Below are positions 1 to 61,894 of a DNA stretch of 61,894 nucleotides, piece after piece. The position numbers and the translations under genes were made by a program. Each line of letters opens with the position of its first letter. Position 1 is the stretch's first letter. Under the pieces are notes generated by a model, which saw nothing but the letters and a program-made list of their open reading frames with translations, was not told where the DNA came from and ran no database searches. Source of the DNA: a virus (Duplodnaviria > Caudoviricetes); the IMG/VR virus record IMGVR_UViG_3300044568_000567, positions 1 through 61,894 of that record, one strand, 5' to 3'.

Positions 1-1231
<1,231 letters not shown>

Positions 1232-1263
1232 AGTTTATTATTAATCGTTGCATTGCGTTTTTG

Positions 1264-1479
1264 TCAAGCGGTTATATCAACCTCAACAGGCCAAGATAAT
1301 CCTTCTTTGGCTATCTGTTCTTCACACTCTTCGTGAGTCCCTACAAATAATGTTTGTGGCGTGGCAATGGATTGGTCTGTTTGTTGGTAGAAAATAATTG
1401 TTTTATCTTCATATGCCAATTTCCATTTGCCTACAGAATCATCATAAGACCAGCCATTTGCACTTGGAGTAATTATCAT
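1264..1479 (-). CDS. Small hypothetical protein (possible fibre chaperone)
   Basis: ATGA overlap with the upstream gene; lies in the fibre cluster. Confidence 0.6.
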   Translation of the reverse strand: MIITPSANGWSYDDSVGKWKLAYEDKTIIFYQQTDQSIATPQTLFVGTHEECEEQIAKEGLSWPVEVDITA

Positions 1480-2342
1480 GGGACTGTTACAGAGAGGGTT
1501 GAGTTTGTTGAATTATAAGTTGCCGTTGTTCCAGCAGGAACTCCTGTAAGTGTCCCTACGCCCCAAGTGCCTGATGTTGAACCTTGAAAGAAGCGAAATG
1601 TTGTAACACCAGACGGAGGTGAAACATTGAACGAAACAGCAATGAATGAGCCAGTCGAGTTAAATGTTGCAGTCGCGGTTGACGCTCCAGTTGTTTTTGA
1701 AGCCTGTATTGATCCCGTTGTAATAATTGTTTGACCTGTGTAGGTTAATGTTCCAGACAGAACGAGAATTCCATTTCCTGTTTTACTGACATTTCCAGTC
1801 CCTGCAATATTACCCGTAACAGTTATTGTGTTGGCTCCAATGGTGCGATACTGAAGTGAAGTGTTTAATTGAAAGTTGTTAGACAGGGTTACATTACCCC
1901 CTGTATCAATTCGCCCTGCGGCGTTAGAGAGAGTAAAAAGTCCCGTTCCGAAAGCATTGCTTGATGTAAATAATATCAGTCCAGATAACCCTCCCGAAAC
2001 AAACGATGTTCCTCCAGAGTAAGTATTGTTCCCACCTATCGTTAAAACTGCCGTTCCAGTTTTTCTTAATGTTCCTGATCCGCTAATTACTCCGTTGAGA
2101 GTTGATGCGCCTGTAACGGCAAGCGTTCCAGCGTTAATTTGCGTTGGCCCTGTATAATTGCAAGTGCCAGATAGAGTTAATTGACCAACCCCGTTTTTAA
2201 TTAGCCCTCTTGTGCCTGTCAATGCGGTGGAGATAGTCGTGCTTAAATAGCACATGAGTTGACGGAAAGATGCCGTTGCAGATGCAATTGCAGTTACATT
2301 GCTTGCGCCTACATTTGCCGCACTGGAATTAGTTAAAATCAT
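1476..2342 (-). CDS. Autotransporter-associated beta-strand repeat protein (putative adhesin)
   Basis: Three LxKxGxGxLxLxGxxxYxGxTxxxxG repeats. Confidence 0.85.
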   Translation of the reverse strand: MILTNSSAANVGASNVTAIASATASFRQLMCYLSTTISTALTGTRGLIKNGVGQLTLSGTCNYTGPTQINAGTLAVTGASTLNGVISGSGTLRKTGTAVLTIGGNNTYSGGTSFVSGGLSGLILFTSSNAFGTGLFTLSNAAGRIDTGGNVTLSNNFQLNTSLQYRTIGANTITVTGNIAGTGNVSKTGNGILVLSGTLTYTGQTIITTGSIQASKTTGASTATATFNSTGSFIAVSFNVSPPSGVTTFRFFQGSTSGTWGVGTLTGVPAGTTATYNSTNSTLSVTVP

Positions 2343-2926
2343 CCTACAATTATGTAAACTGTGTTTGCGTTAATGCCAGCCCCAAGAGCGTTATACCCTG
2401 CCAATGTGATTTGCATCATGTTAGTCAAGGCAGTTGCTCCTGTTGCTCCGCTTATGTTGCTACCAATCTTGCCGTTTAAAGCAGTCTGTGTAGCAGTTGA
2501 AATTGGTTTATTGGCATCCGAGGTGTTGTCCGCATTGCCAAGACCAACATCTGTTTTATCAATCGTCACCGCACCCGTGCGAGTATTAACTGAAGTGACT
2601 CCAGCAACACTTCCAGTAATGTCACCTAATGTTGCAAGCGTCCCAGATGCACTAGGAAGCGTAAAAGTCTTTGTAGCACCTCCTGCCGTTATGGTGAGGT
2701 TGCTGTTGTTTTGCAGTTCTAAAACCTGACTGCTATCAGGAGAATAAATTTCGTCGTGCGAATGCACAGACATACCACCAATTTCTTGGATTGCACCAGT
2801 GGATGGATGCTTGGCGTAAAGCTTTTTATCTGCGTGATTTATGCAAATCTCGCCAGATGCAAGATCGGTACTCAGCGGAATTTTCGAGATAACCGACTTT
2901 TTAGGGACTATGATTGGGTTAGCCAT
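2339..2926 (-). CDS. Tail fibre/whisker protein
   Basis: N-terminal LASGEICINHADKKLY fibre-anchor-like motif; VTSVNTRTGAV and VGLGNADNTSDANKPISTATQTAL fibre repeats. Confidence 0.8.
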   Translation of the reverse strand: MANPIIVPKKSVISKIPLSTDLASGEICINHADKKLYAKHPSTGAIQEIGGMSVHSHDEIYSPDSSQVLELQNNSNLTITAGGATKTFTLPSASGTLATLGDITGSVAGVTSVNTRTGAVTIDKTDVGLGNADNTSDANKPISTATQTALNGKIGSNISGATGATALTNMMQITLAGYNALGAGINANTVYIIVG

Positions 2927-2941
2927 TATAGAATGGGGATG

Positions 2942-2968
2942 CCTCCAGAGGGGTTGAACCTCTGAAGG
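2942..2968 (-). terminator. Intergenic hairpin with a T-loop-like loop
   Basis: CCTTCAGAGG-TTCAACC-CCTCTGGAGG; no U-tract, so it may be a processing or stability element instead. Confidence 0.4.
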
Positions 2969-2986
2969 ACTTTTGGTTAGGGACTA

Positions 2987-3604
2987 TTAGTAGGTTCCGC
3001 CATCGATGGTTGTTTCGAGTGCAGTTACGCGAGTGTCAAGAGCCGAATCAGCCGATGTACGGGCCGAAATTTCGGAAGCCAAAGCAGCGTTGTTGCTAGT
3101 TACATAACCAGCGAAGGCAGAGTCGTTTGCCGTATCAACAGAATTGATTAAGGAGACGATTTCAGCAAACGAATCACTGTCTGCGCTTGCGGCAGAAAGG
3201 ATTGCGTCAACGCGACCTTTTTCAGTAGCGATTTTTGCATCCAAAGCCGAATCACCACTGGTGCGAGCGGAGGTTTCGGTAGCGAGATCGGAAGCGATAA
3301 CACCCTCAGCGGCAGTAGCCCGGGAAACCTCTGCTGAAACTGCCGATGTCAATGTGCCGTCAGCGGCAATACGAGAGGCTTCTTCTGCGGCGATAGCAGC
3401 AGTAAGAGTCGAGTTTGCAGCGGAAACAGCGGCATCAGCGTATACTTTGGTAGCGAACGTGCCAGAACCACCAATAGCGAGTGGGGTTCCGTCAGCTTTG
3501 CCAACAAAAAGGCTGAGATTTGTTAGGTCGATTGCCAACTCTCCAGAAGAAAGACTTGCGGGAGCGGAAGAACCACGTTTAATGCGAATAATTGGATTGG
3601 ACAT
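2987..3604 (-). CDS. Coiled-coil fibre/whisker protein
   Basis: IRIKRG...LSSGELAID...LFVG N-terminus, ExxRAxAAE coiled-coil repeats, IDGGTY end. Confidence 0.8.
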   Translation of the reverse strand: MSNPIIRIKRGSSAPASLSSGELAIDLTNLSLFVGKADGTPLAIGGSGTFATKVYADAAVSAANSTLTAAIAAEEASRIAADGTLTSAVSAEVSRATAAEGVIASDLATETSARTSGDSALDAKIATEKGRVDAILSAASADSDSFAEIVSLINSVDTANDSAFAGYVTSNNAALASEISARTSADSALDTRVTALETTIDGGTY

Positions 3605-3666
3605 AGATTTTTATTGTTTTTTTGTTTTGTTTTGTTTTTTTGGTTTTTCTGGTTATTCAGAAAGTT

Positions 3667-3840
3667 TTAAGGTGATGGACTATATTCTCCAGCATCAATT
3701 TCAGCTACATTTGTAAGTTCTCCGCTTTGTATTTGAGCAACTTCATTTCCATTAGGCAATGTGCCATCAACGCTGATTGTGAGCGAGGCACTTGGACTAA
3801 AATCTAGCTTGCCAGTGAATGGATTGAATCTAACTGCCAT
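3667..3840 (-). CDS. 57-aa virion-associated protein (not in ORF track)
   Basis: [18 protein letters not shown]...IDAGEYSPSP; TAA-T-ATG coupled to the upstream gene. Confidence 0.75.
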   Translation of the reverse strand: MAVRFNPFTGKLDFSPSASLTISVDGTLPNGNEVAQIQSGELTNVAEIDAGEYSPSP

Positions 3841-3841
3841 A

Positions 3842-4105
3842 TTAAGCTATGCTTACCATTACTAAATTTGCGTCATTCACAGTAGGAGGTTGCACGGAAT
3901 ATGTCAATGTAAGGGTTGCAACAACCGCAGAGGCTTTGCTGTAAACTACCGTTGCGATATTGTTCGTCGAACCATAGTAAGTCAATGCAAGTTCGTCATA
4001 TTCTGGGATTTGAAATCCTTGAATAGAGTTAGCGATATTAGAAACCCCATCAAGCACCAAATGACGGAATTTTGCTGTGTCGAGAATTGAAGGGATATCG
4101 TCCAT
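3842..4105 (-). CDS. Putative virion decoration/fibre-associated protein
   Basis: Follows the major capsid gene; beta-rich IPEYDELALTY...VATLTLTY. Confidence 0.6.
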   Translation of the reverse strand: MDDIPSILDTAKFRHLVLDGVSNIANSIQGFQIPEYDELALTYYGSTNNIATVVYSKASAVVATLTLTYSVQPPTVNDANLVMVSIA

Positions 4106-4129
4106 AGTGTGTGAATGTTAAACTGATGA

Positions 4130-4161
4130 GGTGGCAGAGTCAAGTTATTAACTCTGCCACC
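4130..4161 (-). terminator. Hairpin after the major capsid gene
   Basis: GTGGCAGAGT...ACTCTGCCAC 10-bp stem just after the stop. Confidence 0.6.
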
Positions 4162-4175
4162 GATATCAATTCAAC

Positions 4176-5363
4176 TTACACGCAAGGTGCTGGATTCACA
4201 TCATCTTGGCAACGCTTGTAGACAATTGCCACAACATTCTGTGGACGAATTGGTTGGATAGCGCGTTGGATTTGATAAATATGCTGCCCAAAGTCACCAT
4301 AAAGGTTGCAATCGTTATCACGGAAGTACGTCCACTCCAGTTCACCCATAGCGAGTTGGGGAGCGAAACGGAAAGTTCCTTCTCCAACATAGCTTTCAGG
4401 TACGAGACGCTTGAAGGCATTACCCGCAATAACAAACATGACTTCATACGTGGCTGCAACCCATGCTGGGTTACGGCGTTGAGCGAAACCATTCGTTACG
4501 GCAGTCGAGACGATTGGGTTAACAAGGGTAAGAACACCAGCGACATTTGCGGTAGCGCGAAGGGGTTGTTGGTCGATACCGAATGCGAAACCACGATATC
4601 CTTGGAAGGAGTAACCGCTGATTGCAGTCTCACCAAGTTTGAACGAACCAGTCGTAAGACCGATCAGATCTTCTTTTACGTCCGCATCGTTGCGGAAGTT
4701 CTCGATTTGATCTGCGCTAGCAATAACTTGGAAGAATTCACCTTCAGAGGTAGCGAATGGTTCAGCAAGCATTTCTTCGCGGAGGAACGTTCCAAGTTTG
4801 TAAAGAGTCTTGAAGTTCATAGGAGCATCAGGATTCTTGGCTGCAAACAAGGTGTTGATCTGCTGCATATCACCAGTCAGGTTAGCGGCAAAGGTAGCAG
4901 TGGAGTCCACTACATACTTAATGCCAGACTGAAGGAGATACTGATAACGGATGTCAGCATTGATAAGCTGGAGGATCGTCTTTTCGAGCGATACTTGAGC
5001 TTGAAGGTAAGAACCTTTGAACGCTGTGCGAGCTTGCTTTACGCAAACACGAGGGCCAGCACCACGAAGGGTCTGGAGTTGGAACTGGTATTCAGTCGAG
5101 CCAACAACGTCAGGGGTTGCTCCCACACCGCAGAGGGTGGTGTCGTTAACGAAGGTAGGAGATGCGAGCGAAGCGGCAGGAACTGCCATTTCCTCAACAA
5201 CACTACGCACAACGTCAGAGACGTTAGGAAGCGTTCCACCATCGATGGAGTTGATATAAGGACTCTTACGGGCGAGAACTCGTCCGATTTGTCCGATGAT
5301 GCGGTTCACGTCTTTGCTTGCAAAGTCCTGAATCGCGGCTAGTGAGATACATTCTGCTGCCAT
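4176..5363 (-). CDS. Major capsid protein
   Basis: 395 aa, biased codon usage, downstream of portal and scaffold, own promoter and downstream hairpin. Confidence 0.8.
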   Translation of the reverse strand: MAAECISLAAIQDFASKDVNRIIGQIGRVLARKSPYINSIDGGTLPNVSDVVRSVVEEMAVPAASLASPTFVNDTTLCGVGATPDVVGSTEYQFQLQTLRGAGPRVCVKQARTAFKGSYLQAQVSLEKTILQLINADIRYQYLLQSGIKYVVDSTATFAANLTGDMQQINTLFAAKNPDAPMNFKTLYKLGTFLREEMLAEPFATSEGEFFQVIASADQIENFRNDADVKEDLIGLTTGSFKLGETAISGYSFQGYRGFAFGIDQQPLRATANVAGVLTLVNPIVSTAVTNGFAQRRNPAWVAATYEVMFVIAGNAFKRLVPESYVGEGTFRFAPQLAMGELEWTYFRDNDCNLYGDFGQHIYQIQRAIQPIRPQNVVAIVYKRCQDDVNPAPCV

Positions 5364-5590
5364 AATTTTAGTTTTCTAATTAATTGTTGTTTGGGTTTGT
5401 TCTGCTTGAACTCCCGAAGAAAAATTCTACGGGCAACATTCAAGACGATAAGATCCGCTATCGGATTTTAACGATTTGTTTCTTGGTTTTGTTGCCCCGG
5501 CACGTTGGGCGTTGTTCGGCCTGATTGCGGATTCTTTGACTTCCACAGAGTCACCAGAATAACGAATCTGGCACGTCGAGTTATTGCCTT

Positions 5591-5617
5591 TTTATATCAA
5601 TACTAAAACATTGTCAA
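5591..5617 (-). promoter_or_regulatory. Sigma70-like promoter for the capsid gene
   Basis: TTGACA-N15-TATAAA with TGn extended -10 (or N17-TAAAAA). Confidence 0.55.
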
Positions 5618-6207
5618 ATTATATTTAAAATATTTTTTAGGTATTGAGATTTCGGAATATTATTCTCCAGTTTTGCGTGAATTAAATTCGCTTCAATTCT
5701 ATCGAGTTTTCCAGATTCGTTAAAAATATCATGTTCGTTTTTTAACACTCCACCCACATGAAGGTCATTGGAAAGTATTGTGTTTATGACGTGAGCGCAC
5801 ATTTCTTTAGTTGTGTGAAAAATATAAGATGGTTGCCCAGACAAAAGAAGCAATGAACCAGTCTTCTTTACCTCTTCAGCGAGTTGTGGAGTGAATGAAA
5901 TATTAGCAACATCGTAGTCACTCATCCATCCACCTCCTGCGGCATGAAGCGCACACCAACGTGAAAAACGAGCGCAAATGAAAGCAAAATTATGTTGCAA
6001 CTCGTTGGGGAGAACTGGAGCGAGTCGAGTTAATTTAGTCATTAGTTTCAGGTGGAGCGGACTCCCCTGCGCGTGTGAGCGATTTAGCATCACTGGATCC
6101 CATCCTTGGGCTTGCCAAGTCGATTTCCAGACGTTTGCACAAGCGAATTGCTCATCCTGTGGGTGTAGTTGAACGCTCTCGTAGTATCCGTAGATTTTTG
6201 GTTTCAT
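5614..6207 (-). CDS. Putative DxD glycosyltransferase (GT-A fold)
   Basis: R...L...GGGWMSDYDV matches the GGxYxDxD sugar-binding motif. Confidence 0.6.
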   Translation of the reverse strand: MKPKIYGYYESVQLHPQDEQFACANVWKSTWQAQGWDPVMLNRSHAQGSPLHLKLMTKLTRLAPVLPNELQHNFAFICARFSRWCALHAAGGGWMSDYDVANISFTPQLAEEVKKTGSLLLLSGQPSYIFHTTKEMCAHVINTILSNDLHVGGVLKNEHDIFNESGKLDRIEANLIHAKLENNIPKSQYLKNILNII

Positions 6208-7202
6208 TAGTACGCCTTAATCCCAACATTAAAAACTGGAACACCCAAGTCGATGTGGGGTTGGTGTCCTGCGTCCATTGCTTTTTTGCAGAATGAAATA
6301 TCGTCAGGGTAAAAAGGCCCGTGCTTGATATCAGGGTACTTTTTCTTGATATCTTGAAAAACTCTACGATGGATCAACAAGCATCCACTGCCCACCCAGT
6401 CAACTGCCTCAACAGAATCGGTGCAGACCCGTGCTTTTTTGCCAAGATCAGTTTTTGAACAGTCGATTGACGCATCATCCAAGTTTGCGAAGTACGCTGC
6501 ACCAACCAATGATTTCCCTGCACCTATCAAGCGATGCACAATGTGCTTCTGTAAGTGTGAATCATGGATGTTTCGAGCAGCACCAATCGTTGCTTTAGCC
6601 CACTGCGGTCTGCCAATGGATGGAATGATGTTATTGTCCAATAACAGCAACCATTTTGCGTCTGTGGCTAAGAATTTCTCTGCAAGATCATTCCGTGACT
6701 TGTAAAAGCTGCTTTCGTCGCTCGAAACGTCAAATCGGATTTTATCACGTCCAAAATCAAGCGCAATGTGGATTAAAGCAAGCGTAGTGATCGGATTAGT
6801 GGCTTTATTAGCCGAAAAACCAACGAAAATGTCCCGTCCCGCGAATTCTGCTCTATACGAAGGCAACCCTTCATTGGTTCGGGATTCTACAATATTTGAT
6901 TGTAAAGTATCGTTAAATGGTACTTTTTCGGCAACATCTTCGATAATTGGTTGTTTAATTTCTTCTGGAGTTGGTAATTCCATCTTTTCCAACACCTTTG
7001 GCACTGGTTTACGTCTGCGTTTAGGTTTTCGGTCTAGTTTGATCATAGGTTCGGGTTCATTGAGATGTGAAAAGTCTCGTTGTTGTTTATTTATTTCTGG
7101 TTGTGATTGTGGACGTTGAACTTGTCCTTGTCTTGCAAATGGATCGAAAGAATCCAATGCATTCATAGTTATCTTCTCATCAGGAGTAACTTTTGGTTCC
7201 AT
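6207..7202 (-). CDS. Glycosyltransferase family 2-like protein with a disordered N-terminus
   Basis: SRNDLAEKFL..WLLLLDNN, VGSGCLLIHRRVF, DDISFCKKA...HIDLGV. Confidence 0.75.
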   Translation of the reverse strand: MEPKVTPDEKITMNALDSFDPFARQGQVQRPQSQPEINKQQRDFSHLNEPEPMIKLDRKPKRRRKPVPKVLEKMELPTPEEIKQPIIEDVAEKVPFNDTLQSNIVESRTNEGLPSYRAEFAGRDIFVGFSANKATNPITTLALIHIALDFGRDKIRFDVSSDESSFYKSRNDLAEKFLATDAKWLLLLDNNIIPSIGRPQWAKATIGAARNIHDSHLQKHIVHRLIGAGKSLVGAAYFANLDDASIDCSKTDLGKKARVCTDSVEAVDWVGSGCLLIHRRVFQDIKKKYPDIKHGPFYPDDISFCKKAMDAGHQPHIDLGVPVFNVGIKAY

Positions 7203-7273
7203 AGATATAATGTGGCTTTAACAATATTAAGTTATATATGATTTTGTGTATAACTGTATAACTTTAGTATACT

Positions 7274-8527
7274 TTAACCACCTAGTGCTTCATCGAGGCC
7301 AATATCAATGGCATCCATCGAGTTCATCTTCAATCTGTCATTGAGGCTGGATTTGATGCTATGCTGACCCGTGATGGTCTGCTTGGGCATTTTCCCTGCG
7401 CCTTTGAGGTTATTATTCTCTTCCCGCAAGGATTTTAGTTCTGCCATGTATTTAGATTTCCCTTCCTGCTCAACTCGTAGTTGCTCGGTTAGGACGTGCG
7501 AGAACACTGCTGCCGCCGCTACGTTAGCCCGTTCTTGCGCGTTGGTAGGCCACAGAGCAGAGTTAAATTTCTCGGCAAGGGATTGCACCTGCGCGTTGTG
7601 CCTCTGGATTTGTTCTAGCTTTTCTGGTGTTGCGTCTTTAGGTGCTTCTGCGAACCTAGCCCACGGAAGATCCTTGGTCAGACCATCCATGTGGTTATCA
7701 ATCTGCTGAACCTCTTGTTGATACCATTTTCCCTTTTCCTGCTCTCGATCTGCCAAAATTTGATCGGCATTCTGAGCGGCATTAGCAACTTCTTGCTCTT
7801 GCTTTTCCTTGAGATCCACAACGTCTACCAAGTTGCGCTTAAGACGCTCCGAATCGGTGAGAGGCAATTTATCGATGGCGTTATTCTTCCACCAGTTCTG
7901 ATCCACGGCATCAGGCCCACCTGCTTTTTCAATAGACTCAATAACGTCCTCGCTTGCTCCGTTTTTGCGAAGGATTGCATAGATATTCTCTTTAGCAGAC
8001 GCAATTGGTTGGTTGTATTTCGATTGAAACTCTGGGTCGTTCTTAATGTCGAAGATCGCACGGAATTTCTTCAACTCATCGTAGTCATCGGGTGCTTTAA
8101 ACTCTTGCTGACGTGATTCCATCTCTACAACACGTTGACGCAGTTGCTCTGTCTCCTCGGCTTGCTTCTTGTATGTGCTTGCCGTTTCTTGAAGTTTTCT
8201 CCAGTTAGAACGATTAACCTCCGACAGATTGCGAGGTTGCTCGATTGAAGCAATTTCTGGATCCAGTTCGACTGCTGGAGTTACAGGTGCTTCTGTAGTC
8301 TCTGTAGGTTCCGTGGATTCAGCAACCTCTTGCTCTGGTTCCTCGATTGGTTCAATTTCTTCCGTTTCGACAGGTTCCTCTGCGTACACTGGCTCAACTC
8401 CGCTTAGTGCAGCGTCAAGTAGTGCATCGATTTGATTTTCAGTTGATTCATCTATTGGATCTGCATCCAATGATGGGTTACCATAGCCAGTTACACTGGA
8501 TTCTGCTTTTTCGTTTTCGTTTTCCAT
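7274..8527 (-). CDS. Putative scaffolding protein
   Basis: Acidic disordered N-terminus plus coiled coil, between portal and capsid; likely start MENENEK at 8527. Confidence 0.7.
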   Translation of the reverse strand: MENENEKAESSVTGYGNPSLDADPIDESTENQIDALLDAALSGVEPVYAEEPVETEEIEPIEEPEQEVAESTEPTETTEAPVTPAVELDPEIASIEQPRNLSEVNRSNWRKLQETASTYKKQAEETEQLRQRVVEMESRQQEFKAPDDYDELKKFRAIFDIKNDPEFQSKYNQPIASAKENIYAILRKNGASEDVIESIEKAGGPDAVDQNWWKNNAIDKLPLTDSERLKRNLVDVVDLKEKQEQEVANAAQNADQILADREQEKGKWYQQEVQQIDNHMDGLTKDLPWARFAEAPKDATPEKLEQIQRHNAQVQSLAEKFNSALWPTNAQERANVAAAAVFSHVLTEQLRVEQEGKSKYMAELKSLREENNNLKGAGKMPKQTITGQHSIKSSLNDRLKMNSMDAIDIGLDEALGG

Positions 8528-8550
8528 AGATTTATTAATTGGTTGTTGAT

Positions 8551-8802
8551 TTACTTCATTGACTTCTCTCCACGGCACTTCCATTTTTTCCTGCTTAAAT
8601 TATTTGGTGAATTTGGATCATCCTTCCAATCACCTTTAATGTTTGCGCTTCTAGCACAATACGCGTCCGCTTTTTTTGTGAGTGGACGAATACGATCCTT
8701 GCCGTCTTTAGCTTTTCCAGCTTGCCCGTATTCAACTGTCCTCGTTCGACCAGTTGCCTTGTTAGTGATTGTTTTACTGAACCTTGGTTTGATTTCTGCC
8801 AT
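8551..8802 (-). CDS. Small basic phage protein (YCARS...WKC type)
   Basis: DAYCARS...PNSPNNLSRKKWKC motif, common in phage head regions. Confidence 0.7.
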   Translation of the reverse strand: MAEIKPRFSKTITNKATGRTRTVEYGQAGKAKDGKDRIRPLTKKADAYCARSANIKGDWKDDPNSPNNLSRKKWKCRGEKSMK

Positions 8803-8836
8803 ATGGTTTTGACGTAAATACTAGGTACTTTTTCCG

Positions 8837-9076
8837 TCACATAGACGTGAAGTTCCCTGCGCTTGGATCAGCGTTATCATTTGATGAGTTTACGCAATCT
8901 TCGATTTCTCGCAATGCCATTTCAAAACCTTGCTTCAACATTGCTTGCATTGCAACTCCTTCGACGGAAAATTCCGTTATGAAGGGAATTCTACTGCGTA
9001 AATATAAACGCAATCGATTTCCTGTTTTCTTATCGTAGTCACGAAGACGTGATGCGTCAGATTCTTCCCATTTCAT
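8837..9076 (-). CDS. Hypothetical head-region protein
   Basis: Tiles the operon. Confidence 0.6.
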   Translation of the reverse strand: MKWEESDASRLRDYDKKTGNRLRLYLRSRIPFITEFSVEGVAMQAMLKQGFEMALREIEDCVNSSNDNADPSAGNFTSM

Positions 9077-9078
9077 AT

Positions 9079-9600
9079 TTATTTTATTTTTGGAACAGAA
9101 AAATATCTGTCTCCATATTTTTTAACTTGAAATCCTCTTTTATCTTCATAATCGACAAGAAAGTTATGTGTGGGATGATTCGATCCTTTAAGAGCAATAT
9201 AAGCCTCTCCTTCAGGTAATCCATATTGTTTAGACATCTGTTGATTTATTGGAGCAACAGAACCCATGTGTTGATTGTAATCATTAGGTTTCATTCCAAC
9301 GCTTTCAGCAGTCAGATAATCGTACTGGGCAGATTCTGGATCAAATCCTTTTTTAACAACCCTCTCTCTGTCTGCTTGAACTGGATATGAATAAGCAGAC
9401 GATGGATCCATTGGTTGTGTTGCAGTAATTTGAGGTGCTTTAGATTGTTCGTAATTGAATAAATCTGGTCTTAGTGGGTTACTTCGATTTTCGTATTTTG
9501 CAATTCCTTTTGACCAATCATAATAATCATCATTATACCCAGTTTTTTGATTATTAACTGGAGTTGATTGATTATTTGATGTGTTGTTTGCTCCACCCAT
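9079..9600 (-). CDS. Hypothetical protein with MGG N-terminus
   Basis: Tiles the operon; LKGSNHPT motif. Confidence 0.6.
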   Translation of the reverse strand: MGGANNTSNNQSTPVNNQKTGYNDDYYDWSKGIAKYENRSNPLRPDLFNYEQSKAPQITATQPMDPSSAYSYPVQADRERVVKKGFDPESAQYDYLTAESVGMKPNDYNQHMGSVAPINQQMSKQYGLPEGEAYIALKGSNHPTHNFLVDYEDKRGFQVKKYGDRYFSVPKIK

Positions 9601-9603
9601 ATT

Positions 9604-9939
9604 TTATTCCATCATCGACTTAACTTTGGATTTAACCTTGCGGTAAGCCTTTTTGCCAGCGGCAGCAAGTTGATCCAAATTTACAATGCCTTGGTCGCTC
9701 ATGCCTTGTTTTTTAATGCGATCATAATTTGCCTTTTCTTTTGCGGCATATTCTGCTTTCTTTTCCATTTCCATTTCGGATTCGGAAAGAAGATCTTCAA
9801 CTTCCGCTTCTTTGTCTTTTGGGGTTGGAAGAGGTTCAACTTTTTTCATAAGTTTAACGTCTTTTTCTTTTACTGCGGACGATGGATCCATTTTTGCTTT
9901 GGAAGCAAGTTTGCTGATGATTTTGGCTCGGTCTGGCAT
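9604..9939 (-). CDS. Lys/Glu-rich hypothetical protein
   Basis: Tiles the operon after the portal gene. Confidence 0.6.
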   Translation of the reverse strand: MPDRAKIISKLASKAKMDPSSAVKEKDVKLMKKVEPLPTPKDKEAEVEDLLSESEMEMEKKAEYAAKEKANYDRIKKQGMSDQGIVNLDQLAAAGKKAYRKVKSKVKSMME

Positions 9940-9946
9940 AATATTA

Positions 9947-12358
9947 TTATCCTGCGGTTACTGGTTTAGGTGGTGCAGCAACTTGGTTGACTGCGTTATT
10001 TTGTGATGGATTTTGTGTTCCAACTGCTTCTCCCATTGCGGTAGCTTGTGCAGTAGATGGCCTACGTCCACCTCCTCCACCTCCACCACCTGCTGCTGCT
10101 GGAAATAAATCTCCCTCTGAAATTGGTGCTTGTCCTGCCGTCAGGTAATTAATCGCTTCAGAAACTGCCTTTTTGTATTCGGCAATCTGCTTTTTGTCTG
10201 CACCCTTCGCTTCAGCGTTCTGGACGTGTGCGATAAAGTGCTGAACTGCCGATTGTAGGGGTTTAACCATCTCTGGAGGCATCGACCCTGCTGGAGCGGA
10301 AGAAATGAGCGGGAATAGCTTCTCCATGATGGTCTGGATGTGCATGATATCGTTGTCCCGTGGAGAGACTGGAATGTCCTCACCTGAGATAATGCTCTGA
10401 AGTTCGATAATCTGCTGACGAGTTGCCTCGATTGCCACTGCTTCAACCTGATCTTTCGGAAGGATAACTTGGTTGGCAATAGATTCACCCACTTTGCGTG
10501 ACCAATCGAGCTTCATTAGCTCATCTTGGTTGATTTGTGGGTTACCAGTGTACCTCTGGATCAGAAGATCAAGGATTGCAGCGTCTTGACCTTCGGTTTG
10601 TGGCAGAAGTTCCTCTGCTGGAGAGAATGCCATCAACAAAATGTCGCTAGGTGGCAAATTGCGCTCCAACATGGACAAAACGCATGAAACTGCCTCTTCA
10701 TCGAGGTGTCTAGGGATTTCAAATGGCACTAAGAACGATGGAATCTCGGATTGTGCCTGTTCAAATGCCTCTACAACCTCTTTTTTAGCCCACATTGCGT
10801 TTTGGTTCTGTAAACGAGCAAAATCAATCTGTGTTTTTAGCTCACTTGCGGCTTTAACGTGTTCTGGGTGACAGATTCCACGTTGCATACGCTCAACTGC
10901 TTTGGAATATTGCTTTACCCAACGCATCAGGATGCCTTCGCGAATCTGGTTCTCAACGGCAGCAATGCGATTAACCTCGGATGCGGTCTTATCGCCACCC
11001 GTGATGTTCATAACACTGCTTGGCAGGAAAGTTCCCATCTGGATTTCAGCCAATCCAGACATAAATTGATCCAACTTAATGAAATCTTCCACGTCAGCGG
11101 GGATTGCGGACTGAACCACGTCATATCCCTCTGCGACATAGGCAACGGGATGCATTACTTGTAGAGGAGGAATGCCTGTTTTAGCGGTTGGGCCTTTCTT
11201 AAGTAATAGCATCCCGCGCAAATATGAGTTATCGACAATCAGATTTCTCGCTTTGTCAATAGCAATGTGCGTGTTATACAAGTCTCGTCCTGCACCACGG
11301 GAACTCATCAACGCACCAGAACCAATCTCGATAGAGAATAGCGCGATTGTATCCGACATTCTGTTGTACCTATCCAATTGAGTGCAAATCTCATCTCCGC
11401 TTTTATCATCGAACAAATAGCGGGAAATCTTACCAGTTGGTTCTTTGATGAGCAATTCACCTAGCTCAACGTATTTTGCATCGTTTTCGTAGCTTGCACC
11501 ATAGGATCCTTCTCGCGTCCAGTCCTCATAGCGTCGAGCGTCATCGTCAGAATCCAATGTACGTCCCGCTGGTGTTGCGTTGTTGATTGCTTTTACCAAG
11601 TTGTTAATATGCCAACCTGCAAGCGCGGAAAGTCTTGGTTGCTCCAGCACTGGTAGCAATTCAGCAATCTGGTATCGACGCTTCCTTGCCCAAATCGGTG
11701 TTGAATCCGCTTCTTGTGGAGTCTCAATAGAAAAGAAAGTGTAATCTTGTCTTAAGAACTCTGGTTTCCAGTCGCGAACGTCATCCCAGCACACAGCACA
11801 AAAGCCAAATGTTGTATTCTCATGCGTGACCTGAGCTACTAGATCATCGTGACCCTTCCAGCCCCTGATGCACTTTGTGATCTCTTCGCGGAATACCTTA
11901 GTCTTATGTTCCTCGCTTACTCCCTCTAGTGGATACTTGGAATAGGTAAGTGTAGGTGACTGCTCGATTACTTGCTTAAATGGTGGTTGTAAACGACTAA
12001 CCATCGTAGACAGAAACCCAGTTGGGCGATTACTGCGCCAATTCTGACCCATGCTTTCCAGTTTTTTTGCACTATACGGAGGTTCATTATTTAGCTTCTT
12101 CTGAATAAGTTGGTTCTTGCGGTTTCTCTCAACATTCTGTTGTTTGAGTCTGCGATATGCAGAATGCGCTTGCTGGCAGTCTTTAAACGTGCGTTTAACC
12201 TGCAACGTGTCAGGATTAACAACGTCACCCGTAGCGTTATCATCAACAATCTCCAGTTCGGAAACACGTTGCTTGTCCGATGGTTTCATAATCCGCGCAG
12301 CTTTCGATGCGTAGACGTTTGTGACTTCTGCTGGAATTGGTTTGGTGGTATCTGCCAT
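9947..12358 (-). CDS. Portal protein
   Basis: 803 aa downstream of TerL, KTASEV motif, low-complexity C-terminal tail. Confidence 0.8.
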   Translation of the reverse strand: MADTTKPIPAEVTNVYASKAARIMKPSDKQRVSELEIVDDNATGDVVNPDTLQVKRTFKDCQQAHSAYRRLKQQNVERNRKNQLIQKKLNNEPPYSAKKLESMGQNWRSNRPTGFLSTMVSRLQPPFKQVIEQSPTLTYSKYPLEGVSEEHKTKVFREEITKCIRGWKGHDDLVAQVTHENTTFGFCAVCWDDVRDWKPEFLRQDYTFFSIETPQEADSTPIWARKRRYQIAELLPVLEQPRLSALAGWHINNLVKAINNATPAGRTLDSDDDARRYEDWTREGSYGASYENDAKYVELGELLIKEPTGKISRYLFDDKSGDEICTQLDRYNRMSDTIALFSIEIGSGALMSSRGAGRDLYNTHIAIDKARNLIVDNSYLRGMLLLKKGPTAKTGIPPLQVMHPVAYVAEGYDVVQSAIPADVEDFIKLDQFMSGLAEIQMGTFLPSSVMNITGGDKTASEVNRIAAVENQIREGILMRWVKQYSKAVERMQRGICHPEHVKAASELKTQIDFARLQNQNAMWAKKEVVEAFEQAQSEIPSFLVPFEIPRHLDEEAVSCVLSMLERNLPPSDILLMAFSPAEELLPQTEGQDAAILDLLIQRYTGNPQINQDELMKLDWSRKVGESIANQVILPKDQVEAVAIEATRQQIIELQSIISGEDIPVSPRDNDIMHIQTIMEKLFPLISSAPAGSMPPEMVKPLQSAVQHFIAHVQNAEAKGADKKQIAEYKKAVSEAINYLTAGQAPISEGDLFPAAAGGGGGGGGRRPSTAQATAMGEAVGTQNPSQNNAVNQVAAPPKPVTAG

Positions 12359-12359
12359 A

Positions 12360-12941
12360 TTATTTGAGATTTAGCCAGCAATCTACTGGCAAATTGTCTG
12401 AAGGGGAAATGCTGTCTCTGGACATGAAAACTGCGGACTTGTTGTCGTGACGCAGCAACAAGCAACCCCCCAGTGCCTTGGATGTCTTGGTTTCTTTAGC
12501 TTGTCTAATGCTTGCACTTAATCTTTCCGTTGCTTTCACGCAAGCACCACAACCGCTTTTCCACTGGACGTTTTGTTTGCAAGCAAGACAGATTTTTGCG
12601 CGTTGCTCTGCCAGTTCACTGGATACAAGTGCTATCTCTTTTGTAGAATTGATGACATTTTTAGCCCAGATCGTAATGTCATTGAGCAACTCTGTCTTTT
12701 GACTAGGAGTATTCACGGATGTTACAACAACCATATCTACTCCATGACAAAAATTAGGGTTCTTGCTACAGATGTACGAATTGACATCCCCTTCAACGTC
12801 ACCAACTGGCAAATGGTTTTCGGCACGGAAATTCGTGACAACCTGAAGAAGATTGTCATAGCTATGACCAGTTAGTTTCGCATCACCATCGTAGTAATGC
12901 CAACCCCCCGGTGGGATCATTCCAATTATCGGTTTTGCCAT
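12360..12941 (-). CDS. Cys-rich hypothetical protein
   Basis: RAKICLAC...CGAC...GC...CW; between TerL and portal. Confidence 0.7.
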   Translation of the reverse strand: MAKPIIGMIPPGGWHYYDGDAKLTGHSYDNLLQVVTNFRAENHLPVGDVEGDVNSYICSKNPNFCHGVDMVVVTSVNTPSQKTELLNDITIWAKNVINSTKEIALVSSELAEQRAKICLACKQNVQWKSGCGACVKATERLSASIRQAKETKTSKALGGCLLLRHDNKSAVFMSRDSISPSDNLPVDCWLNLK

Positions 12942-12951
12942 GAATTTTTGA

Positions 12952-12980
12952 GTTTTACGTCAGTTTTGTAAGGTTTGCAA
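12952..12980 (-). promoter_or_regulatory. Putative promoter
   Basis: TTGCAA-N17-TAAAAC; -10 box ends 10 nt before the ATG at 12941. Confidence 0.45.
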
Positions 12981-13004
12981 GCAAATTCTTACTTATTTAT
13001 CAAA

Positions 13005-15890
13005 TTAATTGCTGAAATCAACGAATTCATAACTTTCTATTCCAGTATGTTTTTTAGTGAATTCAAACTTTTCTGGTTTCGGTTCGGTCATCGTTGCAAC
13101 AACTCCACCCCGTTGCCTCATTAAATAGACTAGCAGGGACAGGGAATCGAGTGCGTCAGGACTATTTTGGCGAGTCCGTTTTACGAAGTCTCCCTTGCTC
13201 TCGACTCTCACCAACCCCTGCCCCTGCTGTTTGTACCGCCGCGAAGTCGCTTGACGAACTAACTCCTCGGTACGGAAGCTCGGTGAAATTTTTAAATACT
13301 CAAACTCCAGATATTTTGCAAGCCCGAAAATCAGTTCTGTAACAACTCCTGAATACAATTCGTTTGCGCGTTGTGTGTCATCTCCCAAGATATGGGTTTC
13401 TGAACTAGCCCATGAATAATTGACTCCCATGACTTCGCTTCCGTAGAGTGACTTCAACGCATCGTGGATTCCTGCTCCGTTTCCAGTTCGGTCAACACAT
13501 AGCCAATTCGCGCCGATCCTCATCTCCTTTGCAAAGCGGATGATCTCTGCGGTCTGCTCTAGTGTTGCCAATTTCGGGAACTGCATTTGCGAGTCTAATT
13601 GCAAACACGTCTTTGGTTTTTTGAATTCACGGAATTGTCCATCCCTCGGAGTCCAGCCATCACAGAGTCCGTATCGACCAAATGAACAAACAACTTGATC
13701 TCGGCCTTCCAATGCCAAATCGAACGCCGCTAGAGGCACTACAGGGCCAATAAACCGCAAGCTACCCATTGAGTTGTCCATCATTGCTGGGGTTATGATT
13801 GCCATCGATATGCCTTCCTGCGGGAAGAATCCACGGGCCATTGTGTAGTATTCGGCAGTCCTACCTTTACTTTCGTATGCCATGTATCCCTCGTAGGATT
13901 GGAAGCCGGGGAACACGATCTCCTTGTTGGTTACATTCTCGCACCTTGCTGCATCGAGCCTCAAGATATGCCAACCCTCCCTGCTATCCCACTCGAAATC
14001 CTCCTCGCAATCCACACTCTGCCAACCCCGCGAAGGTTCGCACCTCTTACCGAATTCACTATTCCGATCTTTCGGGTTAGACGCTCCGAAAATCTTGATG
14101 CGTCCCTTGGAATCTTTTGTGTCCGCAGCGGACAAGATGTTCTGTAAACCTTCCCAAACACCAGCGGGAACCTCCTCTGCTTCGTCTAGTACAACGTGCG
14201 TCCTACTCATCTGACCCCACTTGGGATCTGGCTTTTGCCTTGGGGAAGGGTGGAACCCGCGCAAAGTACCAGTTCCGCTATCACCTTTGGGAACAGCAAC
14301 TAGATGGATCCCATTTTTGTCATCGTCATTGGCTTGAATTGACTTTACCAAGTCCTCGCTACCTTCGTACTCTGGACGTACCAATGCGGTGCGGTAGAAA
14401 TTTTTAATCGCAGCGAATACGTTTCTCTGCGCGTGTGCCTCGGTAAGCGAAACCACTTTAATACAAGTGTACTCTGGATCTCGCATCCAATCCAACAAGA
14501 ACCACGCGGCAGCATTGAACGTGTTGTGAGTTATTGTAAAATCTGAAAGTAAAAATCTCTTGTCTCCATCCAATACAAATCCATAATATTCACCATCACC
14601 AACTGGAGTAATGTTTATTTTTTTCCCAATAAAAACTTTAACTTTTCTTGCATCACATTTTTTTAACCTGCATGGGATAACAGAACAATCTCCACTGATG
14701 TGTCCTCTGTAATAAGTTCCCCAAACCCCATTATTGACGCAACGCTTTCTGCATTCTTTGACTGTCACATCCAAACCAAGACTTCTGGCAATAAACGCAA
14801 TTGACACTGCAACTTCTTTGTTTTTTTGAATATATCCATACCCCGGCCCTGCCGCATACCCATCTGTATCGATAAAACCAGCAAGAACATTTAAACGAAC
14901 GCTTCTTGAATTTAATTTATAACATTCAGGAATCATTTTTTCATTATCTCTTATCGCAAACGACATTACTTTTTTTATCGTTCCTGCTCCCTTAACGTAA
15001 TAAACGCTTGATTTGTTATTCTTTTGTTCTGTTTTTACAATTTGACATCCCTTTTCTTCCCAGTATTGAATCCACGCATCTCTTATGACATCATCCATTG
15101 TGGTAAGTCCAAGTCTTCCACCCTTTCCATTCCCGTCACCTAACCACAATCCAAAAACATAAGCATCCATTGGAATCACTTGTTCATTAAAATGAACTCC
15201 AGTTGAAAATCCTTTGTATAAACTTTTGAATTGTTTGGATGATTTAAGATATTCTTGCAACCCAATATCAATCACCTTTCCCATTGTATATGTGCTTGAT
15301 ATCGTTTTCCCATCCCCATTCTTTTTGTTTTCAGTGCAAATAAGAGTTAAAATGTGATCGTCTGTAACAGTATATGACTCTCCACGCTCTTGATCTATTC
15401 GATACATTGGAGAAATTCCGCTATGCAAATCAACTACATTTCTTGGATTGCTATCTGGCCCCATTACCTTGTCTCCGATTTTTACATCTTCAACACTTTT
15501 CAATGTACCATCTGACATTATAACTTGCGTTCCTTTTAAAAGGCACTTCCCCATCGCTCCAGCACCCTGTACTAATAGTTTGTCATTCTCAAACAAACAC
15601 CTCCAAGTATCCGCTGCACTCTGTGGCCTCCAGTCATAAACTCCAGATCCCCAAAGAATCGTTGCCGCTGCCTCAAATTGGTCGTGTTTGAGCAGGTGTT
15701 GAACAAAGTTTAGCACAGTCTGCCTAGCCACCTTTTCGTCCAGTGTAACCTGCTTTTTCTGCGAATTCGTCAGATTTGTCAGTATAAACTGAGCGGCATA
15801 GATGACTCCATTGATATCATCCTTCTCCGCTTCCGCTCGCACCCTTGTAGCAATGTTAATTGCCTGTAAAACTGATGGGGGTTTATTCAT
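13005..15890 (-). CDS. terL: Terminase large subunit with intein (about 620 aa spliced)
   Basis: Walker A GAGAMGK|T split by the intein, Walker B VVLDEAE, nuclease AFDLA...VDRTGNG...SPDALDS. Confidence 0.93.
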   Translation of the reverse strand: MNKPPSVLQAINIATRVRAEAEKDDINGVIYAAQFILTNLTNSQKKQVTLDEKVARQTVLNFVQHLLKHDQFEAAATILWGSGVYDWRPQSAADTWRCLFENDKLLVQGAGAMGKCLLKGTQVIMSDGTLKSVEDVKIGDKVMGPDSNPRNVVDLHSGISPMYRIDQERGESYTVTDDHILTLICTENKKNGDGKTISSTYTMGKVIDIGLQEYLKSSKQFKSLYKGFSTGVHFNEQVIPMDAYVFGLWLGDGNGKGGRLGLTTMDDVIRDAWIQYWEEKGCQIVKTEQKNNKSSVYYVKGAGTIKKVMSFAIRDNEKMIPECYKLNSRSVRLNVLAGFIDTDGYAAGPGYGYIQKNKEVAVSIAFIARSLGLDVTVKECRKRCVNNGVWGTYYRGHISGDCSVIPCRLKKCDARKVKVFIGKKINITPVGDGEYYGFVLDGDKRFLLSDFTITHNTFNAAAWFLLDWMRDPEYTCIKVVSLTEAHAQRNVFAAIKNFYRTALVRPEYEGSEDLVKSIQANDDDKNGIHLVAVPKGDSGTGTLRGFHPSPRQKPDPKWGQMSRTHVVLDEAEEVPAGVWEGLQNILSAADTKDSKGRIKIFGASNPKDRNSEFGKRCEPSRGWQSVDCEEDFEWDSREGWHILRLDAARCENVTNKEIVFPGFQSYEGYMAYESKGRTAEYYTMARGFFPQEGISMAIITPAMMDNSMGSLRFIGPVVPLAAFDLALEGRDQVVCSFGRYGLCDGWTPRDGQFREFKKPKTCLQLDSQMQFPKLATLEQTAEIIRFAKEMRIGANWLCVDRTGNGAGIHDALKSLYGSEVMGVNYSWASSETHILGDDTQRANELYSGVVTELIFGLAKYLEFEYLKISPSFRTEELVRQATSRRYKQQGQGLVRVESKGDFVKRTRQNSPDALDSLSLLVYLMRQRGGVVATMTEPKPEKFEFTKKHTGIESYEFVDFSN
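14523..15545 (-). mobile_element. Intein (341 aa) with LAGLIDADG homing endonuclease
   Basis: Starts CLLKGTQVIMSDG, block B VTDDHIL, FGLWLGDG and LAGFIDTDG motifs, ends THN before +1 Thr. Confidence 0.95.
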
Positions 15891-16137
15891 TCACTTTCCA
15901 CCCGTACATCAAATTGAACCAAGCGAACTCCTTCTCCCCAGCCTTCTTACTGCTTCTGAATACTTTGGCAAATCTACTCACAAACCATTTCTTGTAGTCA
16001 CTAAACTCGTCCATGCTCCAGCTTTTTTTAGTGTACCAATCCTCTTGGTGGGTGAATTCTTTGTCGAATCCTTCAAACCCCACTCGCTTGAACATTTCGT
16101 CCAATGCTTCCATCATAAATGTATCTACTTTGCTCAT
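15883..16137 (-). CDS. Hypothetical protein
   Basis: Overlaps the terL start; Trp-rich. Confidence 0.65.
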   Translation of the reverse strand: MSKVDTFMMEALDEMFKRVGFEGFDKEFTHQEDWYTKKSWSMDEFSDYKKWFVSRFAKVFRSSKKAGEKEFAWFNLMYGWKVNE

Positions 16138-16140
16138 ATA

Positions 16141-16380
16141 TTAATCCCAGTATAGTTGTGTTCCCGTTAGCTTTCCGCTCATCATTCGTTCCAAGACTGG
16201 CTCAACGTCCCACGGGTACAATCCTTTCTCATAGCAAGTTTGCATCCCAAAGTATTCATTGAACTTGTCTGCATCTATTCCACTATTTTTCAACGCTTTA
16301 TCTAGCACATCAAACTCAATATGCTCAATTGGGTTCTCAGTAATCACAATGCCAAGTTGATCTAGCCTATTGTATTTCAT
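16141..16380 (-). CDS. Hypothetical protein
   Basis: ATGA coupling. Confidence 0.6.
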   Translation of the reverse strand: MKYNRLDQLGIVITENPIEHIEFDVLDKALKNSGIDADKFNEYFGMQTCYEKGLYPWDVEPVLERMMSGKLTGTQLYWD

Positions 16381-16568
16381 TCCTCATCCTCCTCGTCATC
16401 ATCATCTTCTTCATCCTCGTCAAACATAGAATTCTCAATCAATTCGTGGATCTTGACTTGAAGAATGCCAATCATGCTGGCAAGCGGCAAATCAAACTCC
16501 GCAATATATGTATCAATTAATTTATCGATTTTATTTTGTAGTTCCGTTATCTGTTCTGAGTCTTTCAT
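16377..16568 (-). CDS. Hypothetical protein with acidic tail
   Basis: Tiles the operon. Confidence 0.6.
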   Translation of the reverse strand: MKDSEQITELQNKIDKLIDTYIAEFDLPLASMIGILQVKIHELIENSMFDEDEEDDDDEEDEE

Positions 16569-16712
16569 GTTCCTCCTTTAGTTGGTGAATTTTACCATCT
16601 TTGTTCCAAACTCTTACGTTTCCTAACTCTTCAAACTGGAAATCCCACTCTTCTTTTGTGATGCGCCCATAAGCGTAGTCCTCATTGGATTTCCGCTGGG
16701 CTTCTTCTCTTG

Positions 16713-16958
16713 TCATGTCCAATGATCTAGCGGACACCTCTCCGTGTCCATAACCAATTTTACCTCCATGTTGCATCCGCAAACACCGCACTTTCCCGCC
16801 CCACTGAATGCCGTTGGATCATAGTGAACACACTGGTTGCAGATCATCAACCTCTCCTCGATCTGCTCCTTGTTGCGTATGGGCATACCTGCGCGAACGA
16901 ATGCCGCTGCACTTTTAACAAAGCTAATCGCTTTCTGCGCTATGTTTGGCTCGTTCAT
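16713..16958 (-). CDS. Cys-rich zinc-binding small protein
   Basis: RLMICNQC...CGVCGC...CPLDHW. Confidence 0.7.
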   Translation of the reverse strand: MNEPNIAQKAISFVKSAAAFVRAGMPIRNKEQIEERLMICNQCVHYDPTAFSGAGKCGVCGCNMEVKLVMDTERCPLDHWT

Positions 16959-17176
16959 TTCATTCCAAAGATACTCTTTAATGCATCCACTCCAGTGCTG
17001 GTGCTATGATATGATCTTGGTTCGTCTTTGCCTTCTTCTTCCCCGTCATACATTGCAACATCCCAAGTCGTATCGAATAGCTTACGAAGTCCTTTCGCAG
17101 ACATGGTTACGTTTCCACGTCCGTTGAACGATGGGTTCTTATTGATGTACACTTTCCAGAGTTCTTCTTTTGTCAT
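16955..17176 (-). CDS. Hypothetical protein
   Basis: ATGA coupling at both ends. Confidence 0.65.
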   Translation of the reverse strand: MTKEELWKVYINKNPSFNGRGNVTMSAKGLRKLFDTTWDVAMYDGEEEGKDEPRSYHSTSTGVDALKSIFGMK

Positions 17177-17562
17177 ACGTTTATCAGTGCAATGTTGAAT
17201 TCCGCTGCAAGCATGGTGGTAGATTCATCCGTTGGGTAAGTCTCACGATAGACTATCCTTTTGATCCCATATGATGCAAGCGATTTCAAGCAGTTGTTAC
17301 ATGGCAATGTTGTTGATGCAAGTAGGTAACACTCCAATGGTTTAACGTGGCGCAATGCGTTCTGCTCTGCATGGACAACGTAATTCCTACGTTTTTCCCT
17401 ACAACTCCAGTCTTCCTCCATGTGCGGTGGAAATCCGTTGTACCCACAAGCCGCAACAGTGTTGTCATGCCGCAACAACACAGCACCAACCTGCCTCCAA
17501 GGGTCTTTGCTCTTCTTGGCAACCACTTCCGCTATCGACAATGCATATTCATCCCAGTTCAT
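17173..17562 (-). CDS. dCMP deaminase
   Basis: SKDP..QVGAV, GYNGFP, HAEQNAL, PCNNC. Confidence 0.92.
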   Translation of the reverse strand: MNWDEYALSIAEVVAKKSKDPWRQVGAVLLRHDNTVAACGYNGFPPHMEEDWSCREKRRNYVVHAEQNALRHVKPLECYLLASTTLPCNNCLKSLASYGIKRIVYRETYPTDESTTMLAAEFNIALINV

Positions 17563-17575
17563 ATTTATTTATTAT

Positions 17576-17607
17576 TCACCGCATTATTACCGCATTATTC
17601 ACCGCAT
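17576..17607 (-). repeat. Three tandem ATG-CGG-stop units
   Basis: ATGCGGTGA ATA ATGCGGTAA TA ATGCGGTGA. Confidence 0.8.
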
Positions 17608-17890
17608 ATTCATTCCAATGAAGTCAAGACCTGTTTATCTCACCCATGTGGTCTTCCAACCAGTAGACTGCTTGACCAGAGTCTCTTACCTCGTCTGGAA
17701 AGATACACTCGTCAGATATGATTCCGTTGAGTTGCAGTGCGTTCATTACCTTGGTTGCGTTAAGTCTTTTGTATTCGATGTAGTGTTCCAGAGTGTTCAC
17801 TCGTCAAACCCTTTCATGCCATCGTATACAACATACAGTATAATAGCTGCTAATACGATATAGCCGATAATATATCCCATATATGACACC

Positions 17891-18355
17891 TTATTGGCAG
17901 GACTCGCACTCTGGATCTTCGATGTGACAAGTGCGCTCCACTTTGATATCTGCCAAGTCATCATCGTCCTTTAGCACAACTGGTTCGTCAGCAACCTCCA
18001 GCTTGTCTGCACGGGCGATTGCCGCTGCGTTGCTGTACTGGTGCTGCGGATACCTCTTCGACAACTTCGCTACATTAGCCTCCATGCACTCGTTAATCGT
18101 CAAGCCTAACTCGTTCAACAGACCAGTCAGGTAGAACAGGATGTCTCCTGCTTCTTCAATCACGTTGTTGATGTCTAATTGCTTCTGGTAGACGCAGTGT
18201 TTCTTTACTGTGTCAAGCAGCTCACCCGCTTCGCCGCTGACTCCCACTGCCATGTGGAGGATGGAGGCTTGAAGAGGTGTTAGCTGGACAAGGATGTCAT
18301 GCCCCGGCTTAACGATTGATTGAACGAATTGTTCGTATGGTGTAGTTAATTTCAT
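17891..18355 (-). CDS. MazG-like NTP pyrophosphohydrolase
   Basis: GVSGEAGELLDTVKK...EEAGDILFY...NVAKLSKRYP. Confidence 0.9.
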   Translation of the reverse strand: MKLTTPYEQFVQSIVKPGHDILVQLTPLQASILHMAVGVSGEAGELLDTVKKHCVYQKQLDINNVIEEAGDILFYLTGLLNELGLTINECMEANVAKLSKRYPQHQYSNAAAIARADKLEVADEPVVLKDDDDLADIKVERTCHIEDPECESCQ

Positions 18356-18906
18356 TTTGTATGTATGTTAAAGTATGCCAAGCCGAAACAACCTGATTCA
18401 GCTAGGTGGACTAACTTTCCATCACTACCTATGCTCTCGTCAAGTATCTTTTTAGTTATCATCTGAGGATGCCCATCATGTGGTTCAATGTCAACCCATT
18501 CAAAGATGCGAAGAACCTTTGCCGCTCGTAGTGCGTTGGCAATGATTAGTGCAGGGTCATCTGTATGCTGCAAGCAATTGTAAATCCAACACTCATCGAA
18601 CCCCTCTTCTACCACGTCCTCACCTCGCATCACCAGACACTCAACACCATGCTCATGGTAGCGAGCGTAAGTCCACTGCGGATACTGGAGCGGATCCACT
18701 ACCAATGCCCTGCCAAGTCCTTTTGCCTTTAACAGCATGGACGTTGGGCCACCACCTATGTCGATCACTGACTTGCCTGACAGACTGAATCCGTAGCCAA
18801 CCTGATGCAGTCCCATGAATCTCGCATAGACATAGTGCTTCTGGTCTTCATCGAACGTGTTGCAGCAGTCTCCCCAGTAATCCGATTCAAACGTGTAGTC
18901 ACTCAT
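18352..18906 (-). CDS. Class I SAM-dependent methyltransferase
   Basis: VIDIGGGP, VVDP, FDECWIYNCLQHTDDP; likely start at 18906. Confidence 0.8.
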   Translation of the reverse strand: MSDYTFESDYWGDCCNTFDEDQKHYVYARFMGLHQVGYGFSLSGKSVIDIGGGPTSMLLKAKGLGRALVVDPLQYPQWTYARYHEHGVECLVMRGEDVVEEGFDECWIYNCLQHTDDPALIIANALRAAKVLRIFEWVDIEPHDGHPQMITKKILDESIGSDGKLVHLAESGCFGLAYFNIHTK

Positions 18907-19055
18907 TTCAGTTCCTCCTTCAGTTTCCTGTAGTGTGCAACTGCTTGGGGCCACTGGTCATGCCAACCTGATGACGCTACTAGTCGATCCGCGCAGTCCT
19001 TCCATCTGTCACGCTCCTTGGTTATCTTGTCTATCTCTTCTGTTGTATCGTTCAT
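18903..19055 (-). CDS. 50-aa hypothetical protein (not in ORF track)
   Basis: MNDTTEEIDK...LKEELK; ATGA overlap with the methyltransferase. Confidence 0.6.
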   Translation of the reverse strand: MNDTTEEIDKITKERDRWKDCADRLVASSGWHDQWPQAVAHYRKLKEELK

Positions 19056-19066
19056 ATTGTTTTTGT

Positions 19067-19098
19067 TTGTGACAAATAGTGGGTAGTATTTGTCACAA
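19067..19098. repeat. Perfect 12-8-12 inverted repeat
   Basis: TTGTGACAAATA-gtgggtag-TATTTGTCACAA. Confidence 0.85.
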
Positions 19099-20238
19099 GG
19101 TTTGTTGTTGATTAGATGGGTAAGTCATTGTCATTGCATCGATTCCGTTGCCATCAGCGTACCAACCTGCTCCGTTGTACACGTCTAGCACGTCTTGGAA
19201 GTACTTCTCGTACCGAGGTGCAACTCGTTCAAGCGTAAAGTTCTCACCAAACGCACGGCAGTCCGCTGGTCTGATCTTGTCGATGTTGTTGATTGCGTCC
19301 ACGTAGTCACCCATCGTGCGGCATCGATACCCAGTGACCCCATGTAAGTTGTTCTCTGCAAATGATCCCCAGTCAGACGTGATGGTTGGTGTTCCGCTCA
19401 ATAGGTTTTCAATCTGTACTCCACCGAATGGCTCGACGTACTGGCTAGGCAGGAATGATGCCTTGGCTTTAGACATCAGTTCCTTGCGCTTAGGAACGTC
19501 AGCATAGCCCGCATACTCGACATGGGGTGGAAATGTATACCCTGCCTCGCATTGACCCGCTACAACCAGTTTCACTCCTGCTCTGCGCGTTGCATCGATG
19601 GCGATATCAACACCCTTGCCGCTATACACCCGGCCAAGGTACAGGAAGTAATCCTCCTTCTTGTCATTGAAGTCGAAATCATCGATGTCAAAGTAGTTAG
19701 GTATCACAACGGAATAGTTATCTTGCTGGCACTGACCTACTGCACCCATGCCGCAGTGAGCGTGATAGATGGCATATGACTCCCAAACCTTCCATTTAGC
19801 CCAGTGACCCCCCGCGTACCCTATCCCCGGCTCAACTACGATCATATCATGTTGGTGTGCATCACATATCGGTCTGACTCCAGACCCCCAAAATGGAAGA
19901 ATAAAGTCGTTCTTTTCCTTTCGAAAACCTACCTCCCGAATGGCATTGGCATAGAACGTCTGGTATGCGTGATCGCTTGTGTTGAACTTGAAGAACGTCT
20001 TGCGCCAGTCATGGCTACCATAACTCTTAGCAAAGTCATCATTGGTCAGGACGCTGACGTGTTCGGTACATTGAAGGTCGCTGTCCTCATGGCCATAATG
20101 GATGACTTCATGGCCTCTGTCTGTCATCATTTTGCCGAATTTGACTACCTTCTGCGTGTAGGCACAGGCATTAAACTCTTTAGATGTAACTGTGTGTGGA
20201 AGCCCCAGTGCATGGAATCTCATTTTTTCTGTTTTCAT
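19093..20238 (-). CDS. Glycosyltransferase family 4 (GT-B)
   Basis: LYLGRVYSGKG, PSQYVEPFGGVQIENLLSGTPTI. Confidence 0.9.
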   Translation of the reverse strand: MKTEKMRFHALGLPHTVTSKEFNACAYTQKVVKFGKMMTDRGHEVIHYGHEDSDLQCTEHVSVLTNDDFAKSYGSHDWRKTFFKFNTSDHAYQTFYANAIREVGFRKEKNDFILPFWGSGVRPICDAHQHDMIVVEPGIGYAGGHWAKWKVWESYAIYHAHCGMGAVGQCQQDNYSVVIPNYFDIDDFDFNDKKEDYFLYLGRVYSGKGVDIAIDATRRAGVKLVVAGQCEAGYTFPPHVEYAGYADVPKRKELMSKAKASFLPSQYVEPFGGVQIENLLSGTPTITSDWGSFAENNLHGVTGYRCRTMGDYVDAINNIDKIRPADCRAFGENFTLERVAPRYEKYFQDVLDVYNGAGWYADGNGIDAMTMTYPSNQQQTL

Positions 20239-20415
20239 TATGTACTACAGGTGTTATTGGAAGTTATTGGTTGTTTTCCTTGTTCTTCAGCTTGTTGATC
20301 AAGGACTTCTGCTTATTTACGTCATGTTGCAAATCGTGGATGATTTGCCGCAATTCTTTAATATACTGCTTTTGTTGCTGAATTATACGCATCTCTGGTG
20401 TTATCTCATGCGCTT

Positions 20416-20625
20416 TCATAGGTTCTCTAGGATCTCGGTTAGTTTCGCTTTCATGTTGTTGACTTGTTTCAAACTGTAATAGTCTTGTGCGCTCACTTCG
20501 TATGTTGAGTACCTGTGGAGGCACTTCTGGTTATCGCAGTATCTACGTCTCGAAAATCGATTGCCGAAGTCTCTACATTCCATAACGTGTGTCGTAGAAC
20601 TGCATTTGGGGCATAATTTGACCAT
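20416..20625 (-). CDS. NrdR-like zinc-ribbon protein lacking the ATP-cone
   Basis: CPKC..THVMECR...SRRRYC...C.HRYSTYE parallels NrdR CPxC..TxVxDSR..RRRRxC..C..RFTTxE. Confidence 0.75.
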   Translation of the reverse strand: MVKLCPKCSSTTHVMECRDFGNRFSRRRYCDNQKCLHRYSTYEVSAQDYYSLKQVNNMKAKLTEILENL

Positions 20626-20635
20626 TTATGATTTA

Positions 20636-20682
20636 ACCCTAGATATGGGGTATTTGAAATATGTTGCCACTATATGGTGATT
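20636..20682. promoter_or_regulatory. Tandem NrdR-box-like sites
   Basis: ACCCTAGATATGGGGT (20636) and CCACTATATGGTGATT (20667), 31 bp apart; consensus acaCwAtATaTwGtgt. Confidence 0.65.
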
Positions 20683-20735
20683 ATTATCGACAACATCAGT
20701 GTTTTTGTGGTTAAAATACATTAGCTCATCGTACG

Positions 20736-21224
20736 CTATGCTGAGTTTGATTCCCCGCTCGCTTCGATTCGCATTTGCTTCTCCTCTGGTTCCCTGCCCT
20801 CGATTAGCTCAATAGGTTCAGCGTTGCGATCACCAATGGTGAATGTGACGTTGAGTGGCTTTGCTTGTGTCGATTCGATTTCGATTTTATCGCCGTACTG
20901 ACGTGCGTTCCATTTACCTAGTAAGCGGATACGAGTGTCAATTCTGACCCTCTTCTCCTGAGCATCGAGCATTGGATCATCAGCTATTCTTATGCAGTCA
21001 TCAGCGATTGCGTGAGTGCCTATTTTTCGTGAGAGATGAGATTTATTGCGGAATTCTTCGTTTGAGCATTCCCAACGCCATACTGTTGAGTAGTTTGGCA
21101 TACCTTCGAGATTGCAGATAGATGAGAGTGTTTGACCCATTGCGAGTCTCTCGCAGATTTCATCTCCGAGAGCTTCGTCGTACTTGGGAGGAGTGCCTAC
21201 TTTTCGTGCTGGTTTAAAGCTCAT
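20736..21224 (-). CDS. terS: Terminase small subunit (Sf6-like)
   Basis: EICERLAMGQTLSSIC...MPNYSTVWRW...RVRIDTRIRLLGKWNARQYGDK. Confidence 0.88.
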   Translation of the reverse strand: MSFKPARKVGTPPKYDEALGDEICERLAMGQTLSSICNLEGMPNYSTVWRWECSNEEFRNKSHLSRKIGTHAIADDCIRIADDPMLDAQEKRVRIDTRIRLLGKWNARQYGDKIEIESTQAKPLNVTFTIGDRNAEPIELIEGREPEEKQMRIEASGESNSA

Positions 21225-21582
21225 ATGGTTGCTTGGGTTTAGGTTTACGCTTGGGTAATCCTGACTTCAGTTCGTTGCTCTGCTTGAGTTTTGACTTTGA
21301 CTTGGTTGAACGTGATTTCGACGCTTTCGGGGTTATCGTCTGGGATGAGTTTGGAGTATCTAATTTGGTCAATGAGAGGTTTGCTTCCTCCAGCAAGATT
21401 GTCAACGTCGAGTGTTTTTGTGGAGTAGCGTGTAATTGCGAGAGTGTAGAGCGGATTGCACTTAGCAGTGCAGTCCTTGCTAGGTTCTTTTGCTTTGTGT
21501 ACTTTGACCAATGGCAATTTAGGAGCGTGTTGAGTGAGGGTGTCAAGTAGCCTTCTAGATGGAGGTTTATAGTTGTCTGCAT
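21214..21582 (-). CDS. Overlapping ORF encoding a RusA-like N-terminal half
   Basis: LTPSLNTLLNCHWSKYTKQK motif; the remainder is low-complexity. Confidence 0.55.
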   Translation of the reverse strand: MQTTINLHLEGYLTPSLNTLLNCHWSKYTKQKNLARTALLSAIRSTLSQLHATPQKHSTLTILLEEANLSLTKLDTPNSSQTITPKASKSRSTKSKSKLKQSNELKSGLPKRKPKPKQPYEL

Positions 21583-21649
21583 AGTAGTAGTGTCCGTCTG
21601 GTGCGAGGGAGTAGCCTTTCTCTTTGAGTTGTTCAGTTGTCCAGTTCAT
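21245..21649 (-). CDS. rusA: RusA-like Holliday junction resolvase, catalytic C-terminal half
   Basis: ITRYSTKTLDVDNLAGGSKPLIDQI...IPDD; ATGA-coupled start. Confidence 0.75.
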   Translation of the reverse strand: MNWTTEQLKEKGYSLAPDGHYYYADNYKPPSRRLLDTLTQHAPKLPLVKVHKAKEPSKDCTAKCNPLYTLAITRYSTKTLDVDNLAGGSKPLIDQIRYSKLIPDDNPESVEITFNQVKVKTQAEQRTEVRITQA

Positions 21650-21876
21650 AGCATACCGATTCTAGAGTATTTACCACGAAGCAATCTTTCTGCGGTCTTG
21701 GTTTGTTGTCTCGCGCTTTCAGGGCTTTTGTTAATGAGTTTGCTAACTTGGTTGAATGACCTGTGGTTTCCATCATTAAGTCCATAATAAAGCGTTAGTG
21801 CCGTTTTTAGTTTCTCTGGCAATTGGTTTATAAACGAATCCAGTTGTTCAAACTTTTCTTCTTCAATCAAGTTCAT
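21646..21876 (-). CDS. Stand-alone sigma70 region-4-like HTH protein
   Basis: LPEKLKTALTLYYGL...SFNQVSKLINKSPESARQ...AERLLR. Confidence 0.75.
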   Translation of the reverse strand: MNLIEEEKFEQLDSFINQLPEKLKTALTLYYGLNDGNHRSFNQVSKLINKSPESARQQTKTAERLLRGKYSRIGML

Positions 21877-22069
21877 TGTTCGAATAAGTAATCTTCTGGG
21901 TTGGGATCCTGTTGTGCTTCGATTGTTTTGCCGCAGGTGTTGCACTTGCAGTTGCCGTGATCATCGACGCTCATGACGTTGTCGCAGCACTCTGGTACTT
22001 CGTCTTGTTCGGGTGGGTCATTCCAGTAGTCGTTCATAGCGGGTATAGTTGTACATGGTTGTGTGGGAT

Positions 22070-22384
22070 TTATACCTTATCTAGATCAATCAAACTTTTT
22101 GCTCGTATTCCTGCTTTTATGATTTGGTTGTGTGCATCATCAACGATGGTTGATGGGAGCAAAATCTCTTTCAGATCCTTGTATTTTGTTCTTACGAAGA
22201 TTTCATCCGTTTCAATTTCCCCGTCTTTTATGCTGGTTGTCAGTTGGAATCGTTTGGGAAGCTCATAGAGTTTAGCGGACAATGGATTGGCTTCCATGTC
22301 GAGATTCCAGAATAGATCAATCATGGTGTTTGCTTGGAGTATTGATATTGTGCCATCTGGCCATTTTGCTAGGTATGTTTTCAT
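22070..22384 (-). CDS. Hypothetical protein
   Basis: ATGA coupling. Confidence 0.6.
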   Translation of the reverse strand: MKTYLAKWPDGTISILQANTMIDLFWNLDMEANPLSAKLYELPKRFQLTTSIKDGEIETDEIFVRTKYKDLKEILLPSTIVDDAHNQIIKAGIRAKSLIDLDKV

Positions 22385-22857
22385 TTGATTGGTAGTGTTT
22401 CGATTGGGTTGAGTGCTGATTGCGGTACAAAGTAGCAGTCTGGATCTCCCTGTATGAAGTACTCTGGTTTCTTGCCATGCTCAGGATTGATCCATCCCCG
22501 CAGGGTTGCTTGTAGTCCATTGATTGTTACGAACACAAAAATGTAATCGTTGTTTGAGGAATCGTACAGCACAAGATGTCCGTTTGCGTGTTCCGTGGTA
22601 CGAACCTCAAGTGATGCACCTATGTCTGCTGCTTTGGTTATTTGAAGTGTGGACATCTGTGTTAGTCCCGTGAATTTTGACACGGCAATCTCCCCCAGTT
22701 CACCGAGGATGCTATCTGCCAATCGTTGGGTCATCTTGCGGTAGGACTTGCCACCATGATCGTGTCCCATGCGCTTGTTCTTAATGGCAACCAACTGGCG
22801 CACTGCGCCTTTAGTTGCGGCTACCATGAAGTCCTCTGCGGTTAAGTCGATGATCAT
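22381..22857 (-). CDS. Putative PD-(D/E)XK-fold protein
   Basis: GELGEIAV...ADIG...EVRTT...YFVPQSAL. Confidence 0.55.
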   Translation of the reverse strand: MIIDLTAEDFMVAATKGAVRQLVAIKNKRMGHDHGGKSYRKMTQRLADSILGELGEIAVSKFTGLTQMSTLQITKAADIGASLEVRTTEHANGHLVLYDSSNNDYIFVFVTINGLQATLRGWINPEHGKKPEYFIQGDPDCYFVPQSALNPIETLPIK

Positions 22858-23135
22858 CGTGATTGCTGAATGAATTTGAGTGCGATTGCCATTAGCTCAG
22901 GGTAGTCGCGCAGTGACTCTAGGTAGGATTGGAACATATCATCGATAGCTTGTTCAGCGAACGGGTCAGGAATGATCTCAGCTTTGACCTGTGCGTCCTC
23001 CAATTCCTTGTTGGCTGCCCTTAGTGCAAAGATAGCAGCGGAGCAGAATACGGACAACTGTGCGGCAATGGATCGGTAGTCCTTGTTGCATTCCTTCAGA
23101 CGTTCAACTTCGGAGGTGTATAGTGTTTCGCTCAT
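22854..23135 (-). CDS. Hypothetical protein
   Basis: Coupled at both ends. Confidence 0.6.
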   Translation of the reverse strand: MSETLYTSEVERLKECNKDYRSIAAQLSVFCSAAIFALRAANKELEDAQVKAEIIPDPFAEQAIDDMFQSYLESLRDYPELMAIALKFIQQSR

Positions 23136-23136
23136 A

Positions 23137-23751
23137 TTAATATTTATAGAATGGATTTAGTGGGTTTGGTTTACTGACTTTATTATCACTGGAAGCATTC
23201 CTTATGAATTCCACATAGTATTCTTTAGCGCACTTTAGTGCCTCATCACGTTCAAGCTCTGCTCTTGCTGCCATGTCAATAGCGCATTTCCATTTGTTCT
23301 CCCAACCAACGATAGCATCCCTAGCCTCATCCCGCTCGCGTAAAGCTACGGAAAGCGGAGTTCCGCAAGCGTGATTGGTTGCTCCCTCTAAATAGCGTAT
23401 GCGTTCGGTTTGCCTAAGATTTGTCTCCTTCAATACCCTTTTGTATGCCTTTGATTTTTGTGCATCAATTCTAGCCTCATCGCGTTCTTGGCAGAATCTT
23501 TCTGCCCTGCATTCAGCCTGAACAATCTGAGATAAAGCATCGTCACGTTCTAACTCCAACCTAGCCAACTCACTTGTGGAGTGTAACTCCAATGCGGTTA
23601 GCCTGTCAGCCAGCTGCTTGGCATCCTTTCGCAACTTGTATACCTCAACAGGTGTCCAGTCAGCACCTTCGCAACCGCACTCGTTTGCGCTAGTGGCATA
23701 GCAAGTGCAACCCTGACCCTCGTAGTAATCTGATGTTATAATTTCGTGCAT
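23137..23751 (-). CDS. Coiled-coil protein with ERDEAR repeats
   Basis: Four ERD(D/E)A repeats. Confidence 0.65.
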   Translation of the reverse strand: MHEIITSDYYEGQGCTCYATSANECGCEGADWTPVEVYKLRKDAKQLADRLTALELHSTSELARLELERDDALSQIVQAECRAERFCQERDEARIDAQKSKAYKRVLKETNLRQTERIRYLEGATNHACGTPLSVALRERDEARDAIVGWENKWKCAIDMAARAELERDEALKCAKEYYVEFIRNASSDNKVSKPNPLNPFYKY

Positions 23752-23763
23752 ATATTTATAAAA

Positions 23764-23915
23764 TGGGGTGTGAGGTTTTATGTAGTTGCCTCACAGGGTC
23801 AAATGATAACCAGCCCACATGGTGGCCGCTACATTCCCTTAAAATTGGTCAGCGTTTTTTCGGATGCGCTGCCCCCGTTGTCCCCTGCTGATCGGGAGTT
23901 CCCAACCTAGCGAGG
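23764..23915 (-). ncRNA. Two tandem candidate structured RNAs ending in CCA
   Basis: Non-coding gap with units of 70 and 75 nt, each ending stem+CCA; not canonical tRNAs. Confidence 0.3.
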
Positions 23916-23925
23916 AAAGTGTTAG

Positions 23926-24219
23926 TTAAAACGGAATGTCATCTCCATCGTTATCCTTGGCCCGTGCTGGAGCAGATTTGGCCTTTGTAGTGGTTTTGTC
24001 TCCAACCTGTACATTCTTAGCGTTTCCAAGAATTGGAAGCTGCACACCATTCTCGCGATCTTCTTTTGAGATCGATTGTTTTACCATGTAGTCACCATAA
24101 TCTGACTGAGATTCAATCAGGATGAGATCACAGAATAGTGCCTTATCACCATTTTTGCGGGTGATTGCCTTGAATCGTGTCTTGTCTAGTTTTGTTACGT
24201 CGATACTTAGTGTTATCAT
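23926..24219 (-). CDS. Single-stranded DNA-binding protein-like
   Basis: LSIDVTKLDK...LPILGN...; acidic DDIPF C-terminus. Confidence 0.7.
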   Translation of the reverse strand: MITLSIDVTKLDKTRFKAITRKNGDKALFCDLILIESQSDYGDYMVKQSISKEDRENGVQLPILGNAKNVQVGDKTTTKAKSAPARAKDNDGDDIPF

Positions 24220-24298
24220 ATTTTATTTACTTTTATGCGGCTTTTAATGGTTGCCGCTTACCAAGTCTGCATTAGTTTGCAGAAAGTGTAATGTTATG

Positions 24299-24526
24299 CT
24301 AGTCGCTCCAGCAATCGTAGCTTCCTTCGTAAACATATCCATTTTCGTTCCTCGTTTCATTGAACGTGAACGATTGCCCAAACATATCGTGAGACCCGCA
24401 AAGTGACTCAATGATTTCTTTGGACAGATAGGACTTGGAAGTGATGCGGAACTTTCCCCAGTCCCGGGTGCCGCTGGCATTGCGAGACTTATCTGCCTCG
24501 ACTGTGATTACGTTGAGAGTTTTCAT
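24299..24526 (-). CDS. Hypothetical protein
   Basis: Likely start MKTLNV at 24526, just after the upstream stop. Confidence 0.5.
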   Translation of the reverse strand: MKTLNVITVEADKSRNASGTRDWGKFRITSKSYLSKEIIESLCGSHDMFGQSFTFNETRNENGYVYEGSYDCWSD

Positions 24527-24527
24527 T

Positions 24528-24731
24528 TCAATAGTAGTTGAACGTGTTGCCTCCGTAAACCTGATTGGGATTTCTACGGCTCCACTCGTCATGGAAATGC
24601 TGTGCGTCAGAGTCGCTACGCTCGGACTTGTTAGCGAAGTATTGCTCTGGGTCTTGGTGTTTGCGGTTAACCCGTGGAGATTCGTCATCATCCTGCGGGT
24701 CGAAGTCTGGTAGTGTTTTCATGTGGATCAA
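24528..24731 (-). CDS. Hypothetical protein
   Basis: ATGA coupling. Confidence 0.5.
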   Translation of the reverse strand: MIHMKTLPDFDPQDDDESPRVNRKHQDPEQYFANKSERSDSDAQHFHDEWSRRNPNQVYGGNTFNYY

Positions 24732-24982
24732 ATAATAAACCCCTTACGAGTGAAGAATTTTCCAATCGGGGAACTCCACTCGTCGGAAAGAGAGCAACGA
24801 ATGTGACTCACAAAATCGTTTCCTTCGCTCTCTGCGGTCTGACGATTGCATTCGATGTAATTCCAGACCTCAATTTTGCCAAGTCCAGTTTGGAACCACT
24901 TGCTTTTTTGAGAATCACTTGCTTTCAAATCTTGATCATAAATAGCGTTCAAGATTTCGAGTTGGGTTTTTTTTGCTTTCAT
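24728..24982 (-). CDS. Hypothetical protein
   Basis: Likely start MKAKK at 24982. Confidence 0.5.
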   Translation of the reverse strand: MKAKKTQLEILNAIYDQDLKASDSQKSKWFQTGLGKIEVWNYIECNRQTAESEGNDFVSHIRCSLSDEWSSPIGKFFTRKGFII

Positions 24983-25026
24983 TTGATATGGTGTATTTAT
25001 TGGACTGACTCCACTACATCTAGGGT
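24979..25026. promoter_or_regulatory. NrdR-box-like site with a weaker partner
   Basis: CCACTACATCTAGGGT at 25011; half-match ACACCATATCAAATGA (reverse strand) 32 bp away. Confidence 0.55.
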
Positions 25027-25220
25027 TAAAACTCAAACTCGTCAACAGAATTTTCTTCGATGTGCGCAAAATATTTATTGTAGATTTCTTTTGCCTTTTC
25101 GTATTTTTCCTGAGCGTCCGCAAACCTAGATTTCATGCGGGTCTGCCAGATTGCTGTTGCAGTGTCTAGCAGAAAGCAAGCCTCGTCGAAGTGGTGATTA
25201 GTGTTCATCGATTTGTTCAA
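25026..25220 (-). CDS. Hypothetical protein
   Basis: Overlaps the end of dnaB. Confidence 0.5.
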   Translation of the reverse strand: MNKSMNTNHHFDEACFLLDTATAIWQTRMKSRFADAQEKYEKAKEIYNKYFAHIEENSVDEFEF

Positions 25221-26493
25221 ATCTAGAAATTTCTCCGCGCATTTTTACAGGCACAAACACGTCACGTTGACCACGCCGATTCTTGTCGATGCGTACACGC
25301 GAAGTTGATTGGGTTTCTGTTTTGCGTTTAAATGATGACGCTTCTTTTTTCTTCTCGTCTGGATGCGAGATGATGAGCAAAAAATCAGTGTGGTGACCGA
25401 TTGCGCGGGACTCTCGTACTGCACCTTCGTCGTTGAGTTGTGATGCAGTCATCACCACGGATTTTGTTTTGAGAGCAGTTAGTTTGAGTCTTCGCGATAG
25501 TTCACTCACTGCCTGTTCTCGGTTATCTGCGGTTGGCATGGTGACAATTTGTAGGTAGTCAACGATGATCAGATCGGCCTTGCCAAGTGATGCAAGACGG
25601 GATGCCTCTGCGACGATTTCTCCAACCTCGGAGAGATCATCGCGGATCGTGAGGTTCATTCCCATGAGTTGGGTGATTGCGCTTGAGATATCCTTTGCAG
25701 ATGCAACCCCTCTCCACTCTGTGACCCCTTCCATCTCACGCAATGGCAGTATTGTCTTACCCAGAAGATTGGAAGCTATACGTTGTAGAATAGCCTTAGC
25801 TGGCATCTCTAGAGAAAATATAGTTACTGATTTACCATTCAGCAGTGCCTGAAGTGCTGCCTGATAAAGCAAGATAGATTTGCCTCCGCTGGTCTGCGCT
25901 CCTACCACTAGCATCTCACCCCTCCTTGCACCTCCACCAAGCAACTTGTCCAGCTTGGGAATTCCAGTTGGGTAGTTCTCTAGTGGAGTCTTGTCCTCCA
26001 GATCATCCAAAAAGTCGTTTAGATGGGCCTTCACGTCCTTGCATTGGCTCTCTGGTACGATTGCATTAGCGAATGACTCAGCGAGGCTAGAAAGGTCTGC
26101 CTTCATCGCGCAAATATCGTCATGGTTATCCTCCCACGTCCTTATTGCATCACGATACCCTTTTGCTTTGATGAGTTGTGCGCGGTAGTCCGCTGCGGTT
26201 TCAACGCACATAGCACCGGGGGACAGGAAGATTGTCTGGAGTACATCCATAACTCCATCCTTCCCTCCGCAAGCATTCAACTTGCCAGTTGTCTCAAGGT
26301 CACTCAATGCCCCTAGTGCGTTTGTGGATCCAGTCCGCTGGTAGACTCTCTCCAGTGCGGTGAAGATGAGTTTATGTTGTGATAACGCAAACAGATCTTC
26401 TGACCATGCGAGGTGCGGTAGAACCTCTGGGTCGATTGCGATAAGCGATAGTGCCGCTTTTTCTGCGGTGATTGCGATTGGTGTATTTTTCAT
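25198..26493 (-). CDS. dnaB: Replicative DnaB-like helicase
   Basis: PTGIPKLD, GAQTSGGKS, FSLEM, IIVDYLQ, SQLN, DKNRRG. Confidence 0.95.
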   Translation of the reverse strand: MKNTPIAITAEKAALSLIAIDPEVLPHLAWSEDLFALSQHKLIFTALERVYQRTGSTNALGALSDLETTGKLNACGGKDGVMDVLQTIFLSPGAMCVETAADYRAQLIKAKGYRDAIRTWEDNHDDICAMKADLSSLAESFANAIVPESQCKDVKAHLNDFLDDLEDKTPLENYPTGIPKLDKLLGGGARRGEMLVVGAQTSGGKSILLYQAALQALLNGKSVTIFSLEMPAKAILQRIASNLLGKTILPLREMEGVTEWRGVASAKDISSAITQLMGMNLTIRDDLSEVGEIVAEASRLASLGKADLIIVDYLQIVTMPTADNREQAVSELSRRLKLTALKTKSVVMTASQLNDEGAVRESRAIGHHTDFLLIISHPDEKKKEASSFKRKTETQSTSRVRIDKNRRGQRDVFVPVKMRGEISRFEQIDEH

Positions 26494-26741
26494 TTAATTA
26501 AAAAGGCTGGAGTGTTTTCACCGACATATGCGCCTTGAACATTAAACTCAAAATATTCTTCGGCTTCCTCGCTTGTCATATCTTTCATTAAGATTTCTAT
26601 GCACTTCTTTCTGTCGTATACTGCAAACGCAGTTGTGAATTGGTAAGCCACACCAATGAATGCTGACTCAAATCCATCTGCCAAGATGACTGGTTCATCT
26701 TCTCCAACCAATTCGGTTATTTTTTTATTTAGTGTTTTCAT
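26490..26741 (-). CDS. Conserved small phage protein
   Basis: ADGF..A.IG...AVYD...EEAEEYFEFNVQGAYVGENTP. Confidence 0.75.
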   Translation of the reverse strand: MKTLNKKITELVGEDEPVILADGFESAFIGVAYQFTTAFAVYDRKKCIEILMKDMTSEEAEEYFEFNVQGAYVGENTPAFLIK

Positions 26742-27742
26742 TTGTTTAAAAAATCGATGACTCCTTTAATTGTATTTCTTTTTTCTGAAATAATATCGTT
26801 ATGTAATTTCTTTTGTTGTTCTACTAATTCACTGTAATTTAATGAATTGATGTAATCATTCAGTTCTTTCTTGTAACAATTTTCTGGTAAAATTGCATTT
26901 TCATTAATGTTATATCCACTTTTTTGAATGGTTTTCATTGTGTTTGGAGCGAAAAGACAAACAACATCACACATCAACGCTTCATAAAATCGATTTGCCA
27001 TGAATGCATAGTTTTCATGCGTGTGCTTATCTTCGATGTACAAACTATACTTATAGTTTCTTAACCCTTCCATTCCAACTTCCCACTTTAATGGCTTGAT
27101 GCAATTTGACGTGCATTCTAGAGCTTTGAATTTAGTCCAGTGCTTAATGCTTGCTGAGATAGTAATTCCTTGATGCAGGTAATCTTTAAAATCATCACAC
27201 CTATGCTTCCTGTATGTTCCGTAATATATTGTTCCAGATCTGTCTGTTTGTATTAGATCTTTTTTGATCTGAGTATCATTTCTGAATATCAAACAATTTA
27301 AGTTGCAGGTATGCCAGTTATTGATGAAATCATTTAACTTCTTTTCAGCAATGTTTTTGCTTAGAATCCAATGACGATATCCGTTTCTTGGATTGTTACA
27401 TATCATATCGTAACTTCTTCCTCTTTCAGTGATTGCATATCTTAATAGCTGATTGTCTTCTAAATCATGATCATTTACTAACCATATCAATCTAGCTTTT
27501 GGATTGTTGTCTAGCACCTTCCTGTATTCATTGTGTGGCATATATGGAGATGCGTAGCAGCAAATGATAACATCATAATTTTTATCCATTGCTTTTGGTA
27601 TCCCATACTCTCCATCTAACAAGTCTGCGTTTAACTCATTTTTTAGAATAAGAGAGTTCCTGCAATGAACTATTGAAGTATCACTGTAGTCTTCTGCCAA
27701 TGGTTTTGTTTTGGATGTGGATTCAATTATTAGAATATTCAT
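26738..27742 (-). CDS. GT-B glycosyltransferase resembling T4 DNA beta-glucosyltransferase
   Basis: Start MNILII at 27742 (TAA-T-ATG); WLVNDHDL, IYYGTYRKHR, LYIEDK..NRFYEALMCD. Confidence 0.7.
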   Translation of the reverse strand: MNILIIESTSKTKPLAEDYSDTSIVHCRNSLILKNELNADLLDGEYGIPKAMDKNYDVIICCYASPYMPHNEYRKVLDNNPKARLIWLVNDHDLEDNQLLRYAITERGRSYDMICNNPRNGYRHWILSKNIAEKKLNDFINNWHTCNLNCLIFRNDTQIKKDLIQTDRSGTIYYGTYRKHRCDDFKDYLHQGITISASIKHWTKFKALECTSNCIKPLKWEVGMEGLRNYKYSLYIEDKHTHENYAFMANRFYEALMCDVVCLFAPNTMKTIQKSGYNINENAILPENCYKKELNDYINSLNYSELVEQQKKLHNDIISEKRNTIKGVIDFLNK

Positions 27743-27743
27743 A

Positions 27744-28433
27744 TTAGCAAGCCCTCTGGTAAGTCTCCTGTGCTTTGTAGACCCATTCTGCTTTGAATCC
27801 CTGCCATCCACGGGAGACGCATTCGGTGATTGCATCCTCCAGCGTCCAACCTGCGTTGTCCGCTTCGTTCTGAATGGCATTTAGTGCCGTTTGAGTTAGT
27901 GGTGATTTCTTTGCCTTCCTGATTTTAAGAAAATCATTCCAGACCTGTTCAGGAACTGAATCTGGTCTATTTATATTATTAGTAGTAGAAGAAGAAGATG
28001 AAGAAGAAGACTGTAGTGTTGCCTTTTGGTTGATACCATTTGGCAAGCAATCTTCAACCACCCTTGCAAGTGTGGTTGAACCACCCTTGAGTATTTTACG
28101 CAATTCGGCAGACTTCTTTCCACCTTCAGCACTTTTCCGCGCCCATTCATTCTGTTTGATGATTTCCTGCTCCAACCTCTCATGCACCATGCATGAAGTG
28201 TCGTTGGGGTGTGGTTTGAACATGGTTGCAACGGTGGTTGCAAGGGTGGTTGAAGCACCCTTGCCAATCAATCGTGCTATTTGATCTGGATTCGATGGAA
28301 TACTTCCGTGCTGCCAACAATAGCAAAGCAAGCGAATGTAAGCACCCTCTTCCTCAAGACTCATCAACGCTACACGTTGAGATCCCAAGTAATCAGCGGG
28401 GTAAAACTGAAACGCTGGACGTTTAATTTTCAT
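27744..28433 (-). CDS. Replication initiator/replisome organiser (DUF1376/YdaU-like N-terminus)
   Basis: PAFQFYPADYL...EEEGAYIRLLCYCWQ; C-terminal WNDFLKIRKAKK...GWQGFKAEW. Confidence 0.85.
   Translation of the reverse strand: MKIKRPAFQFYPADYLGSQRVALMSLEEEGAYIRLLCYCWQHGSIPSNPDQIARLIGKGASTTLATTVATMFKPHPNDTSCMVHERLEQEIIKQNEWARKSAEGGKKSAELRKILKGGSTTLARVVEDCLPNGINQKATLQSSSSSSSSTTNNINRPDSVPEQVWNDFLKIRKAKKSPLTQTALNAIQNEADNAGWTLEDAITECVSRGWQGFKAEWVYKAQETYQRAC
27968..28264. other. Putative replication origin (iterons plus AT-rich tract)
   Basis: About five AACCACCCTTG-like repeats in both orientations inside the initiator gene, next to an AT/purine tract. Confidence 0.6.
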
Positions 28434-28438
28434 AGTTT

Positions 28439-28498
28439 AAAAAAAGACCCACCTCAAGTGATACTCCCGCAAGGAATCTTGTGGGCATGAGGTAGGTC
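28439..28498 (-). terminator. Terminator-like hairpin immediately before the initiator ATG
   Basis: GACCTACCTCA...TGAGGTGGGTC followed by T7. Confidence 0.55.
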
Positions 28499-28555
28499 AA
28501 ATTAGTTGGTTTTTAACGATGGTATCAAACATCGCGCTTCGTCTGAAGCTAACTC

Positions 28556-28583
28556 AAAATATCTAGATTTTGGATTTCGTCAA
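28556..28583 (-). promoter_or_regulatory. Putative promoter
   Basis: TTGACG-N16-TATTTT. Confidence 0.4.
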
Positions 28584-28913
28584 ATTGTTTTTTACAGACC
28601 AATCCCAAATGGACAATAATTCCTGAGCCTTGGGGTCAACATGGTCTTGGTTTAACCCGTACGATTTTAGTTCAATCCATGTACCATCTGGCAACTCACC
28701 AGTGCATTTAACCTCATATCCAACTCCAGCTGCTGCGCTATACTTTCGGTGATCGTAGACGTAAACCTCAACTTGTTTCTTTTTACCTTCGTTGCAACGG
28801 CACTCTTCATGCCCTGCGAAGGTTTTGTAAAACGAGATATCCGATTGTCCAAGGTGATCCTTGAATTGCTTCCATCCATTGCTTGTTAGTTTATCAAAGT
28901 TCAGATCGTTCAT
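28563..28913 (-). CDS. Hypothetical protein
   Basis: ATGA coupling. Confidence 0.6.
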   Translation of the reverse strand: MNDLNFDKLTSNGWKQFKDHLGQSDISFYKTFAGHEECRCNEGKKKQVEVYVYDHRKYSAAAGVGYEVKCTGELPDGTWIELKSYGLNQDHVDPKAQELLSIWDWSVKNNLTKSKI

Positions 28914-29965
28914 AGTTTTGCTTTCTTTGGTTTGTCCTCAACTAGCTTCACAATTTCCTCTGCAACGTCAGGTTGGATTTGGGTGAGATCGTATCCCACT
29001 GCCTCGCAGTACTTCTGCAATTTTGTAGCAGAGATGCTACCTCCGAATAGCTTAATGCTGTCGGATAATGACATTTCGGTGCAATTTCCGATATGTTCGA
29101 TAACCTCCGCAGGGTATGTCTCACGTCCTTTCTGGCGTTGCAGTTTCCATCCATAAACCTTCTCCCCTGCTTGCAGTTTTTGCTTCAGCAGATCTTTTGC
29201 CCAATCGACAAGGTAGTTGTTGAAAATATTGCTCTGTTTTATAAACATTGAGAGTCGATCCACATCACCTGCGAGATGCTCCTGCATTTGCGCTAGGTTG
29301 GTCTGTAGGTCGCTTTCCACAACCGCTAGGGTGGTGGCAACTGGAACTGCAATCTGACCGCACGTTGATGCCTTCTTACACCACTTGCAATAATCGCAAG
29401 CGGACGGGGTTTTGTCTGGGTCGTTGTATGCTGAAAGAACACCCTCGACAACCTGCTTGGCCTCGTCAATTGTCCAGCTATGCGTCACCACACGCTCTTG
29501 ATCACAGAACAGCAGGTGCGTAGTCCATTCGCGAATAGCGTATTCGCCAGTCTCGAAATCGTAGCTTGCTGCCATGTTGCCGTAGGCATAGGCACACTGC
29601 TGCTCGGCGTACGAACGTAGGATTCCTGATTTTAGGTCTAGGCTAGTATGTATAGCAGGGATTCGGCAATCCTCGGTTCCAATGTGATCGATCCCCGGCG
29701 TTTTAACCTTGAGACTATCTTCGTCGGTTACCACCTCATGGTCACCAGCGATTGTCTTGGTCATCTCGACTGCCCACATGACCGCATCTCCATCCTTGGG
29801 ATTCAGATCAAGAAAAGGTTTATTGTTCCCCATGAACATCTCACGGAACGCAAGATCCATGTGAGTCCCGCGAGATGCGGCATAAGATTGACCTTCCTTA
29901 GACTCGAAGCAAGCACACTCAGCCAGCTTTGGAAGTAGTGAATGCCTGATCATTTGGCCTCCCAT
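28910..29965 (-). CDS. PD-(D/E)XK Cas4-like exonuclease (DUF2800-like)
   Basis: RGTHMD, GTED, DLKSG, QCAYA, CDYCKWC...C. Confidence 0.82.
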   Translation of the reverse strand: MGGQMIRHSLLPKLAECACFESKEGQSYAASRGTHMDLAFREMFMGNNKPFLDLNPKDGDAVMWAVEMTKTIAGDHEVVTDEDSLKVKTPGIDHIGTEDCRIPAIHTSLDLKSGILRSYAEQQCAYAYGNMAASYDFETGEYAIREWTTHLLFCDQERVVTHSWTIDEAKQVVEGVLSAYNDPDKTPSACDYCKWCKKASTCGQIAVPVATTLAVVESDLQTNLAQMQEHLAGDVDRLSMFIKQSNIFNNYLVDWAKDLLKQKLQAGEKVYGWKLQRQKGRETYPAEVIEHIGNCTEMSLSDSIKLFGGSISATKLQKYCEAVGYDLTQIQPDVAEEIVKLVEDKPKKAKL

Positions 29966-30609
29966 TTTGCAACTGCTGCGAGAAACTTCTCTGGTGATAC
30001 GATAAGGTTGTCACGATACTTGCCAGCGGGAAGATCATTCCACAACTGACCAACTTTGATCTCACCTTTGCTGATCAGATATGCTGTAGCCGATTCAGCT
30101 TTGGTTGCGATTACTGCCTCTACCTTTGTGAACCAGTTTGGATCTTCTTTGGGTGTTACGGGTGATAGTACTTTTGTGACTGTTGTCCTAGCTTGCGGAA
30201 CGCTAGTGGAGCGTCCCATTGCCATCTCGCCATCGTCATCCAAATCGTCAGAACATACCATTACAAGCGATTGCAAGGCATACCTGCGAGCATAACTGAT
30301 TAAAGACCCGATTCCCTGCGGATCTTCCTTCACTGGTTTCATGTATAGACGTGATTTAATCCACTGACCGCTTGAATGGATTAGCATGGATTCAACGTAG
30401 TATCCGCTTTCGTCGTGTGATGGAAGCTGAACCACAGAAAGTCCGTTTGCGGTTAGTGCTGGTCGTACTGTTTCCCAAACCTGCGCCAATGAAGCGTAGT
30501 TGGATTTGAAGAATGGGTTCTTTGCGTCCTTGTGAACTGTTCCGTTCTCTGCCTGTGCTTTTGATAAAGCGATTGCTAGGTCTGCTATGTTTTCTGATTG
30601 TGTGTTCAT
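29950..30609 (-). CDS. erf: ERF family single-strand annealing protein
   Basis: KNPFFKSNYASL, HSSGQW, PQGIGSLISYARRYAL, DDDG. Confidence 0.93.
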   Translation of the reverse strand: MNTQSENIADLAIALSKAQAENGTVHKDAKNPFFKSNYASLAQVWETVRPALTANGLSVVQLPSHDESGYYVESMLIHSSGQWIKSRLYMKPVKEDPQGIGSLISYARRYALQSLVMVCSDDLDDDGEMAMGRSTSVPQARTTVTKVLSPVTPKEDPNWFTKVEAVIATKAESATAYLISKGEIKVGQLWNDLPAGKYRDNLIVSPEKFLAAVAKWEAK

Positions 30610-30953
30610 TTGTTTTGGTTTGTTTACTGGTTGGTGAATTGGTCAAATTTTGAGCATACGTCAAAATCGTCGTGATTCTCGGAATCGTTGTTTTTTTCTT
30701 TTGCCTTCCGTTTATCGCAATATTCGCGAAATCGATGGAGGATGTTTTCCTGACCCAATCGATAGCAAGCGAAGCAGGACGCAAAAGACAACAAGAAATA
30801 TGAAACTGCGAATGTGGTGGTCATTTGTTTTGTGTGAGTACTAGGGTTATTCCAATGATTGCGAATGCTGGTGCGATTACTATGAACGCATCCAGACAAT
30901 GCTGGAGCGTCACAAGCAAAGGGACTGACGTGAATGTTTCGATGATGCTCATA

Positions 30954-31172
30954 TTAAAAAAGAGCAAGTGCGTTCCGTGCTTCCTCGTCAGATAGGATCA
31001 AATCTGATCCACAATCCAAGTAAGCGTGTTTGCCCGTGGACTGCTGCCAACAGTAGAGGAGTGTCCGTCCGCTGCGTGACTTGAAGGGTTGCTCAGTTCC
31101 ACCGCAAGCGGGGATCCAGTTTCCTTGTGCGGCTTTTTCTGCGAGTTGGTTGATGAGGTCTGTGATGTTCAT
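30954..31172 (-). CDS. Early hypothetical protein
   Basis: Start MNITDL directly after a promoter. Confidence 0.65.
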   Translation of the reverse strand: MNITDLINQLAEKAAQGNWIPACGGTEQPFKSRSGRTLLYCWQQSTGKHAYLDCGSDLILSDEEARNALALF

Positions 31173-31181
31173 AAGATCTGA

Positions 31182-31211
31182 AGAATAATCCAATCTGCTT
31201 GGGAATGTCAA
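31182..31211 (-). promoter_or_regulatory. Early promoter with operator-like spacer
   Basis: TTGACA-N18-TATTCT; spacer contains CCCAAGCAGATTGG. Confidence 0.7.
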
Positions 31212-31375
31212 CAATGTTTTTTTGGAAAGATTCCAGCGGATTTTAAAGCGTCTTTGCACTGGTCGATCAGCAAAGAATCCTTGTGACCATATGCGTCAAC
31301 AACCGCTTGTAGTGCCTGTACCAATTTTGTGTGCGAAGCGTTTTTGTAATGCTCAGAAGATTTGAATAGTTTCAT
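31208..31375 (-). CDS. 55-aa early protein (not in ORF track)
   Basis: MKLFKSSEHY...; A/C-rich leader after the repeat. Confidence 0.55.
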   Translation of the reverse strand: MKLFKSSEHYKNASHTKLVQALQAVVDAYGHKDSLLIDQCKDALKSAGIFPKKHC

Positions 31376-31380
31376 TTTGT

Positions 31381-31427
31381 TGGTTGGGTTTGGAGCGGGG
31401 GTGGAACCCGCTCCGTTTTGGTTTTAG
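31381..31427 (-). repeat. 47-bp intergenic hairpin repeat, copy 1
   Basis: 45/47 identical to 32118-32164; GGAGCGGG-TTCCACC-CCCGCTCC. Confidence 0.9.
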
Positions 31428-32104
31428 AGTTTAGCTTCAGCGTGTGCTGCCTTTGCTGCCTTGAATGCTGCTAGTTTGTTGACTACATCATCTGCGTGTT
31501 CAGTGAAACCATTAGCGCGAGCGTGATCAGCATACTTGTGAGCGTTAGCAGTGGTTGGGTAGGAAAGATCGTAGCAACTAACTACTTTTTCGATTTGCTC
31601 AACAGAACGGATTAACTCACGCTTGGTGAGATCACGAAGACGAGCGAGATCACGGATCCCACGGGTAGCGGTTTTTTTAGATGCAACCTTGGCTTGCTCT
31701 TCCTGAACGTCCGTCAGTGGCTGGACTGACCATGCTTCGCAACGGGGAGTTTGGAAGCGGATAAACTCGGAGAGGTAGCGTTTTGTTTGGTTGAACTCGT
31801 TCCATGCTTTTTTGAGGTTACGTTGAGCTTCAGTGAGAGATGGTGAGTTAATGTTTTTCCATGAAACTCCGTATTCAAGTTCCTCGGAAGGAGCAGTAAG
31901 ATTTTCAAGACTTGTCTTGGAAGAAGCTAATGCTGATTCAGCGTAATCTTTGGAGATCTCAAAAGGAAGTCTTCCGCTACCATTGCATACTCCGTTGAAT
32001 CCCCATCCGTATTCGACAGTGTATCCATGCTTGGCAAGTCTTCCGCTTGGGAGTTTTTGAGTTGATCCGCAGATTTGGCAGGTTCCGATTTGTGTAGCTT
32101 TCAT
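31424..32104 (-). CDS. Early protein with a putative Zn-binding N-terminus
   Basis: GTCQICG...HGY...CNGSG. Confidence 0.7.
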   Translation of the reverse strand: MKATQIGTCQICGSTQKLPSGRLAKHGYTVEYGWGFNGVCNGSGRLPFEISKDYAESALASSKTSLENLTAPSEELEYGVSWKNINSPSLTEAQRNLKKAWNEFNQTKRYLSEFIRFQTPRCEAWSVQPLTDVQEEQAKVASKKTATRGIRDLARLRDLTKRELIRSVEQIEKVVSCYDLSYPTTANAHKYADHARANGFTEHADDVVNKLAAFKAAKAAHAEAKL

Positions 32105-32117
32105 TTGATTTGGTTTT

Positions 32118-32164
32118 TGGTTGGGTTTGGAGCGGGGATTGAACCCGCTCCGTTTTGGTTTTAG
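32118..32164 (-). repeat. 47-bp intergenic hairpin repeat, copy 2
   Basis: GGAGCGGG-TTCAATC-CCCGCTCC. Confidence 0.9.
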
Positions 32165-32364
32165 TTATTTAAAATTTCGCGTCCTGCATTTATTGCAGCA
32201 TCTGCACATTGAGTTTTTCCACGCAAATTCCGCAACTCATGAGGAAAACTCCAGCTAATGGTATTTGCTCCTTCTCCTGCATTGTTTTCTTGTGCTGCAA
32301 AAATGCAGAATTCTTTTCCGTATTTAGAAATTGCTAGGATGGTTTTTTTACTAAGAGTTGTCAT
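32161..32364 (-). CDS. Early hypothetical protein
   Basis: A/C-rich leader; first gene after the promoter. Confidence 0.65.
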   Translation of the reverse strand: MTTLSKKTILAISKYGKEFCIFAAQENNAGEGANTISWSFPHELRNLRGKTQCADAAINAGREILNN

Positions 32365-32418
32365 TTGATTGATTTGGTTTTTGGTTTCGTTGCTGGCGTT
32401 GCGCCTTCAACTGAGATG

Positions 32419-32446
32419 AAGATACCAACCTGCTTGGGTTATGCAA
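32419..32446 (-). promoter_or_regulatory. Early promoter with operator-like spacer
   Basis: TTGCAT-N16-TATCTT with TGn; AT-rich UP region; spacer contains CCCAAGCAGGTTGG. Confidence 0.65.
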
Positions 32447-32566
32447 TAATTATTTTCATTTATTTTTCACCTAGGATAAAAATAGTTAGTTAATTCTATT
32501 GACACCCGCAGATGCCGATAGAATCAAGCTGTACGGATAAGAACCAAGTGACATCCTAGCATCTAA

Positions 32567-32722
32567 CTAGGTTGCCGCGCAGATTTCCATCTTTCGAGGT
32601 CTGCCACCCTTCGCTCCATTAGCCCGTGCTGCCTCAACTTTTTTATCAGACGAAACGCATCCACCCTTGCGTCCAATCTCCGATAAAAACTGCCGCACTA
32701 CATCAGGAATCGTTGTCTTCAT
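32567..32722 (-). CDS. Small basic KGG-motif protein (putative DNA-binding)
   Basis: FLSEIGRKGG...KKVEAARANGAKGGRPRK. Confidence 0.7.
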   Translation of the reverse strand: MKTTIPDVVRQFLSEIGRKGGCVSSDKKVEAARANGAKGGRPRKMEICAAT

Positions 32723-32873
32723 TTTTGTCTCTTTCCTTGGCAACTCGCTTGAATGAATCCCAGTCGATATCGTCGTAGTTGTCCTGATATTTTCGCTCCC
32801 AAGTCTTGGTTCTTGGCTTATCTCCCTTGCCGTTTCGATGCCACTCATTGTTGTCAATCTTTCCGTGGCTCAT
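32703..32873 (-). CDS. Small conserved phage protein
   Basis: GKGDKPR...YQDNYDDIDW motif. Confidence 0.6.
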   Translation of the reverse strand: MSHGKIDNNEWHRNGKGDKPRTKTWERKYQDNYDDIDWDSFKRVAKERDKNEDNDS

Positions 32874-33093
32874 CTTGCTCCTTCGTTTTGAAAACTCCGT
32901 CACGAACGAAAATATGCTCCATCAATTTTGCCGCTAGGACGAACTTGAAACTCGTCTCTTGGAGCGTCCGCATCACGTCATGGTAGACATCGTGCTGAGT
33001 GATTTTGGTTAGGTCGATTTGAGAAAGTACGGCATCAATTGCTTGTTGCGTCTCTTCTTCTCCAGCTTGTTTTGGTGTGTTTGTATCTGACAT
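32854..33093 (-). CDS. Hypothetical protein
   Basis: Tiles the operon. Confidence 0.6.
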   Translation of the reverse strand: MSDTNTPKQAGEEETQQAIDAVLSQIDLTKITQHDVYHDVMRTLQETSFKFVLAAKLMEHIFVRDGVFKTKEQDEPRKD

Positions 33094-33098
33094 ATTTA

Positions 33099-33344
33099 TT
33101 ATTGGTTGAATGTGTTTTTCTCACGCTCGATGAGCATGGCATCTGCGTCCACGAATGACAACTCTGCAACAATCTCAGGCAACTCGCCACTAAATTCTTC
33201 GCTTGCCCTGTAGCCCCGCAGTGATGCCGCTGCGAAGTAATCTCGGATTCCCATTCCAGAGTTTGGCTTTACTGCGGATGTCTTTGCATCACCACCGAAA
33301 TGAGGCACAGGGAATGCAGGGTGGTTGTTGCGTTTAGTAGCCAT
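33099..33344 (-). CDS. Conserved phage protein (PAFP...GMxxRDYFAA type)
   Basis: PAFP...GMGIRDYFAAA...ADAMLIER. Confidence 0.75.
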   Translation of the reverse strand: MATKRNNHPAFPVPHFGGDAKTSAVKPNSGMGIRDYFAAASLRGYRASEEFSGELPEIVAELSFVDADAMLIEREKNTFNQ

Positions 33345-33531
33345 GCAATTTAGCGAGGAACTCGCGTTGAATTTGCCTACGTTCTGGAGTTCTCGTCCAG
33401 AAGAACGCACAGGCTTGATCTACTACAATTGACAACCGACGAATCCACGGATCTTCGTGATCTTCGATTCCGCACTGGTTGCGTCCGATTCCTTTGACTG
33501 GTTTTGTATTTTTCATATTTATTTTTAAAAC

Positions 33532-33654
33532 ATAGCAGGAACGAGGATGCATCCCCTTTTCAGATACGGGTTCCAAAGGTTACGAGTCACCAAGGACTCC
33601 CCGACCTCGATGCGACTCTATTAGAGTTCATCCGTAAATCCATCTGCCTACTAT
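33532..33654 (-). ncRNA. Candidate multi-stem structured RNA (about 123 nt)
   Basis: Closing stem AUAGUAGG/CCUGCUAU with nested stems and internal hairpins. Confidence 0.4.
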
Positions 33655-33659
33655 TAAAT

Positions 33660-33797
33660 TTATTTCTTTTTAGATTTAGCTTTCTTTTGCACGGCATATG
33701 CAATCGCTAGTGATTGCTTCTGTGATTTTCCAGATTTCATTTCAGTTTTTAGATTGCGTTCAAAGCAATTCTGTGATGCACATTTTCGTAGTGGCAT
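33660..33797 (-). CDS. Small basic protein (MPL..S...QxLAIAY type)
   Basis: NLKTEMKSGKSQKQSLAIAYAVQKK. Confidence 0.7.
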   Translation of the reverse strand: MPLRKCASQNCFERNLKTEMKSGKSQKQSLAIAYAVQKKAKSKKK

Positions 33798-33801
33798 AGG
33801 T

Positions 33802-34020
33802 TTATTCTTCTTCGATTCCAAGTGCTGTTTGGAGCGCATCATAGTCTCCATTTCCAGCATCAAGCGCAGCATTTTTTATATCTTCTGGAGCATCTTCAGC
33901 AACCATCAGAACCATATTGTCTGGGAGTTGGTATTCTTCAAACCCAATTTTTTTGTAGTCATTTATATCAGACGTGTTTTTGTCAGCATCTTTTACAAGT
34001 ATAGAGTAATTCTCGCTCAT
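33802..34020 (-). CDS. Small acidic protein
   Basis: Directly follows the giant protein. Confidence 0.65.
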   Translation of the reverse strand: MSENYSILVKDADKNTSDINDYKKIGFEEYQLPDNMVLMVAEDAPEDIKNAALDAGNGDYDALQTALGIEEE

Positions 34021-34023
34021 TAT

Positions 34024-37000
34024 TTATTTATTTTTCTTTTTTGAAGCTAATACCTTTTGAGTATCTTCGTCAACACGCAAAATAAATCCAGCATTTTTTC
34101 GCATTGCTCCAGCAACAGTTTCAGCGGAACCATCGACCACTGTTTCTCCAGCGTGAGTTTCTCTGTATTTCTTGAATATTTGCTCTGGTTTTACTGGATT
34201 TTTAACCAAGAAATTGTTCCCTTTTTCTGGCCCAAGCATTACCCAATCGTATGCCTCATGCTCAACAAAATCAGGATTAGACCTCATTTCGTCTCTCGCC
34301 TTACGCTCCGCTTTAGACATTGCCGCTTCTTCTTTTGGATCCTTTCCAAAATACAAAGCAAAAATATCTGGATTTTGAGAAAGTTCAACCGCAGTTACAA
34401 TATCAAGGTTTTCACCCTCCCTAAAATCTGACGATTCACGCATAACAAGACTTGGATCAAATTTGCCAAACTTAAATGACAATATACTTCCAATTGCTGA
34501 ACCCCTGTCAGAGAATGTATTCCCAATATTATCAGAAATATACAATGATTTGTTATTTTTTAATAATTCATTGTATTCTTTTATATTAACATATTTTTCT
34601 AATTTTTTATTTGCTTTTTCAATGCTGTTTTCTGCCCAGTTTCCAGTTTTAACATTACTAATTGCCTTTTTAATACTAGAAACTGCTTTAAATATTTCAC
34701 CATAAAATCCTTTGGGAGTAATATCTTCCCTTTCTTTTGTAATTTTATTTATTTTTTCATTTATTATTCTAATCTTTTCTGGATCTTTTTTAGCAGAAGA
34801 CATTTGACGTTTTAAAGCGGTTATAGCAGAACTCATTGCTGATTTCTCTCCTGCAATAATTCCTGCTTGCATGGATAATGAAATGATTTCCTTTTCCCTT
34901 TGGCTCAATTTTGATTTTCGCATCATCTTATCAAGAGTCCTTGCGGTTCGCTTGTTTGATTTATGAGCAATTGGATCCATCAAGTGAACCAAAGCGTATT
35001 TCGCTCCATGAGATGCTAACCTATTTTTAGCCCCAGATACAAAGGTGGATGTCATATTTGCCCAGACTGCCTTGTATTTCTTGCCATCTGGCCCAGTAAT
35101 TGTGACTTGGTTTGATTTAAGGAATGGATGCAATGGGCCACCCATATCTCCACCAGTAGCCCTTTGACGATCCGCCTCAAGAAGAATGACTGGTTGTCCT
35201 TTTAGTTCTTTTATTAAGTCTTTGAACTTTGGAACTTCAAGGTATTCAGGATCGTAAGAGAATGACATTTTTCTTCCACCACCAATATCAATTTCAACAT
35301 TTGTTGCTTTATCCCATTGAAATCCTTTTGCTGGAGTGATTCCTTTTATTATTGTTGTTTCAAAGTCTGGAAGCGGTTCATTTTTTCCAATTGGACGTGC
35401 TGGCATGAACTGCAAGCCAGTTGGTTTTACTCCATTAATTTCAACCTCGCTAACTGGAGAATATCTCCCCCTGCCTTTGCTAGATTCAATGCTTCCTGCG
35501 CCTGAATCAGTAAGGTTTCCAATTCGTTTGGTGAGTTGGTTTCCTGTGAGTCCGCTTGCAAGTTCTCGTTTTTTGAGTTTGGTAGACTCAAGTTTTGTAA
35601 GGTACGCTCCATAAGATTCTGGTTTTTTTCCTGACATTACGATTGAATGCGCCCACAGTGCGGCTTGCACTTGTGAAGGCTCCCAACCAATTTCGTTGGC
35701 AATTTCTGTTAATAATTTTTCCGCTAAATCATACTGCGATTTACTTGGTGTGTCTACTCCAAACAATAGACGAGCAATGTGGCGATCAACAACAACACGG
35801 GTTACATCCCCTTCATTTGCTGCCTTATAGTTTGAAATCTTTCGACCCGAAACATCTGTTTTGTTTTTGATGGCATTTAGGTTACCGATAACTGCATCAA
35901 GATATCCTCCCTTTTTTTGTCCACGCAACCTTGCATCAAATTCTTCACCTCGCATTAACTGACCAAATGCCTTTAAAGCAAGACCTACATTGGCCTTTAC
36001 AGATGATGCTTGAGAAGTAACAGCAAGAATCTCTTGGAATAGTTCAGCATAGTCACCAAAGAAATCTTCCAAAACTTCCTGATGTTCTTTATACCAATCT
36101 CTCCATGATTCTTGACTCAAAGCAGCATCAGTAAGTGCTTTTTTTGTCATTTTTAATTTTAATGAATCTTTGTTTTTTTTGGTTTTTTCTTCTCTCTCCG
36201 CTGGCATGAACTGCAAGCCTGTTGCTCTAGGCAACTCGTCTTGCACTGGCTTATCGTTCTTATCGAGAATCTTTATAAGATTCTCATCGAAGACAACGTA
36301 GTTGTATGTTGGTGCTGTCTCAGCACTTTTAATTTGTTTTTCAAGAGCAGCAAGTTCTTTTTCGCTTGCAGTTAACCAATCTTCAAATTGCTTCCGCATT
36401 TCCCAATCTCTTGGGTTGTTTTCAAGTGTTTTTCGTAATTGCGGAACTTCTTTAAGAAGCTCGTCCCGACGATTGGTATCGGAGGCACTTGTTCTACTCA
36501 TGCCGTCTAGGTAGCGGATGCCGGGGATGCCTGCTGTAAACAATGCTTCTGACGTTGCTTTAGTATTTTCTGGCAATGTATAAACATTATTATCCTCATT
36601 AGTGTTAATTTGTTTACTTAATTCTTGTGCAATATCATTGTAGAACACGCTCATTGGTTGTTCTTGAAAATCTTCGTCTCCAACTAAACCTGAATTTTCA
36701 ACAACTTCGTAAGACTTTCTTGCTAAAATAGCTTGCGTTTTGCTTGCGTTTTTTCTGAATTCTTTATCTTTTAATTGATCTGCAATTTTTGTAATTAAAG
36801 ATTTTACCTTTTCACTCTGCTCACTCAATGGCTTATCCCAATCAAGCAAGTCTTCGTCTTTTACATCGAGATCAACTTTGTAGAGATTGCCTGTTGGTTC
36901 CATGACATCATTTGGCCCAGTCCAAACATCCATAGCTTTTTTAACTTTATCACTTGCTTCAGAATATGTTTTTTGAAATGCTGTATTCCAATCGTCACCT

Positions 37001-40000
37001 TTAGCCAAGTCTGCTCGGACTTGGTAAGCAAACCAAGGGTCTTTTTTTGTTCCAAATTTTGAAAGTGCATCCCTATATTTTTCTCCGACACTTCTTGCCT
37101 GTGCAAAGTAAAGCCCCCATCCATACGCTTGCGCTCCTTCACCAGTGCCTATTTTCTCCAGCTTGAACTTGTCTACGTCAAATGGAGTTCCGTGGAATGC
37201 AGGAAGGAAGTTGATCAACCCAGCGGAGGATACCAATGCGTTGGAGAATGGTTTGATAACTGCGTCTGGAGCAGGTTTTGCACTGGTGGTTATGTCAGAA
37301 GATTGTATGCTTTTTTCTGAGGTAGTAGCACCTATCATCTCTGAACTTTTCGGTTTTTCGGAGATAGTAGGTGTCAACTCCATATCTGGCAGCATAGCCT
37401 TGCCCCGCACAGGAGGCTCAATTTCGCCCAGCGAGAGTGCTTTCGCTCCAACCACCTTGGTTGGTGCGGAAATGCCTTCTAGGGGGCGTATACGCGCAGA
37501 GATCGGCTCGTATTTGGTGGGTTGCTCTGCTGGCATGAACTGCAACTGACCACCACGGACTTTACCTGCCATTTCGGGAGTGATGTTTACACGCCAGATT
37601 GGGGTATCCTTCATGGAAGGGATGGTGTAACCACCCTTGTCAATGTCTGGCCCTTTTTGCATAATGCCAGAGTCAACCTTCTCAACCTTGCCACCCATCT
37701 TTGCAATATACTTGCCAACCTCTTTAGGAAGGATTTGATCGTAGAATCCCTTCATTCCTTCGCCACCGACTTTAAGATCAAGTCCAGATAGTGAGTGATA
37801 TTCGTCACCATCCTCTGTTTCTCGCTTCTTACCTTTGTTTTCTTGCATTTTTTGTGCAAGTTCTTTGCCGAATGTTGCCTCTACTTCAGAGAGTTCCATT
37901 CCTTCTTTTGAAAATACTTCATTCTTTCCTTTTATGGCAGACGCTGAATAAAGACCATCTTCGTCAATTGAATAATCAATTGCATCAACCTGCTTGCTCA
38001 AGTCATATCGTTCGGCTTGCGTATCACCAGTAGTCCAACCAATCCACTTCTTGTCTGACTCCACGGCATCTCGCAATGCGCGTTTGAAAAGTTGGATAGA
38101 CCAGTCTTTTCGGAATGGTGCGTCTGGGATTTTTCCAACAACTGAAGATGATTCTCTTTTAAATGCATATTCAATTGCTGATTCAGCAGAATCTCCTGCC
38201 ATCCCATCTGTTACAAGATTACCTTCAGCATCAAATACTGACCATGTTAAATTCGATCCAGCTTTCCCAGTTTGTTTTGCTGTCCATCCCTTGGGCGATA
38301 TTAAATACCCCTTCTCCCTACCCGCCTGATGCCTGTCAGACTGAAACTCCTCAACAAACAACCCCTCGTTGCCCTGTGCGTCTGTGCGCTCATTGAGACG
38401 CATATGCGCTACATAGTTGGGTGTTTCGGGGAAGTGGGAGGAGATGTAGCCAGCCCTTTCAGATGATGGAATACGAACCAAATCAGACTGCCTGTCAATT
38501 AAACCTCTTAATTGTTTTTGAATTTCGTTCCACTCTGGAGATTGTTGTTCAAATTGAGATTGCTGCTTATTTAATTCAAATATTTGTTTTTTAAGTTTTG
38601 CTTCTTCTTCTACGATTTTATTAGGCATTGTCATCACCACCTCGCGGTAGTTTGCGCCACCGGGGAGTTGGTATTTTTTAAAGCTCGTGCTATCTGAATC
38701 ACCCTCATCTTCTTGACGAATTTCCACACTATCTTCCACTTCCATCCTTAATTCGTTTTCTATTTCGTCATTTAAATCTTCCTTAGAATCGTATCCATCT
38801 TCAAAATTATAATCATAAATACCATATTTACCACTATAAGCATCTTTTTCTTTAAACCATTTTGAGTTCCACTCTTCTAATCTTTCTTTAGCGGATTCTT
38901 CATCATCAAAATGTTCAACCTCATTGTTATAATCATCAAAAATTACATAGTCACTATCATCATACCCTATAGTATCAATAGTCCAGTCTGAAGCAACCTG
39001 AACCACGTTTGGACGATCAATTTGATCAAGTTGATTTTGAACCCAGTCGTATTTTGCATTCTCTGCTTCTTCAAGCGTGTCATAGGACTCTGATGTGGAG
39101 TCATCTGAAACAATCCATTTTGCAGTTCCTTTATTAAGAGTCACCTCTTTAAACTTAACAGCACCTTCATTGCGAAGATACTCCATAACCTTGTCTTTTG
39201 GAACCTTGCCACTGTTCTCCGCTGCAAGACGATCAATCTCACCTAGCACTCCAGACCACTTCAGTTCCTCGGCCTTTGCATTCTGTGGGTTGTTGACGAT
39301 TGCCTTGAGTTGTTCTGGTGACGCAAATTTACCCGTGACTTTCTCGTCGATGGTCTTTTGTAGTCCAGAGTACATCCCACGCTCGGAGGTTGGGTAGCGT
39401 TCTGTTTCCGCTGGCATGAACTGCGTTGCCGATGCTGATACCTCTGGTTCGCTTTCCATTGGTTCAAGTATAGCTTGCGTTGGATCAAACATGGATCGAA
39501 CGCGCAACTTTCCATTCTCTACATCAATGTACTCGGCAGGATGCAATAGATCTTGCTGATGCAATTGTAACTCCAATGGTTCAACATTGCCTTGCGCTGC
39601 TAGTCTTGCTATCTCCGTGTCAATTTCCATTGCCTGAGCGAATTGCTCTGGACTCTGTAATTCGGCAAGAGGATTTTCTGCTGGAAGATAGTTTTTAACT
39701 GCCAACTCATAACTGAATGGCATCTTTGCCAGTGCAGTTTCATCGTACGAATTAATTCTATCCATGCGTCTGGAACGAATAACTACGTCCCTGCTATCTT
39801 GTCCCTTTCGTTTAGGCAAGGTAGTGCGTTCTGGATTCGCATCGCGGGTTTCCTTTCGATAGACATTGAATAGATCGTTGATCCTATTCTTCATTTCCAT
39901 TGCTATCTCAAGGTCTGGATTAAGGCCAATATGCCCCTGCAAGCCTTGTTTGTGGTTATAAAGGTATTGACGCACAGAGTCCCAAAATTTGGTCATGTCT

Positions 40001-43000
40001 CCACCCCACAACCTCAAGTTGCGAGGACGCTTTGCTGCCCAAGCATTAGCCTTGTCGTGCATCCGTGACATCGACATCGTTGTCATCAAGAAGTTGCCTT
40101 GTTTATCAAATTGAAAACCAAATGGGATTTCGGTTCTCATTTGTGGTTGCAATGCACGATACTTTTTGTCTCGTATTGCGGCTTGGTATTCGATCTCTAC
40201 AATACTTCCATCTTTTCGACCCAAGATTTCATTAAAGAATGCAATCTTACGTTTCAGTGATGGAGCAACAAGGTCGTTTGGCAGTGCATTAATTGCAGCA
40301 ACCTGTGTTGGTGAAAGGGTTCCCCGATAGTTTCCGTTCCCTGTATCTTCCAACCTCACTCCAGATGCATCTTCAGGTGCTTCATCGATAGCCTTTCGGA
40401 TTGCCTCTCCACGTTTCTTTGCGCGGCGTTTTGATTCCCTTGGGGAAATAATGCGAGGGGATCCATCTGCATTCCTAGCAATGCGTGTATCAACGCTAAG
40501 AGAAGTCCCGTCAGGCATTGCCTGAAGCGGAATATCAGGCCCAAGTGAAATCACGTTGCCTAGCTCATCGACCAACTGACCATTTGCAAATCGATAGTCA
40601 CTAATGAACGAATCCACCTTCACGTTGGGTGGAATAACAATCTCTTGAGTCTGACCATCTGGGGTTGTCATTTTGACAACTTGTTGTTGCTCGAAAAACT
40701 CGGAATCCTTGTATCGTTGTTGCAATGCACGATTGGTTGAAAACACTGTCAAAGGGATTTCAGCCTCATCCTTAATCGGATCAGAATTGTAAACCAAAGA
40801 TTCATTGAGATCACGAAGACCCCTTTGATATTGGCGCATCATTGCGAGTGCCTCTGGGTTTAGTTCTCCACCAATAACAGATGAAAATTGCCCTTGGTCA
40901 TCAACAATGACTCCGTAATTACGAAGTGCTTCCTTGACTCGTTTTAGCGCACCATTCTTTGTTCGACTTTCAATCCAGTCCACAACAGAACGTCCCACGG
41001 AGTCTAAGTTGTTCCGTAGATTGCCTTGGATTCCACCAGAAAGACCTGCCAACTCTGACAGATACTCTTCTTTCATGTAGTTCCTCAACTGGTCTTGATT
41101 GGCAAAGTTCGACAAGAATGACGCTCCACCAGAGGCATCCATTGCGGCAGCATATTGCAATGCAAACTTATCCAATTCAGAGTCTGGAATTACACCTTTT
41201 TTAACAACTTCAAATGTGCCATCTGCGTTAATTACTTTTTGATCGAAAAGTTCTTTGCGGATTGGTGCAATCATGTCACGAACCTCTTGGAAGTTCGATA
41301 GTGCGTGTTGCATTTCGTGATTGATAACTCGACCAAGGTTAAGTCCATCACGTCCCATTTGAGTTACCAAATCACCATTGATTACAACTGTTGCACCTGT
41401 CTGATTTTGCATCTTCAGATGGTTTGGTTTCCCAGTCTGTTCTGAAATTGCAAACCCTCTTGCGGTAGAGGATCCAGCTACATCTTGTAGATATTGCTTG
41501 ATGGTTTGATCGGCTAAACCAAGCATCTCTTTCTCTGATGGAGACAAACGAGGGTTGCCAACAAGTTGTTGAAGCACACTTTCCGCATCAGTTAATGTCT
41601 TTCCATACAGATTTCGGTAGAAGTCCTCCATCTGATCTGGACGCAGAACCTTTACTTGAATGTTATTCAACCCTGCTGCCGCTCCAGTGGTCTTTGCCAA
41701 GTCCATTGCATCCGTGAAGCTCAATTGAACTTGACGTTTGATTTCCGCTTCAGTTTGCGGAGTCGATTTGTCTAAAGCTTTTCGTTGTTCTGCAAAATTA
41801 TCAATTTGATCTTGGATTCGACGCTCGTCATCCTTGTTTATCTGAGCAACTTTTTTTGCCTCTAGATTTTTGATCTTTAGATCAAGAGCAGATTTGATGT
41901 TGTTGACATTCGACAATTCATCGATGCTTGACATCAATGTTGGATCAGCGGTTTTAATGAATCTCTGAATGTCCGCATCTTCATCTTTACGCAATTGAGA
42001 CGGATCTGGTGTAACAATGGCATCTATCTTTTCAGCAAGCCCAGTTGTTGGATCAATCAAAGCACCACCACGCTCCATTAGTCTTGCTCCACCATACGCT
42101 CCAATACCCGCTCCAACTCCAGCACTATAACCAAGATCACGCGCAGTCTCAATATCAGGCAATCCAAGTGCCACATTCAATACAGCACCATTAACGGCAG
42201 GTTGAATAATAGCGTTAGATTGACGCACTGCCCAGTCAGCAAGCCTTGCGCGTCCCTTGCCACCCATTGCCTGTGGCCCAAAAAGTTTTTTGGTTAGTTC
42301 ACCAGATGTTGGTGCGCGTCCAGCTAGTTCAAACATCCCTCGTCTTCCTTGCCCAGCTTGACTTGCTACATCACCAATAGTCGTTGCAATACCCCTTGTC
42401 ATCTTGGCAGGTAGTTTTGCAGGGCCAACAATTGTATTTGTTGCAGTTTTTACGAATGTATCTGGATCTCCAACCGCATATTCACCAATCTTGCGTGAAG
42501 CACCTTGAATCTTTTCAATTCCAGATTCCAGTCCACCAGCGGTTTTTGCCACTCCCTTTGCAAGTGGTGCAACAACACCTTTTAAAGCTAATTCTCCAGC
42601 CTTGCGTGTAACCTTACCAGTGGCTTTTGCAAATGTGTTGGTAATGCGGTTGGTTCCCGGTAATGAAATCGGTGACAACATTTCACCAAGCATCGAAACA
42701 TTTTCATTAATCTCGTCCTTAGTTAATCCTTGTTCTTTTACCAACTCCTCATAAGCCTTTTTAGCAAGTTCTGCTTCTTCTGGAGTTGCTCCTTGAGCCA
42801 AAGCGGCAGCAGAAGCTAATTTTTGCAGTAATGGATTTTCAGCTAATAGACGAGCAGCATTGTCTGGATCATCAGCATACACTTTTTGAGCGAACTGACG
42901 CATTCCTTCACGAAGCATATATTTCTCAAATCGCTCATCGTTAGACTTTCCAAGCAATTTATCAGTAATGCTGCTTCCAAACATCGAAAATCGAACCACG

Positions 43001-43512
43001 GCATCTGATGTTTCTTGAATGTCTCCAAAAACTCCGCTAACTCCCGATCTCCATGTGTTTTTAGCTTCTTTTAATGTCTTTTCAGCCTCTTCTGGAGATT
43101 GAGAAATAGCATCAATTGGCTTTAAAACCCCTTTATACAAAAACTCACCAGCACCTGTTCCCAATTGCTTTGCAATATCAATTGCGGTAGGTACAAAAGT
43201 AGTGACGGCCTCGGATGCTTTTTGTGTAAAATCTTTTTTATCTTCAGCATCAAACAGAATTCTCTCTTGCTCACGGGTCAATTCTTGACCTGATTGCTTC
43301 ATTTGTTGAAGCGTACCTGCGTCTTTAATTTTAGTAGGACTATTATCTAGTTCATCTTCAGGGGGACTCCATTGATCTGGAGTATTTTCAACTAATTCAG
43401 CTTTAGGAGGACTCCATTGATCTGGGATATTTTTGACTAATTCATCTTCAGGAGGTTTCGATTGCTGTAGAACATTACTGTCTAATTCATCTTCAGGTGG
43501 TTGCCATGCCAT
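34024..43512 (-). CDS. Giant polyvalent (probably ejected) virion protein: zincin, EExQSD module, ART-like, HhH-glycosylase-like modules
   Basis: 3162 aa; HEMQH; VEEFQSD..PDAPF; FHGT..GWGLYFA..NYVVFD; ILAVTSQ..VVVDRH..VQAALW. Confidence 0.8.
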   Translation of the reverse strand: MAWQPPEDELDSNVLQQSKPPEDELVKNIPDQWSPPKAELVENTPDQWSPPEDELDNSPTKIKDAGTLQQMKQSGQELTREQERILFDAEDKKDFTQKASEAVTTFVPTAIDIAKQLGTGAGEFLYKGVLKPIDAISQSPEEAEKTLKEAKNTWRSGVSGVFGDIQETSDAVVRFSMFGSSITDKLLGKSNDERFEKYMLREGMRQFAQKVYADDPDNAARLLAENPLLQKLASAAALAQGATPEEAELAKKAYEELVKEQGLTKDEINENVSMLGEMLSPISLPGTNRITNTFAKATGKVTRKAGELALKGVVAPLAKGVAKTAGGLESGIEKIQGASRKIGEYAVGDPDTFVKTATNTIVGPAKLPAKMTRGIATTIGDVASQAGQGRRGMFELAGRAPTSGELTKKLFGPQAMGGKGRARLADWAVRQSNAIIQPAVNGAVLNVALGLPDIETARDLGYSAGVGAGIGAYGGARLMERGGALIDPTTGLAEKIDAIVTPDPSQLRKDEDADIQRFIKTADPTLMSSIDELSNVNNIKSALDLKIKNLEAKKVAQINKDDERRIQDQIDNFAEQRKALDKSTPQTEAEIKRQVQLSFTDAMDLAKTTGAAAGLNNIQVKVLRPDQMEDFYRNLYGKTLTDAESVLQQLVGNPRLSPSEKEMLGLADQTIKQYLQDVAGSSTARGFAISEQTGKPNHLKMQNQTGATVVINGDLVTQMGRDGLNLGRVINHEMQHALSNFQEVRDMIAPIRKELFDQKVINADGTFEVVKKGVIPDSELDKFALQYAAAMDASGGASFLSNFANQDQLRNYMKEEYLSELAGLSGGIQGNLRNNLDSVGRSVVDWIESRTKNGALKRVKEALRNYGVIVDDQGQFSSVIGGELNPEALAMMRQYQRGLRDLNESLVYNSDPIKDEAEIPLTVFSTNRALQQRYKDSEFFEQQQVVKMTTPDGQTQEIVIPPNVKVDSFISDYRFANGQLVDELGNVISLGPDIPLQAMPDGTSLSVDTRIARNADGSPRIISPRESKRRAKKRGEAIRKAIDEAPEDASGVRLEDTGNGNYRGTLSPTQVAAINALPNDLVAPSLKRKIAFFNEILGRKDGSIVEIEYQAAIRDKKYRALQPQMRTEIPFGFQFDKQGNFLMTTMSMSRMHDKANAWAAKRPRNLRLWGGDMTKFWDSVRQYLYNHKQGLQGHIGLNPDLEIAMEMKNRINDLFNVYRKETRDANPERTTLPKRKGQDSRDVVIRSRRMDRINSYDETALAKMPFSYELAVKNYLPAENPLAELQSPEQFAQAMEIDTEIARLAAQGNVEPLELQLHQQDLLHPAEYIDVENGKLRVRSMFDPTQAILEPMESEPEVSASATQFMPAETERYPTSERGMYSGLQKTIDEKVTGKFASPEQLKAIVNNPQNAKAEELKWSGVLGEIDRLAAENSGKVPKDKVMEYLRNEGAVKFKEVTLNKGTAKWIVSDDSTSESYDTLEEAENAKYDWVQNQLDQIDRPNVVQVASDWTIDTIGYDDSDYVIFDDYNNEVEHFDDEESAKERLEEWNSKWFKEKDAYSGKYGIYDYNFEDGYDSKEDLNDEIENELRMEVEDSVEIRQEDEGDSDSTSFKKYQLPGGANYREVVMTMPNKIVEEEAKLKKQIFELNKQQSQFEQQSPEWNEIQKQLRGLIDRQSDLVRIPSSERAGYISSHFPETPNYVAHMRLNERTDAQGNEGLFVEEFQSDRHQAGREKGYLISPKGWTAKQTGKAGSNLTWSVFDAEGNLVTDGMAGDSAESAIEYAFKRESSSVVGKIPDAPFRKDWSIQLFKRALRDAVESDKKWIGWTTGDTQAERYDLSKQVDAIDYSIDEDGLYSASAIKGKNEVFSKEGMELSEVEATFGKELAQKMQENKGKKRETEDGDEYHSLSGLDLKVGGEGMKGFYDQILPKEVGKYIAKMGGKVEKVDSGIMQKGPDIDKGGYTIPSMKDTPIWRVNITPEMAGKVRGGQLQFMPAEQPTKYEPISARIRPLEGISAPTKVVGAKALSLGEIEPPVRGKAMLPDMELTPTISEKPKSSEMIGATTSEKSIQSSDITTSAKPAPDAVIKPFSNALVSSAGLINFLPAFHGTPFDVDKFKLEKIGTGEGAQAYGWGLYFAQARSVGEKYRDALSKFGTKKDPWFAYQVRADLAKGDDWNTAFQKTYSEASDKVKKAMDVWTGPNDVMEPTGNLYKVDLDVKDEDLLDWDKPLSEQSEKVKSLITKIADQLKDKEFRKNASKTQAILARKSYEVVENSGLVGDEDFQEQPMSVFYNDIAQELSKQINTNEDNNVYTLPENTKATSEALFTAGIPGIRYLDGMSRTSASDTNRRDELLKEVPQLRKTLENNPRDWEMRKQFEDWLTASEKELAALEKQIKSAETAPTYNYVVFDENLIKILDKNDKPVQDELPRATGLQFMPAEREEKTKKNKDSLKLKMTKKALTDAALSQESWRDWYKEHQEVLEDFFGDYAELFQEILAVTSQASSVKANVGLALKAFGQLMRGEEFDARLRGQKKGGYLDAVIGNLNAIKNKTDVSGRKISNYKAANEGDVTRVVVDRHIARLLFGVDTPSKSQYDLAEKLLTEIANEIGWEPSQVQAALWAHSIVMSGKKPESYGAYLTKLESTKLKKRELASGLTGNQLTKRIGNLTDSGAGSIESSKGRGRYSPVSEVEINGVKPTGLQFMPARPIGKNEPLPDFETTIIKGITPAKGFQWDKATNVEIDIGGGRKMSFSYDPEYLEVPKFKDLIKELKGQPVILLEADRQRATGGDMGGPLHPFLKSNQVTITGPDGKKYKAVWANMTSTFVSGAKNRLASHGAKYALVHLMDPIAHKSNKRTARTLDKMMRKSKLSQREKEIISLSMQAGIIAGEKSAMSSAITALKRQMSSAKKDPEKIRIINEKINKITKEREDITPKGFYGEIFKAVSSIKKAISNVKTGNWAENSIEKANKKLEKYVNIKEYNELLKNNKSLYISDNIGNTFSDRGSAIGSILSFKFGKFDPSLVMRESSDFREGENLDIVTAVELSQNPDIFALYFGKDPKEEAAMSKAERKARDEMRSNPDFVEHEAYDWVMLGPEKGNNFLVKNPVKPEQIFKKYRETHAGETVVDGSAETVAGAMRKNAGFILRVDEDTQKVLASKKKNK
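35399..39424 (-). repeat. Four exact copies of a 15-bp linker encoding QFMPA
   Basis: GCTGGCATGAACTGC on the + strand at 35399, 36200, 37529 and 39410. Confidence 0.92.
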
Positions 43513-43513
43513 A

Positions 43514-45085
43514 TTATTTTTTAGTTCCAGTAACCCCGTTAAAAATATATTTTTGTCCAGACTTTAATTTTTTCCACTCTTCTTGCGATTTAATTTCTAC
43601 AAGATTTTCTTGCGATTGAATAGATTGAAAGTTTTGCGGCATTTCAACAGATTGAATTTGTTCTTTAATTCCTTCTTTTGCCCTTGATACAATATTTTCA
43701 ATCTCATCAATGTTTTGTTTAAACAAAAAGAAACTTAGACTTGGATCAATTGACCCAAGATTAGATGCCAACAAACTTAATTCTTTTTCACTAATCGCAC
43801 CCAAAGCACCACCTGTTGGAGATGCTGATTTCATGTCTGCAAGTTTTTTGAATGCAATATTACCTTGCAGGGTCTTGGTTAGCTTTTCAACGTCCGAAGC
43901 ATCAGTGCCGGGGATATAACTTAGCCAATTTGCCAAACCTCCAACACCGGGTGAAATGCCTTTATAGATGCTCCTAATCTGATTAATGGTGCGAAGCATC
44001 GTATCAATTTCACCAAGAGGCTCTTTTAATGCTTTGACTTGTTGTTTAATTTCACCCTTGGGGATCAAATCATAAGTTACATCACCAACTTGTTTTTTAG
44101 CACTTTTAACTGCTAAATTAGATGGGATTTGTTCTTGTGTTTGTTTTTTAACAGGAGGTTCAACGAAATAATAAGTTTGACCATCAATAATCTGCTGCTT
44201 AACGGGCTTTACTTCATAATTTGGCAGTTGCTTTGCAAGCATTTGATTTGCCATTTCAGCATCTTCCCAGCTTTCATATGGAGCAATCAAATCGTTAGGT
44301 TCATATAATGGAGCAGCAGCGCGAACCTCTGGAGTTGGTGTAACAGGGATTGCAGTACGAACCTCTGGCACAGGTGCTGGAGGAACCATAACACCTCCAG
44401 TTGCGGCTTGAATATTTCTAAGGGGAGGATTTGTAACAGCTGCAATTTGCTCTTGTGAGATAACTGGTTCAAATGGGGCAGTTGCAATCGCTGATGGTTC
44501 TTGAAATGAAATATCAGCCAAAACACCACCCCTATTAAACCTGCTAAAATCTCGCATTGGCAACTGTTGATCAACAGATGACACAGAAGGAAATAGTGAC
44601 GTTGGATCATCAACTGATGTTGGCCCTGTTGGTAATTCTCCATCAACTGAAGGGATAACTATTGGATCTTTGAAAAACCCTTTTCTTTTTGTGTTAATAG
44701 GAACCTTATCTCCACCACGTTCTGTTGTTAAAGATTTAATGTTTGCAAGTCTTGCTGCATTATACTCCAATTCTTCTGGGGTCTTTTCTGATCTGATTTT
44801 AGCAAGTGCTTTGTCTCTTTCAAATTTTAGTGCTTCATCGTCTGCTTTTTGAAGCTTATCATCGTTTGCCTTAATCGCAGAAAAAACAGGTTCAGCTAAC
44901 GCTTGGAACCCCTTTGCAGCACCCATGCTGACTAACTCCTGCTGCGCGGACGGAACCTCGTATTTCGGCATTGGAGTAAACTGAATGCTTACTCCAACGT
45001 CAAGAGGCTTAAGCGCAGAAAGAGGACTCGCCCCAAGACTTGCGGTCTGTGGGGTGAACGAATAGCCACCAGTGGGTAGTGCCAT
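43514..45085 (-). CDS. Putative ejection/DNA transfer protein
   Basis: GNIAFKKLADMKSASPTGGALGAISEKELSLL motif; position in the internal-virion cluster. Confidence 0.7.
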   Translation of the reverse strand: MALPTGGYSFTPQTASLGASPLSALKPLDVGVSIQFTPMPKYEVPSAQQELVSMGAAKGFQALAEPVFSAIKANDDKLQKADDEALKFERDKALAKIRSEKTPEELEYNAARLANIKSLTTERGGDKVPINTKRKGFFKDPIVIPSVDGELPTGPTSVDDPTSLFPSVSSVDQQLPMRDFSRFNRGGVLADISFQEPSAIATAPFEPVISQEQIAAVTNPPLRNIQAATGGVMVPPAPVPEVRTAIPVTPTPEVRAAAPLYEPNDLIAPYESWEDAEMANQMLAKQLPNYEVKPVKQQIIDGQTYYFVEPPVKKQTQEQIPSNLAVKSAKKQVGDVTYDLIPKGEIKQQVKALKEPLGEIDTMLRTINQIRSIYKGISPGVGGLANWLSYIPGTDASDVEKLTKTLQGNIAFKKLADMKSASPTGGALGAISEKELSLLASNLGSIDPSLSFFLFKQNIDEIENIVSRAKEGIKEQIQSVEMPQNFQSIQSQENLVEIKSQEEWKKLKSGQKYIFNGVTGTKK

Positions 45086-45089
45086 AAGG

Positions 45090-45602
45090 TTAAGCCCCGC
45101 CGAATGTTAGTCCAGATGCTGAAGGAACTGCGAATTGGTTGACCCTTTGGTTGCTGCCACCTGCGCCTTGGTTAGCCGCAGTTGTCATTGCAGGATTGAC
45201 CATCGTTGGGTTCATCATGTTTGCCCCCGTGGATGGAAGGGTTCCAGATGCCGCTCCAAGGTTTGCCATTGCGCCTTGACGTGCTGCATTGACATCGTAT
45301 GCGCCACCAGTTACTGCTGACCCTGCACTTTGAGCTTCAGTTGCGCTACGTTGACGAGCAGCGGCATCCTCTGCCGCTTTAATGGCATTCATGCCGCTTG
45401 CGTTCTGCTGCGCCCGTTGCGTACCTTCACGCGCAAGCATGGATGCTTGCTGGTTTTGAGCTTCAATCATGGAATTGCGTTGAGCCATGTCTGTTTGGTT
45501 CCTTGCAAGTGCAGCTTCCTCGCGTTGCATTTTCATTTGCTCAAGCAAGACCTTTGAATTGTCTGGTGGTGGTGGTGGTGTAGGCATTGATCCTCCTCCC
45601 AT
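45090..45602 (-). CDS. Putative internal virion protein
   Basis: MGGGSMPTPPPPPD start, Ala/Gln-rich. Confidence 0.7.
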   Translation of the reverse strand: MGGGSMPTPPPPPDNSKVLLEQMKMQREEAALARNQTDMAQRNSMIEAQNQQASMLAREGTQRAQQNASGMNAIKAAEDAAARQRSATEAQSAGSAVTGGAYDVNAARQGAMANLGAASGTLPSTGANMMNPTMVNPAMTTAANQGAGGSNQRVNQFAVPSASGLTFGGA

Positions 45603-45666
45603 AATATTACTCCTTAATTTTAATGTTAATTGTTTGGTTGGTTGTTAGTGAAATACATTTAATATT

Positions 45667-45951
45667 TCAAATTGTCAATTTCTTTCTCGCCTCTTTGCAC
45701 AAATCAGACCCCGGTTGGAATTGTCTGCAAGAATTCGGTCTGTCTACATATACCATGCAACACACTTTCTCACCAACTTTTCCATCCAAGGCAACGCATC
45801 GAGAGTCAGTCGTTTTCATTAACGGGTAGTCTTCCCTTTGCATTTCTTGAGGGATACCAGTCGCATCAGATCGATCTCGTCGCAAGACAGGCCAAGACCA
45901 CTTAAAGCAACAACAAGCACCGCACTTTTCGCAGTCGTATTCATCGTCCAT
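45667..45951 (-). CDS. YkgJ-like CxxCxxCC Zn/Fe-S protein
   Basis: CEKCGACC...RCVAL...C.VY..RPNSCRQF. Confidence 0.88.
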   Translation of the reverse strand: MDDEYDCEKCGACCCFKWSWPVLRRDRSDATGIPQEMQREDYPLMKTTDSRCVALDGKVGEKVCCMVYVDRPNSCRQFQPGSDLCKEARKKLTI

Positions 45952-46511
45952 TATCCCATTTTATTTGCACCACCAAAAGTCTCGCGATCACCACCTACCT
46001 TTTTTGCATAAGCACCAATTGCAGCAGTTCCAATGGATTTAAATGCATCTGCCCAACCCTGTGATGCTTTTTCCTCACCAGATTCAGGAACATCGTAGCC
46101 ACCCATTGACGAAAAATTAAGACTGCCACTTCCGTCACCACTACCACGTTGCATGGCAGACCAAGCTGAAGCGGAATCAGACTGCGATTTTGCCGCACGA
46201 TCATATGGAGTAGATGCTGTTTGCCCTGCTTTGCTCAACAAATCTTTCATATATTGGTTTTGTTGTTGCTTTTGTTCAGGAGAAGTCATGTCTGGCTTAT
46301 AGTCTGGTCGAGGTTGCGCTCCTGTTCCAAGTTTTCCAGAAAAGAAATTCTGCATGGTATCTCCTGTTCTGCCAAGTGCATTCGATGCACTACCAAGAAG
46401 TCCACCGAATTGACTGTTTGCCACTGGTGTTGACGATGATCCTATTGAACTTCCTGCATTAGATGCACCTGTCCAAATTTGAGGCATTTGTTGTCCGCTT
46501 GATCCACCCAT
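45951..46511 (-). CDS. Putative internal virion protein
   Basis: Gly/Ser-rich, MGG start. Confidence 0.65.
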   Translation of the reverse strand: MGGSSGQQMPQIWTGASNAGSSIGSSSTPVANSQFGGLLGSASNALGRTGDTMQNFFSGKLGTGAQPRPDYKPDMTSPEQKQQQNQYMKDLLSKAGQTASTPYDRAAKSQSDSASAWSAMQRGSGDGSGSLNFSSMGGYDVPESGEEKASQGWADAFKSIGTAAIGAYAKKVGGDRETFGGANKMG

Positions 46512-46515
46512 AATA

Positions 46516-47358
46516 TTATTCTAATTTGTTGTTCCAAGTTACTGGTTTAAATCCCAAATCTGGCATTACGATGTCATCGTAAGGCGCAAGGTGGGAAATG
46601 TTAGTTATCTTTGCTTTTAGCTTTGGACAATCGACGTGTGGGCCTTGGTGTCGATCAACACAATTAAGGCAGACAGGATAGAAGTCAGCGTTCAGTGACT
46701 TGTCAGGATTGTTCATCCATCCATGCTTGCCTTTGACATATCGAGTTGGATCTGGCTGGACATTGTTAGTCTCAAGGTACTCAAAAACATCTTCGTCAGT
46801 CCAATCTTTCAGCAAGTAAAGCGAGACAGGGTTTCCATCGATGTGACGGATATCTTGTAACAACGAAAGTTGACCTTTCATTAGGTCGGTATCTCCACCT
46901 TTAGTTCCAATCCAAACTGCATTCCACGGAAAATTAAATGTTCCAGTTGGACGCATCAAAAAGTCATCTACACCACACATGAATGGTTCATTCACTTTAG
47001 GACGTTCAGTTCCCAAAGACAAAACAATGGAGTTTTGACCCCACTGGAAATAGTGAAGCAAATCAAAGCGAACATCTCCAGTATGGACATCAGGCCCATC
47101 TGCAAGAGTGTGTTTGAAGGCTGGGTATTCATACATTGTCAATTGCCAATCCTTAATTAGTTTGTCTGAATACGCATACCTTTCGCGGAATTTTGGTTGC
47201 CGAAATTGAACCACAGGGATATCAATTCCACACTTAAATTTTAGAAGGTGCAGAAGTACAGTTGAGTCCTTTCCTCCAGACCAAAAGATGACCGCATTGG
47301 GCCATTGTTTGTTCCAACGAACCACTTTATCAATTGTTTTATGTATTAAATTTTTCAT
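46516..47358 (-). CDS. PAPS reductase family (PP-loop) protein
   Basis: WSGGKDSTVLLHL, WIGTK..D, LKDWTDEDVFEYL; TAATG-coupled start at 47358. Confidence 0.85.
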   Translation of the reverse strand: MKNLIHKTIDKVVRWNKQWPNAVIFWSGGKDSTVLLHLLKFKCGIDIPVVQFRQPKFRERYAYSDKLIKDWQLTMYEYPAFKHTLADGPDVHTGDVRFDLLHYFQWGQNSIVLSLGTERPKVNEPFMCGVDDFLMRPTGTFNFPWNAVWIGTKGGDTDLMKGQLSLLQDIRHIDGNPVSLYLLKDWTDEDVFEYLETNNVQPDPTRYVKGKHGWMNNPDKSLNADFYPVCLNCVDRHQGPHVDCPKLKAKITNISHLAPYDDIVMPDLGFKPVTWNNKLE

Positions 47359-48173
47359 TAAACGATAATTGCCGCACCAAGTGCTGCTCCACCAACTGCA
47401 CCACCAGCACTGATCCACGATCCCATTGCGGCATTTTTGCTTTGCGCGTTTTGCGCCATAATTTGGTTTGCCATATTGTTATAATTTTGAGTGTCTGCTA
47501 CGTTTGCGGAATGAGCGGATTGGATATTACCCATCGAGCGGTTAATTGCATCCTGTGCAGTTTGTCCTAGACCCTGTGCGCCAGATAGGACACCACGTTG
47601 CCACTCTTGAAGACTTTGTTGGTTCTGTCCTTTTGCTGCTAGTTGACCTGCAACCAATGAGCCGGGGTCAATGCCTCCCTGCATTTGAGTTGCGTCTAGA
47701 TACTTTTGACGCAGTGCCATATCCTCTAGCGCAATCTGCCTGCCTTGTGCCGTCGATTGATCAAACATTGCAGACCTGCCAATGGTGGATCCCATGTCGA
47801 GTCCAGTTCCCATCATTTGCGCCAGACCTTTTGTCTTTGCCCACTGACCTAGTTTTTGTTGCCAACTCTCTGGAGAGGTTAGATTCTGTACAGTCTCGCT
47901 CATGCCTGACCGCATCTTGGCTAGGGTTGGATCTGCTGATTCTTCAAATTGTCTTGCGCGATTTGCATTTTCAATTCCCAACTCAAAAGCCTGTTGAGAT
48001 ACCTCGCTGGGGTTAAAGTCTTGGTAAATTGGCTTTAGTTGAGTTGCCATTTCGAGCAACCTACCTTGAGAGGCAAGACCACCATACATCCCCTTGTTTG
48101 CCTCGGATGCCATCATCATGTTAAGATCAGGACGAGGTTGTTGAATTTTTGGTGTGTATGTAGATCCTCCCAT
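47358..48173 (-). CDS. Putative ejection protein
   Basis: MGG start, Gln/Ala-rich, C-terminal GxxxG hydrophobic tail. Confidence 0.7.
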   Translation of the reverse strand: MGGSTYTPKIQQPRPDLNMMMASEANKGMYGGLASQGRLLEMATQLKPIYQDFNPSEVSQQAFELGIENANRARQFEESADPTLAKMRSGMSETVQNLTSPESWQQKLGQWAKTKGLAQMMGTGLDMGSTIGRSAMFDQSTAQGRQIALEDMALRQKYLDATQMQGGIDPGSLVAGQLAAKGQNQQSLQEWQRGVLSGAQGLGQTAQDAINRSMGNIQSAHSANVADTQNYNNMANQIMAQNAQSKNAAMGSWISAGGAVGGAALGAAIIV

Positions 48174-48178
48174 ATTAT

Positions 48179-48562
48179 TTAATTAGTGATAGAGTAAATC
48201 TCTCTTTTGATAGGAGTCAACCCTAATTTTTCCATTATTTCGTTTGTAAAGTTAATTCTTTCATCCTTTAATGGCACTCCAATGTACCCCGGTGAATTTG
48301 TTATCTGAGAATAAGTTACCCAATCCGTCATGCATTGAATAACGTCTCTAGGACGAGTAAATTTAGGGTGGAATGCTGGATAAATTGTTGGAATAAAAAC
48401 GTGATCAGAGTATCCAAATAATTCACCATCACGATAATGTGCATACACATTAATATTAGGATGCTCGATAATTTTATGGTCAAAATCTTCAGCGAAATCT
48501 GCTAATTCCAAGAATTCATTTGTTCCTTTTTGGACGAGTTTGTATTGCATTTTTGATCTCAT
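48179..48562 (-). CDS. Hypothetical protein (possible GNAT-like fold)
   Basis: Occupies the podovirus acetyltransferase position; MEKLGLT end motif. Confidence 0.45.
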   Translation of the reverse strand: MRSKMQYKLVQKGTNEFLELADFAEDFDHKIIEHPNINVYAHYRDGELFGYSDHVFIPTIYPAFHPKFTRPRDVIQCMTDWVTYSQITNSPGYIGVPLKDERINFTNEIMEKLGLTPIKREIYSITN

Positions 48563-48567
48563 ATGTA

Positions 48568-48822
48568 TTAATTAAATCCAACTAGAATATCATCTGGGTT
48601 GGCTATAGTTTGTGTATAGTTAGCAAATTTATCCGCTTGCGTTTTCAGAATATTGTTGCGAGTAGAATTACTGCCACAGATGGCGCATGGCAAGCAATTA
48701 TTTTGACTAGTCGTGAATGGGATTGATGAGTAAATTGGAACCACGGGATCATCACCAAATGGGGAGATGAACTTGTTTGGAAAGCTAGTGACCTCTTTGG
48801 TTGCTGTAATGATCGATGGCAT
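48568..48822 (-). CDS. Small Cys-containing virion-region protein
   Basis: TAA-T-ATG start MPSIIT; CLPCAIC. Confidence 0.6.
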   Translation of the reverse strand: MPSIITATKEVTSFPNKFISPFGDDPVVPIYSSIPFTTSQNNCLPCAICGSNSTRNNILKTQADKFANYTQTIANPDDILVGFN

Positions 48823-48823
48823 A

Positions 48824-50962
48824 TTAGCAGGGATTCTGGGCTTTAAATTGTTGTGCAGCGGCAGTTGCGGATTGAAGTGCAAGCACTCCAGCTTCCTCCT
48901 GCGCGTGTTCAAAACTAATATATGACAAGAACGTAGCAGATGCCGTGGCAGAAATTGATTTCGATGGGTTTACATCACAAATCAATGTTGCGGTCTTGAA
49001 TACCTTTGCGCTATATGAGTTATCATTTGCCGATTGTTGCTCGTATGGGTTTGGCAACAGGTCGATTAACAATGTTTCCCCAGTCTGTGCCACAACACAA
49101 GATTGAGTCTCGTCTCCTTGCGGTACACCTGTGGATTTTTCCATGTATGGATCCATGAAGAGTCGAACGATTTCCACTCCGAATTCACCGCACCACTCGA
49201 TTAACAAAGAAAATGCCTTATCTACATCGTCTGTCAGATAAGACTCGCACGTTGAAACAAGTGAATTCCGTTGCGCCGATTCAGTGGTCAACCTTCGATA
49301 CTGGGAGTTAAGGAAACCTAGATTCTGAATCTCTGACTCATACGGAGTATTCTGCCATTGGTAGTCATCCGTGACCGCAAGTATGCGCTTTTGAAGGATT
49401 GGGTTGTATGATCCCTTGCTGCCCCTGTAGGACACTTTTAGGTCAACTGTGCCACCAATCTGCGTTGATTCGATTTCAGCATAGACAAACTTCTTTAGAT
49501 CCATTTCGTCACCAAGCAATGGAGTTTCAAATTGCGAGTAAATCCGATTGTAAAGTGTGGTCGTAGTTTTGTCTGGATTGATCTGAAGGTAAGAATCGAT
49601 TCGTTCTGGTTGGAATGACTCCCAAAGGTGGTTGAATGATCCATCGTTGGTCGCTGCATAGTCTACACTAAAATGAAAGCACCGAGATTGCCCGTCAATG
49701 ACCCCTGTAGTCCATTCTACTGGGCGTGTTCCTGTCCAAACTCCAGCCCATGCTGGAAACCTATTTTCTCCACTACCCCATTCTGATGCCGTTGCATAAT
49801 CTAGCACCATGGTGTCTGAATTTAATGTTTGAAGATATGGAATAGAGTAAAGCAAATAGTTTTCAAATCCCGTGGCACAAATCCTCGTTGGATCCGATGC
49901 CATGAGTCTCTTTGCTCTTGCCATTTCAACGTCCTTAAACAAGACCTGCGAGGACAAGTAGGAGGTTGCTGCAATATCACCTGTCATCAGACCCCCCTGC
50001 GCGTACCACCACATCTGACCCGCTTGAAAAGCAATTGATTTTCCAGCAATGCAACCAACAGTTGGATAAAGCGTAGATTGGAAGTTTTCGGTTGTTACCC
50101 ATTGCTCACGATCAAGGACTCCCGATTTCAATTGGAATGTAGACCGATCCGTAAATACAATCAGACGTGTTGATGTATCTTGACCGACATAGCTTGTCAT
50201 TCCAGTAATCGGACGAGAAAAACTAAAATCTCCACGGGATGTTCCTGTTGTGCGTTCTTTGAAAGAGGTTGGATCACCTAGATCGGATGCAAGCACGATA
50301 TTCTTATCAGCGATCCACATTCTGTTTCCGCTATATGCCATCCAGTATCCTACGGGAATTGTGGAGAGTTGCGTTCCACCCTTGTCTGCACCATCCCAAA
50401 ATGATGGATATGAAATACCATCTTGGATCATCACAATCCGATGTGCAGGAGTAGCAAACTCGTCTGTTCCAGTCGATAGATTTGCGGAGCGTGTGGCAAG
50501 CGCAAACACGAATTGATCAACGTCTGGTGACATCGAGATGTTTTTCAGACGATAATCTTCCCAGTTGCTTGGCTGAACCAAAGGGAATGGCGAGTAGTAG
50601 ACGTTGCCATTCACGGCAAACACCATGTAGGACAATTCGCTTGCAACAACACCACTTCCATCCACGTCGAAGATTTTAGCTGGAGTAGTCGATACTATTC
50701 CATCACGCTCGATTGTGAGTGCCGATTCCTTTTGTTTGTTGGAAGAAAAGAGAATACCACCTTGGAAATTACCAGCGGGAAGGGAGAGTTGCATTTTATG
50801 CCCCGGCCTCGTTTGAACGATGCCACCACGGACATTAACATTTACACCCCACTTGCATTGGTTTTCTGGCAATGACCACGGGTTGCGAACGGAATTAACT
50901 CCTTGCACCCACCCAGTTGAGACTTTTTTTAGTCTTCCTGCTGTAATGTTTTCACTTTTCAT
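48824..50962 (-). CDS. Tail tubular B/nozzle-like protein
   Basis: 712 aa beta-propeller-like; NV.VRGG.VQTRPG start; follows tubular A. Confidence 0.7.
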   Translation of the reverse strand: MKSENITAGRLKKVSTGWVQGVNSVRNPWSLPENQCKWGVNVNVRGGIVQTRPGHKMQLSLPAGNFQGGILFSSNKQKESALTIERDGIVSTTPAKIFDVDGSGVVASELSYMVFAVNGNVYYSPFPLVQPSNWEDYRLKNISMSPDVDQFVFALATRSANLSTGTDEFATPAHRIVMIQDGISYPSFWDGADKGGTQLSTIPVGYWMAYSGNRMWIADKNIVLASDLGDPTSFKERTTGTSRGDFSFSRPITGMTSYVGQDTSTRLIVFTDRSTFQLKSGVLDREQWVTTENFQSTLYPTVGCIAGKSIAFQAGQMWWYAQGGLMTGDIAATSYLSSQVLFKDVEMARAKRLMASDPTRICATGFENYLLYSIPYLQTLNSDTMVLDYATASEWGSGENRFPAWAGVWTGTRPVEWTTGVIDGQSRCFHFSVDYAATNDGSFNHLWESFQPERIDSYLQINPDKTTTTLYNRIYSQFETPLLGDEMDLKKFVYAEIESTQIGGTVDLKVSYRGSKGSYNPILQKRILAVTDDYQWQNTPYESEIQNLGFLNSQYRRLTTESAQRNSLVSTCESYLTDDVDKAFSLLIEWCGEFGVEIVRLFMDPYMEKSTGVPQGDETQSCVVAQTGETLLIDLLPNPYEQQSANDNSYSAKVFKTATLICDVNPSKSISATASATFLSYISFEHAQEEAGVLALQSATAAAQQFKAQNPC

Positions 50963-50964
50963 TA

Positions 50965-53900
50965 CTAAAACATAACTGGATCAGTTCCATCACCATACGT
51001 CAAATCATTAATTTGTGGTGGAACGAATGCGTGACCATCTTGGTGTTCTTGCTGATTTTTCAGATATGCCAAAGCAAATCCCCAGTAACGTAGTGATTGT
51101 TCAGCAAAATCTTTATCTTCCAAGTCGCAAGCGTGAACTCCGCAAATGATTGCGCGTGTATGCTCAATTGGGATGAAGTCGTATTTACTAGTGATAACTG
51201 GAGGTTTTAGCCTATAGGCAATTCTTACCCATGCACATGGTTTGCCAATGCGAATCCTGCGGTACTGCGGATTGACCTCTGTAGGATGGTATTGACCAAT
51301 CAAGGTCAAATCGTTACTGCGTCCATAGTCCATAGCGTAAAGGCTCACAAACCCGTCTGTGAGTGGCTTTTGAATGTTTGCAACACTCTTGACTAAAATT
51401 GCATCCTCGATGGCATCTACGAAGAATCTGCTGTCCGTGGATAGACCACTAGTTAAAAACTCTTTTCTTCCAACAATGCTAGATAGGTTTTGAGATTGTG
51501 CTTTGGTAGCATAAAGTTCAAACTCATCGTTGTTGATGCGACGAATGAAGTATGTCGTTCCTGCAACCAATCCATTCGGAAGAACATCACCAGAATTGGC
51601 TCGTACAGTCACGGATTGACCAGTGGTGTAAAGCGAAGCGTCAGCGACAATGCTTGTGGATGCGGATGCCGTAAAGGTGCGTTGGATATCGAGCGACAAC
51701 TGACCTGTGCCGGGGGTCGTAATCGGAACCAGCGCACCTACAGAGTATACATTAACACTATCTCCTACCACCCTAACTTGGTAGTCCGTTCCAGCAACCA
51801 ACGGCAATGGCATGACTCCACTTGTAGCAAATTTAACAGTCTCATTTTCCTGCAAGAATTGCACAGAGGAAGGTTGGATTAGATTATTGTACGGCAACGG
51901 AGAAACAACGAAGCGTTTAGCAAAATACGATTGTCCAGTTCCAAAAGCAGTAACGCTAATTAATTGAGCAGGGGAAATTGTTGAAGTATAAGCCCGTGCA
52001 ACAGTTCTTGACAAGATTTCTAAATAGGATGGAGTTGTTCCTACGTCAATTGCTGGACTTGTTGTTGGTAATAGATAATCCGTTCCCCAGTAAATTTCGG
52101 AATATGTTGAAAGGTTTGTGAAGTCACCTAACCATTGGTTCGTGAATCCAACCGAAAACGAGCGTGAAAGAACAACATAAAATGATCCTGTTGGAGATGA
52201 TGTTACGTTTATTTTACTAAAGTCAGCATTTTTAACAGTAAAATTTCCTGTTAATGTATTGAGTGGCTTTTCTGCTCTATAAGAAGTTCCAGAAATTAAA
52301 GGAGTTGGCATCAATCCAGTCGAAGAAAATTGTAAAAACACACCAGTTGAGGGTGTTATTAATGCCGTTGGAACGCTTGTGTATCCCGTTCCGCTAGTGA
52401 CAACAGTCAAGGAAGTTACTTTTCCGTTAGCTACAGTTCCCCTTGCTGTAGCACCACTTCCCCCACCACCATTAATTTCAATCTGTGGCTCAACCAAATA
52501 ACCAGACCCCTCATCAACTTTTGTAAATCCAGCTAAAACAGAAGTTTCAATTGTGAAGCTGGCCTCTGCTTGTGTTCCTGCTTTTAAAACAACTTTTATT
52601 GGAACAGATGGATCGTCTGGTATTGCTGGGGAAGTAAATAGAATTGGAGTTCCACCTGCTGGCGATGTTGTTCCATTAGGAACAGCGTATGTGAATGTGT
52701 TTGCGTTTACATAATTTATAACCTTGTTGCCATTGTATCCAACTACCGCAGCACCACTAACGTAAATAGTTTGACCATTTGAAAGTCCGTGATTAATTGT
52801 GGTTTGTGCTGTAGCCAATGTTCCTACACAGGTAAGTCCAGTAATGGTAACCTCATTTCCAATAGGGTTTATCAGTTGGTATGTGAACTTGTTGGAACTA
52901 ATTACTGATACTGTAAAATTTCCATTATATCCAGCAGGATCTGCTCCCGTGATTGTAACCTCGTCTCCAGTACGAAATCCATGACTTCCACTTGTGGTGA
53001 CTGTGACATTTATTAAATTGTCCGTAAAAACATTTGTTACGTTTCTAGGAGTAGCAACTGGTGGAGGGTCAATGGTGATACTTAATGGGCCTGTGCCTGT
53101 GTACCCAAACCCCGGATCGGTTAAAACAATATCGATAAGCTGATAGGAAATGCTATTTCTAATCGCATAACCCGTAGCCTTTTTTGTTGTTATTGTGCTT
53201 CCTATCGGTTTTGGTGGAGGATCAGGGAAAATAATTCCTATAGTACTACTTGTGTAACCTGATCCTTGGTTGGTTACAGTAACAGTTCTAACACCTCCGA
53301 CTACCACGGGCGTGAATTCTGCATCTTGACCACTAGGGTTAGGAATGGAGAGTCCCGGTGCGGTTATTTGACTTGCTTCTCCCGCAACCGCTGATGCTGG
53401 AATTAATTTAACAAGTGAAATTGTGCCAACTCCAGCAGATGTTAACTTAATTGGATTAACAAAATTTGTTGTCGAAGAACCTAATGCGTCCGATTGATTT
53501 GTATGAATTGATACTGATTCCGAATCGATAATGTTTACAAAATAATTTTGGTTTGCCAGCAATGGTGTAGGCAATGTTCCACCAGAAGTAAACGCTTGAA
53601 CTTGGTCACCTTGAACTAGAAGGTGAGGAACATTAAAGTCTAGCTTTGTCTCAGGTACGATTTCCTTTCGGATATCGACGTTGATTGGATTTGTTGATCC
53701 AGTCGTGTGGATTTCGTTGATATTTGCCTGTGCGTCAGAAATAGAACTAAAGACTTGCAGGTGCGTTGCATCTAGCAGATTTCCAAAGTAAGTAACTCCA
53801 GAACGCAAACCAATAGGCAGCATATGTGTTGCTGATATTGCTCCTGTAAGGTCAGTTGTAAATAGAACAGCAGAACCACCAACAGAGGTGCTAACCTGAA

Positions 53901-54951
53901 ATGTGTTTCCAGATCGGTTAATAACATAATATTGAGTGCTAGTATTTAAACCAGACCCGCCAAGCAGTGCTGTAAATTTTATTGCTTGGTTATTTTGCAG
54001 GATATTATCTACGGCAGTAATTGTGTCATTCGATGCAGTGCCTGTAACGGAATAAATTAACGATGATGGGAATGTAAGCGGATTTGCCGTTGTAATTTCG
54101 ATAGTAGGAGCAGACGCGAATTGAAGAGCAGTAACGACAAATGAAGTCCTAGAGTCTAGGAATTTCAATGGCCCTGCTCCTACTATACTTTGGAGGGAAA
54201 TTGGATAATTACCTGCCTGTGCGTTAAGAGAATCGTTGTAGATTTGAATGGTCAATGCATCCAGAACACCAATGTAATAGACCTGCCCATTGGAGAGTGG
54301 GACTGGGATAGTGCCAGAAATCGCCGTAATAGCCATTCCTTGCCCAGAATCAAGCGTGTGAGGGGTTGCGGACACAAACTTGCCAATCGGGGTTACAGCA
54401 ACCTCACGGGTGCGGATAGTGGCATCGTCTGGAGCAATTGTTCCGTAAGCAAAGTCAGATTGCGAATGGATTGGGATTAGAAGACCATCAACGCCCGTTC
54501 CGTCTTTGAGTTGGCTACGCAAATCTCGATTATTAGAATCAGTTCCAGTAAGACGAATGATCTTACCAACGTCATTCTCACTCTCAGCAATGGCAACCAA
54601 CTGCGAGGGTTGGATGATCTGCATCAATGTCGCAACATAGCCTCGGTCATCCCATGCCCACTCAACACTGTTGAATTTACCACCTTTATTGACATGATAT
54701 TGGAATAGACGATTGCGGAAGTAGACTGGGGAACCATCTACATTAACCGCAAGGGGAACGTCTATTCCACGGGGAAGAGCAATAGTACAACCATCCCAAC
54801 CTGTGCAAACATCAACGTCCGCAGTGGATTGCATCCAATGCCCAGATTCCATCAGGGTCTGAACTGCTTGCGTGATTTTGCGGTAAACTCTTTTCTCGTC
54901 AGTAGTTCCTAAAATCTCCGCACATTCCTCAAAGATTTGATCGACAAACAT
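50965..54951 (-). CDS. Tail tubular A/adaptor-like protein with a large repeat insertion
   Basis: Helical N- and C-termini; repeated H.L..G.....G.LP.PL..G..Y.V and V.V...GSGY...P units. Confidence 0.65.
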   Translation of the reverse strand: MFVDQIFEECAEILGTTDEKRVYRKITQAVQTLMESGHWMQSTADVDVCTGWDGCTIALPRGIDVPLAVNVDGSPVYFRNRLFQYHVNKGGKFNSVEWAWDDRGYVATLMQIIQPSQLVAIAESENDVGKIIRLTGTDSNNRDLRSQLKDGTGVDGLLIPIHSQSDFAYGTIAPDDATIRTREVAVTPIGKFVSATPHTLDSGQGMAITAISGTIPVPLSNGQVYYIGVLDALTIQIYNDSLNAQAGNYPISLQSIVGAGPLKFLDSRTSFVVTALQFASAPTIEITTANPLTFPSSLIYSVTGTASNDTITAVDNILQNNQAIKFTALLGGSGLNTSTQYYVINRSGNTFQVSTSVGGSAVLFTTDLTGAISATHMLPIGLRSGVTYFGNLLDATHLQVFSSISDAQANINEIHTTGSTNPINVDIRKEIVPETKLDFNVPHLLVQGDQVQAFTSGGTLPTPLLANQNYFVNIIDSESVSIHTNQSDALGSSTTNFVNPIKLTSAGVGTISLVKLIPASAVAGEASQITAPGLSIPNPSGQDAEFTPVVVGGVRTVTVTNQGSGYTSSTIGIIFPDPPPKPIGSTITTKKATGYAIRNSISYQLIDIVLTDPGFGYTGTGPLSITIDPPPVATPRNVTNVFTDNLINVTVTTSGSHGFRTGDEVTITGADPAGYNGNFTVSVISSNKFTYQLINPIGNEVTITGLTCVGTLATAQTTINHGLSNGQTIYVSGAAVVGYNGNKVINYVNANTFTYAVPNGTTSPAGGTPILFTSPAIPDDPSVPIKVVLKAGTQAEASFTIETSVLAGFTKVDEGSGYLVEPQIEINGGGGSGATARGTVANGKVTSLTVVTSGTGYTSVPTALITPSTGVFLQFSSTGLMPTPLISGTSYRAEKPLNTLTGNFTVKNADFSKINVTSSPTGSFYVVLSRSFSVGFTNQWLGDFTNLSTYSEIYWGTDYLLPTTSPAIDVGTTPSYLEILSRTVARAYTSTISPAQLISVTAFGTGQSYFAKRFVVSPLPYNNLIQPSSVQFLQENETVKFATSGVMPLPLVAGTDYQVRVVGDSVNVYSVGALVPITTPGTGQLSLDIQRTFTASASTSIVADASLYTTGQSVTVRANSGDVLPNGLVAGTTYFIRRINNDEFELYATKAQSQNLSSIVGRKEFLTSGLSTDSRFFVDAIEDAILVKSVANIQKPLTDGFVSLYAMDYGRSNDLTLIGQYHPTEVNPQYRRIRIGKPCAWVRIAYRLKPPVITSKYDFIPIEHTRAIICGVHACDLEDKDFAEQSLRYWGFALAYLKNQQEHQDGHAFVPPQINDLTYGDGTDPVMF

Positions 54952-54960
54952 GACGATAAA

Positions 54961-55278
54961 TTAGCGCATTGATCCCTCGGACGCAATAGAATTCAGAAAA
55001 TCTTCTTCACTTGCCATTGCCGCATTTTCCGCTGCTGGAACTTGTCCTTCAAGCGATTCAGTCATGGCTTTTTGTCCTTCAACGTCCGCTGCAAGAGCAT
55101 CGATAATTCCAGCAAGTTGCATTGCAATTCCGTGGAGTTCGTCAAACTTAGACTTTGCTACAGAGATGGTTACCGCACCCTCTTCTGCCATTGGAGAAGC
55201 GATTCCGCTCATGTCTTCAGGAAGATCCATTCCCATTTCGGGTTCGGGCATTGCTGCCTCAGTTTTTGGTTTTGCCAT
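54961..55278 (-). CDS. Acidic hypothetical protein
   Basis: Tiles the operon. Confidence 0.6.
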   Translation of the reverse strand: MAKPKTEAAMPEPEMGMDLPEDMSGIASPMAEEGAVTISVAKSKFDELHGIAMQLAGIIDALAADVEGQKAMTESLEGQVPAAENAAMASEEDFLNSIASEGSMR

Positions 55279-55281
55279 AAT

Positions 55282-55701
55282 TTAATCTTCCTCTTCTTCC
55301 GCACCGATTTCAATCTCAATTTTAGTTGTTGGTTTCTTTTCGGATTCTGCCTCCTCTAGACCCGAATCGATAGCTTCTTCGTCATCCATCTCATCTTCCA
55401 TTTCCATTTCAGAGGATCCGCTGGATTTAATGCCACAAATACACAACTCAACACAATGACGCTTGGTTTCTTTCCCGTCACGCATTGTAGTCTCATCCTT
55501 CTCCATAGTCTTTCGGAAGTAGATGGTAGCAGTACCCTCTTTAGGAAGGTTTTTAAGACCCTCTGCGTTCTCAAAATAGAGGGATGGGTAATGGTAATCG
55601 CATTTTGGCATTGCCATTTCTGGCATTGACATTGGATTTACTTCCTCACCCAGATCCGTGAATCCAGATGGGAGGTCATATTTTTCTTTAGCGTATGGCA
55701 T
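55282..55701 (-). CDS. Acidic hypothetical protein
   Basis: Likely start MPYAKEK. Confidence 0.6.
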   Translation of the reverse strand: MPYAKEKYDLPSGFTDLGEEVNPMSMPEMAMPKCDYHYPSLYFENAEGLKNLPKEGTATIYFRKTMEKDETTMRDGKETKRHCVELCICGIKSSGSSEMEMEDEMDDEEAIDSGLEEAESEKKPTTKIEIEIGAEEEED

Positions 55702-55775
55702 ATTAATCAAGCGGTTCACACAACAACGGATATTCTGAGTCGCATGGTGGGCAGGGTGTGCAGTAGCTCATAGAT

Positions 55776-57461
55776 TTAAAACGGGTAAGACCTTCTATCT
55801 AAATCTGAAGATATTAAGCAATGATATACACTTAAATTGAAATTTCCTGCACCAGCAAGATTTCTTGATATAAATATAGGTGTCATTCCAACATTTAATC
55901 CGTTTACAGATAAATCTCCTAATTTGTTCCAAAGTTTATTAACAGGAAGATTTGTTAATGAATCTCTATAAAAGAAACTGCATACATTTGTTTCTGCATT
56001 AATATAGAACATAAATTCTGTATTAGTAAGAAAATTATTTTGAACAGGGGTTAGTTGAGTTTGGACACCACCATTTTTTACAATGCAGTTAATGTAGTCT
56101 ATTCCATCTGATTGTGTTTGTGTCATTATAATCCCATTAGATGGATTATCTGAGGCAGAGTCTGCAAATCCCCATGCGTAAGAACCAGATGGATTGATAT
56201 CACCTATACATCTTGTAAAAAACATTGGATTTTGATTTTTTAAATATCCATTAAATGTTCCGCCAGTAAATGTTCCAGCACTAATTCCACCAAAAGATGT
56301 TCCAGATGAAATTTTTATCTGTCCACCTAATGCGTTGTCTCCAGAAACAATTGTTGCATTATTTATTATTTTCCAATTTGCATCTCTTGTTGTTAAAATA
56401 TCTGTAGTAATATCACTATTAATGAAGAACATTGAATCAGAGAATTTTTCAGTTCCAACTTGTCCTGCTGGTCTTGTATATTGGATTCCACTATGCGTAA
56501 GTAGATTCACACTTTTAGAACCAGCACCTTTTACTTCAACTCTTGTTAGATCACCAACATCTTTACAAAAAATAGTCCATGAAGCAACATCTTGTTCGTT
56601 TTCTTTATTTGCTTCAAACACTGCAATTGGATACATAAATACTCCACCCAATGCCCTTTGAGAGTTAAGAGTATCAATCAAAACAGAAGTTCTTGTTGCT
56701 ACTGGAGAAAATGTCATTAGATGCGTGAATAGCAACCCATCCATGTCAGTTATTTTTACAGCAGGAGCAATATCTTGGATGCAATGTATATGGTCAAACT
56801 CACACATTGTTCCTCCTCCCCCTTGATTGCAATTAATCCAAATTGCATTTCCGTTACTTCCTGTGAATTTTTGATAGAATGAACAATTTCTAATGCACCC
56901 AAAACCAGTTGGTTTTGTATCTGTTGATTGTGATCCTATATATAATCCAGCAGTAAGTGCGTTTCTGCTAAATATGTTTTCAATTATAAATACTTGTGCA
57001 TTTATAATTCTAATATTATTCCTGCTATTACCACTTGATATAATACTAAAGTCTTTTAATGAGTTATTATATACTGTATTTAGTTGACCTCCAATTAGAA
57101 TAACATCATCTGTTGATGTTCCAGCCCAAGTAATATATGAAGAACCATCGTTTCCTGCAATTGGATCTGACTCAAATCCAGAAGAACCACTTCCTTTAAT
57201 ATTAATATTGCTTTTTGAAATCAACAGGGTTGTAGATACTTTATAATTTCCAGTTGGAAGAATTACTGTTCCTCCTGCTGTTCCAAGACTATCAATCGCA
57301 GCTTGAATCGCGGCAGTATCATCAGCACCCCCATTTCCAACCGCACCGAAGTCTTTCACATTGACTACATCAGCAAACCTGTTAGCCAATGTCCTTGCAG
57401 CAGTCGATCCTGTTGATGTAATCGGAGCGATTACGTTTTGTGTTGCTTTAGTTAGTGCCAT
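55776..57461 (-). CDS. Tailspike with pectate-lyase-like beta-helix
   Basis: VNVKDFGAVGNGGADDTAAIQAAID...GGTVILPTGNY; AT-rich. Confidence 0.85.
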   Translation of the reverse strand: MALTKATQNVIAPITSTGSTAARTLANRFADVVNVKDFGAVGNGGADDTAAIQAAIDSLGTAGGTVILPTGNYKVSTTLLISKSNINIKGSGSSGFESDPIAGNDGSSYITWAGTSTDDVILIGGQLNTVYNNSLKDFSIISSGNSRNNIRIINAQVFIIENIFSRNALTAGLYIGSQSTDTKPTGFGCIRNCSFYQKFTGSNGNAIWINCNQGGGGTMCEFDHIHCIQDIAPAVKITDMDGLLFTHLMTFSPVATRTSVLIDTLNSQRALGGVFMYPIAVFEANKENEQDVASWTIFCKDVGDLTRVEVKGAGSKSVNLLTHSGIQYTRPAGQVGTEKFSDSMFFINSDITTDILTTRDANWKIINNATIVSGDNALGGQIKISSGTSFGGISAGTFTGGTFNGYLKNQNPMFFTRCIGDINPSGSYAWGFADSASDNPSNGIIMTQTQSDGIDYINCIVKNGGVQTQLTPVQNNFLTNTEFMFYINAETNVCSFFYRDSLTNLPVNKLWNKLGDLSVNGLNVGMTPIFISRNLAGAGNFNLSVYHCLISSDLDRRSYPF

Positions 57462-57492
57462 AATATTGTTTTGTTTTTAGTTGTTTTGATTG

Positions 57493-59391
57493 TTAAGCTA
57501 TAGATAGTGATACTATCGTTATCTCTGATCCAGATGGTATCGGTGTTGAGAAAGTTAATGTCCTTGGGATAATATTGTCAATCGTGTAATTTGTTGATTT
57601 TTGGTATATCCCATCTACATGAACTAGGTAAGCTGGTGAGAGTATAGACAATCCACCAGTAATTGCAAATACTGTTTGGATTCCATCACCCGAATATGCC
57701 CATGCGTTTCCAAAGTTTGTTGGAGGCAATACGCCAGTCGCGCCAGTGCTGCCCTCCAACCCAGTTGCGCCAGTACTGCCTATACCCGTAGCCCCAGTGC
57801 TGCCCTCCAACCCAGTCGCGCCAGTGCTGCCGATACCCGTGGCCCCAGTCTCTCCTGTGGCCCCTCCCGGTGTTCCTTGTGGCCCAGTGCTTCCAGTCGC
57901 ACCCAATCCACCATCACCAGAAAGACCAATCATCCAATCAGCAAAGTTTCCGCTGCCTTGGACTTTGTCTACTTGCAGCGTGACCCAATGAATGTTTACT
58001 TCAATAACAATTCCCTCAACCCAATCCCACGGATATGCAGAATTGGCAACTGCACGAAGTCGAGATCCGTAAGTCCACCCAATAGGGGCAGTTGGGCTAA
58101 AGTAAAATTGCTTGTATCCAAGAGTAATATCGTGTGCCGTAAAACTTTGACGAACAATTGCTGGAGAAATACCAGTACTGCCCTGCAAGCCAATTCCAGT
58201 TGCGCCAGTACTGCCGTCATTTCCTTGGATTCCCGTGCTTCCCGTACTGCCTTGCAAGCCAATTCCAGTTGCGCCAGTAATGCCATTCAAAGACACAATT
58301 ACGATTTCTGATCCAACAGGGACAGGTGAAGACATCGTAAGCGTATTGCCAGAAATTAAGTAATTTACAGAATCTTGAACCACACCATCAATGCAAACAA
58401 GGTATCCAAGAGGATTATTCGTTGTATTTCCTGTAATATCAAAATTTGCATCATTGTTGCCAGAATAAGCCCATCGAACACCACCGAAAGGCCCAGCGGA
58501 ACCAGCAACGCCAGTGGCTCCAATTGGGCCTACAATGCTAACAATAACGATTTGCGTTCCACTTGGAACAGAAGATGACATTGTAAGGGTATACGGAGAA
58601 CCAGAATTAATGGTGTAATTGTTGGGGTCTTGAGTGATGCCATCTAAAACAACTAAATAAGCTGTCTCTAAAAGGCTTGTTGCTCCAGAAATTTGAAAAA
58701 CAGTTTGCAAACCATTTCCCGTATAAGCCCAACGAAGACCTCCTCCAGCAGCGGTTCCAGAGATACCTTGCTGCCCCGTGGCCCCAGTAGCCCCTCCGGG
58801 TGTTCCTTGCAATCCAGTGGATCCCTGCAATCCAGTGCTTCCTGTGCTTCCAATTACGCTCAAGCCACTCGCTCCAACCGCACCAGTCGCACCAGTCGCT
58901 CCTGCTCTGCTAGAAAGTTCTACAATAGTTAAAAAAGATCCTCCCGAAAGAGGAGTATTTAGTGTTAATACTCTTGGAAGCGTAGTAGAAATTGTATAAT
59001 TTATCGGGTCAACAACTGACCCGTTAATATAAGCAATATAACCAACTCGATTTGGTTGATAAGCTCCCGGCAATGTGAATGTTGTTTGTCCACTTCCAGA
59101 AAATCCCCAGCGCAAAAATTCTCCTCCAGACAAATATTCATCAAATAGTCGAAGAAGATAACAAAGCAATCCTTCTCCCTCTTCTCTTGGAATACTATCT
59201 GCTTCCGCAGTGTTATTCGGATCGCATGGGATATCCCAAACAACACGTCCATTTACAACAGATTTGTCGATTGTGCCGTAAAGAGCATAAACAAGATTGC
59301 TAATTAACGAAGGAACGCTTTCGCTTGATATTTGCGGATATGGGATATCTTGTCTACAGACATTACTATTTGAATCGTTGCAACATGACAT
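57493..59391 (-). CDS. Collagen-like fibre with four repeated beta domains
   Basis: Four W.Y.G.G.QT.F...YLV..DG..Q...NYTI...LT....P.G..I.IV units separated by GATG repeats. Confidence 0.8.
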   Translation of the reverse strand: MSCCNDSNSNVCRQDIPYPQISSESVPSLISNLVYALYGTIDKSVVNGRVVWDIPCDPNNTAEADSIPREEGEGLLCYLLRLFDEYLSGGEFLRWGFSGSGQTTFTLPGAYQPNRVGYIAYINGSVVDPINYTISTTLPRVLTLNTPLSGGSFLTIVELSSRAGATGATGAVGASGLSVIGSTGSTGLQGSTGLQGTPGGATGATGQQGISGTAAGGGLRWAYTGNGLQTVFQISGATSLLETAYLVVLDGITQDPNNYTINSGSPYTLTMSSSVPSGTQIVIVSIVGPIGATGVAGSAGPFGGVRWAYSGNNDANFDITGNTTNNPLGYLVCIDGVVQDSVNYLISGNTLTMSSPVPVGSEIVIVSLNGITGATGIGLQGSTGSTGIQGNDGSTGATGIGLQGSTGISPAIVRQSFTAHDITLGYKQFYFSPTAPIGWTYGSRLRAVANSAYPWDWVEGIVIEVNIHWVTLQVDKVQGSGNFADWMIGLSGDGGLGATGSTGPQGTPGGATGETGATGIGSTGATGLEGSTGATGIGSTGATGLEGSTGATGVLPPTNFGNAWAYSGDGIQTVFAITGGLSILSPAYLVHVDGIYQKSTNYTIDNIIPRTLTFSTPIPSGSEITIVSLSIA

Positions 59392-59400
59392 AATTTTAGA

Positions 59401-59428
59401 ATTCTAATTGTTGTTTTACTTAATGCAA
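59401..59428 (-). promoter_or_regulatory. Putative promoter
   Basis: TTGCAT-N16-TAGAAT; -10 box ends 9 nt before the ATG at 59391. Confidence 0.5.
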
Positions 59429-59769
59429 GTTTTTTTATTGGGTTTTTTATCTAAAAAGTAATAATGAGGGACAGGACATAGTGTTCCATTTACGTTGGGA
59501 ATATAAAAGTCTTTTCTCTCAATCAATCCCACCTTTATTCCTGCCGTGATTCTTTCTTTACAGGTAGTTTTTTTGACATTCCATATTTTGCAAAGTTCGT
59601 TTTTAGAATACCATCCTTTTGGTGCTGGATCAGTACATTTATTACTTGCATTAAGTAGAATTTTAAGAAAATCGTTTGGGGTCATGTTAAATTGGCATTC
59701 TCCATGCTTCTCCTCTGCCTCTTTGCGTGATTTGAAGTGAAGATTGATTAAGCGATTCACAATACTCAC
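59416..59769 (-). CDS. Small basic HTH-like protein
   Basis: PKGWYSKNELCKIW...PVPHY; true start probably near 59686. Confidence 0.55.
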   Translation of the reverse strand: MSIVNRLINLHFKSRKEAEEKHGECQFNMTPNDFLKILLNASNKCTDPAPKGWYSKNELCKIWNVKKTTCKERITAGIKVGLIERKDFYIPNVNGTLCPVPHYYFLDKKPNKKTCIK

Positions 59770-60451
59770 CCCAACACCAAGCCTGACACCAACTGAACGT
59801 GCTTCTCCTGTTTTTAGCGTATTCTAACGCCCCTCTAGCGGTTAATGTTCCGATATTATAGCAAGTGCCACCATGATATGTTCTGGCATTTTGGATAGCA
59901 ACACGATGGGTGTGTCCCATTACTATTTTACGCCTTGTCCCATTGCAATATTGCTCTGCCATGTCCCTAGCTGCAGATTCACCATAGCAAGTTCCATGAG
60001 TAAAACCAATGTCCGCTATGTCAACGATCTGTTCAATTCCAGAATAAGGAATTAATCTAGCTTTTAGCTTTTTAGTTGTATCTTCGATTGCAGACACAAT
60101 TTTGTGAGCGCAATATGAAGTGACAGAATTTTTGCTGTGAGTCAATTTCCAAGCACGATCTTCATGGTTTCCACAAAGAACATAAGGGTTCTTGCATCCA
60201 GCCATTAATTCACGAAGATGCATTAAACCTGTGTCAATATCTGGAGTTACTTCATCTCCATCACTTCCAGAACCGATTCCATTACCCATCAAGGCTGATA
60301 AATCAATAAAATCTCCAAGATGCAGGATTGTATCAGGTGAAAAGCGCGATTTGAACTTCATTACGGCATTCCAAGCCTCTTTGTCGCAATATTTTGCATG
60401 ACTGCACGAAACTGCTAGGACTTTTTTCCACTTGTGCGTGATATTTGCCAT
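59687..60451 (-). CDS. Calcineurin-like metallophosphoesterase
   Basis: SCSH (in place of DxH), HLGDFID, GNHE, THG, GHTHR. Confidence 0.88.
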   Translation of the reverse strand: MANITHKWKKVLAVSCSHAKYCDKEAWNAVMKFKSRFSPDTILHLGDFIDLSALMGNGIGSGSDGDEVTPDIDTGLMHLRELMAGCKNPYVLCGNHEDRAWKLTHSKNSVTSYCAHKIVSAIEDTTKKLKARLIPYSGIEQIVDIADIGFTHGTCYGESAARDMAEQYCNGTRRKIVMGHTHRVAIQNARTYHGGTCYNIGTLTARGALEYAKNRRSTFSWCQAWCWGEYCESLNQSSLQITQRGRGEAWRMPI

Positions 60452-60991
60452 TTATGTATGATCGACTAGTAAGTATGGTATGGTTTTTTGCTCGTATCGA
60501 GTCATTTCTGAGTAGACTAAATTGATGAATCCGTCCCATTGCGGCGGGTAGATCGTTTGGCAACCCAGCGACGATGTGCTGTTGTATCCTCCCCGATGGA
60601 TGTTAATAGCGATTCCCATATCGTCTCCAATCCCATCCCGCGTGACTGGCAGTTCTTCCTTTGGGTTAGCAGGTCGAAGCGCAGGGTAACCACCTCCGGG
60701 TTTACTGATGCCATGATTCCCCTTACGGAACCTATGAATGCCCGTTTTAAGCACCGCAATACCCTTCCTGTGAACTGAAGGATCAGTATTCGCGTTGAAA
60801 GTAGCATGAACAGAAGGAGATAAAAGTATAATCGCATCATCATAGATGCCTCTTTGATTGCCTGATGGAGCAAATGTTTCAGAGTAGTATCCACGGATTC
60901 CGACGAGTGCAACACGATCAACGATCCCCGATTTTATTACCATCGAGAGCGTCTTCTCCTTCGCTTGCTGCGGTCTGGAGTTTGGAACCAT
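60452..60991 (-). CDS. Putative endolysin, L,D-transpeptidase (YkuD)-like
   Basis: INIHRGG...SSLGCQTI motif; follows holin-like genes. Confidence 0.7.
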   Translation of the reverse strand: MVPNSRPQQAKEKTLSMVIKSGIVDRVALVGIRGYYSETFAPSGNQRGIYDDAIILLSPSVHATFNANTDPSVHRKGIAVLKTGIHRFRKGNHGISKPGGGYPALRPANPKEELPVTRDGIGDDMGIAINIHRGGYNSTSSLGCQTIYPPQWDGFINLVYSEMTRYEQKTIPYLLVDHT

Positions 60992-61161
60992 TATTTACTA
61001 GAGTCTTTGGCAAGAATAAGCCCAACTCCAGCAGTGATTGCTGCAAAAAGCAATCCAATATCACCAAGTGTTCCGCTGTTCAAAAATTCTTTTCCAGCTT
61101 CTGAAACTGCCGCAAGAATAGTAAATAAACCAAGTAGTGTAGTTTTCCAATTTGTTTTCAT
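60991..61161 (-). CDS. Holin-like protein with two TM segments (56 aa, not in ORF track)
   Basis: MKTNWKTTLLG...GVGLILAKDSSK. Confidence 0.75.
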   Translation of the reverse strand: MKTNWKTTLLGLFTILAAVSEAGKEFLNSGTLGDIGLLFAAITAGVGLILAKDSSK

Positions 61162-61325
61162 TTTTTAAGTCCTTTAATTTCTGGCAGTTCATAACAGAAC
61201 TTGCCGTATTGCGTTTCGATACACACGTTTGGCTGACCAAGCACTGAACATCCCGTTAAGAATGCCATTCCTAGCATTATAAACGATGTTACTATCATTG
61301 CCACTACTATTTGTTTTGGTTTCAT
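61158..61325 (-). CDS. Small lipoprotein (spanin-like)
   Basis: Signal peptide with FLTG-C lipobox. Confidence 0.7.
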   Translation of the reverse strand: MKPKQIVVAMIVTSFIMLGMAFLTGCSVLGQPNVCIETQYGKFCYELPEIKGLKK

Positions 61326-61498
61326 TTTTTTATTATCTGTTTTGCCATATAGATGCAAGTTAGCACACCAGCAATAATGCTGATGAGTCCACCCGCAACT
61401 CTAATTGACGCTTCTATTTCTGGTAACATTGAAATTATAAATCCTGTTGTCGATATGACAGTACCCATTAATCCGTGACTTGTTGCGTTATCGTTCAT
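61322..61498 (-). CDS. Holin-like protein with two TM segments (58 aa, not in ORF track)
   Basis: MNDNATSHG...IIAGVLTCIYMAKQIIKK; ATGA overlap with the lipoprotein. Confidence 0.7.
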   Translation of the reverse strand: MNDNATSHGLMGTVISTTGFIISMLPEIEASIRVAGGLISIIAGVLTCIYMAKQIIKK

Positions 61499-61503
61499 TT
61501 TAA

Positions 61504-61829
61504 TTATGGGCCAACAATTACATACAGTGTGTTTGGGTCTGGAGTCACGATTAAATTGTAGCCAGTTTGAGTGATTTCAACGAGATTGGTCAGTTGTGTT
61601 GCCCCTGTTAGTCCAGTAATATCTGATAGCACAATATTTGCTGGTGTAACTCCCGTTGCTCCAGTTGCGCCAGTTGATCCTTCCAATGCAGGAGATAAAG
61701 AAGTTGTAACTTGTGCAATGCTACTATTTTCAAAATGCATTGTAATTGTTCTGCCACCAAGATTAATTGCATAAAATTTAACTACAATTCGATCTGTAGC
61801 TAAAATATTTGTCGCTGGGACTGGGATGC
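61504..61829 (-). CDS. 3' part of the collagen-like fibre gene that starts at 1231
   Basis: In frame across the circular join; ends TPDPNTLYVIVGP. Confidence 0.88.
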
Positions 61830-61894
61830 TCCACAAATACAATTCATTTATTGTTCCGCTTGTAATTGAATGAGGATTAGAAATATTACTTGCA
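61830..61894. repeat. Terminal direct repeat, copy 2
   Basis: Identical to 1-65. Confidence 0.97.

Follow-up and report, generated by a model that had tools for sequence, protein, structure and literature searches.

The mini-NrdR gene and its neighbours

The window, a stretch of 61,894 nucleotides, is the complete 61.9-kb genome of a phage from lake water (IMG/VR record IMGVR_UViG_3300044568_000567). On its minus strand, at 20416..20625, lies a gene for a protein of 69 amino acids, here called mini-NrdR, whose residues 5-43 form a four-cysteine zinc ribbon and residues 46-68 a C-terminal helix; it has no ATP-cone. In nearly all bacteria the genes for ribonucleotide reductase (RNR) are under the repressor NrdR, whose mechanism, a nucleotide-driven oligomer switching via the ATP-cone, was solved only recently. 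Two tandem pairs of NrdR-type boxes belong to the region: site 1 directly before the mini-NrdR gene and site 2 (24979-25026) about 4.3 kb upstream of site 1, where it heads the preceding operon just after dnaB.

The stop codon of the upstream gene, which encodes an Sf6 small-terminase-like protein (20736..21224, minus strand; PF20901, E 1.4e-29), is located 110 nt before the mini-NrdR ATG. On the other side the mini-NrdR stop codon overlaps, as ATGA, with the start codon of an ORF for a helical protein of 51 amino acids without family match (20264..20419, minus strand); the overlap is kept in 15 of 15 loci checked, 13 of them from this clade and two from a sister clade. The mini-NrdR operon continues on the same strand with genes for a group-1 glycosyltransferase (19093..20238; PF00534, E 1e-15), a phrog_3603 protein (18352..18954; E 3.8e-80) with a weak likeness to Methyltransf_11 (E 0.013, below the cut-off), a MazG-like pyrophosphatase (17891..18355; PF03819, E 6.2e-9; phrog_229) and a dCMP deaminase (17173..17562; PF00383, E 3.9e-18). 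The Pfam matches of the last two bear out the first-pass annotation, which had placed co-oriented MazG and dCMP deaminase genes downstream of mini-NrdR. It had also credited MazG with an RNR-like tail: an acidic tail ending in CxxC does exist and is present in 30 of 30 complete relatives, while its likeness to the C-termini of E. coli NrdA/NrdE is one seen by eye only. Behind site 2 the first ORF (24728..24982, minus strand) encodes 84 amino acids without family match, in a slot that holds different genes in relatives, and the operon of the DnaB-like helicase (25198..26493, minus strand; phrog_19, E 4e-61) ends just upstream of the site. Contigs of relatives from RNA libraries cover positions 17000-21700 and bridge the spacer before mini-NrdR; they show neither strands nor starts and could stem from DNA carry-over; should they be of RNA origin, transcription from upstream would in part run on through the spacer.

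The complete genome carries no RNR gene (PF02867 and PF13597 were searched and neither matched), as had been claimed for this phage earlier, and no match to the ATP-cone (PF03477) anywhere. Since neither ThyA nor ThyX was found as thymidylate synthase either, the phage must depend on the dNTP synthesis of its host. Integrase and tRNA genes are likewise absent from the genome. Rfam gave no match within 20300-25300, and a Pfam search with 20 further ORFs from the region and the rest of the genome contributed no more than ERF, PATR repeats and a weak match to PAPS reductase. A relative was found neither by DNA search of a cultured-phage collection, nor there by tblastn with mini-NrdR or with two other members of its family, nor by searching genome contigs with the mini-NrdR protein.

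The zinc ribbon and its family

Residues 5-43 of mini-NrdR match the Pfam model of the NrdR zinc ribbon (PF22811, E 1.1e-5) with 25.7 bits at a gathering score of 27.2, and the full-length NrdR model TIGR00244 is matched with E 2e-4 and 21.4 bits at a cut-off of 124.65. With the single sequence, neither pairwise BLASTP versus E. coli NrdR nor a phmmer search of the PDB sequences yielded a match. A profile made from 87 sequences of the family matches five NrdR structure sequences with E values from 6.9e-14 to 1.9e-10, the next match being RPB9 with E 1.7e-3. The AF2 model of mini-NrdR (pLDDT 95.6) gave in Foldseek ten best matches that are all NrdR chains (rmsd 0.8-2.0 Å over 44-48 columns). 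ORF, PF22811 match, profile and fold thus agree with the first-pass annotation of a 69-aa NrdR-type zinc ribbon lacking the ATP-cone.

For S. coelicolor NrdR, base specificity is ascribed to D15 and R17 and the holding of the DNA backbone to R12, R26-29 and R37 (PMC9110341); the ribbon pair of E. coli NrdR is held together by R27, R29 and E42 (PMC12176259). R17, R27-R29, R37 and E42 of E. coli NrdR align with the identical residues R18, R26-R28, R38 and E43 of mini-NrdR. At the other base-reading position the change is conservative, D15 of NrdR being E16 in mini-NrdR. Departures are found at R26 of NrdR, which is replaced by S, at position 12, which is H in mini-NrdR, K in E. coli and R in S. 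coelicolor, and in the second zinc knuckle, which is Cx4C rather than the CxxC of NrdR. The gene is real and conserved: purifying selection is strong, with a median dN/dS of 0.083 at a mean dS of 0.78. A search for a longer homologue of mini-NrdR found none. Prediction of a complex of four mini-NrdR copies with zinc scored 0.06, as compared to a mark of 0.42, which is evidence neither way. From sequence and model, mini-NrdR is best described as a predicted sensor-less paralogue of the NrdR DNA-binding domain, a zinc ribbon followed by one amphipathic helix. Because the sensor domain is absent, dATP/ATP switching is unlikely for the phage protein itself.

At E up to 1e-3 the wider family comprises 104 clusters, whose proteins are almost all 60-131 amino acids long. 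In the alignment of 87 members all 87 match PF22811 (E up to 1e-3), 81 match phrog_36879 and 69 match phrog_10675, both of them PHROGs of unknown function. A precomputed PF22811 match is recorded for 19 of 21 close homologues of mini-NrdR, and the nearest Atlas clusters contain proteins of 72-94 amino acids that are 90-100% PF22811 and 75-100% viral. At the base-reading positions most family members have D-S-R, whereas this clade has E-C-R.

Among 31 viral records that bear such zinc-ribbon genes, which are not independent of one another, none contains an RNR gene. This proportion is not clearly lower than the baseline for mid-sized phages of 30-100 kb; among phages overall RNR was reported for 128 of 685, mostly large myoviruses (PMC3653736).

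The two box pairs

The proximal box of site 1 (20636..20651, minus-strand reading ACCCCATATCTAGGGT) is separated by 10 nt from the mini-NrdR ATG at 20625. It agrees with the NrdR consensus in 12 of 16 positions, scores 12.0 bits with a matrix of E. coli boxes and conforms to the published regular expression for the NrdR box core. The distal box (20667..20682, AATCACCATATAGTGG) is the weaker one, with 11/16 and 8.6 bits, and misses the regular expression by one position. In the best-scoring register the box starts lie 31 bp apart, leaving a spacer of 15 bp; the register of the distal box is ambiguous in that the best palindrome inside it, the 12-bp CACCATATAGTG (20668-20679), has its centre 30 bp away from that of the proximal box. 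The two 16-bp boxes, 31 bp apart and just 5' of the ATG, had been pointed out in the first pass, and their coordinates in the best-scoring register are the same as there. A box near the ATG is likewise known from nrdDG of L. monocytogenes, where it is 13 bp off, and spacers of 15 and 16 bp were found to be the optimum for four NrdRs (PMC12051234).

Site 2 had not been noticed before, and it strengthens the NrdR case. Its distal box (25011..25026, minus-strand reading ACCCTAGATGTAGTGG), at 15.7 bits the best single box, is separated by a 16-bp spacer from the proximal box (24979..24994, ACACCATATCAAATGA), which is weak (2.8 bits, E. coli matrix) and overlaps the ATG (24982) of the 84-aa ORF. 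The 11-bp core of the distal box, ACTACATCTAG, is identical to the core of the downstream box of E. coli nrdHIEF. Exact matches to ACCCTAGATRT are confined to sites 1 and 2. The half-site ACCCTAGAT is common to both sites in opposite orientations, an inversion which fits a symmetric dimer and not a directional promoter element. The two sites also share flanks at similar distances: AAATAC precedes each proximal box, and TAGTGG lies within each distal one. A scan for sigma-70 promoters predicted none at either site.

The matrix was derived from six E. coli NrdR boxes only, whose positions are our own reading of the DNA matched to the text of the papers (15-bp spacers; central AG in box 2 of nrdAB). 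In the 61.9-kb genome site 1 is the best tandem pair with 20.6 bits and site 2 the second with 18.5 bits, followed by a pair with 12.7 bits. The maximum in simulated genomes averaged 11.5 bits (95th percentile 15.6), and two pairs as good as sites 1 and 2 occurred in none of 300. E. coli pairs that were left out of the matrix scored 21.6-27.4 bits, and the phage sites scored 16.4-21.0 bits with the same matrices. Matching to the consensus also ranked sites 1 and 2 above all other tandem pairs in the genome (23/32 each). By chance a genome would have 0.02-0.05 sites of this quality, and two or more were obtained in 1 of 1000 and 0 of 1000 simulations. With the strict consensus, allowing up to three mismatches, the whole genome gave no match (1.0 expected). 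The published regular expression matched at 237 positions (232 expected) with 86 near-pairs (80 expected), which is background; being too loose at whole-genome scale, it was dropped as a genome test. A matrix scan, which the first pass had named as a check, puts both pairs above background with the E. coli matrix; the loose expression does not do so genome-wide. Judged from their sequence, the pairs appear to have the quality and the 15-16-bp spacer of the experimentally studied E. coli NrdR sites.

Sites 1 and 2 are also the two best pairs in each of four related genomes. Pairwise diversity at site 1 is 0.097 in the proximal and 0.063 in the distal box; for the adjoining spacer it is 0.207 and for the leader 0.224, a diversity 2-4 times that of the boxes. 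At two box positions only A/T swaps are seen, where the consensus has W, and at several others one of the variants is the consensus. The 110-bp intergenic spacer as a whole is fairly conserved, and the placement of the boxes ranks 14th of 64 placements by entropy. The proximal box of site 2 is conserved in four of the five related records that were searched; a single C-to-A change there brings it nearer to the consensus. Site 2 is retained though the gene behind it differs among relatives. In the sister clade, whose protein is 39% identical, a strong box (CCACAATATATTGGGG or CCACAACATATTGTGG) is found 9 nt before the ATG.

Loci from the family at large were gathered with a 14-sequence alignment as query; another scan for further loci returned only loci of this phage's own clade. 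Upstream of 61 diverse viral family loci tandem boxes do not exceed the background: the best pair averages 15.8, versus 15.7. A pair score of at least 21 was reached at one of the 61, which encodes a form of 162 amino acids and thus of full-length size. Self-operators of the NrdR type are therefore not a family trait, and the pairing of gene and boxes is specific to this clade. The co-occurrence of gene and boxes across phages, which the first-pass annotation had named as a check, is thus not seen in the family at large (1/61) and is seen in this clade and, more weakly, in the sister clade.

Possible functions and known systems

Our best reading of the sequence, to which we give a probability of roughly 0.5, is that mini-NrdR is a sensor-less NrdR-type repressor with its own operators, which probably cross-talks with the NrdR of the host. 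Pairs of the phage zinc ribbon would occupy the boxes and hold both operons down, mini-NrdR being in this way an autoregulated repressor that works without a nucleotide signal. The dATP/ATP-loaded NrdR of the host would probably also occupy the same boxes, since these have the three-turn spacing of the ATP-cone-linked host tetramer and E. coli-like scores; this would tie both operons to the dNTP state of the host. That both mini-NrdR and host NrdR bind the phage sites is a tentative view, to which we would give somewhat less than even odds. The identity of the binding protein, repression as the sign of its effect and an action on host nrd promoters are all what we infer. The first-pass interpretation is supported in part. 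Several of the results above count against our best reading: the Pfam score below the gathering score, the three departures from NrdR, the weak distal box of site 1 and proximal box of site 2, the empty search with the strict consensus, the fair conservation of the whole 110-bp spacer, the background level of boxes at the 61 family loci, the empty promoter scan and the RNA-library contigs across the spacer. In addition, high-affinity binding by NrdR depends on ATP-cones that join two ribbon pairs (PMC12051234; PMC12176259); a linking of two ribbon pairs by the C-terminal helix of mini-NrdR is hypothetical.

In a second explanation, the bolder version of the first-pass inference, the boxes are read mainly by the dATP/ATP-loaded NrdR of the host and mini-NrdR antagonises it. 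The phage operons would be off until phage replication drains dATP, and mini-NrdR would act either in a mixed pair, which with one ATP-cone cannot build the two-box tetramer, or by competing for the boxes; host nrd genes and phage operons would both be derepressed, standing in for a phage RNR. The 15/16-bp spacers are the signature of the ATP-cone-linked tetramer and the phage protein has no ATP-cone; the scores of the phage sites are like those of the weaker among genuine E. coli pairs; the residues of the ribbon-pair interface are kept (their roles as given in PMC12176259); upstream boxes are not general in the protein family; and the phage, without RNR, ThyA and ThyX, relies on the dNTP synthesis of its host. 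There is also a yeast two-hybrid finding that orf6 of phage Cp-1 binds pneumococcal NrdR (PMC4840434). However, the DNA-contact residues are kept, which would be needless for a pure protein decoy, the presence of NrdR in the host and the heterodimers are assumed, and the 0/31 RNR count, which would suit this explanation, comes from non-independent records and does not clearly fall under the baseline for 30-100-kb phages. We regard it as unlikely, and to the same degree doubt a hijack of the host's dNTP thermostat, in which the two operons would be under host NrdR while mini-NrdR poisons or displaces that protein and host RNR is derepressed.

Less probable is that the boxes are a private operator or promoter element, NrdR-like only as AT-centred palindromes, with the ribbon acting elsewhere or not on DNA at all. 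Other blocks of the intergenic spacer are equally conserved, the flanks AAATAC and TAGTGG recur at similar distances, as they would in a two-part promoter, and a sigma-region-4-like gene, below the cut-off, is located at 21646-21945. Yet two independent NrdR scorings pick exactly sites 1 and 2 in five genomes, the shared half-site is inverted between them, the motif is seen at these two places only and not at other operon heads, and one of the two lies directly before the only NrdR-type gene of the genome.

Least probable of all is that mini-NrdR is an activator of the Ogr/Delta type, a zinc finger like P2 Ogr, the boxes being middle or late activator sites without link to NrdR; the first-pass annotation had named such an activator with another target as the finding that would speak against it. 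Ogr is also phage-borne, about 70 amino acids long and has a Cx4C second knuckle, 25 of the 87 family members have a match to Pfam Ogr_Delta as well (best E 9.1e-9), one neighbouring Atlas cluster is named Ogr/Delta-type, and mini-NrdR itself matches the Ogr-like model NF007241 with E 0.016 and 15.6 bits (cut-off 116), but it has no match to Ogr_Delta (PF04606) at E up to 0.1, is scored higher by the NrdR models and leads, by profile and fold, to solved structures that are NrdR. The motif TGT-N12-ACA, the dyad site of Ogr/Delta upstream of activated promoters, is found in neither regulatory region (20626-20735 and 24995-25197) and 14 times genome-wide (20.9 expected). One proximal box ends 10 nt short of a start codon and the other spans one, so that a promoter could not be accommodated downstream of such a site. 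The homology of relatives leaves some room for an activator, which the scores of mini-NrdR itself and the site geometry do not support.

A natural sensor-less NrdR with two-box operators, as our best reading has it, asks whether a zinc ribbon alone can repress and whether viruses use or sabotage the NrdR regulon. Phage genomes often contain short NrdR-type ribbons, all without functional annotation; this clade, with two defined sites of 47-48 bp and a protein of 69 amino acids, makes a testable case, as assays for E. coli NrdR are established. If the link to the host is true, it would be a new route to dNTPs for phages without RNR and a new kind of auxiliary regulatory gene; if the hijack is true, the stand-alone phage ribbons (phrog_36879, phrog_10675) would be a widespread class of anti-NrdR factors.

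For a phage protein that may target the NrdR system, orf6 of phage Cp-1 is the precedent, with the difference that what was reported there is a contact between two proteins, without an assigned effect and without boxes in the phage (PMC4840434). The late-gene activators P2 Ogr and P4 Delta are likewise small four-cysteine DNA-binding proteins of phages, of about 70 amino acids, whereas mini-NrdR scores for NrdR and its box positions suit repression and not activation. Mini-NrdR is a member of the stand-alone phage NrdR-type ribbons (phrog_36879, phrog_10675; PF22811 only, 60-120 amino acids), from which the gene of this clade is set apart by two NrdR-type operators not seen in the 61 diverse loci. 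From bacterial NrdR it differs in being virus-encoded, in carrying a 23-residue C-terminal helix in place of the sensor, in the Cx4C knuckle and in the changes of D15 to E and R26 to S, and the phage operons behind the boxes contain no RNR. With the NrdRs of E. coli, Streptomyces coelicolor, Listeria and Streptococcus it shares the zinc-ribbon fold and most of the residues for DNA contact and pairing. The phage sites resemble the targets of these NrdRs, in which two palindromic boxes of 16 bp, separated by 15-16 bp, are located at an operon start or shortly ahead of it.

A stand-alone NrdR-type ribbon

The mini-NrdR gene is an ORF on the minus strand (20625..20416) encoding 69 amino acids. Taken alone, its product matches the Pfam family Zn_ribbon_NrdR with E = 1.1e-5 and 25.7 bits, below the cut-off of 27.2, and TIGR00244, the NrdR equivalog, with E = 2e-4, far under the model cut-off because two thirds of that model are ATP-cone, which mini-NrdR is missing. 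HMMER, run exhaustively against 1.84 billion representatives, yielded 104 clusters with E no greater than 1e-3, almost all measuring 60-131 aa; the four longer ones have 163, 169, 238 and 807 aa, and at least two of these have repeated ribbons. NrdR-type ribbons stand in tandem in the metagenomic proteins P0023 (807 aa, eight matched stretches), P0038 (163 aa, three) and P0101 (238 aa, two). A profile built from 87 of the 104 cluster sequences matched five NrdR structure sequences (E from 6.9e-14 to 1.9e-10), with RPB9 next at 1.7e-3. All 87 sequences match PF22811 and 25 additionally Ogr_Delta; 81 match phrog_36879 and 69 phrog_10675, neither PHROG being functionally annotated.

With 21 homologues of 80-96% identity, every one 69 aa long, 54 viral loci and a median dN/dS of 0.083 (103 pairs; mean dS 0.78), mini-NrdR is a real gene. 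A longer form of it was looked for and not found, and no ATP-cone was found anywhere in the phage genome, so that the first-pass annotation of a 69-aa NrdR-type ribbon lacking the cone holds.

Tandem boxes at the heads of two operons

The spacer 5' of mini-NrdR, 110 nt up to an Sf6-small-terminase-like gene, contains site 1: read on the minus strand, the distal box AATCACCATATAGTGG (20682..20667) and, 15 bp beyond it, the proximal box ACCCCATATCTAGGGT (20651..20636), which ends 10 nt before the ATG. Both boxes lie at the positions, and with the spacing, first assigned to them. Site 2 (24979-25026, minus strand) consists of ACCCTAGATGTAGTGG, a 16-bp gap and ACACCATATCAAATGA; about 170 nt separate it from the stop codon of the DnaB-like helicase gene upstream, and the start codon of the following ORF overlaps the proximal box.

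The strict 16-bp NrdR-box consensus, reportedly from Rodionov and Gelfand (2005), had zero matches in the phage genome with up to three mismatches. The loose regular expression that Shahid et al. applied to sequence upstream of RNR genes (PMC12051234) was at background over the whole phage genome, the distal box of site 1 being off by one position. Both scans are weak tests and say little. When consensus matches were summed over boxes 31-32 bp apart (maximum 32), the two best pairs of the genome, with 23 each, were site 1 and the pair at 24979/25011. Pairs this good are expected 0.046 times per simulated genome under a first-order and 0.023 times under a third-order model, and one and none of 1000 genomes, respectively, had two or more. 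The three E. coli operator pairs, all spaced 31 bp, score 24, 24 and 26 on this scale.

A matrix of the six E. coli boxes, whose positions in the E. coli DNA were fixed from the published description (spacers of 15 bp, a central AG in box 2 of nrdAB), represents one species; it scored the phage pairs at 20.6 and 18.5 bits, with 12.7 for the next genomic site. The maxima of 300 simulated genomes had a mean of 11.5 and a 95th percentile of 15.6; 1% of them reached at least 18.5 bits, the second-best simulated site never. With one operon left out at a time, the omitted E. coli pairs scored 21.6-27.4 bits and the phage sites 16.4-21.0, which therefore lie at, or just below, the low end of sites with measured binding. 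A third, weaker tandem pair inside a coding region (60092-60138; 11+11 of 32, 31 bp apart) recurs in two of four related genomes and is within chance (0.18-0.27 sites of such score per genome).

Site 2 is retained in four of the five related records searched, the remaining one being 67% complete, and the homologues of both sites are the two best pairs (score 23-24) in each of four complete or near-complete related genomes, which are close kin, so that their agreement is not independent. The first gene behind site 2 is of three kinds among five phages, and homology stops at the box. This mosaic joint at a regulatory site falls exactly at the proximal box (24974-24995; related phage loci L057-L060). 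The 11-mer ACCCTAGATRT occurs with zero mismatches only at sites 1 and 2, in opposite orientations, an inversion more in keeping with a symmetric dimer than with a promoter element read in one direction.

Among 36 distinct upstream sequences (out of 54), pairwise diversity is 0.063 in box 1, 0.097 in box 2, 0.207 in the spacer between them, 0.224 in the leader and 0.114 in the rest of the upstream spacer; box variants are A/T swaps at W positions or changes to or from the consensus base. Against box-specific conservation, other blocks of the spacer vary just as little, and by entropy the placement of the boxes comes only 14th among 64. The sister clade (protein 39% identical, same neighbours) carries CCACAATATATTGGGG or CCACAACATATTGTGG as a strong box 9 nt ahead of its ATG and has a weaker distal box, with pair scores of 20-22 at 31 bp.

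A family survey covered 61 diverse viral loci, retrieved with an alignment of 14 family sequences; as called here, their proteins are shorter than 100 aa at 44 loci and at least 140 aa at six. Within the 130 nt upstream, the top-scoring tandem pair averaged 15.8, compared with 15.7 in 1667 control windows from the same loci, and a single locus, with a 162-aa form, reached at least 21. Gene plus boxes is therefore a trait of the mini-NrdR clade and not of the family: the co-occurrence across phages that the first-pass annotation had proposed as a check holds in the clade itself, with a weaker distal box in its sister, and fails at large (1/61). The longer NrdR-like proteins of viral contigs L151 (162 aa as called), L154 (148 aa) and L125 (114 aa) have upstream box-like pairs scoring 23, 19 and 19; these may represent full NrdR genes with operators of their own, either phage-borne or carried over.

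Operon content and proposed regulation

The phage record is complete (61,894 bp, direct terminal repeats), with a G+C content of 40-46%, long ORFs nearly all on the minus strand, and neither tRNA genes nor a tyrosine integrase found. The stretch occurs in sequencing runs that carry the label lake water or freshwater metagenome. RNA-library contigs of relatives span the operon and bridge the spacer; such contigs cannot show transcripts. The operon behind site 1 is continuous, without large gaps, and extends to a large helicase gene, in the order mini-NrdR, a 51-aa helical ORF, group-1 glycosyltransferase, phrog_3603 protein, MazG, two small ORFs, dCMP deaminase and further genes; the downstream MazG and dCMP deaminase noticed earlier thus both belong to it. 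The 51-aa ORF (20264-20419, minus) overlaps the mini-NrdR stop by ATGA in 15 of 15 loci (13 of its own clade, two of the sister clade); family searches gave it no assignment, and the mini-NrdR helix is a possible partner for it.

The MazG-like protein (17891-18355, minus) ends, in its last ~35 residues, in an acidic stretch and a CxxC one residue from the C-terminus (...DDDDL..KVER.C..DPECESCQ). This tail, present in 30 of 30 complete relatives, sister clade included, resembles by eye the redox-shuttle tails of E. coli NrdA (…DDGCESGACKI) and NrdE (…EGCVSCAL). Of the RNR-like tail claimed initially, the conserved acidic CxxC stands and the RNR likeness is by eye only; the tail could be a thioredoxin- or RNR-docking mimic.

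Elsewhere, a 3162-aa ORF (34024-43512, minus), for which PHROGs gave no match at E up to 1e-5, encodes a giant protein, either a virion component or an enzyme. A 961-aa protein (13005-15890, minus) has PHROG labels that are mostly large terminase; in tblastn only its residues about 100-526 are covered, by Salmonella and Vibrio phage genes that are annotated as DNA helicases, some of them with inteins. The genome yielded no clear large terminase. The small-terminase-like gene lies amid recombination and replication genes (20736-21224; 29950-30609), with a weak RusA-like match, ERF and DnaB.

The phage thus has a conserved NrdR ribbon without sensor, two conserved tandem box pairs with the canonical NrdR geometry at consecutive operon heads and, as first annotated, no RNR of its own, class I/II and class III both being absent from the genome, as are ThyA and ThyX. 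From this we infer binding to the boxes and propose, with a probability of about one half, that pairs of the mini-NrdR ribbon would settle on both sites and that the occupied boxes would repress both operons, the mini-NrdR gene included (autoregulation), independently of a nucleotide signal. The proximal boxes, before the start codon at site 1 and across it at site 2, suit a block, not an activator; in L. monocytogenes nrdDG the geometry is alike, with the ATG 13 bp after box 2 (PMC12051234).

Spacers of 15 and 16 bp are the measured optimum for four NrdRs (PMC12051234), an optimum that stems from the ATP-cone-linked tetramer (PMC12051234, PMC12176259). Since the phage spacers equal it, the host NrdR is, by analogy, probably able to use the same sites, and in that event both operons would be coupled to dATP; that mini-NrdR and host NrdR both bind there is a tentative reading, somewhat short of an even chance. 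That mini-NrdR poisons or displaces host NrdR and so derepresses host RNR, as first suggested, would fit its kept ribbon-pairing residues and the phage's lack of RNR, but is unlikely. RNR is absent from all 31 viral records with mini-NrdR-family genes (22 at least 90% complete), a figure of little weight because the records are not independent and only 128 of 685 phages overall have RNR, mostly large myoviruses (PMC3653736). That the boxes are a mere look-alike element appears improbable; pair count and E. coli matrix both single out these two sites. Least probable is an Ogr/Delta-like activator: neither regulatory region contains an Ogr-type dyad, and the proximal boxes are placed for a block.

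Relation to known NrdR proteins

Mini-NrdR belongs to a large set of phage stand-alone ribbons, called 'NrdR family' by automatic pipelines and left without function in PHROGs. The full-text literature matches listed, with subscription journals outside coverage, include no description of such a phage protein or of NrdR boxes in a phage genome; nearest among them are a table row of gut phages with nrdR orthologue hits (PMC10294663) and a two-hybrid contact of phage Cp-1 orf6 with pneumococcal NrdR (PMC4840434).

The AlphaFold model of mini-NrdR (mean pLDDT 95.6) has three strands and a helix at residues 46-68. NrdR chains fill the ten top places among its Foldseek matches in the PDB, at 33-36% identity and rmsd 0.8-2.0 Å over 44-48 columns; E is only about 1e-2 because the domain is small. 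S. coelicolor NrdR reads bases with D15 and R17 and holds phosphates with R12, R26-29 and R37 (PMC9110341), and in E. coli NrdR a constitutive ribbon pair is held by R27, R29 and E42, two such pairs being joined by the ATP-cones into the DNA-binding tetramer (PMC12176259). Aligned with the E. coli protein, mini-NrdR retains the four cysteines, R17, R27-R29, R37 and E42, whereas D15 is replaced by E16, R26 by S, position 12 is H, and the second zinc knuckle has four residues between the cysteines instead of two. Lacking the sensor that defines the NrdR equivalog, mini-NrdR falls outside it. The protein is descended from NrdR's DNA-binding half and is predicted to work like that half.

Follow-up and report, generated by a model that had tools for sequence, protein, structure and literature searches.

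A RusA-like fold probably assembled from the products of two overlapping phage genes

Results

Two overlapping ORFs upstream of the terminase small subunit gene

The window, i.e., the whole stretch of 61,894 nucleotides analysed here, corresponds to the complete record of a lake phage (61,894 bp with direct terminal repeats), and its minus strand carries nearly all of the long ORFs. Two of them overlap on this strand. ORF A (21214..21582 (-)) starts with an ATG at 21582 and encodes 122 aa plus stop, and ORF B (21245..21649 (-)) starts with an ATG at 21649 and encodes 134 aa plus stop, so that both share the DNA from 21245 to 21582, in total 338 nt. As the two starts are 67 nt apart (21649-21582 = 67 = 3x22+1), the B codons begin one base 5' of the A codons, which places A in the +1 frame of B and makes the step from A to B a -1 step. 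The ATG of B overlaps the stop codon of an upstream sigma-factor-like gene (ATGA). The gene for the terminase small subunit (20736-21224, ATG at 21222-21224) follows directly downstream of the pair, and the stop codon of A (TAA) is situated 8 nt inside this gene, counted from the first base of its ATG. At its start, A encodes a hydrophobic strand followed by ...TPSLN..L..HW..., and the C-terminal part of B reads ...LDVDNLAGGSKPLID...IPDD....

An initial annotation of this region, made from the sequence alone, had described a RusA-like resolvase split over two overlapping frames, and this observation is confirmed. The same-strand overlap of 338 nt, the -1 position of B relative to A, the RusA-type strand with the PSLN..L..HW helix in A and the DxDN/K/D/IPDD half in B were all recovered, and both ORFs are open and abut their neighbours, at the stop codon of the sigma-like gene on one side and at the terminase ATG on the other.

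Frame-specific selection in ORF A and ORF B

Using 46 unique close relatives, we determined which codon positions vary along the overlap. Variable sites fall on third positions of B in B codons 1-20, on third positions of A in A codons 1-43, and from about B codon 70 onwards variability is back at third positions of B. Judged by codon phase, selection acts on frame B for B codons 1-22, on frame A for A codons 1-~50 and again on frame B from Y68. Individual codon switches illustrate this: exchanges between CTC and TTA (Leu) and between TCA and TCG (Ser) keep the PSLN of A constant and change residues of B, and an exchange between CGC and AGA (Arg) keeps the ITR of B constant and changes residues of A. 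From this pattern, residues 1-23 of B form a selected N-terminal motif, residues 24-66 an unselected linker and residues 67-134 a selected C-half, and in A a selected N-half (residues 1-~50) is followed by an unselected tail. The locus contains two same-strand frames, each with a start and with protein-level selection, as in overlapping gene pairs.

The N-terminal motif of B (21581..21649 (-)) reads MNWT.EQL..KGY..APDG.YYY and recurs in distant relatives. Its entropy is 0.33-0.69 at third positions of B versus 0.03-0.28 at positions 1 and 2, and in the AlphaFold2 model it forms a short helix (5-10) and a beta-hairpin (strands 13-15 and 21-23) with a pLDDT of about 72-76. Two Lentisphaeria loci carry a CxxC...CxxC motif in place of this motif. 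The following linker of B (21452..21580 (-)) is always open and can be regarded as a "shadow" of the coding in the N-half of A, with its variability at first positions of B, which are third positions of A. In all 186 loci with a stop in view, the nearest stop in frame B is never less than 55 nt upstream of the conserved Pro codon of A. The linker is modelled without secondary structure (pLDDT 50-67), with a disordered stretch covering residues 24-67.

The C-half of B (21248..21451 (-)) is RusA-like and comprises strand 2, helix 2 and strands 3 and 4, including the residues D81-x-D83-N84 (21398-21409 (-)), K90 (21380-21382 (-)) and D104-D105 (21335-21340 (-)). In the model, strands at 68-76, 110-118 and 126-133 and a helix at 82-98 reach a pLDDT of 85-90, and the order of these elements equals that in the second half of the model of P0144, a relative encoded in a single frame. 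Nine residues, D81, D83, N84, G87, K90, D94, I102, D105 and Q116, are invariant in 36 diverse relatives, and D22, D24, K31 and D35 of a trimmed alignment are invariant in 51 sequences. ORF B belongs to a 90%-identity cluster with 107 members, for some of which the source gives the name "Holliday junction resolvase RusA-like endonuclease".

The N-half of A (residues 1-50, 21433..21582 (-)) contains RusA-like strand 1, the PSLN..HW turn and helix 1. Here the residues of A are almost invariant and the residues of B read from the same bases vary. A profile of this half matches the N-termini of single-frame relatives, with an i-E of 2.4e-8 for P0144 in a set of 150 proteins. Searches with A itself were negative: its exact sequence is absent from a collection of 15 billion proteins and its gene calls, and residues 1-52 gave no usable match in the ESM Atlas.

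The tail of A (residues 51-122, 21217..21432 (-)) is basic and rich in Ser, Thr and Lys; its sequence is unselected, and the second positions of A are the most variable ones. In other lineages the tail ends early (L069, L070; in L070 26 nt before DxDN), and therefore it is not needed for the fold. Nevertheless, its frame stays open in the family of the window, for which the probability by chance is 0.004. The last stretch is covered by A only (21214..21244 (-)) and, after the stop of B, reads KRKPKPKQPYEL and then stop. In 43 of the 46 unique close relatives, the spacer after the B stop measures 11, 14, 20, 23 or 29 nt; all five classes are 2 mod 3, and the A stop is found at the same place, 8 nt into the terminase gene. 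In one of the other three, the spacer is 33 nt long and the A stop comes earlier, and the remaining two loci are without the motif. That the frame is kept open could mean that the basic tail has a use of its own or that translation of the terminase gene is coupled to it. In the family of the window, a tail that ends 8 nt into the terminase gene may couple terminase translation to that of the resolvase.

Distribution of the two-frame arrangement

To find relatives of B, we used HMMER against 1.84 billion cluster representatives, which yielded 637 matches at E<=1e-3. Most of the best 150 of these 637 share the architecture of B with the N-terminal motif, a low-complexity linker and the C-half. 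An RLPDPEPK-like stretch recurs in the linker, which is the frame B reading of the bases where frame A reads GYLTPSLN. In total 305 loci were fetched, whose regions collapse to 196 unique sequences; since only B-type queries were used for fetching, the counts are neither an unbiased census nor a census of the wider RusA family. By profile, 274 loci have their N-half in the +1 frame relative to the C-half, and in none does it share the frame of the C-half or lie in the +2 frame. Using a looser motif, the +1 position was found in 295 of the 305 loci, and three further loci on one contig, recognised by profile, have TSLN in this frame. The remaining seven consist of five loci cut at the 5' end, a normal single-frame gene (L071) and one locus (L072) broken over three frames. 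Without the five cut loci, 300 remain, and 298 of these show the +1 position of the N-half relative to the C-half. Of 14 loci from genome collections, contigs of Verrucomicrobiota MAGs account for six and contigs of Lentisphaeria MAGs for two, an assignment by binning which may not reflect the host. In INPHARED phage records, neither the DNA (1701 nt, distant mode) nor the protein of ORF B had a match.

Single-frame relatives comprise P0121, P0144, P0130, P0125, P0092, P0150 and locus L071. In the six full-length single-frame proteins the N-half profile is found with i-E values from 2.7e-10 to 1.4e-5, and both of their halves are homologous to the N-half of A and the C-half of B, including the same PSLN..HW and DxDN motifs. 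They differ from the two-frame loci in having one ORF and, in the model of P0144, a loop of 11 residues that links helix 1 to strand 2. Between the P of PSLN and the D of DxDN, two-frame loci have 110-134 nt (36.7-44.7 codons), and a count on the sequences gives 51-52 residues for single-frame relatives. Among the loci fetched, no lineage carried A and B side by side without overlap.

Two frames for one fold are also the expected product of a 1-nt error, and L072 indeed looks like a gene broken across three frames, so that an assembly indel or a recently broken gene has to be considered. The initial annotation had pointed to reads with an indel at 21410-21500, or to relatives that are all single-frame, as the observations that would speak for such an origin. 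Neither was made. Contigs of two DNA and two RNA-library runs contain no single-base indel in this interval, and the contigs of the best DNA run are identical to 21100-21649 with zero differences. Contigs from the RNA libraries span the region as well, although their source may be DNA carry-over, so that transcription is not thereby proven. Furthermore, L071 is the only single-frame gene among the loci fetched, and the frame break is common to 298 of the 300 assessable loci, which stem from many independent assemblies and whose halves differ down to ~25% identity. Purifying selection in both frames argues in the same direction. The comparative data together with the reads rule out an assembly error or a recent pseudogene, and we assign this origin practically no weight.

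Chance is a poor explanation for the open frames, too. Across the 15,355 codons of 34 long genes of the window, the +1 frame contains 739 stops, and no more than 3 of its 773 open runs extend to at least 122 codons. When B codons 68-134 were recoded synonymously with the codon usage of the window itself, frame A was open in 0.4% of 20,000 trials, and the same procedure applied to A codons 1-45 left frame B open in 4.7% of trials. IMG/VR contains 60 loci with an ORF B at 68-94% identity, and both frames are open in 56 of 56 full-length close relatives from independent metagenomes. The third frame is interrupted by 8-16 stops in each of the 46 unique close relatives.

Start codons and the junction between the two frames

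Each frame is equipped with its own start in most of the unique loci. In frame A, an ATG upstream of strand 1 is present in 185 of 196 unique loci, with only GTG or TTG in 10 and none in 1, and frame B has an ATG in 180 of the 196. The start of B is upstream of that of A in 189 of 195 loci, and from the upstream start frame B is open across the N-half of A in 186 of 186. The ATG of A is relocated, not lost, in L055 and L057, and in lineages such as L241, L273 and L298 a frame-A stop directly precedes the start codon of A. L298 and L300 show a GGAGG followed by a TTG in frame B and an ATG or GTG in frame A that are 4 nt apart. In one sublineage, seven complete unique loci have no frame-A ATG and would need TTG or another start. 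In the window, there is no clear Shine-Dalgarno sequence before the ATG of A.

The selected segments of both ORFs meet at a junction of about 6 codons (21433..21448 (-)), where frame A encodes the last residues of helix 1 (S45-L50) and frame B the first residues of strand 2 (Y68-T73), with constraint in both frames. For the window family, the entropy at third positions of B over Y68-I72 is 0.26, 0.00, 0.26, 0.00 and 0.15. With these 46 sequences, the comparison with downstream codons is not significant by itself (p=0.17). A larger sister family comprises 134 unique sequences with a motif spacing of 110 nt, relative to which the window family is 7 codons longer. Here, third positions of B at three of the junction codons have entropies of 0.11, 0.19 and 0.06 versus at least 0.72 at all 54 downstream codons (Mann-Whitney p=0.0003). 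On the same bases, conservation in A extends through L24, S26, A27 and L28, and that in B begins at about R22, L25, I27 and R29. It is thus the sister family that makes the strong case for dual constraint.

These data can be set against the two readings offered by the initial annotation, a programmed -1 frameshift and a two-chain enzyme from dual-coded DNA. In case of a frameshift, translation would start at the ATG of A, slip near codon 44-45 and give a fused RusA-like chain of ~113 aa. The direction of the step is the right one. Moreover, on the DNA of the window family little separates helix 1 (through I43) from strand 2 (from Y68), which makes a fusion with a very short loop conceivable, and the database proteins P0078 and P0012 look like A-B fusions. 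However, these two are the only fusion-like proteins in the hit list, each has one member on one contig, and they are joined at different positions, which is what sporadic indels would produce. Because the selected A and B segments overlap, with A-frame selection running past the start of strand 2, no single -1 fusion from A to B can include the last part of helix 1 as well as strand 2. A fused chain of the main family would have ~13 residues from HW to strand 2 compared to ~29 in the single-frame model (H22-W23 to 52).

A recoding signal is lacking as well. The initial annotation had seen no canonical heptamer. In the whole group, X_XXY_YYZ in frame A occurs in 4 of 196 unique loci, in all of them at A codon P+16 and thus too early to keep helix 1, and homopolymers of at least 6 are present in 16 of 196. 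The switch region consists of a conserved GCAATCC and 4 variable bases. Folding of the 91 nt after the junction, calculated for the window with pseudoknots excluded, gave -10.5 kcal/mol (z = -0.94), and 39 of 200 shuffled sequences fold just as well. The two slip sites that had been named as candidates are both rejected, since CAA-AAG, at A codons 30-32, precedes the larger part of helix 1, and CAA-AAA lies after strand 2 and is not conserved. In addition, A continues for 72 codons past the junction in the window, and a frameshift would not need a frame B that is open upstream at every locus, has its own selected N-terminal motif and mostly its own ATG. Based on these findings, we consider a programmed -1 frameshift unlikely, and of the two initial readings it is the two-chain enzyme that fits own starts, selection of each frame in its own part and the overlap of ~6 codons.

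The order of the selected frames, B, A and B again, could also be brought about by two shifts within one chain, from the N-terminal motif of B by +1 into the N-half of A and by -1 back to the C-half of B, and the seven complete loci without a frame-A ATG would be compatible with this. Such a chain faces the same problem at the junction as the single shift and requires two recoding sites, with no signal for either. It would further have to pass the frame-A stop directly before the A start in several lineages, and it does not account for an A ATG that is kept in the vast majority of loci and moved instead of lost in two. We therefore regard two shifts as very improbable.

Relationship to RusA

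The evidence for RusA from sequence is weak, and the evidence from the fold is clear for the family. The RusA-like PHROG family phrog_1682 matches ORF B with E=1.6e-4. Pfam gave nothing meaningful for A and B of the window, with no RusA match at E<=10. The gathering cut-off of PF05866 (22.8 bits) is not reached by any relative tested, with 20.4 and 20.1 bits for single-frame relatives and 19.8 bits for the distant B-type protein P0010. When PF05866 was compared to the C-halves, 5 of 51 matched at E<=0.1 (best 0.003). Searching the PDB sequences with profiles of the A-half and the B-half revealed no RusA, the best matches being unrelated (E of 0.15 and 0.015). A second RusA is not apparent in the complete phage genome, which has no PF05866 match at E<=1.

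On the structural level, the RusA fold of the family is supported by the model of the single-frame relative P0144. The model has a pLDDT of 95.4 and shows helix 1 at 23-40, for whose end there is little alignment depth as the A rows of the alignment were trimmed there, followed by the 11-residue loop and strand 2 at 52-59. All top 7 Foldseek hits of this model are E. coli RusA chains with TM values of 0.64-0.71 at 21-25% identity, and the next hits drop to ~0.35. The shared fold has the order strand-helix-strand-helix-two strands (E. coli RusA: PF05866; PDB 1Q8R, 2H8C, 2H8E). RusA, however, is one chain from one frame, whereas here the fold is divided after helix 1, B has an additional N-terminal motif and linker, and A has an additional tail. 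RusA forms a homodimer of single chains with one polypeptide per fold, and here the N-half and the C-half are in different frames in 298 of 300 loci. In E. coli RusA, catalysis relies on acidic residues together with a lysine of strand 2 and helix 2 (D70, D72, K76 and D91), and the DxDN...K...DD of the family appears to stand at the corresponding place.

As B carries all putative catalytic residues and is already named a RusA-like endonuclease in its sources, it is worth asking if B alone is the working nuclease, with its C-half completed by self-association or by the N-terminal motif and with A having another role or reflecting a non-coding constraint. This is hardly compatible with the conserved part of A, which is homologous to the N-half of single-frame relatives and varies at third positions in the manner of a coding sequence, nor with a linker in B that is unselected as protein. 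Moreover, B alone is modelled as half a fold, i.e., only the last four elements of the P0144 fold, and Foldseek with this model found no PDB match at E<=0.001. A nuclease made of B only appears slightly less probable still than a frameshift.

Association of the two chains was addressed by complex prediction for A 1-60 with B 60-134. It was rated as "weak support" with an ipSAE of 0.49 versus 0.02 for the best control, a partner pLDDT of at least 69 and agreement of the runs in 100% of contacts; the prediction used custom alignments, and its score may reflect similarity to solved RusA structures. For calibration, 58 of 80 solved complexes and 2 of 110 mismatched pairs attained this mark, and values of 0.60 or below comprise 7 of the 80 and both mismatches.

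Discussion

Based on comparison of sequences across the loci, both frames are conserved, each is selected in its own part, the selected parts overlap and each frame has its own start. Together with the models, this points to two overlapping genes that are translated separately and whose products combine into one RusA-like fold, a reading to which we assign a probability of roughly 0.7. Its generalisation, i.e., that an obligatory two-polypeptide domain from overlapping frames with a dual-coded cut point is the usual form throughout a large group of freshwater phages and that its second gene is unannotated, is held a little less firmly, but we still favour it.

In mechanistic terms, one mRNA would carry two overlapping genes, each translated separately. 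Starting at its own ATG, A would provide strand 1 and helix 1 of the RusA-type fold, followed by a dispensable basic tail. B would start 67 nt upstream and contribute the small N-terminal motif, pass through the coding region of A as an unselected linker and then supply, along with all putative catalytic residues (DxDN, K, DD), strand 2, helix 2 and strands 3-4. The A and B chains would join non-covalently into one RusA-like domain and, because RusA is a dimer, probably form an A2B2 particle, which would cut Holliday junctions or branched DNA before packaging. We infer the production of both chains, their mutual binding and the junction-nuclease activity of the complex from these data.

The nearest known analogue is the pair of spanin genes Rz and Rz1 of phage lambda. 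One of them is located in the +1 frame within or across the other, each has its own start, and the products bind each other to serve one function. This resembles the same-strand +1 overlapping pair described here. In contrast, Rz and Rz1 are separate folds, and A and B would be complementary pieces of one domain with a dual-coded junction. Two overlapping frames that are -1 apart and serve one function are also known from the phage tail chaperones G/GT and from dnaX. These have a conserved slippery heptamer, a stop in the zero frame soon afterwards and no start in the -1 frame, and all three features, the heptamer, the early zero-frame stop and the start-less -1 frame, are lacking at the A/B locus.

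Both RusA and overlapping phage genes are well known, and so is the enzyme family. The overlapping-frame layout of a split RusA appears to be undescribed in open-access full text, where, supplements aside, we found no description of a split or overlapping RusA or other resolvase. The PRFect paper, in the part accessible to us, mentions "RusA/RuvC" among genes "known to contain a frameshift", and the sole reference to a junction resolvase visible among its references 35-42 is the 1991 paper on the identification of ruvC. In the accessible part of a paper on cluster P mycobacteriophages, RusA is mentioned only as a gene that is present.

If the two-chain reading is correct, the label "RusA-like endonuclease" in these phages would refer to half an enzyme, and gene callers would miss the other half because it resides in another frame of the same DNA. 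The locus also calls for caution with frameshift predictors, since its layout resembles a recoding site without containing any recoding signal. Finally, it would represent a clean natural case of one fold encoded over two overlapping frames, with selection across hundreds of lineages, and would thereby bear on the origin of overlapping genes, on the limits of dual coding and on the reassembly of split domains.

Genomic context and overlapping reading frames

The split RusA-like gene, consisting of ORF A (21214-21582, minus strand; N-terminal half of the fold) and ORF B (21245-21649, minus strand; catalytic C-terminal half), overlaps the neighboring gene by a few bases at both borders. Upstream lies a sigma-factor region-4-like gene (21646-21945, minus strand; phrog_351, E=2.7e-5) and downstream the terminase small subunit gene (20736-21224, minus strand; phrog_1482, E=6.6e-30). 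The region 17891-20238 (minus strand) encodes a MazG-like pyrophosphatase (phrog_229, E=7.9e-35), a protein of unknown function (phrog_3603) and a glycosyltransferase (phrog_3408, E=6e-193), and the longest reading frame of the 61.9-kb phage genome (34024-43512, minus strand) is a single ORF of 3162 aa. Five further alternative-frame ORFs of 98-134 aa (60517-60921, 44287-44646, 30392-30784, 10141-10488 and 4196-4492, all minus strand) lie inside or across longer genes on the same strand; these could have arisen by chance from strand composition or could represent more overlapping genes.

Junction, start sites and variant architectures

Compared with the sister family, in which 110 nt separate the frame-A motif PSLN from the putative catalytic frame-B motif DxDN, the window's family carries seven extra codons in this interval (21433-21476, minus strand). 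Frame A encodes TALLSAI and then RSTLSQL here, a pattern suggesting that the dual-coded segment may have undergone a tandem duplication of 21 nt.

In the related loci L298 and L300, about 35 nt before the PSLN codons, a single GGAGG Shine-Dalgarno-like site precedes a frame-B TTG and a frame-A ATG or GTG that are offset by 4 nt (TTGA[AG]TG); the TGA within this motif is the stop codon of the upstream gene. In these two loci, one ribosome-binding site may serve the starts of both chains.

Some relatives differ in architecture. A B-type relative (L187:1567-2223) has about 140 aa added at the C-terminus, and the single-frame protein P0150 (289 aa) also carries a long C-terminal extension. In an Acidobacteriaceae MAG contig (L072), both halves are scattered across three frames with internal stops, reflecting either a decayed copy or assembly errors. 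Since two Lentisphaeria MAG contigs (L073, L074), both two-frame, have a CxxC...CxxC zinc-ribbon-like segment in place of the N-terminal motif of ORF B, this N-terminus may be a variable small module.
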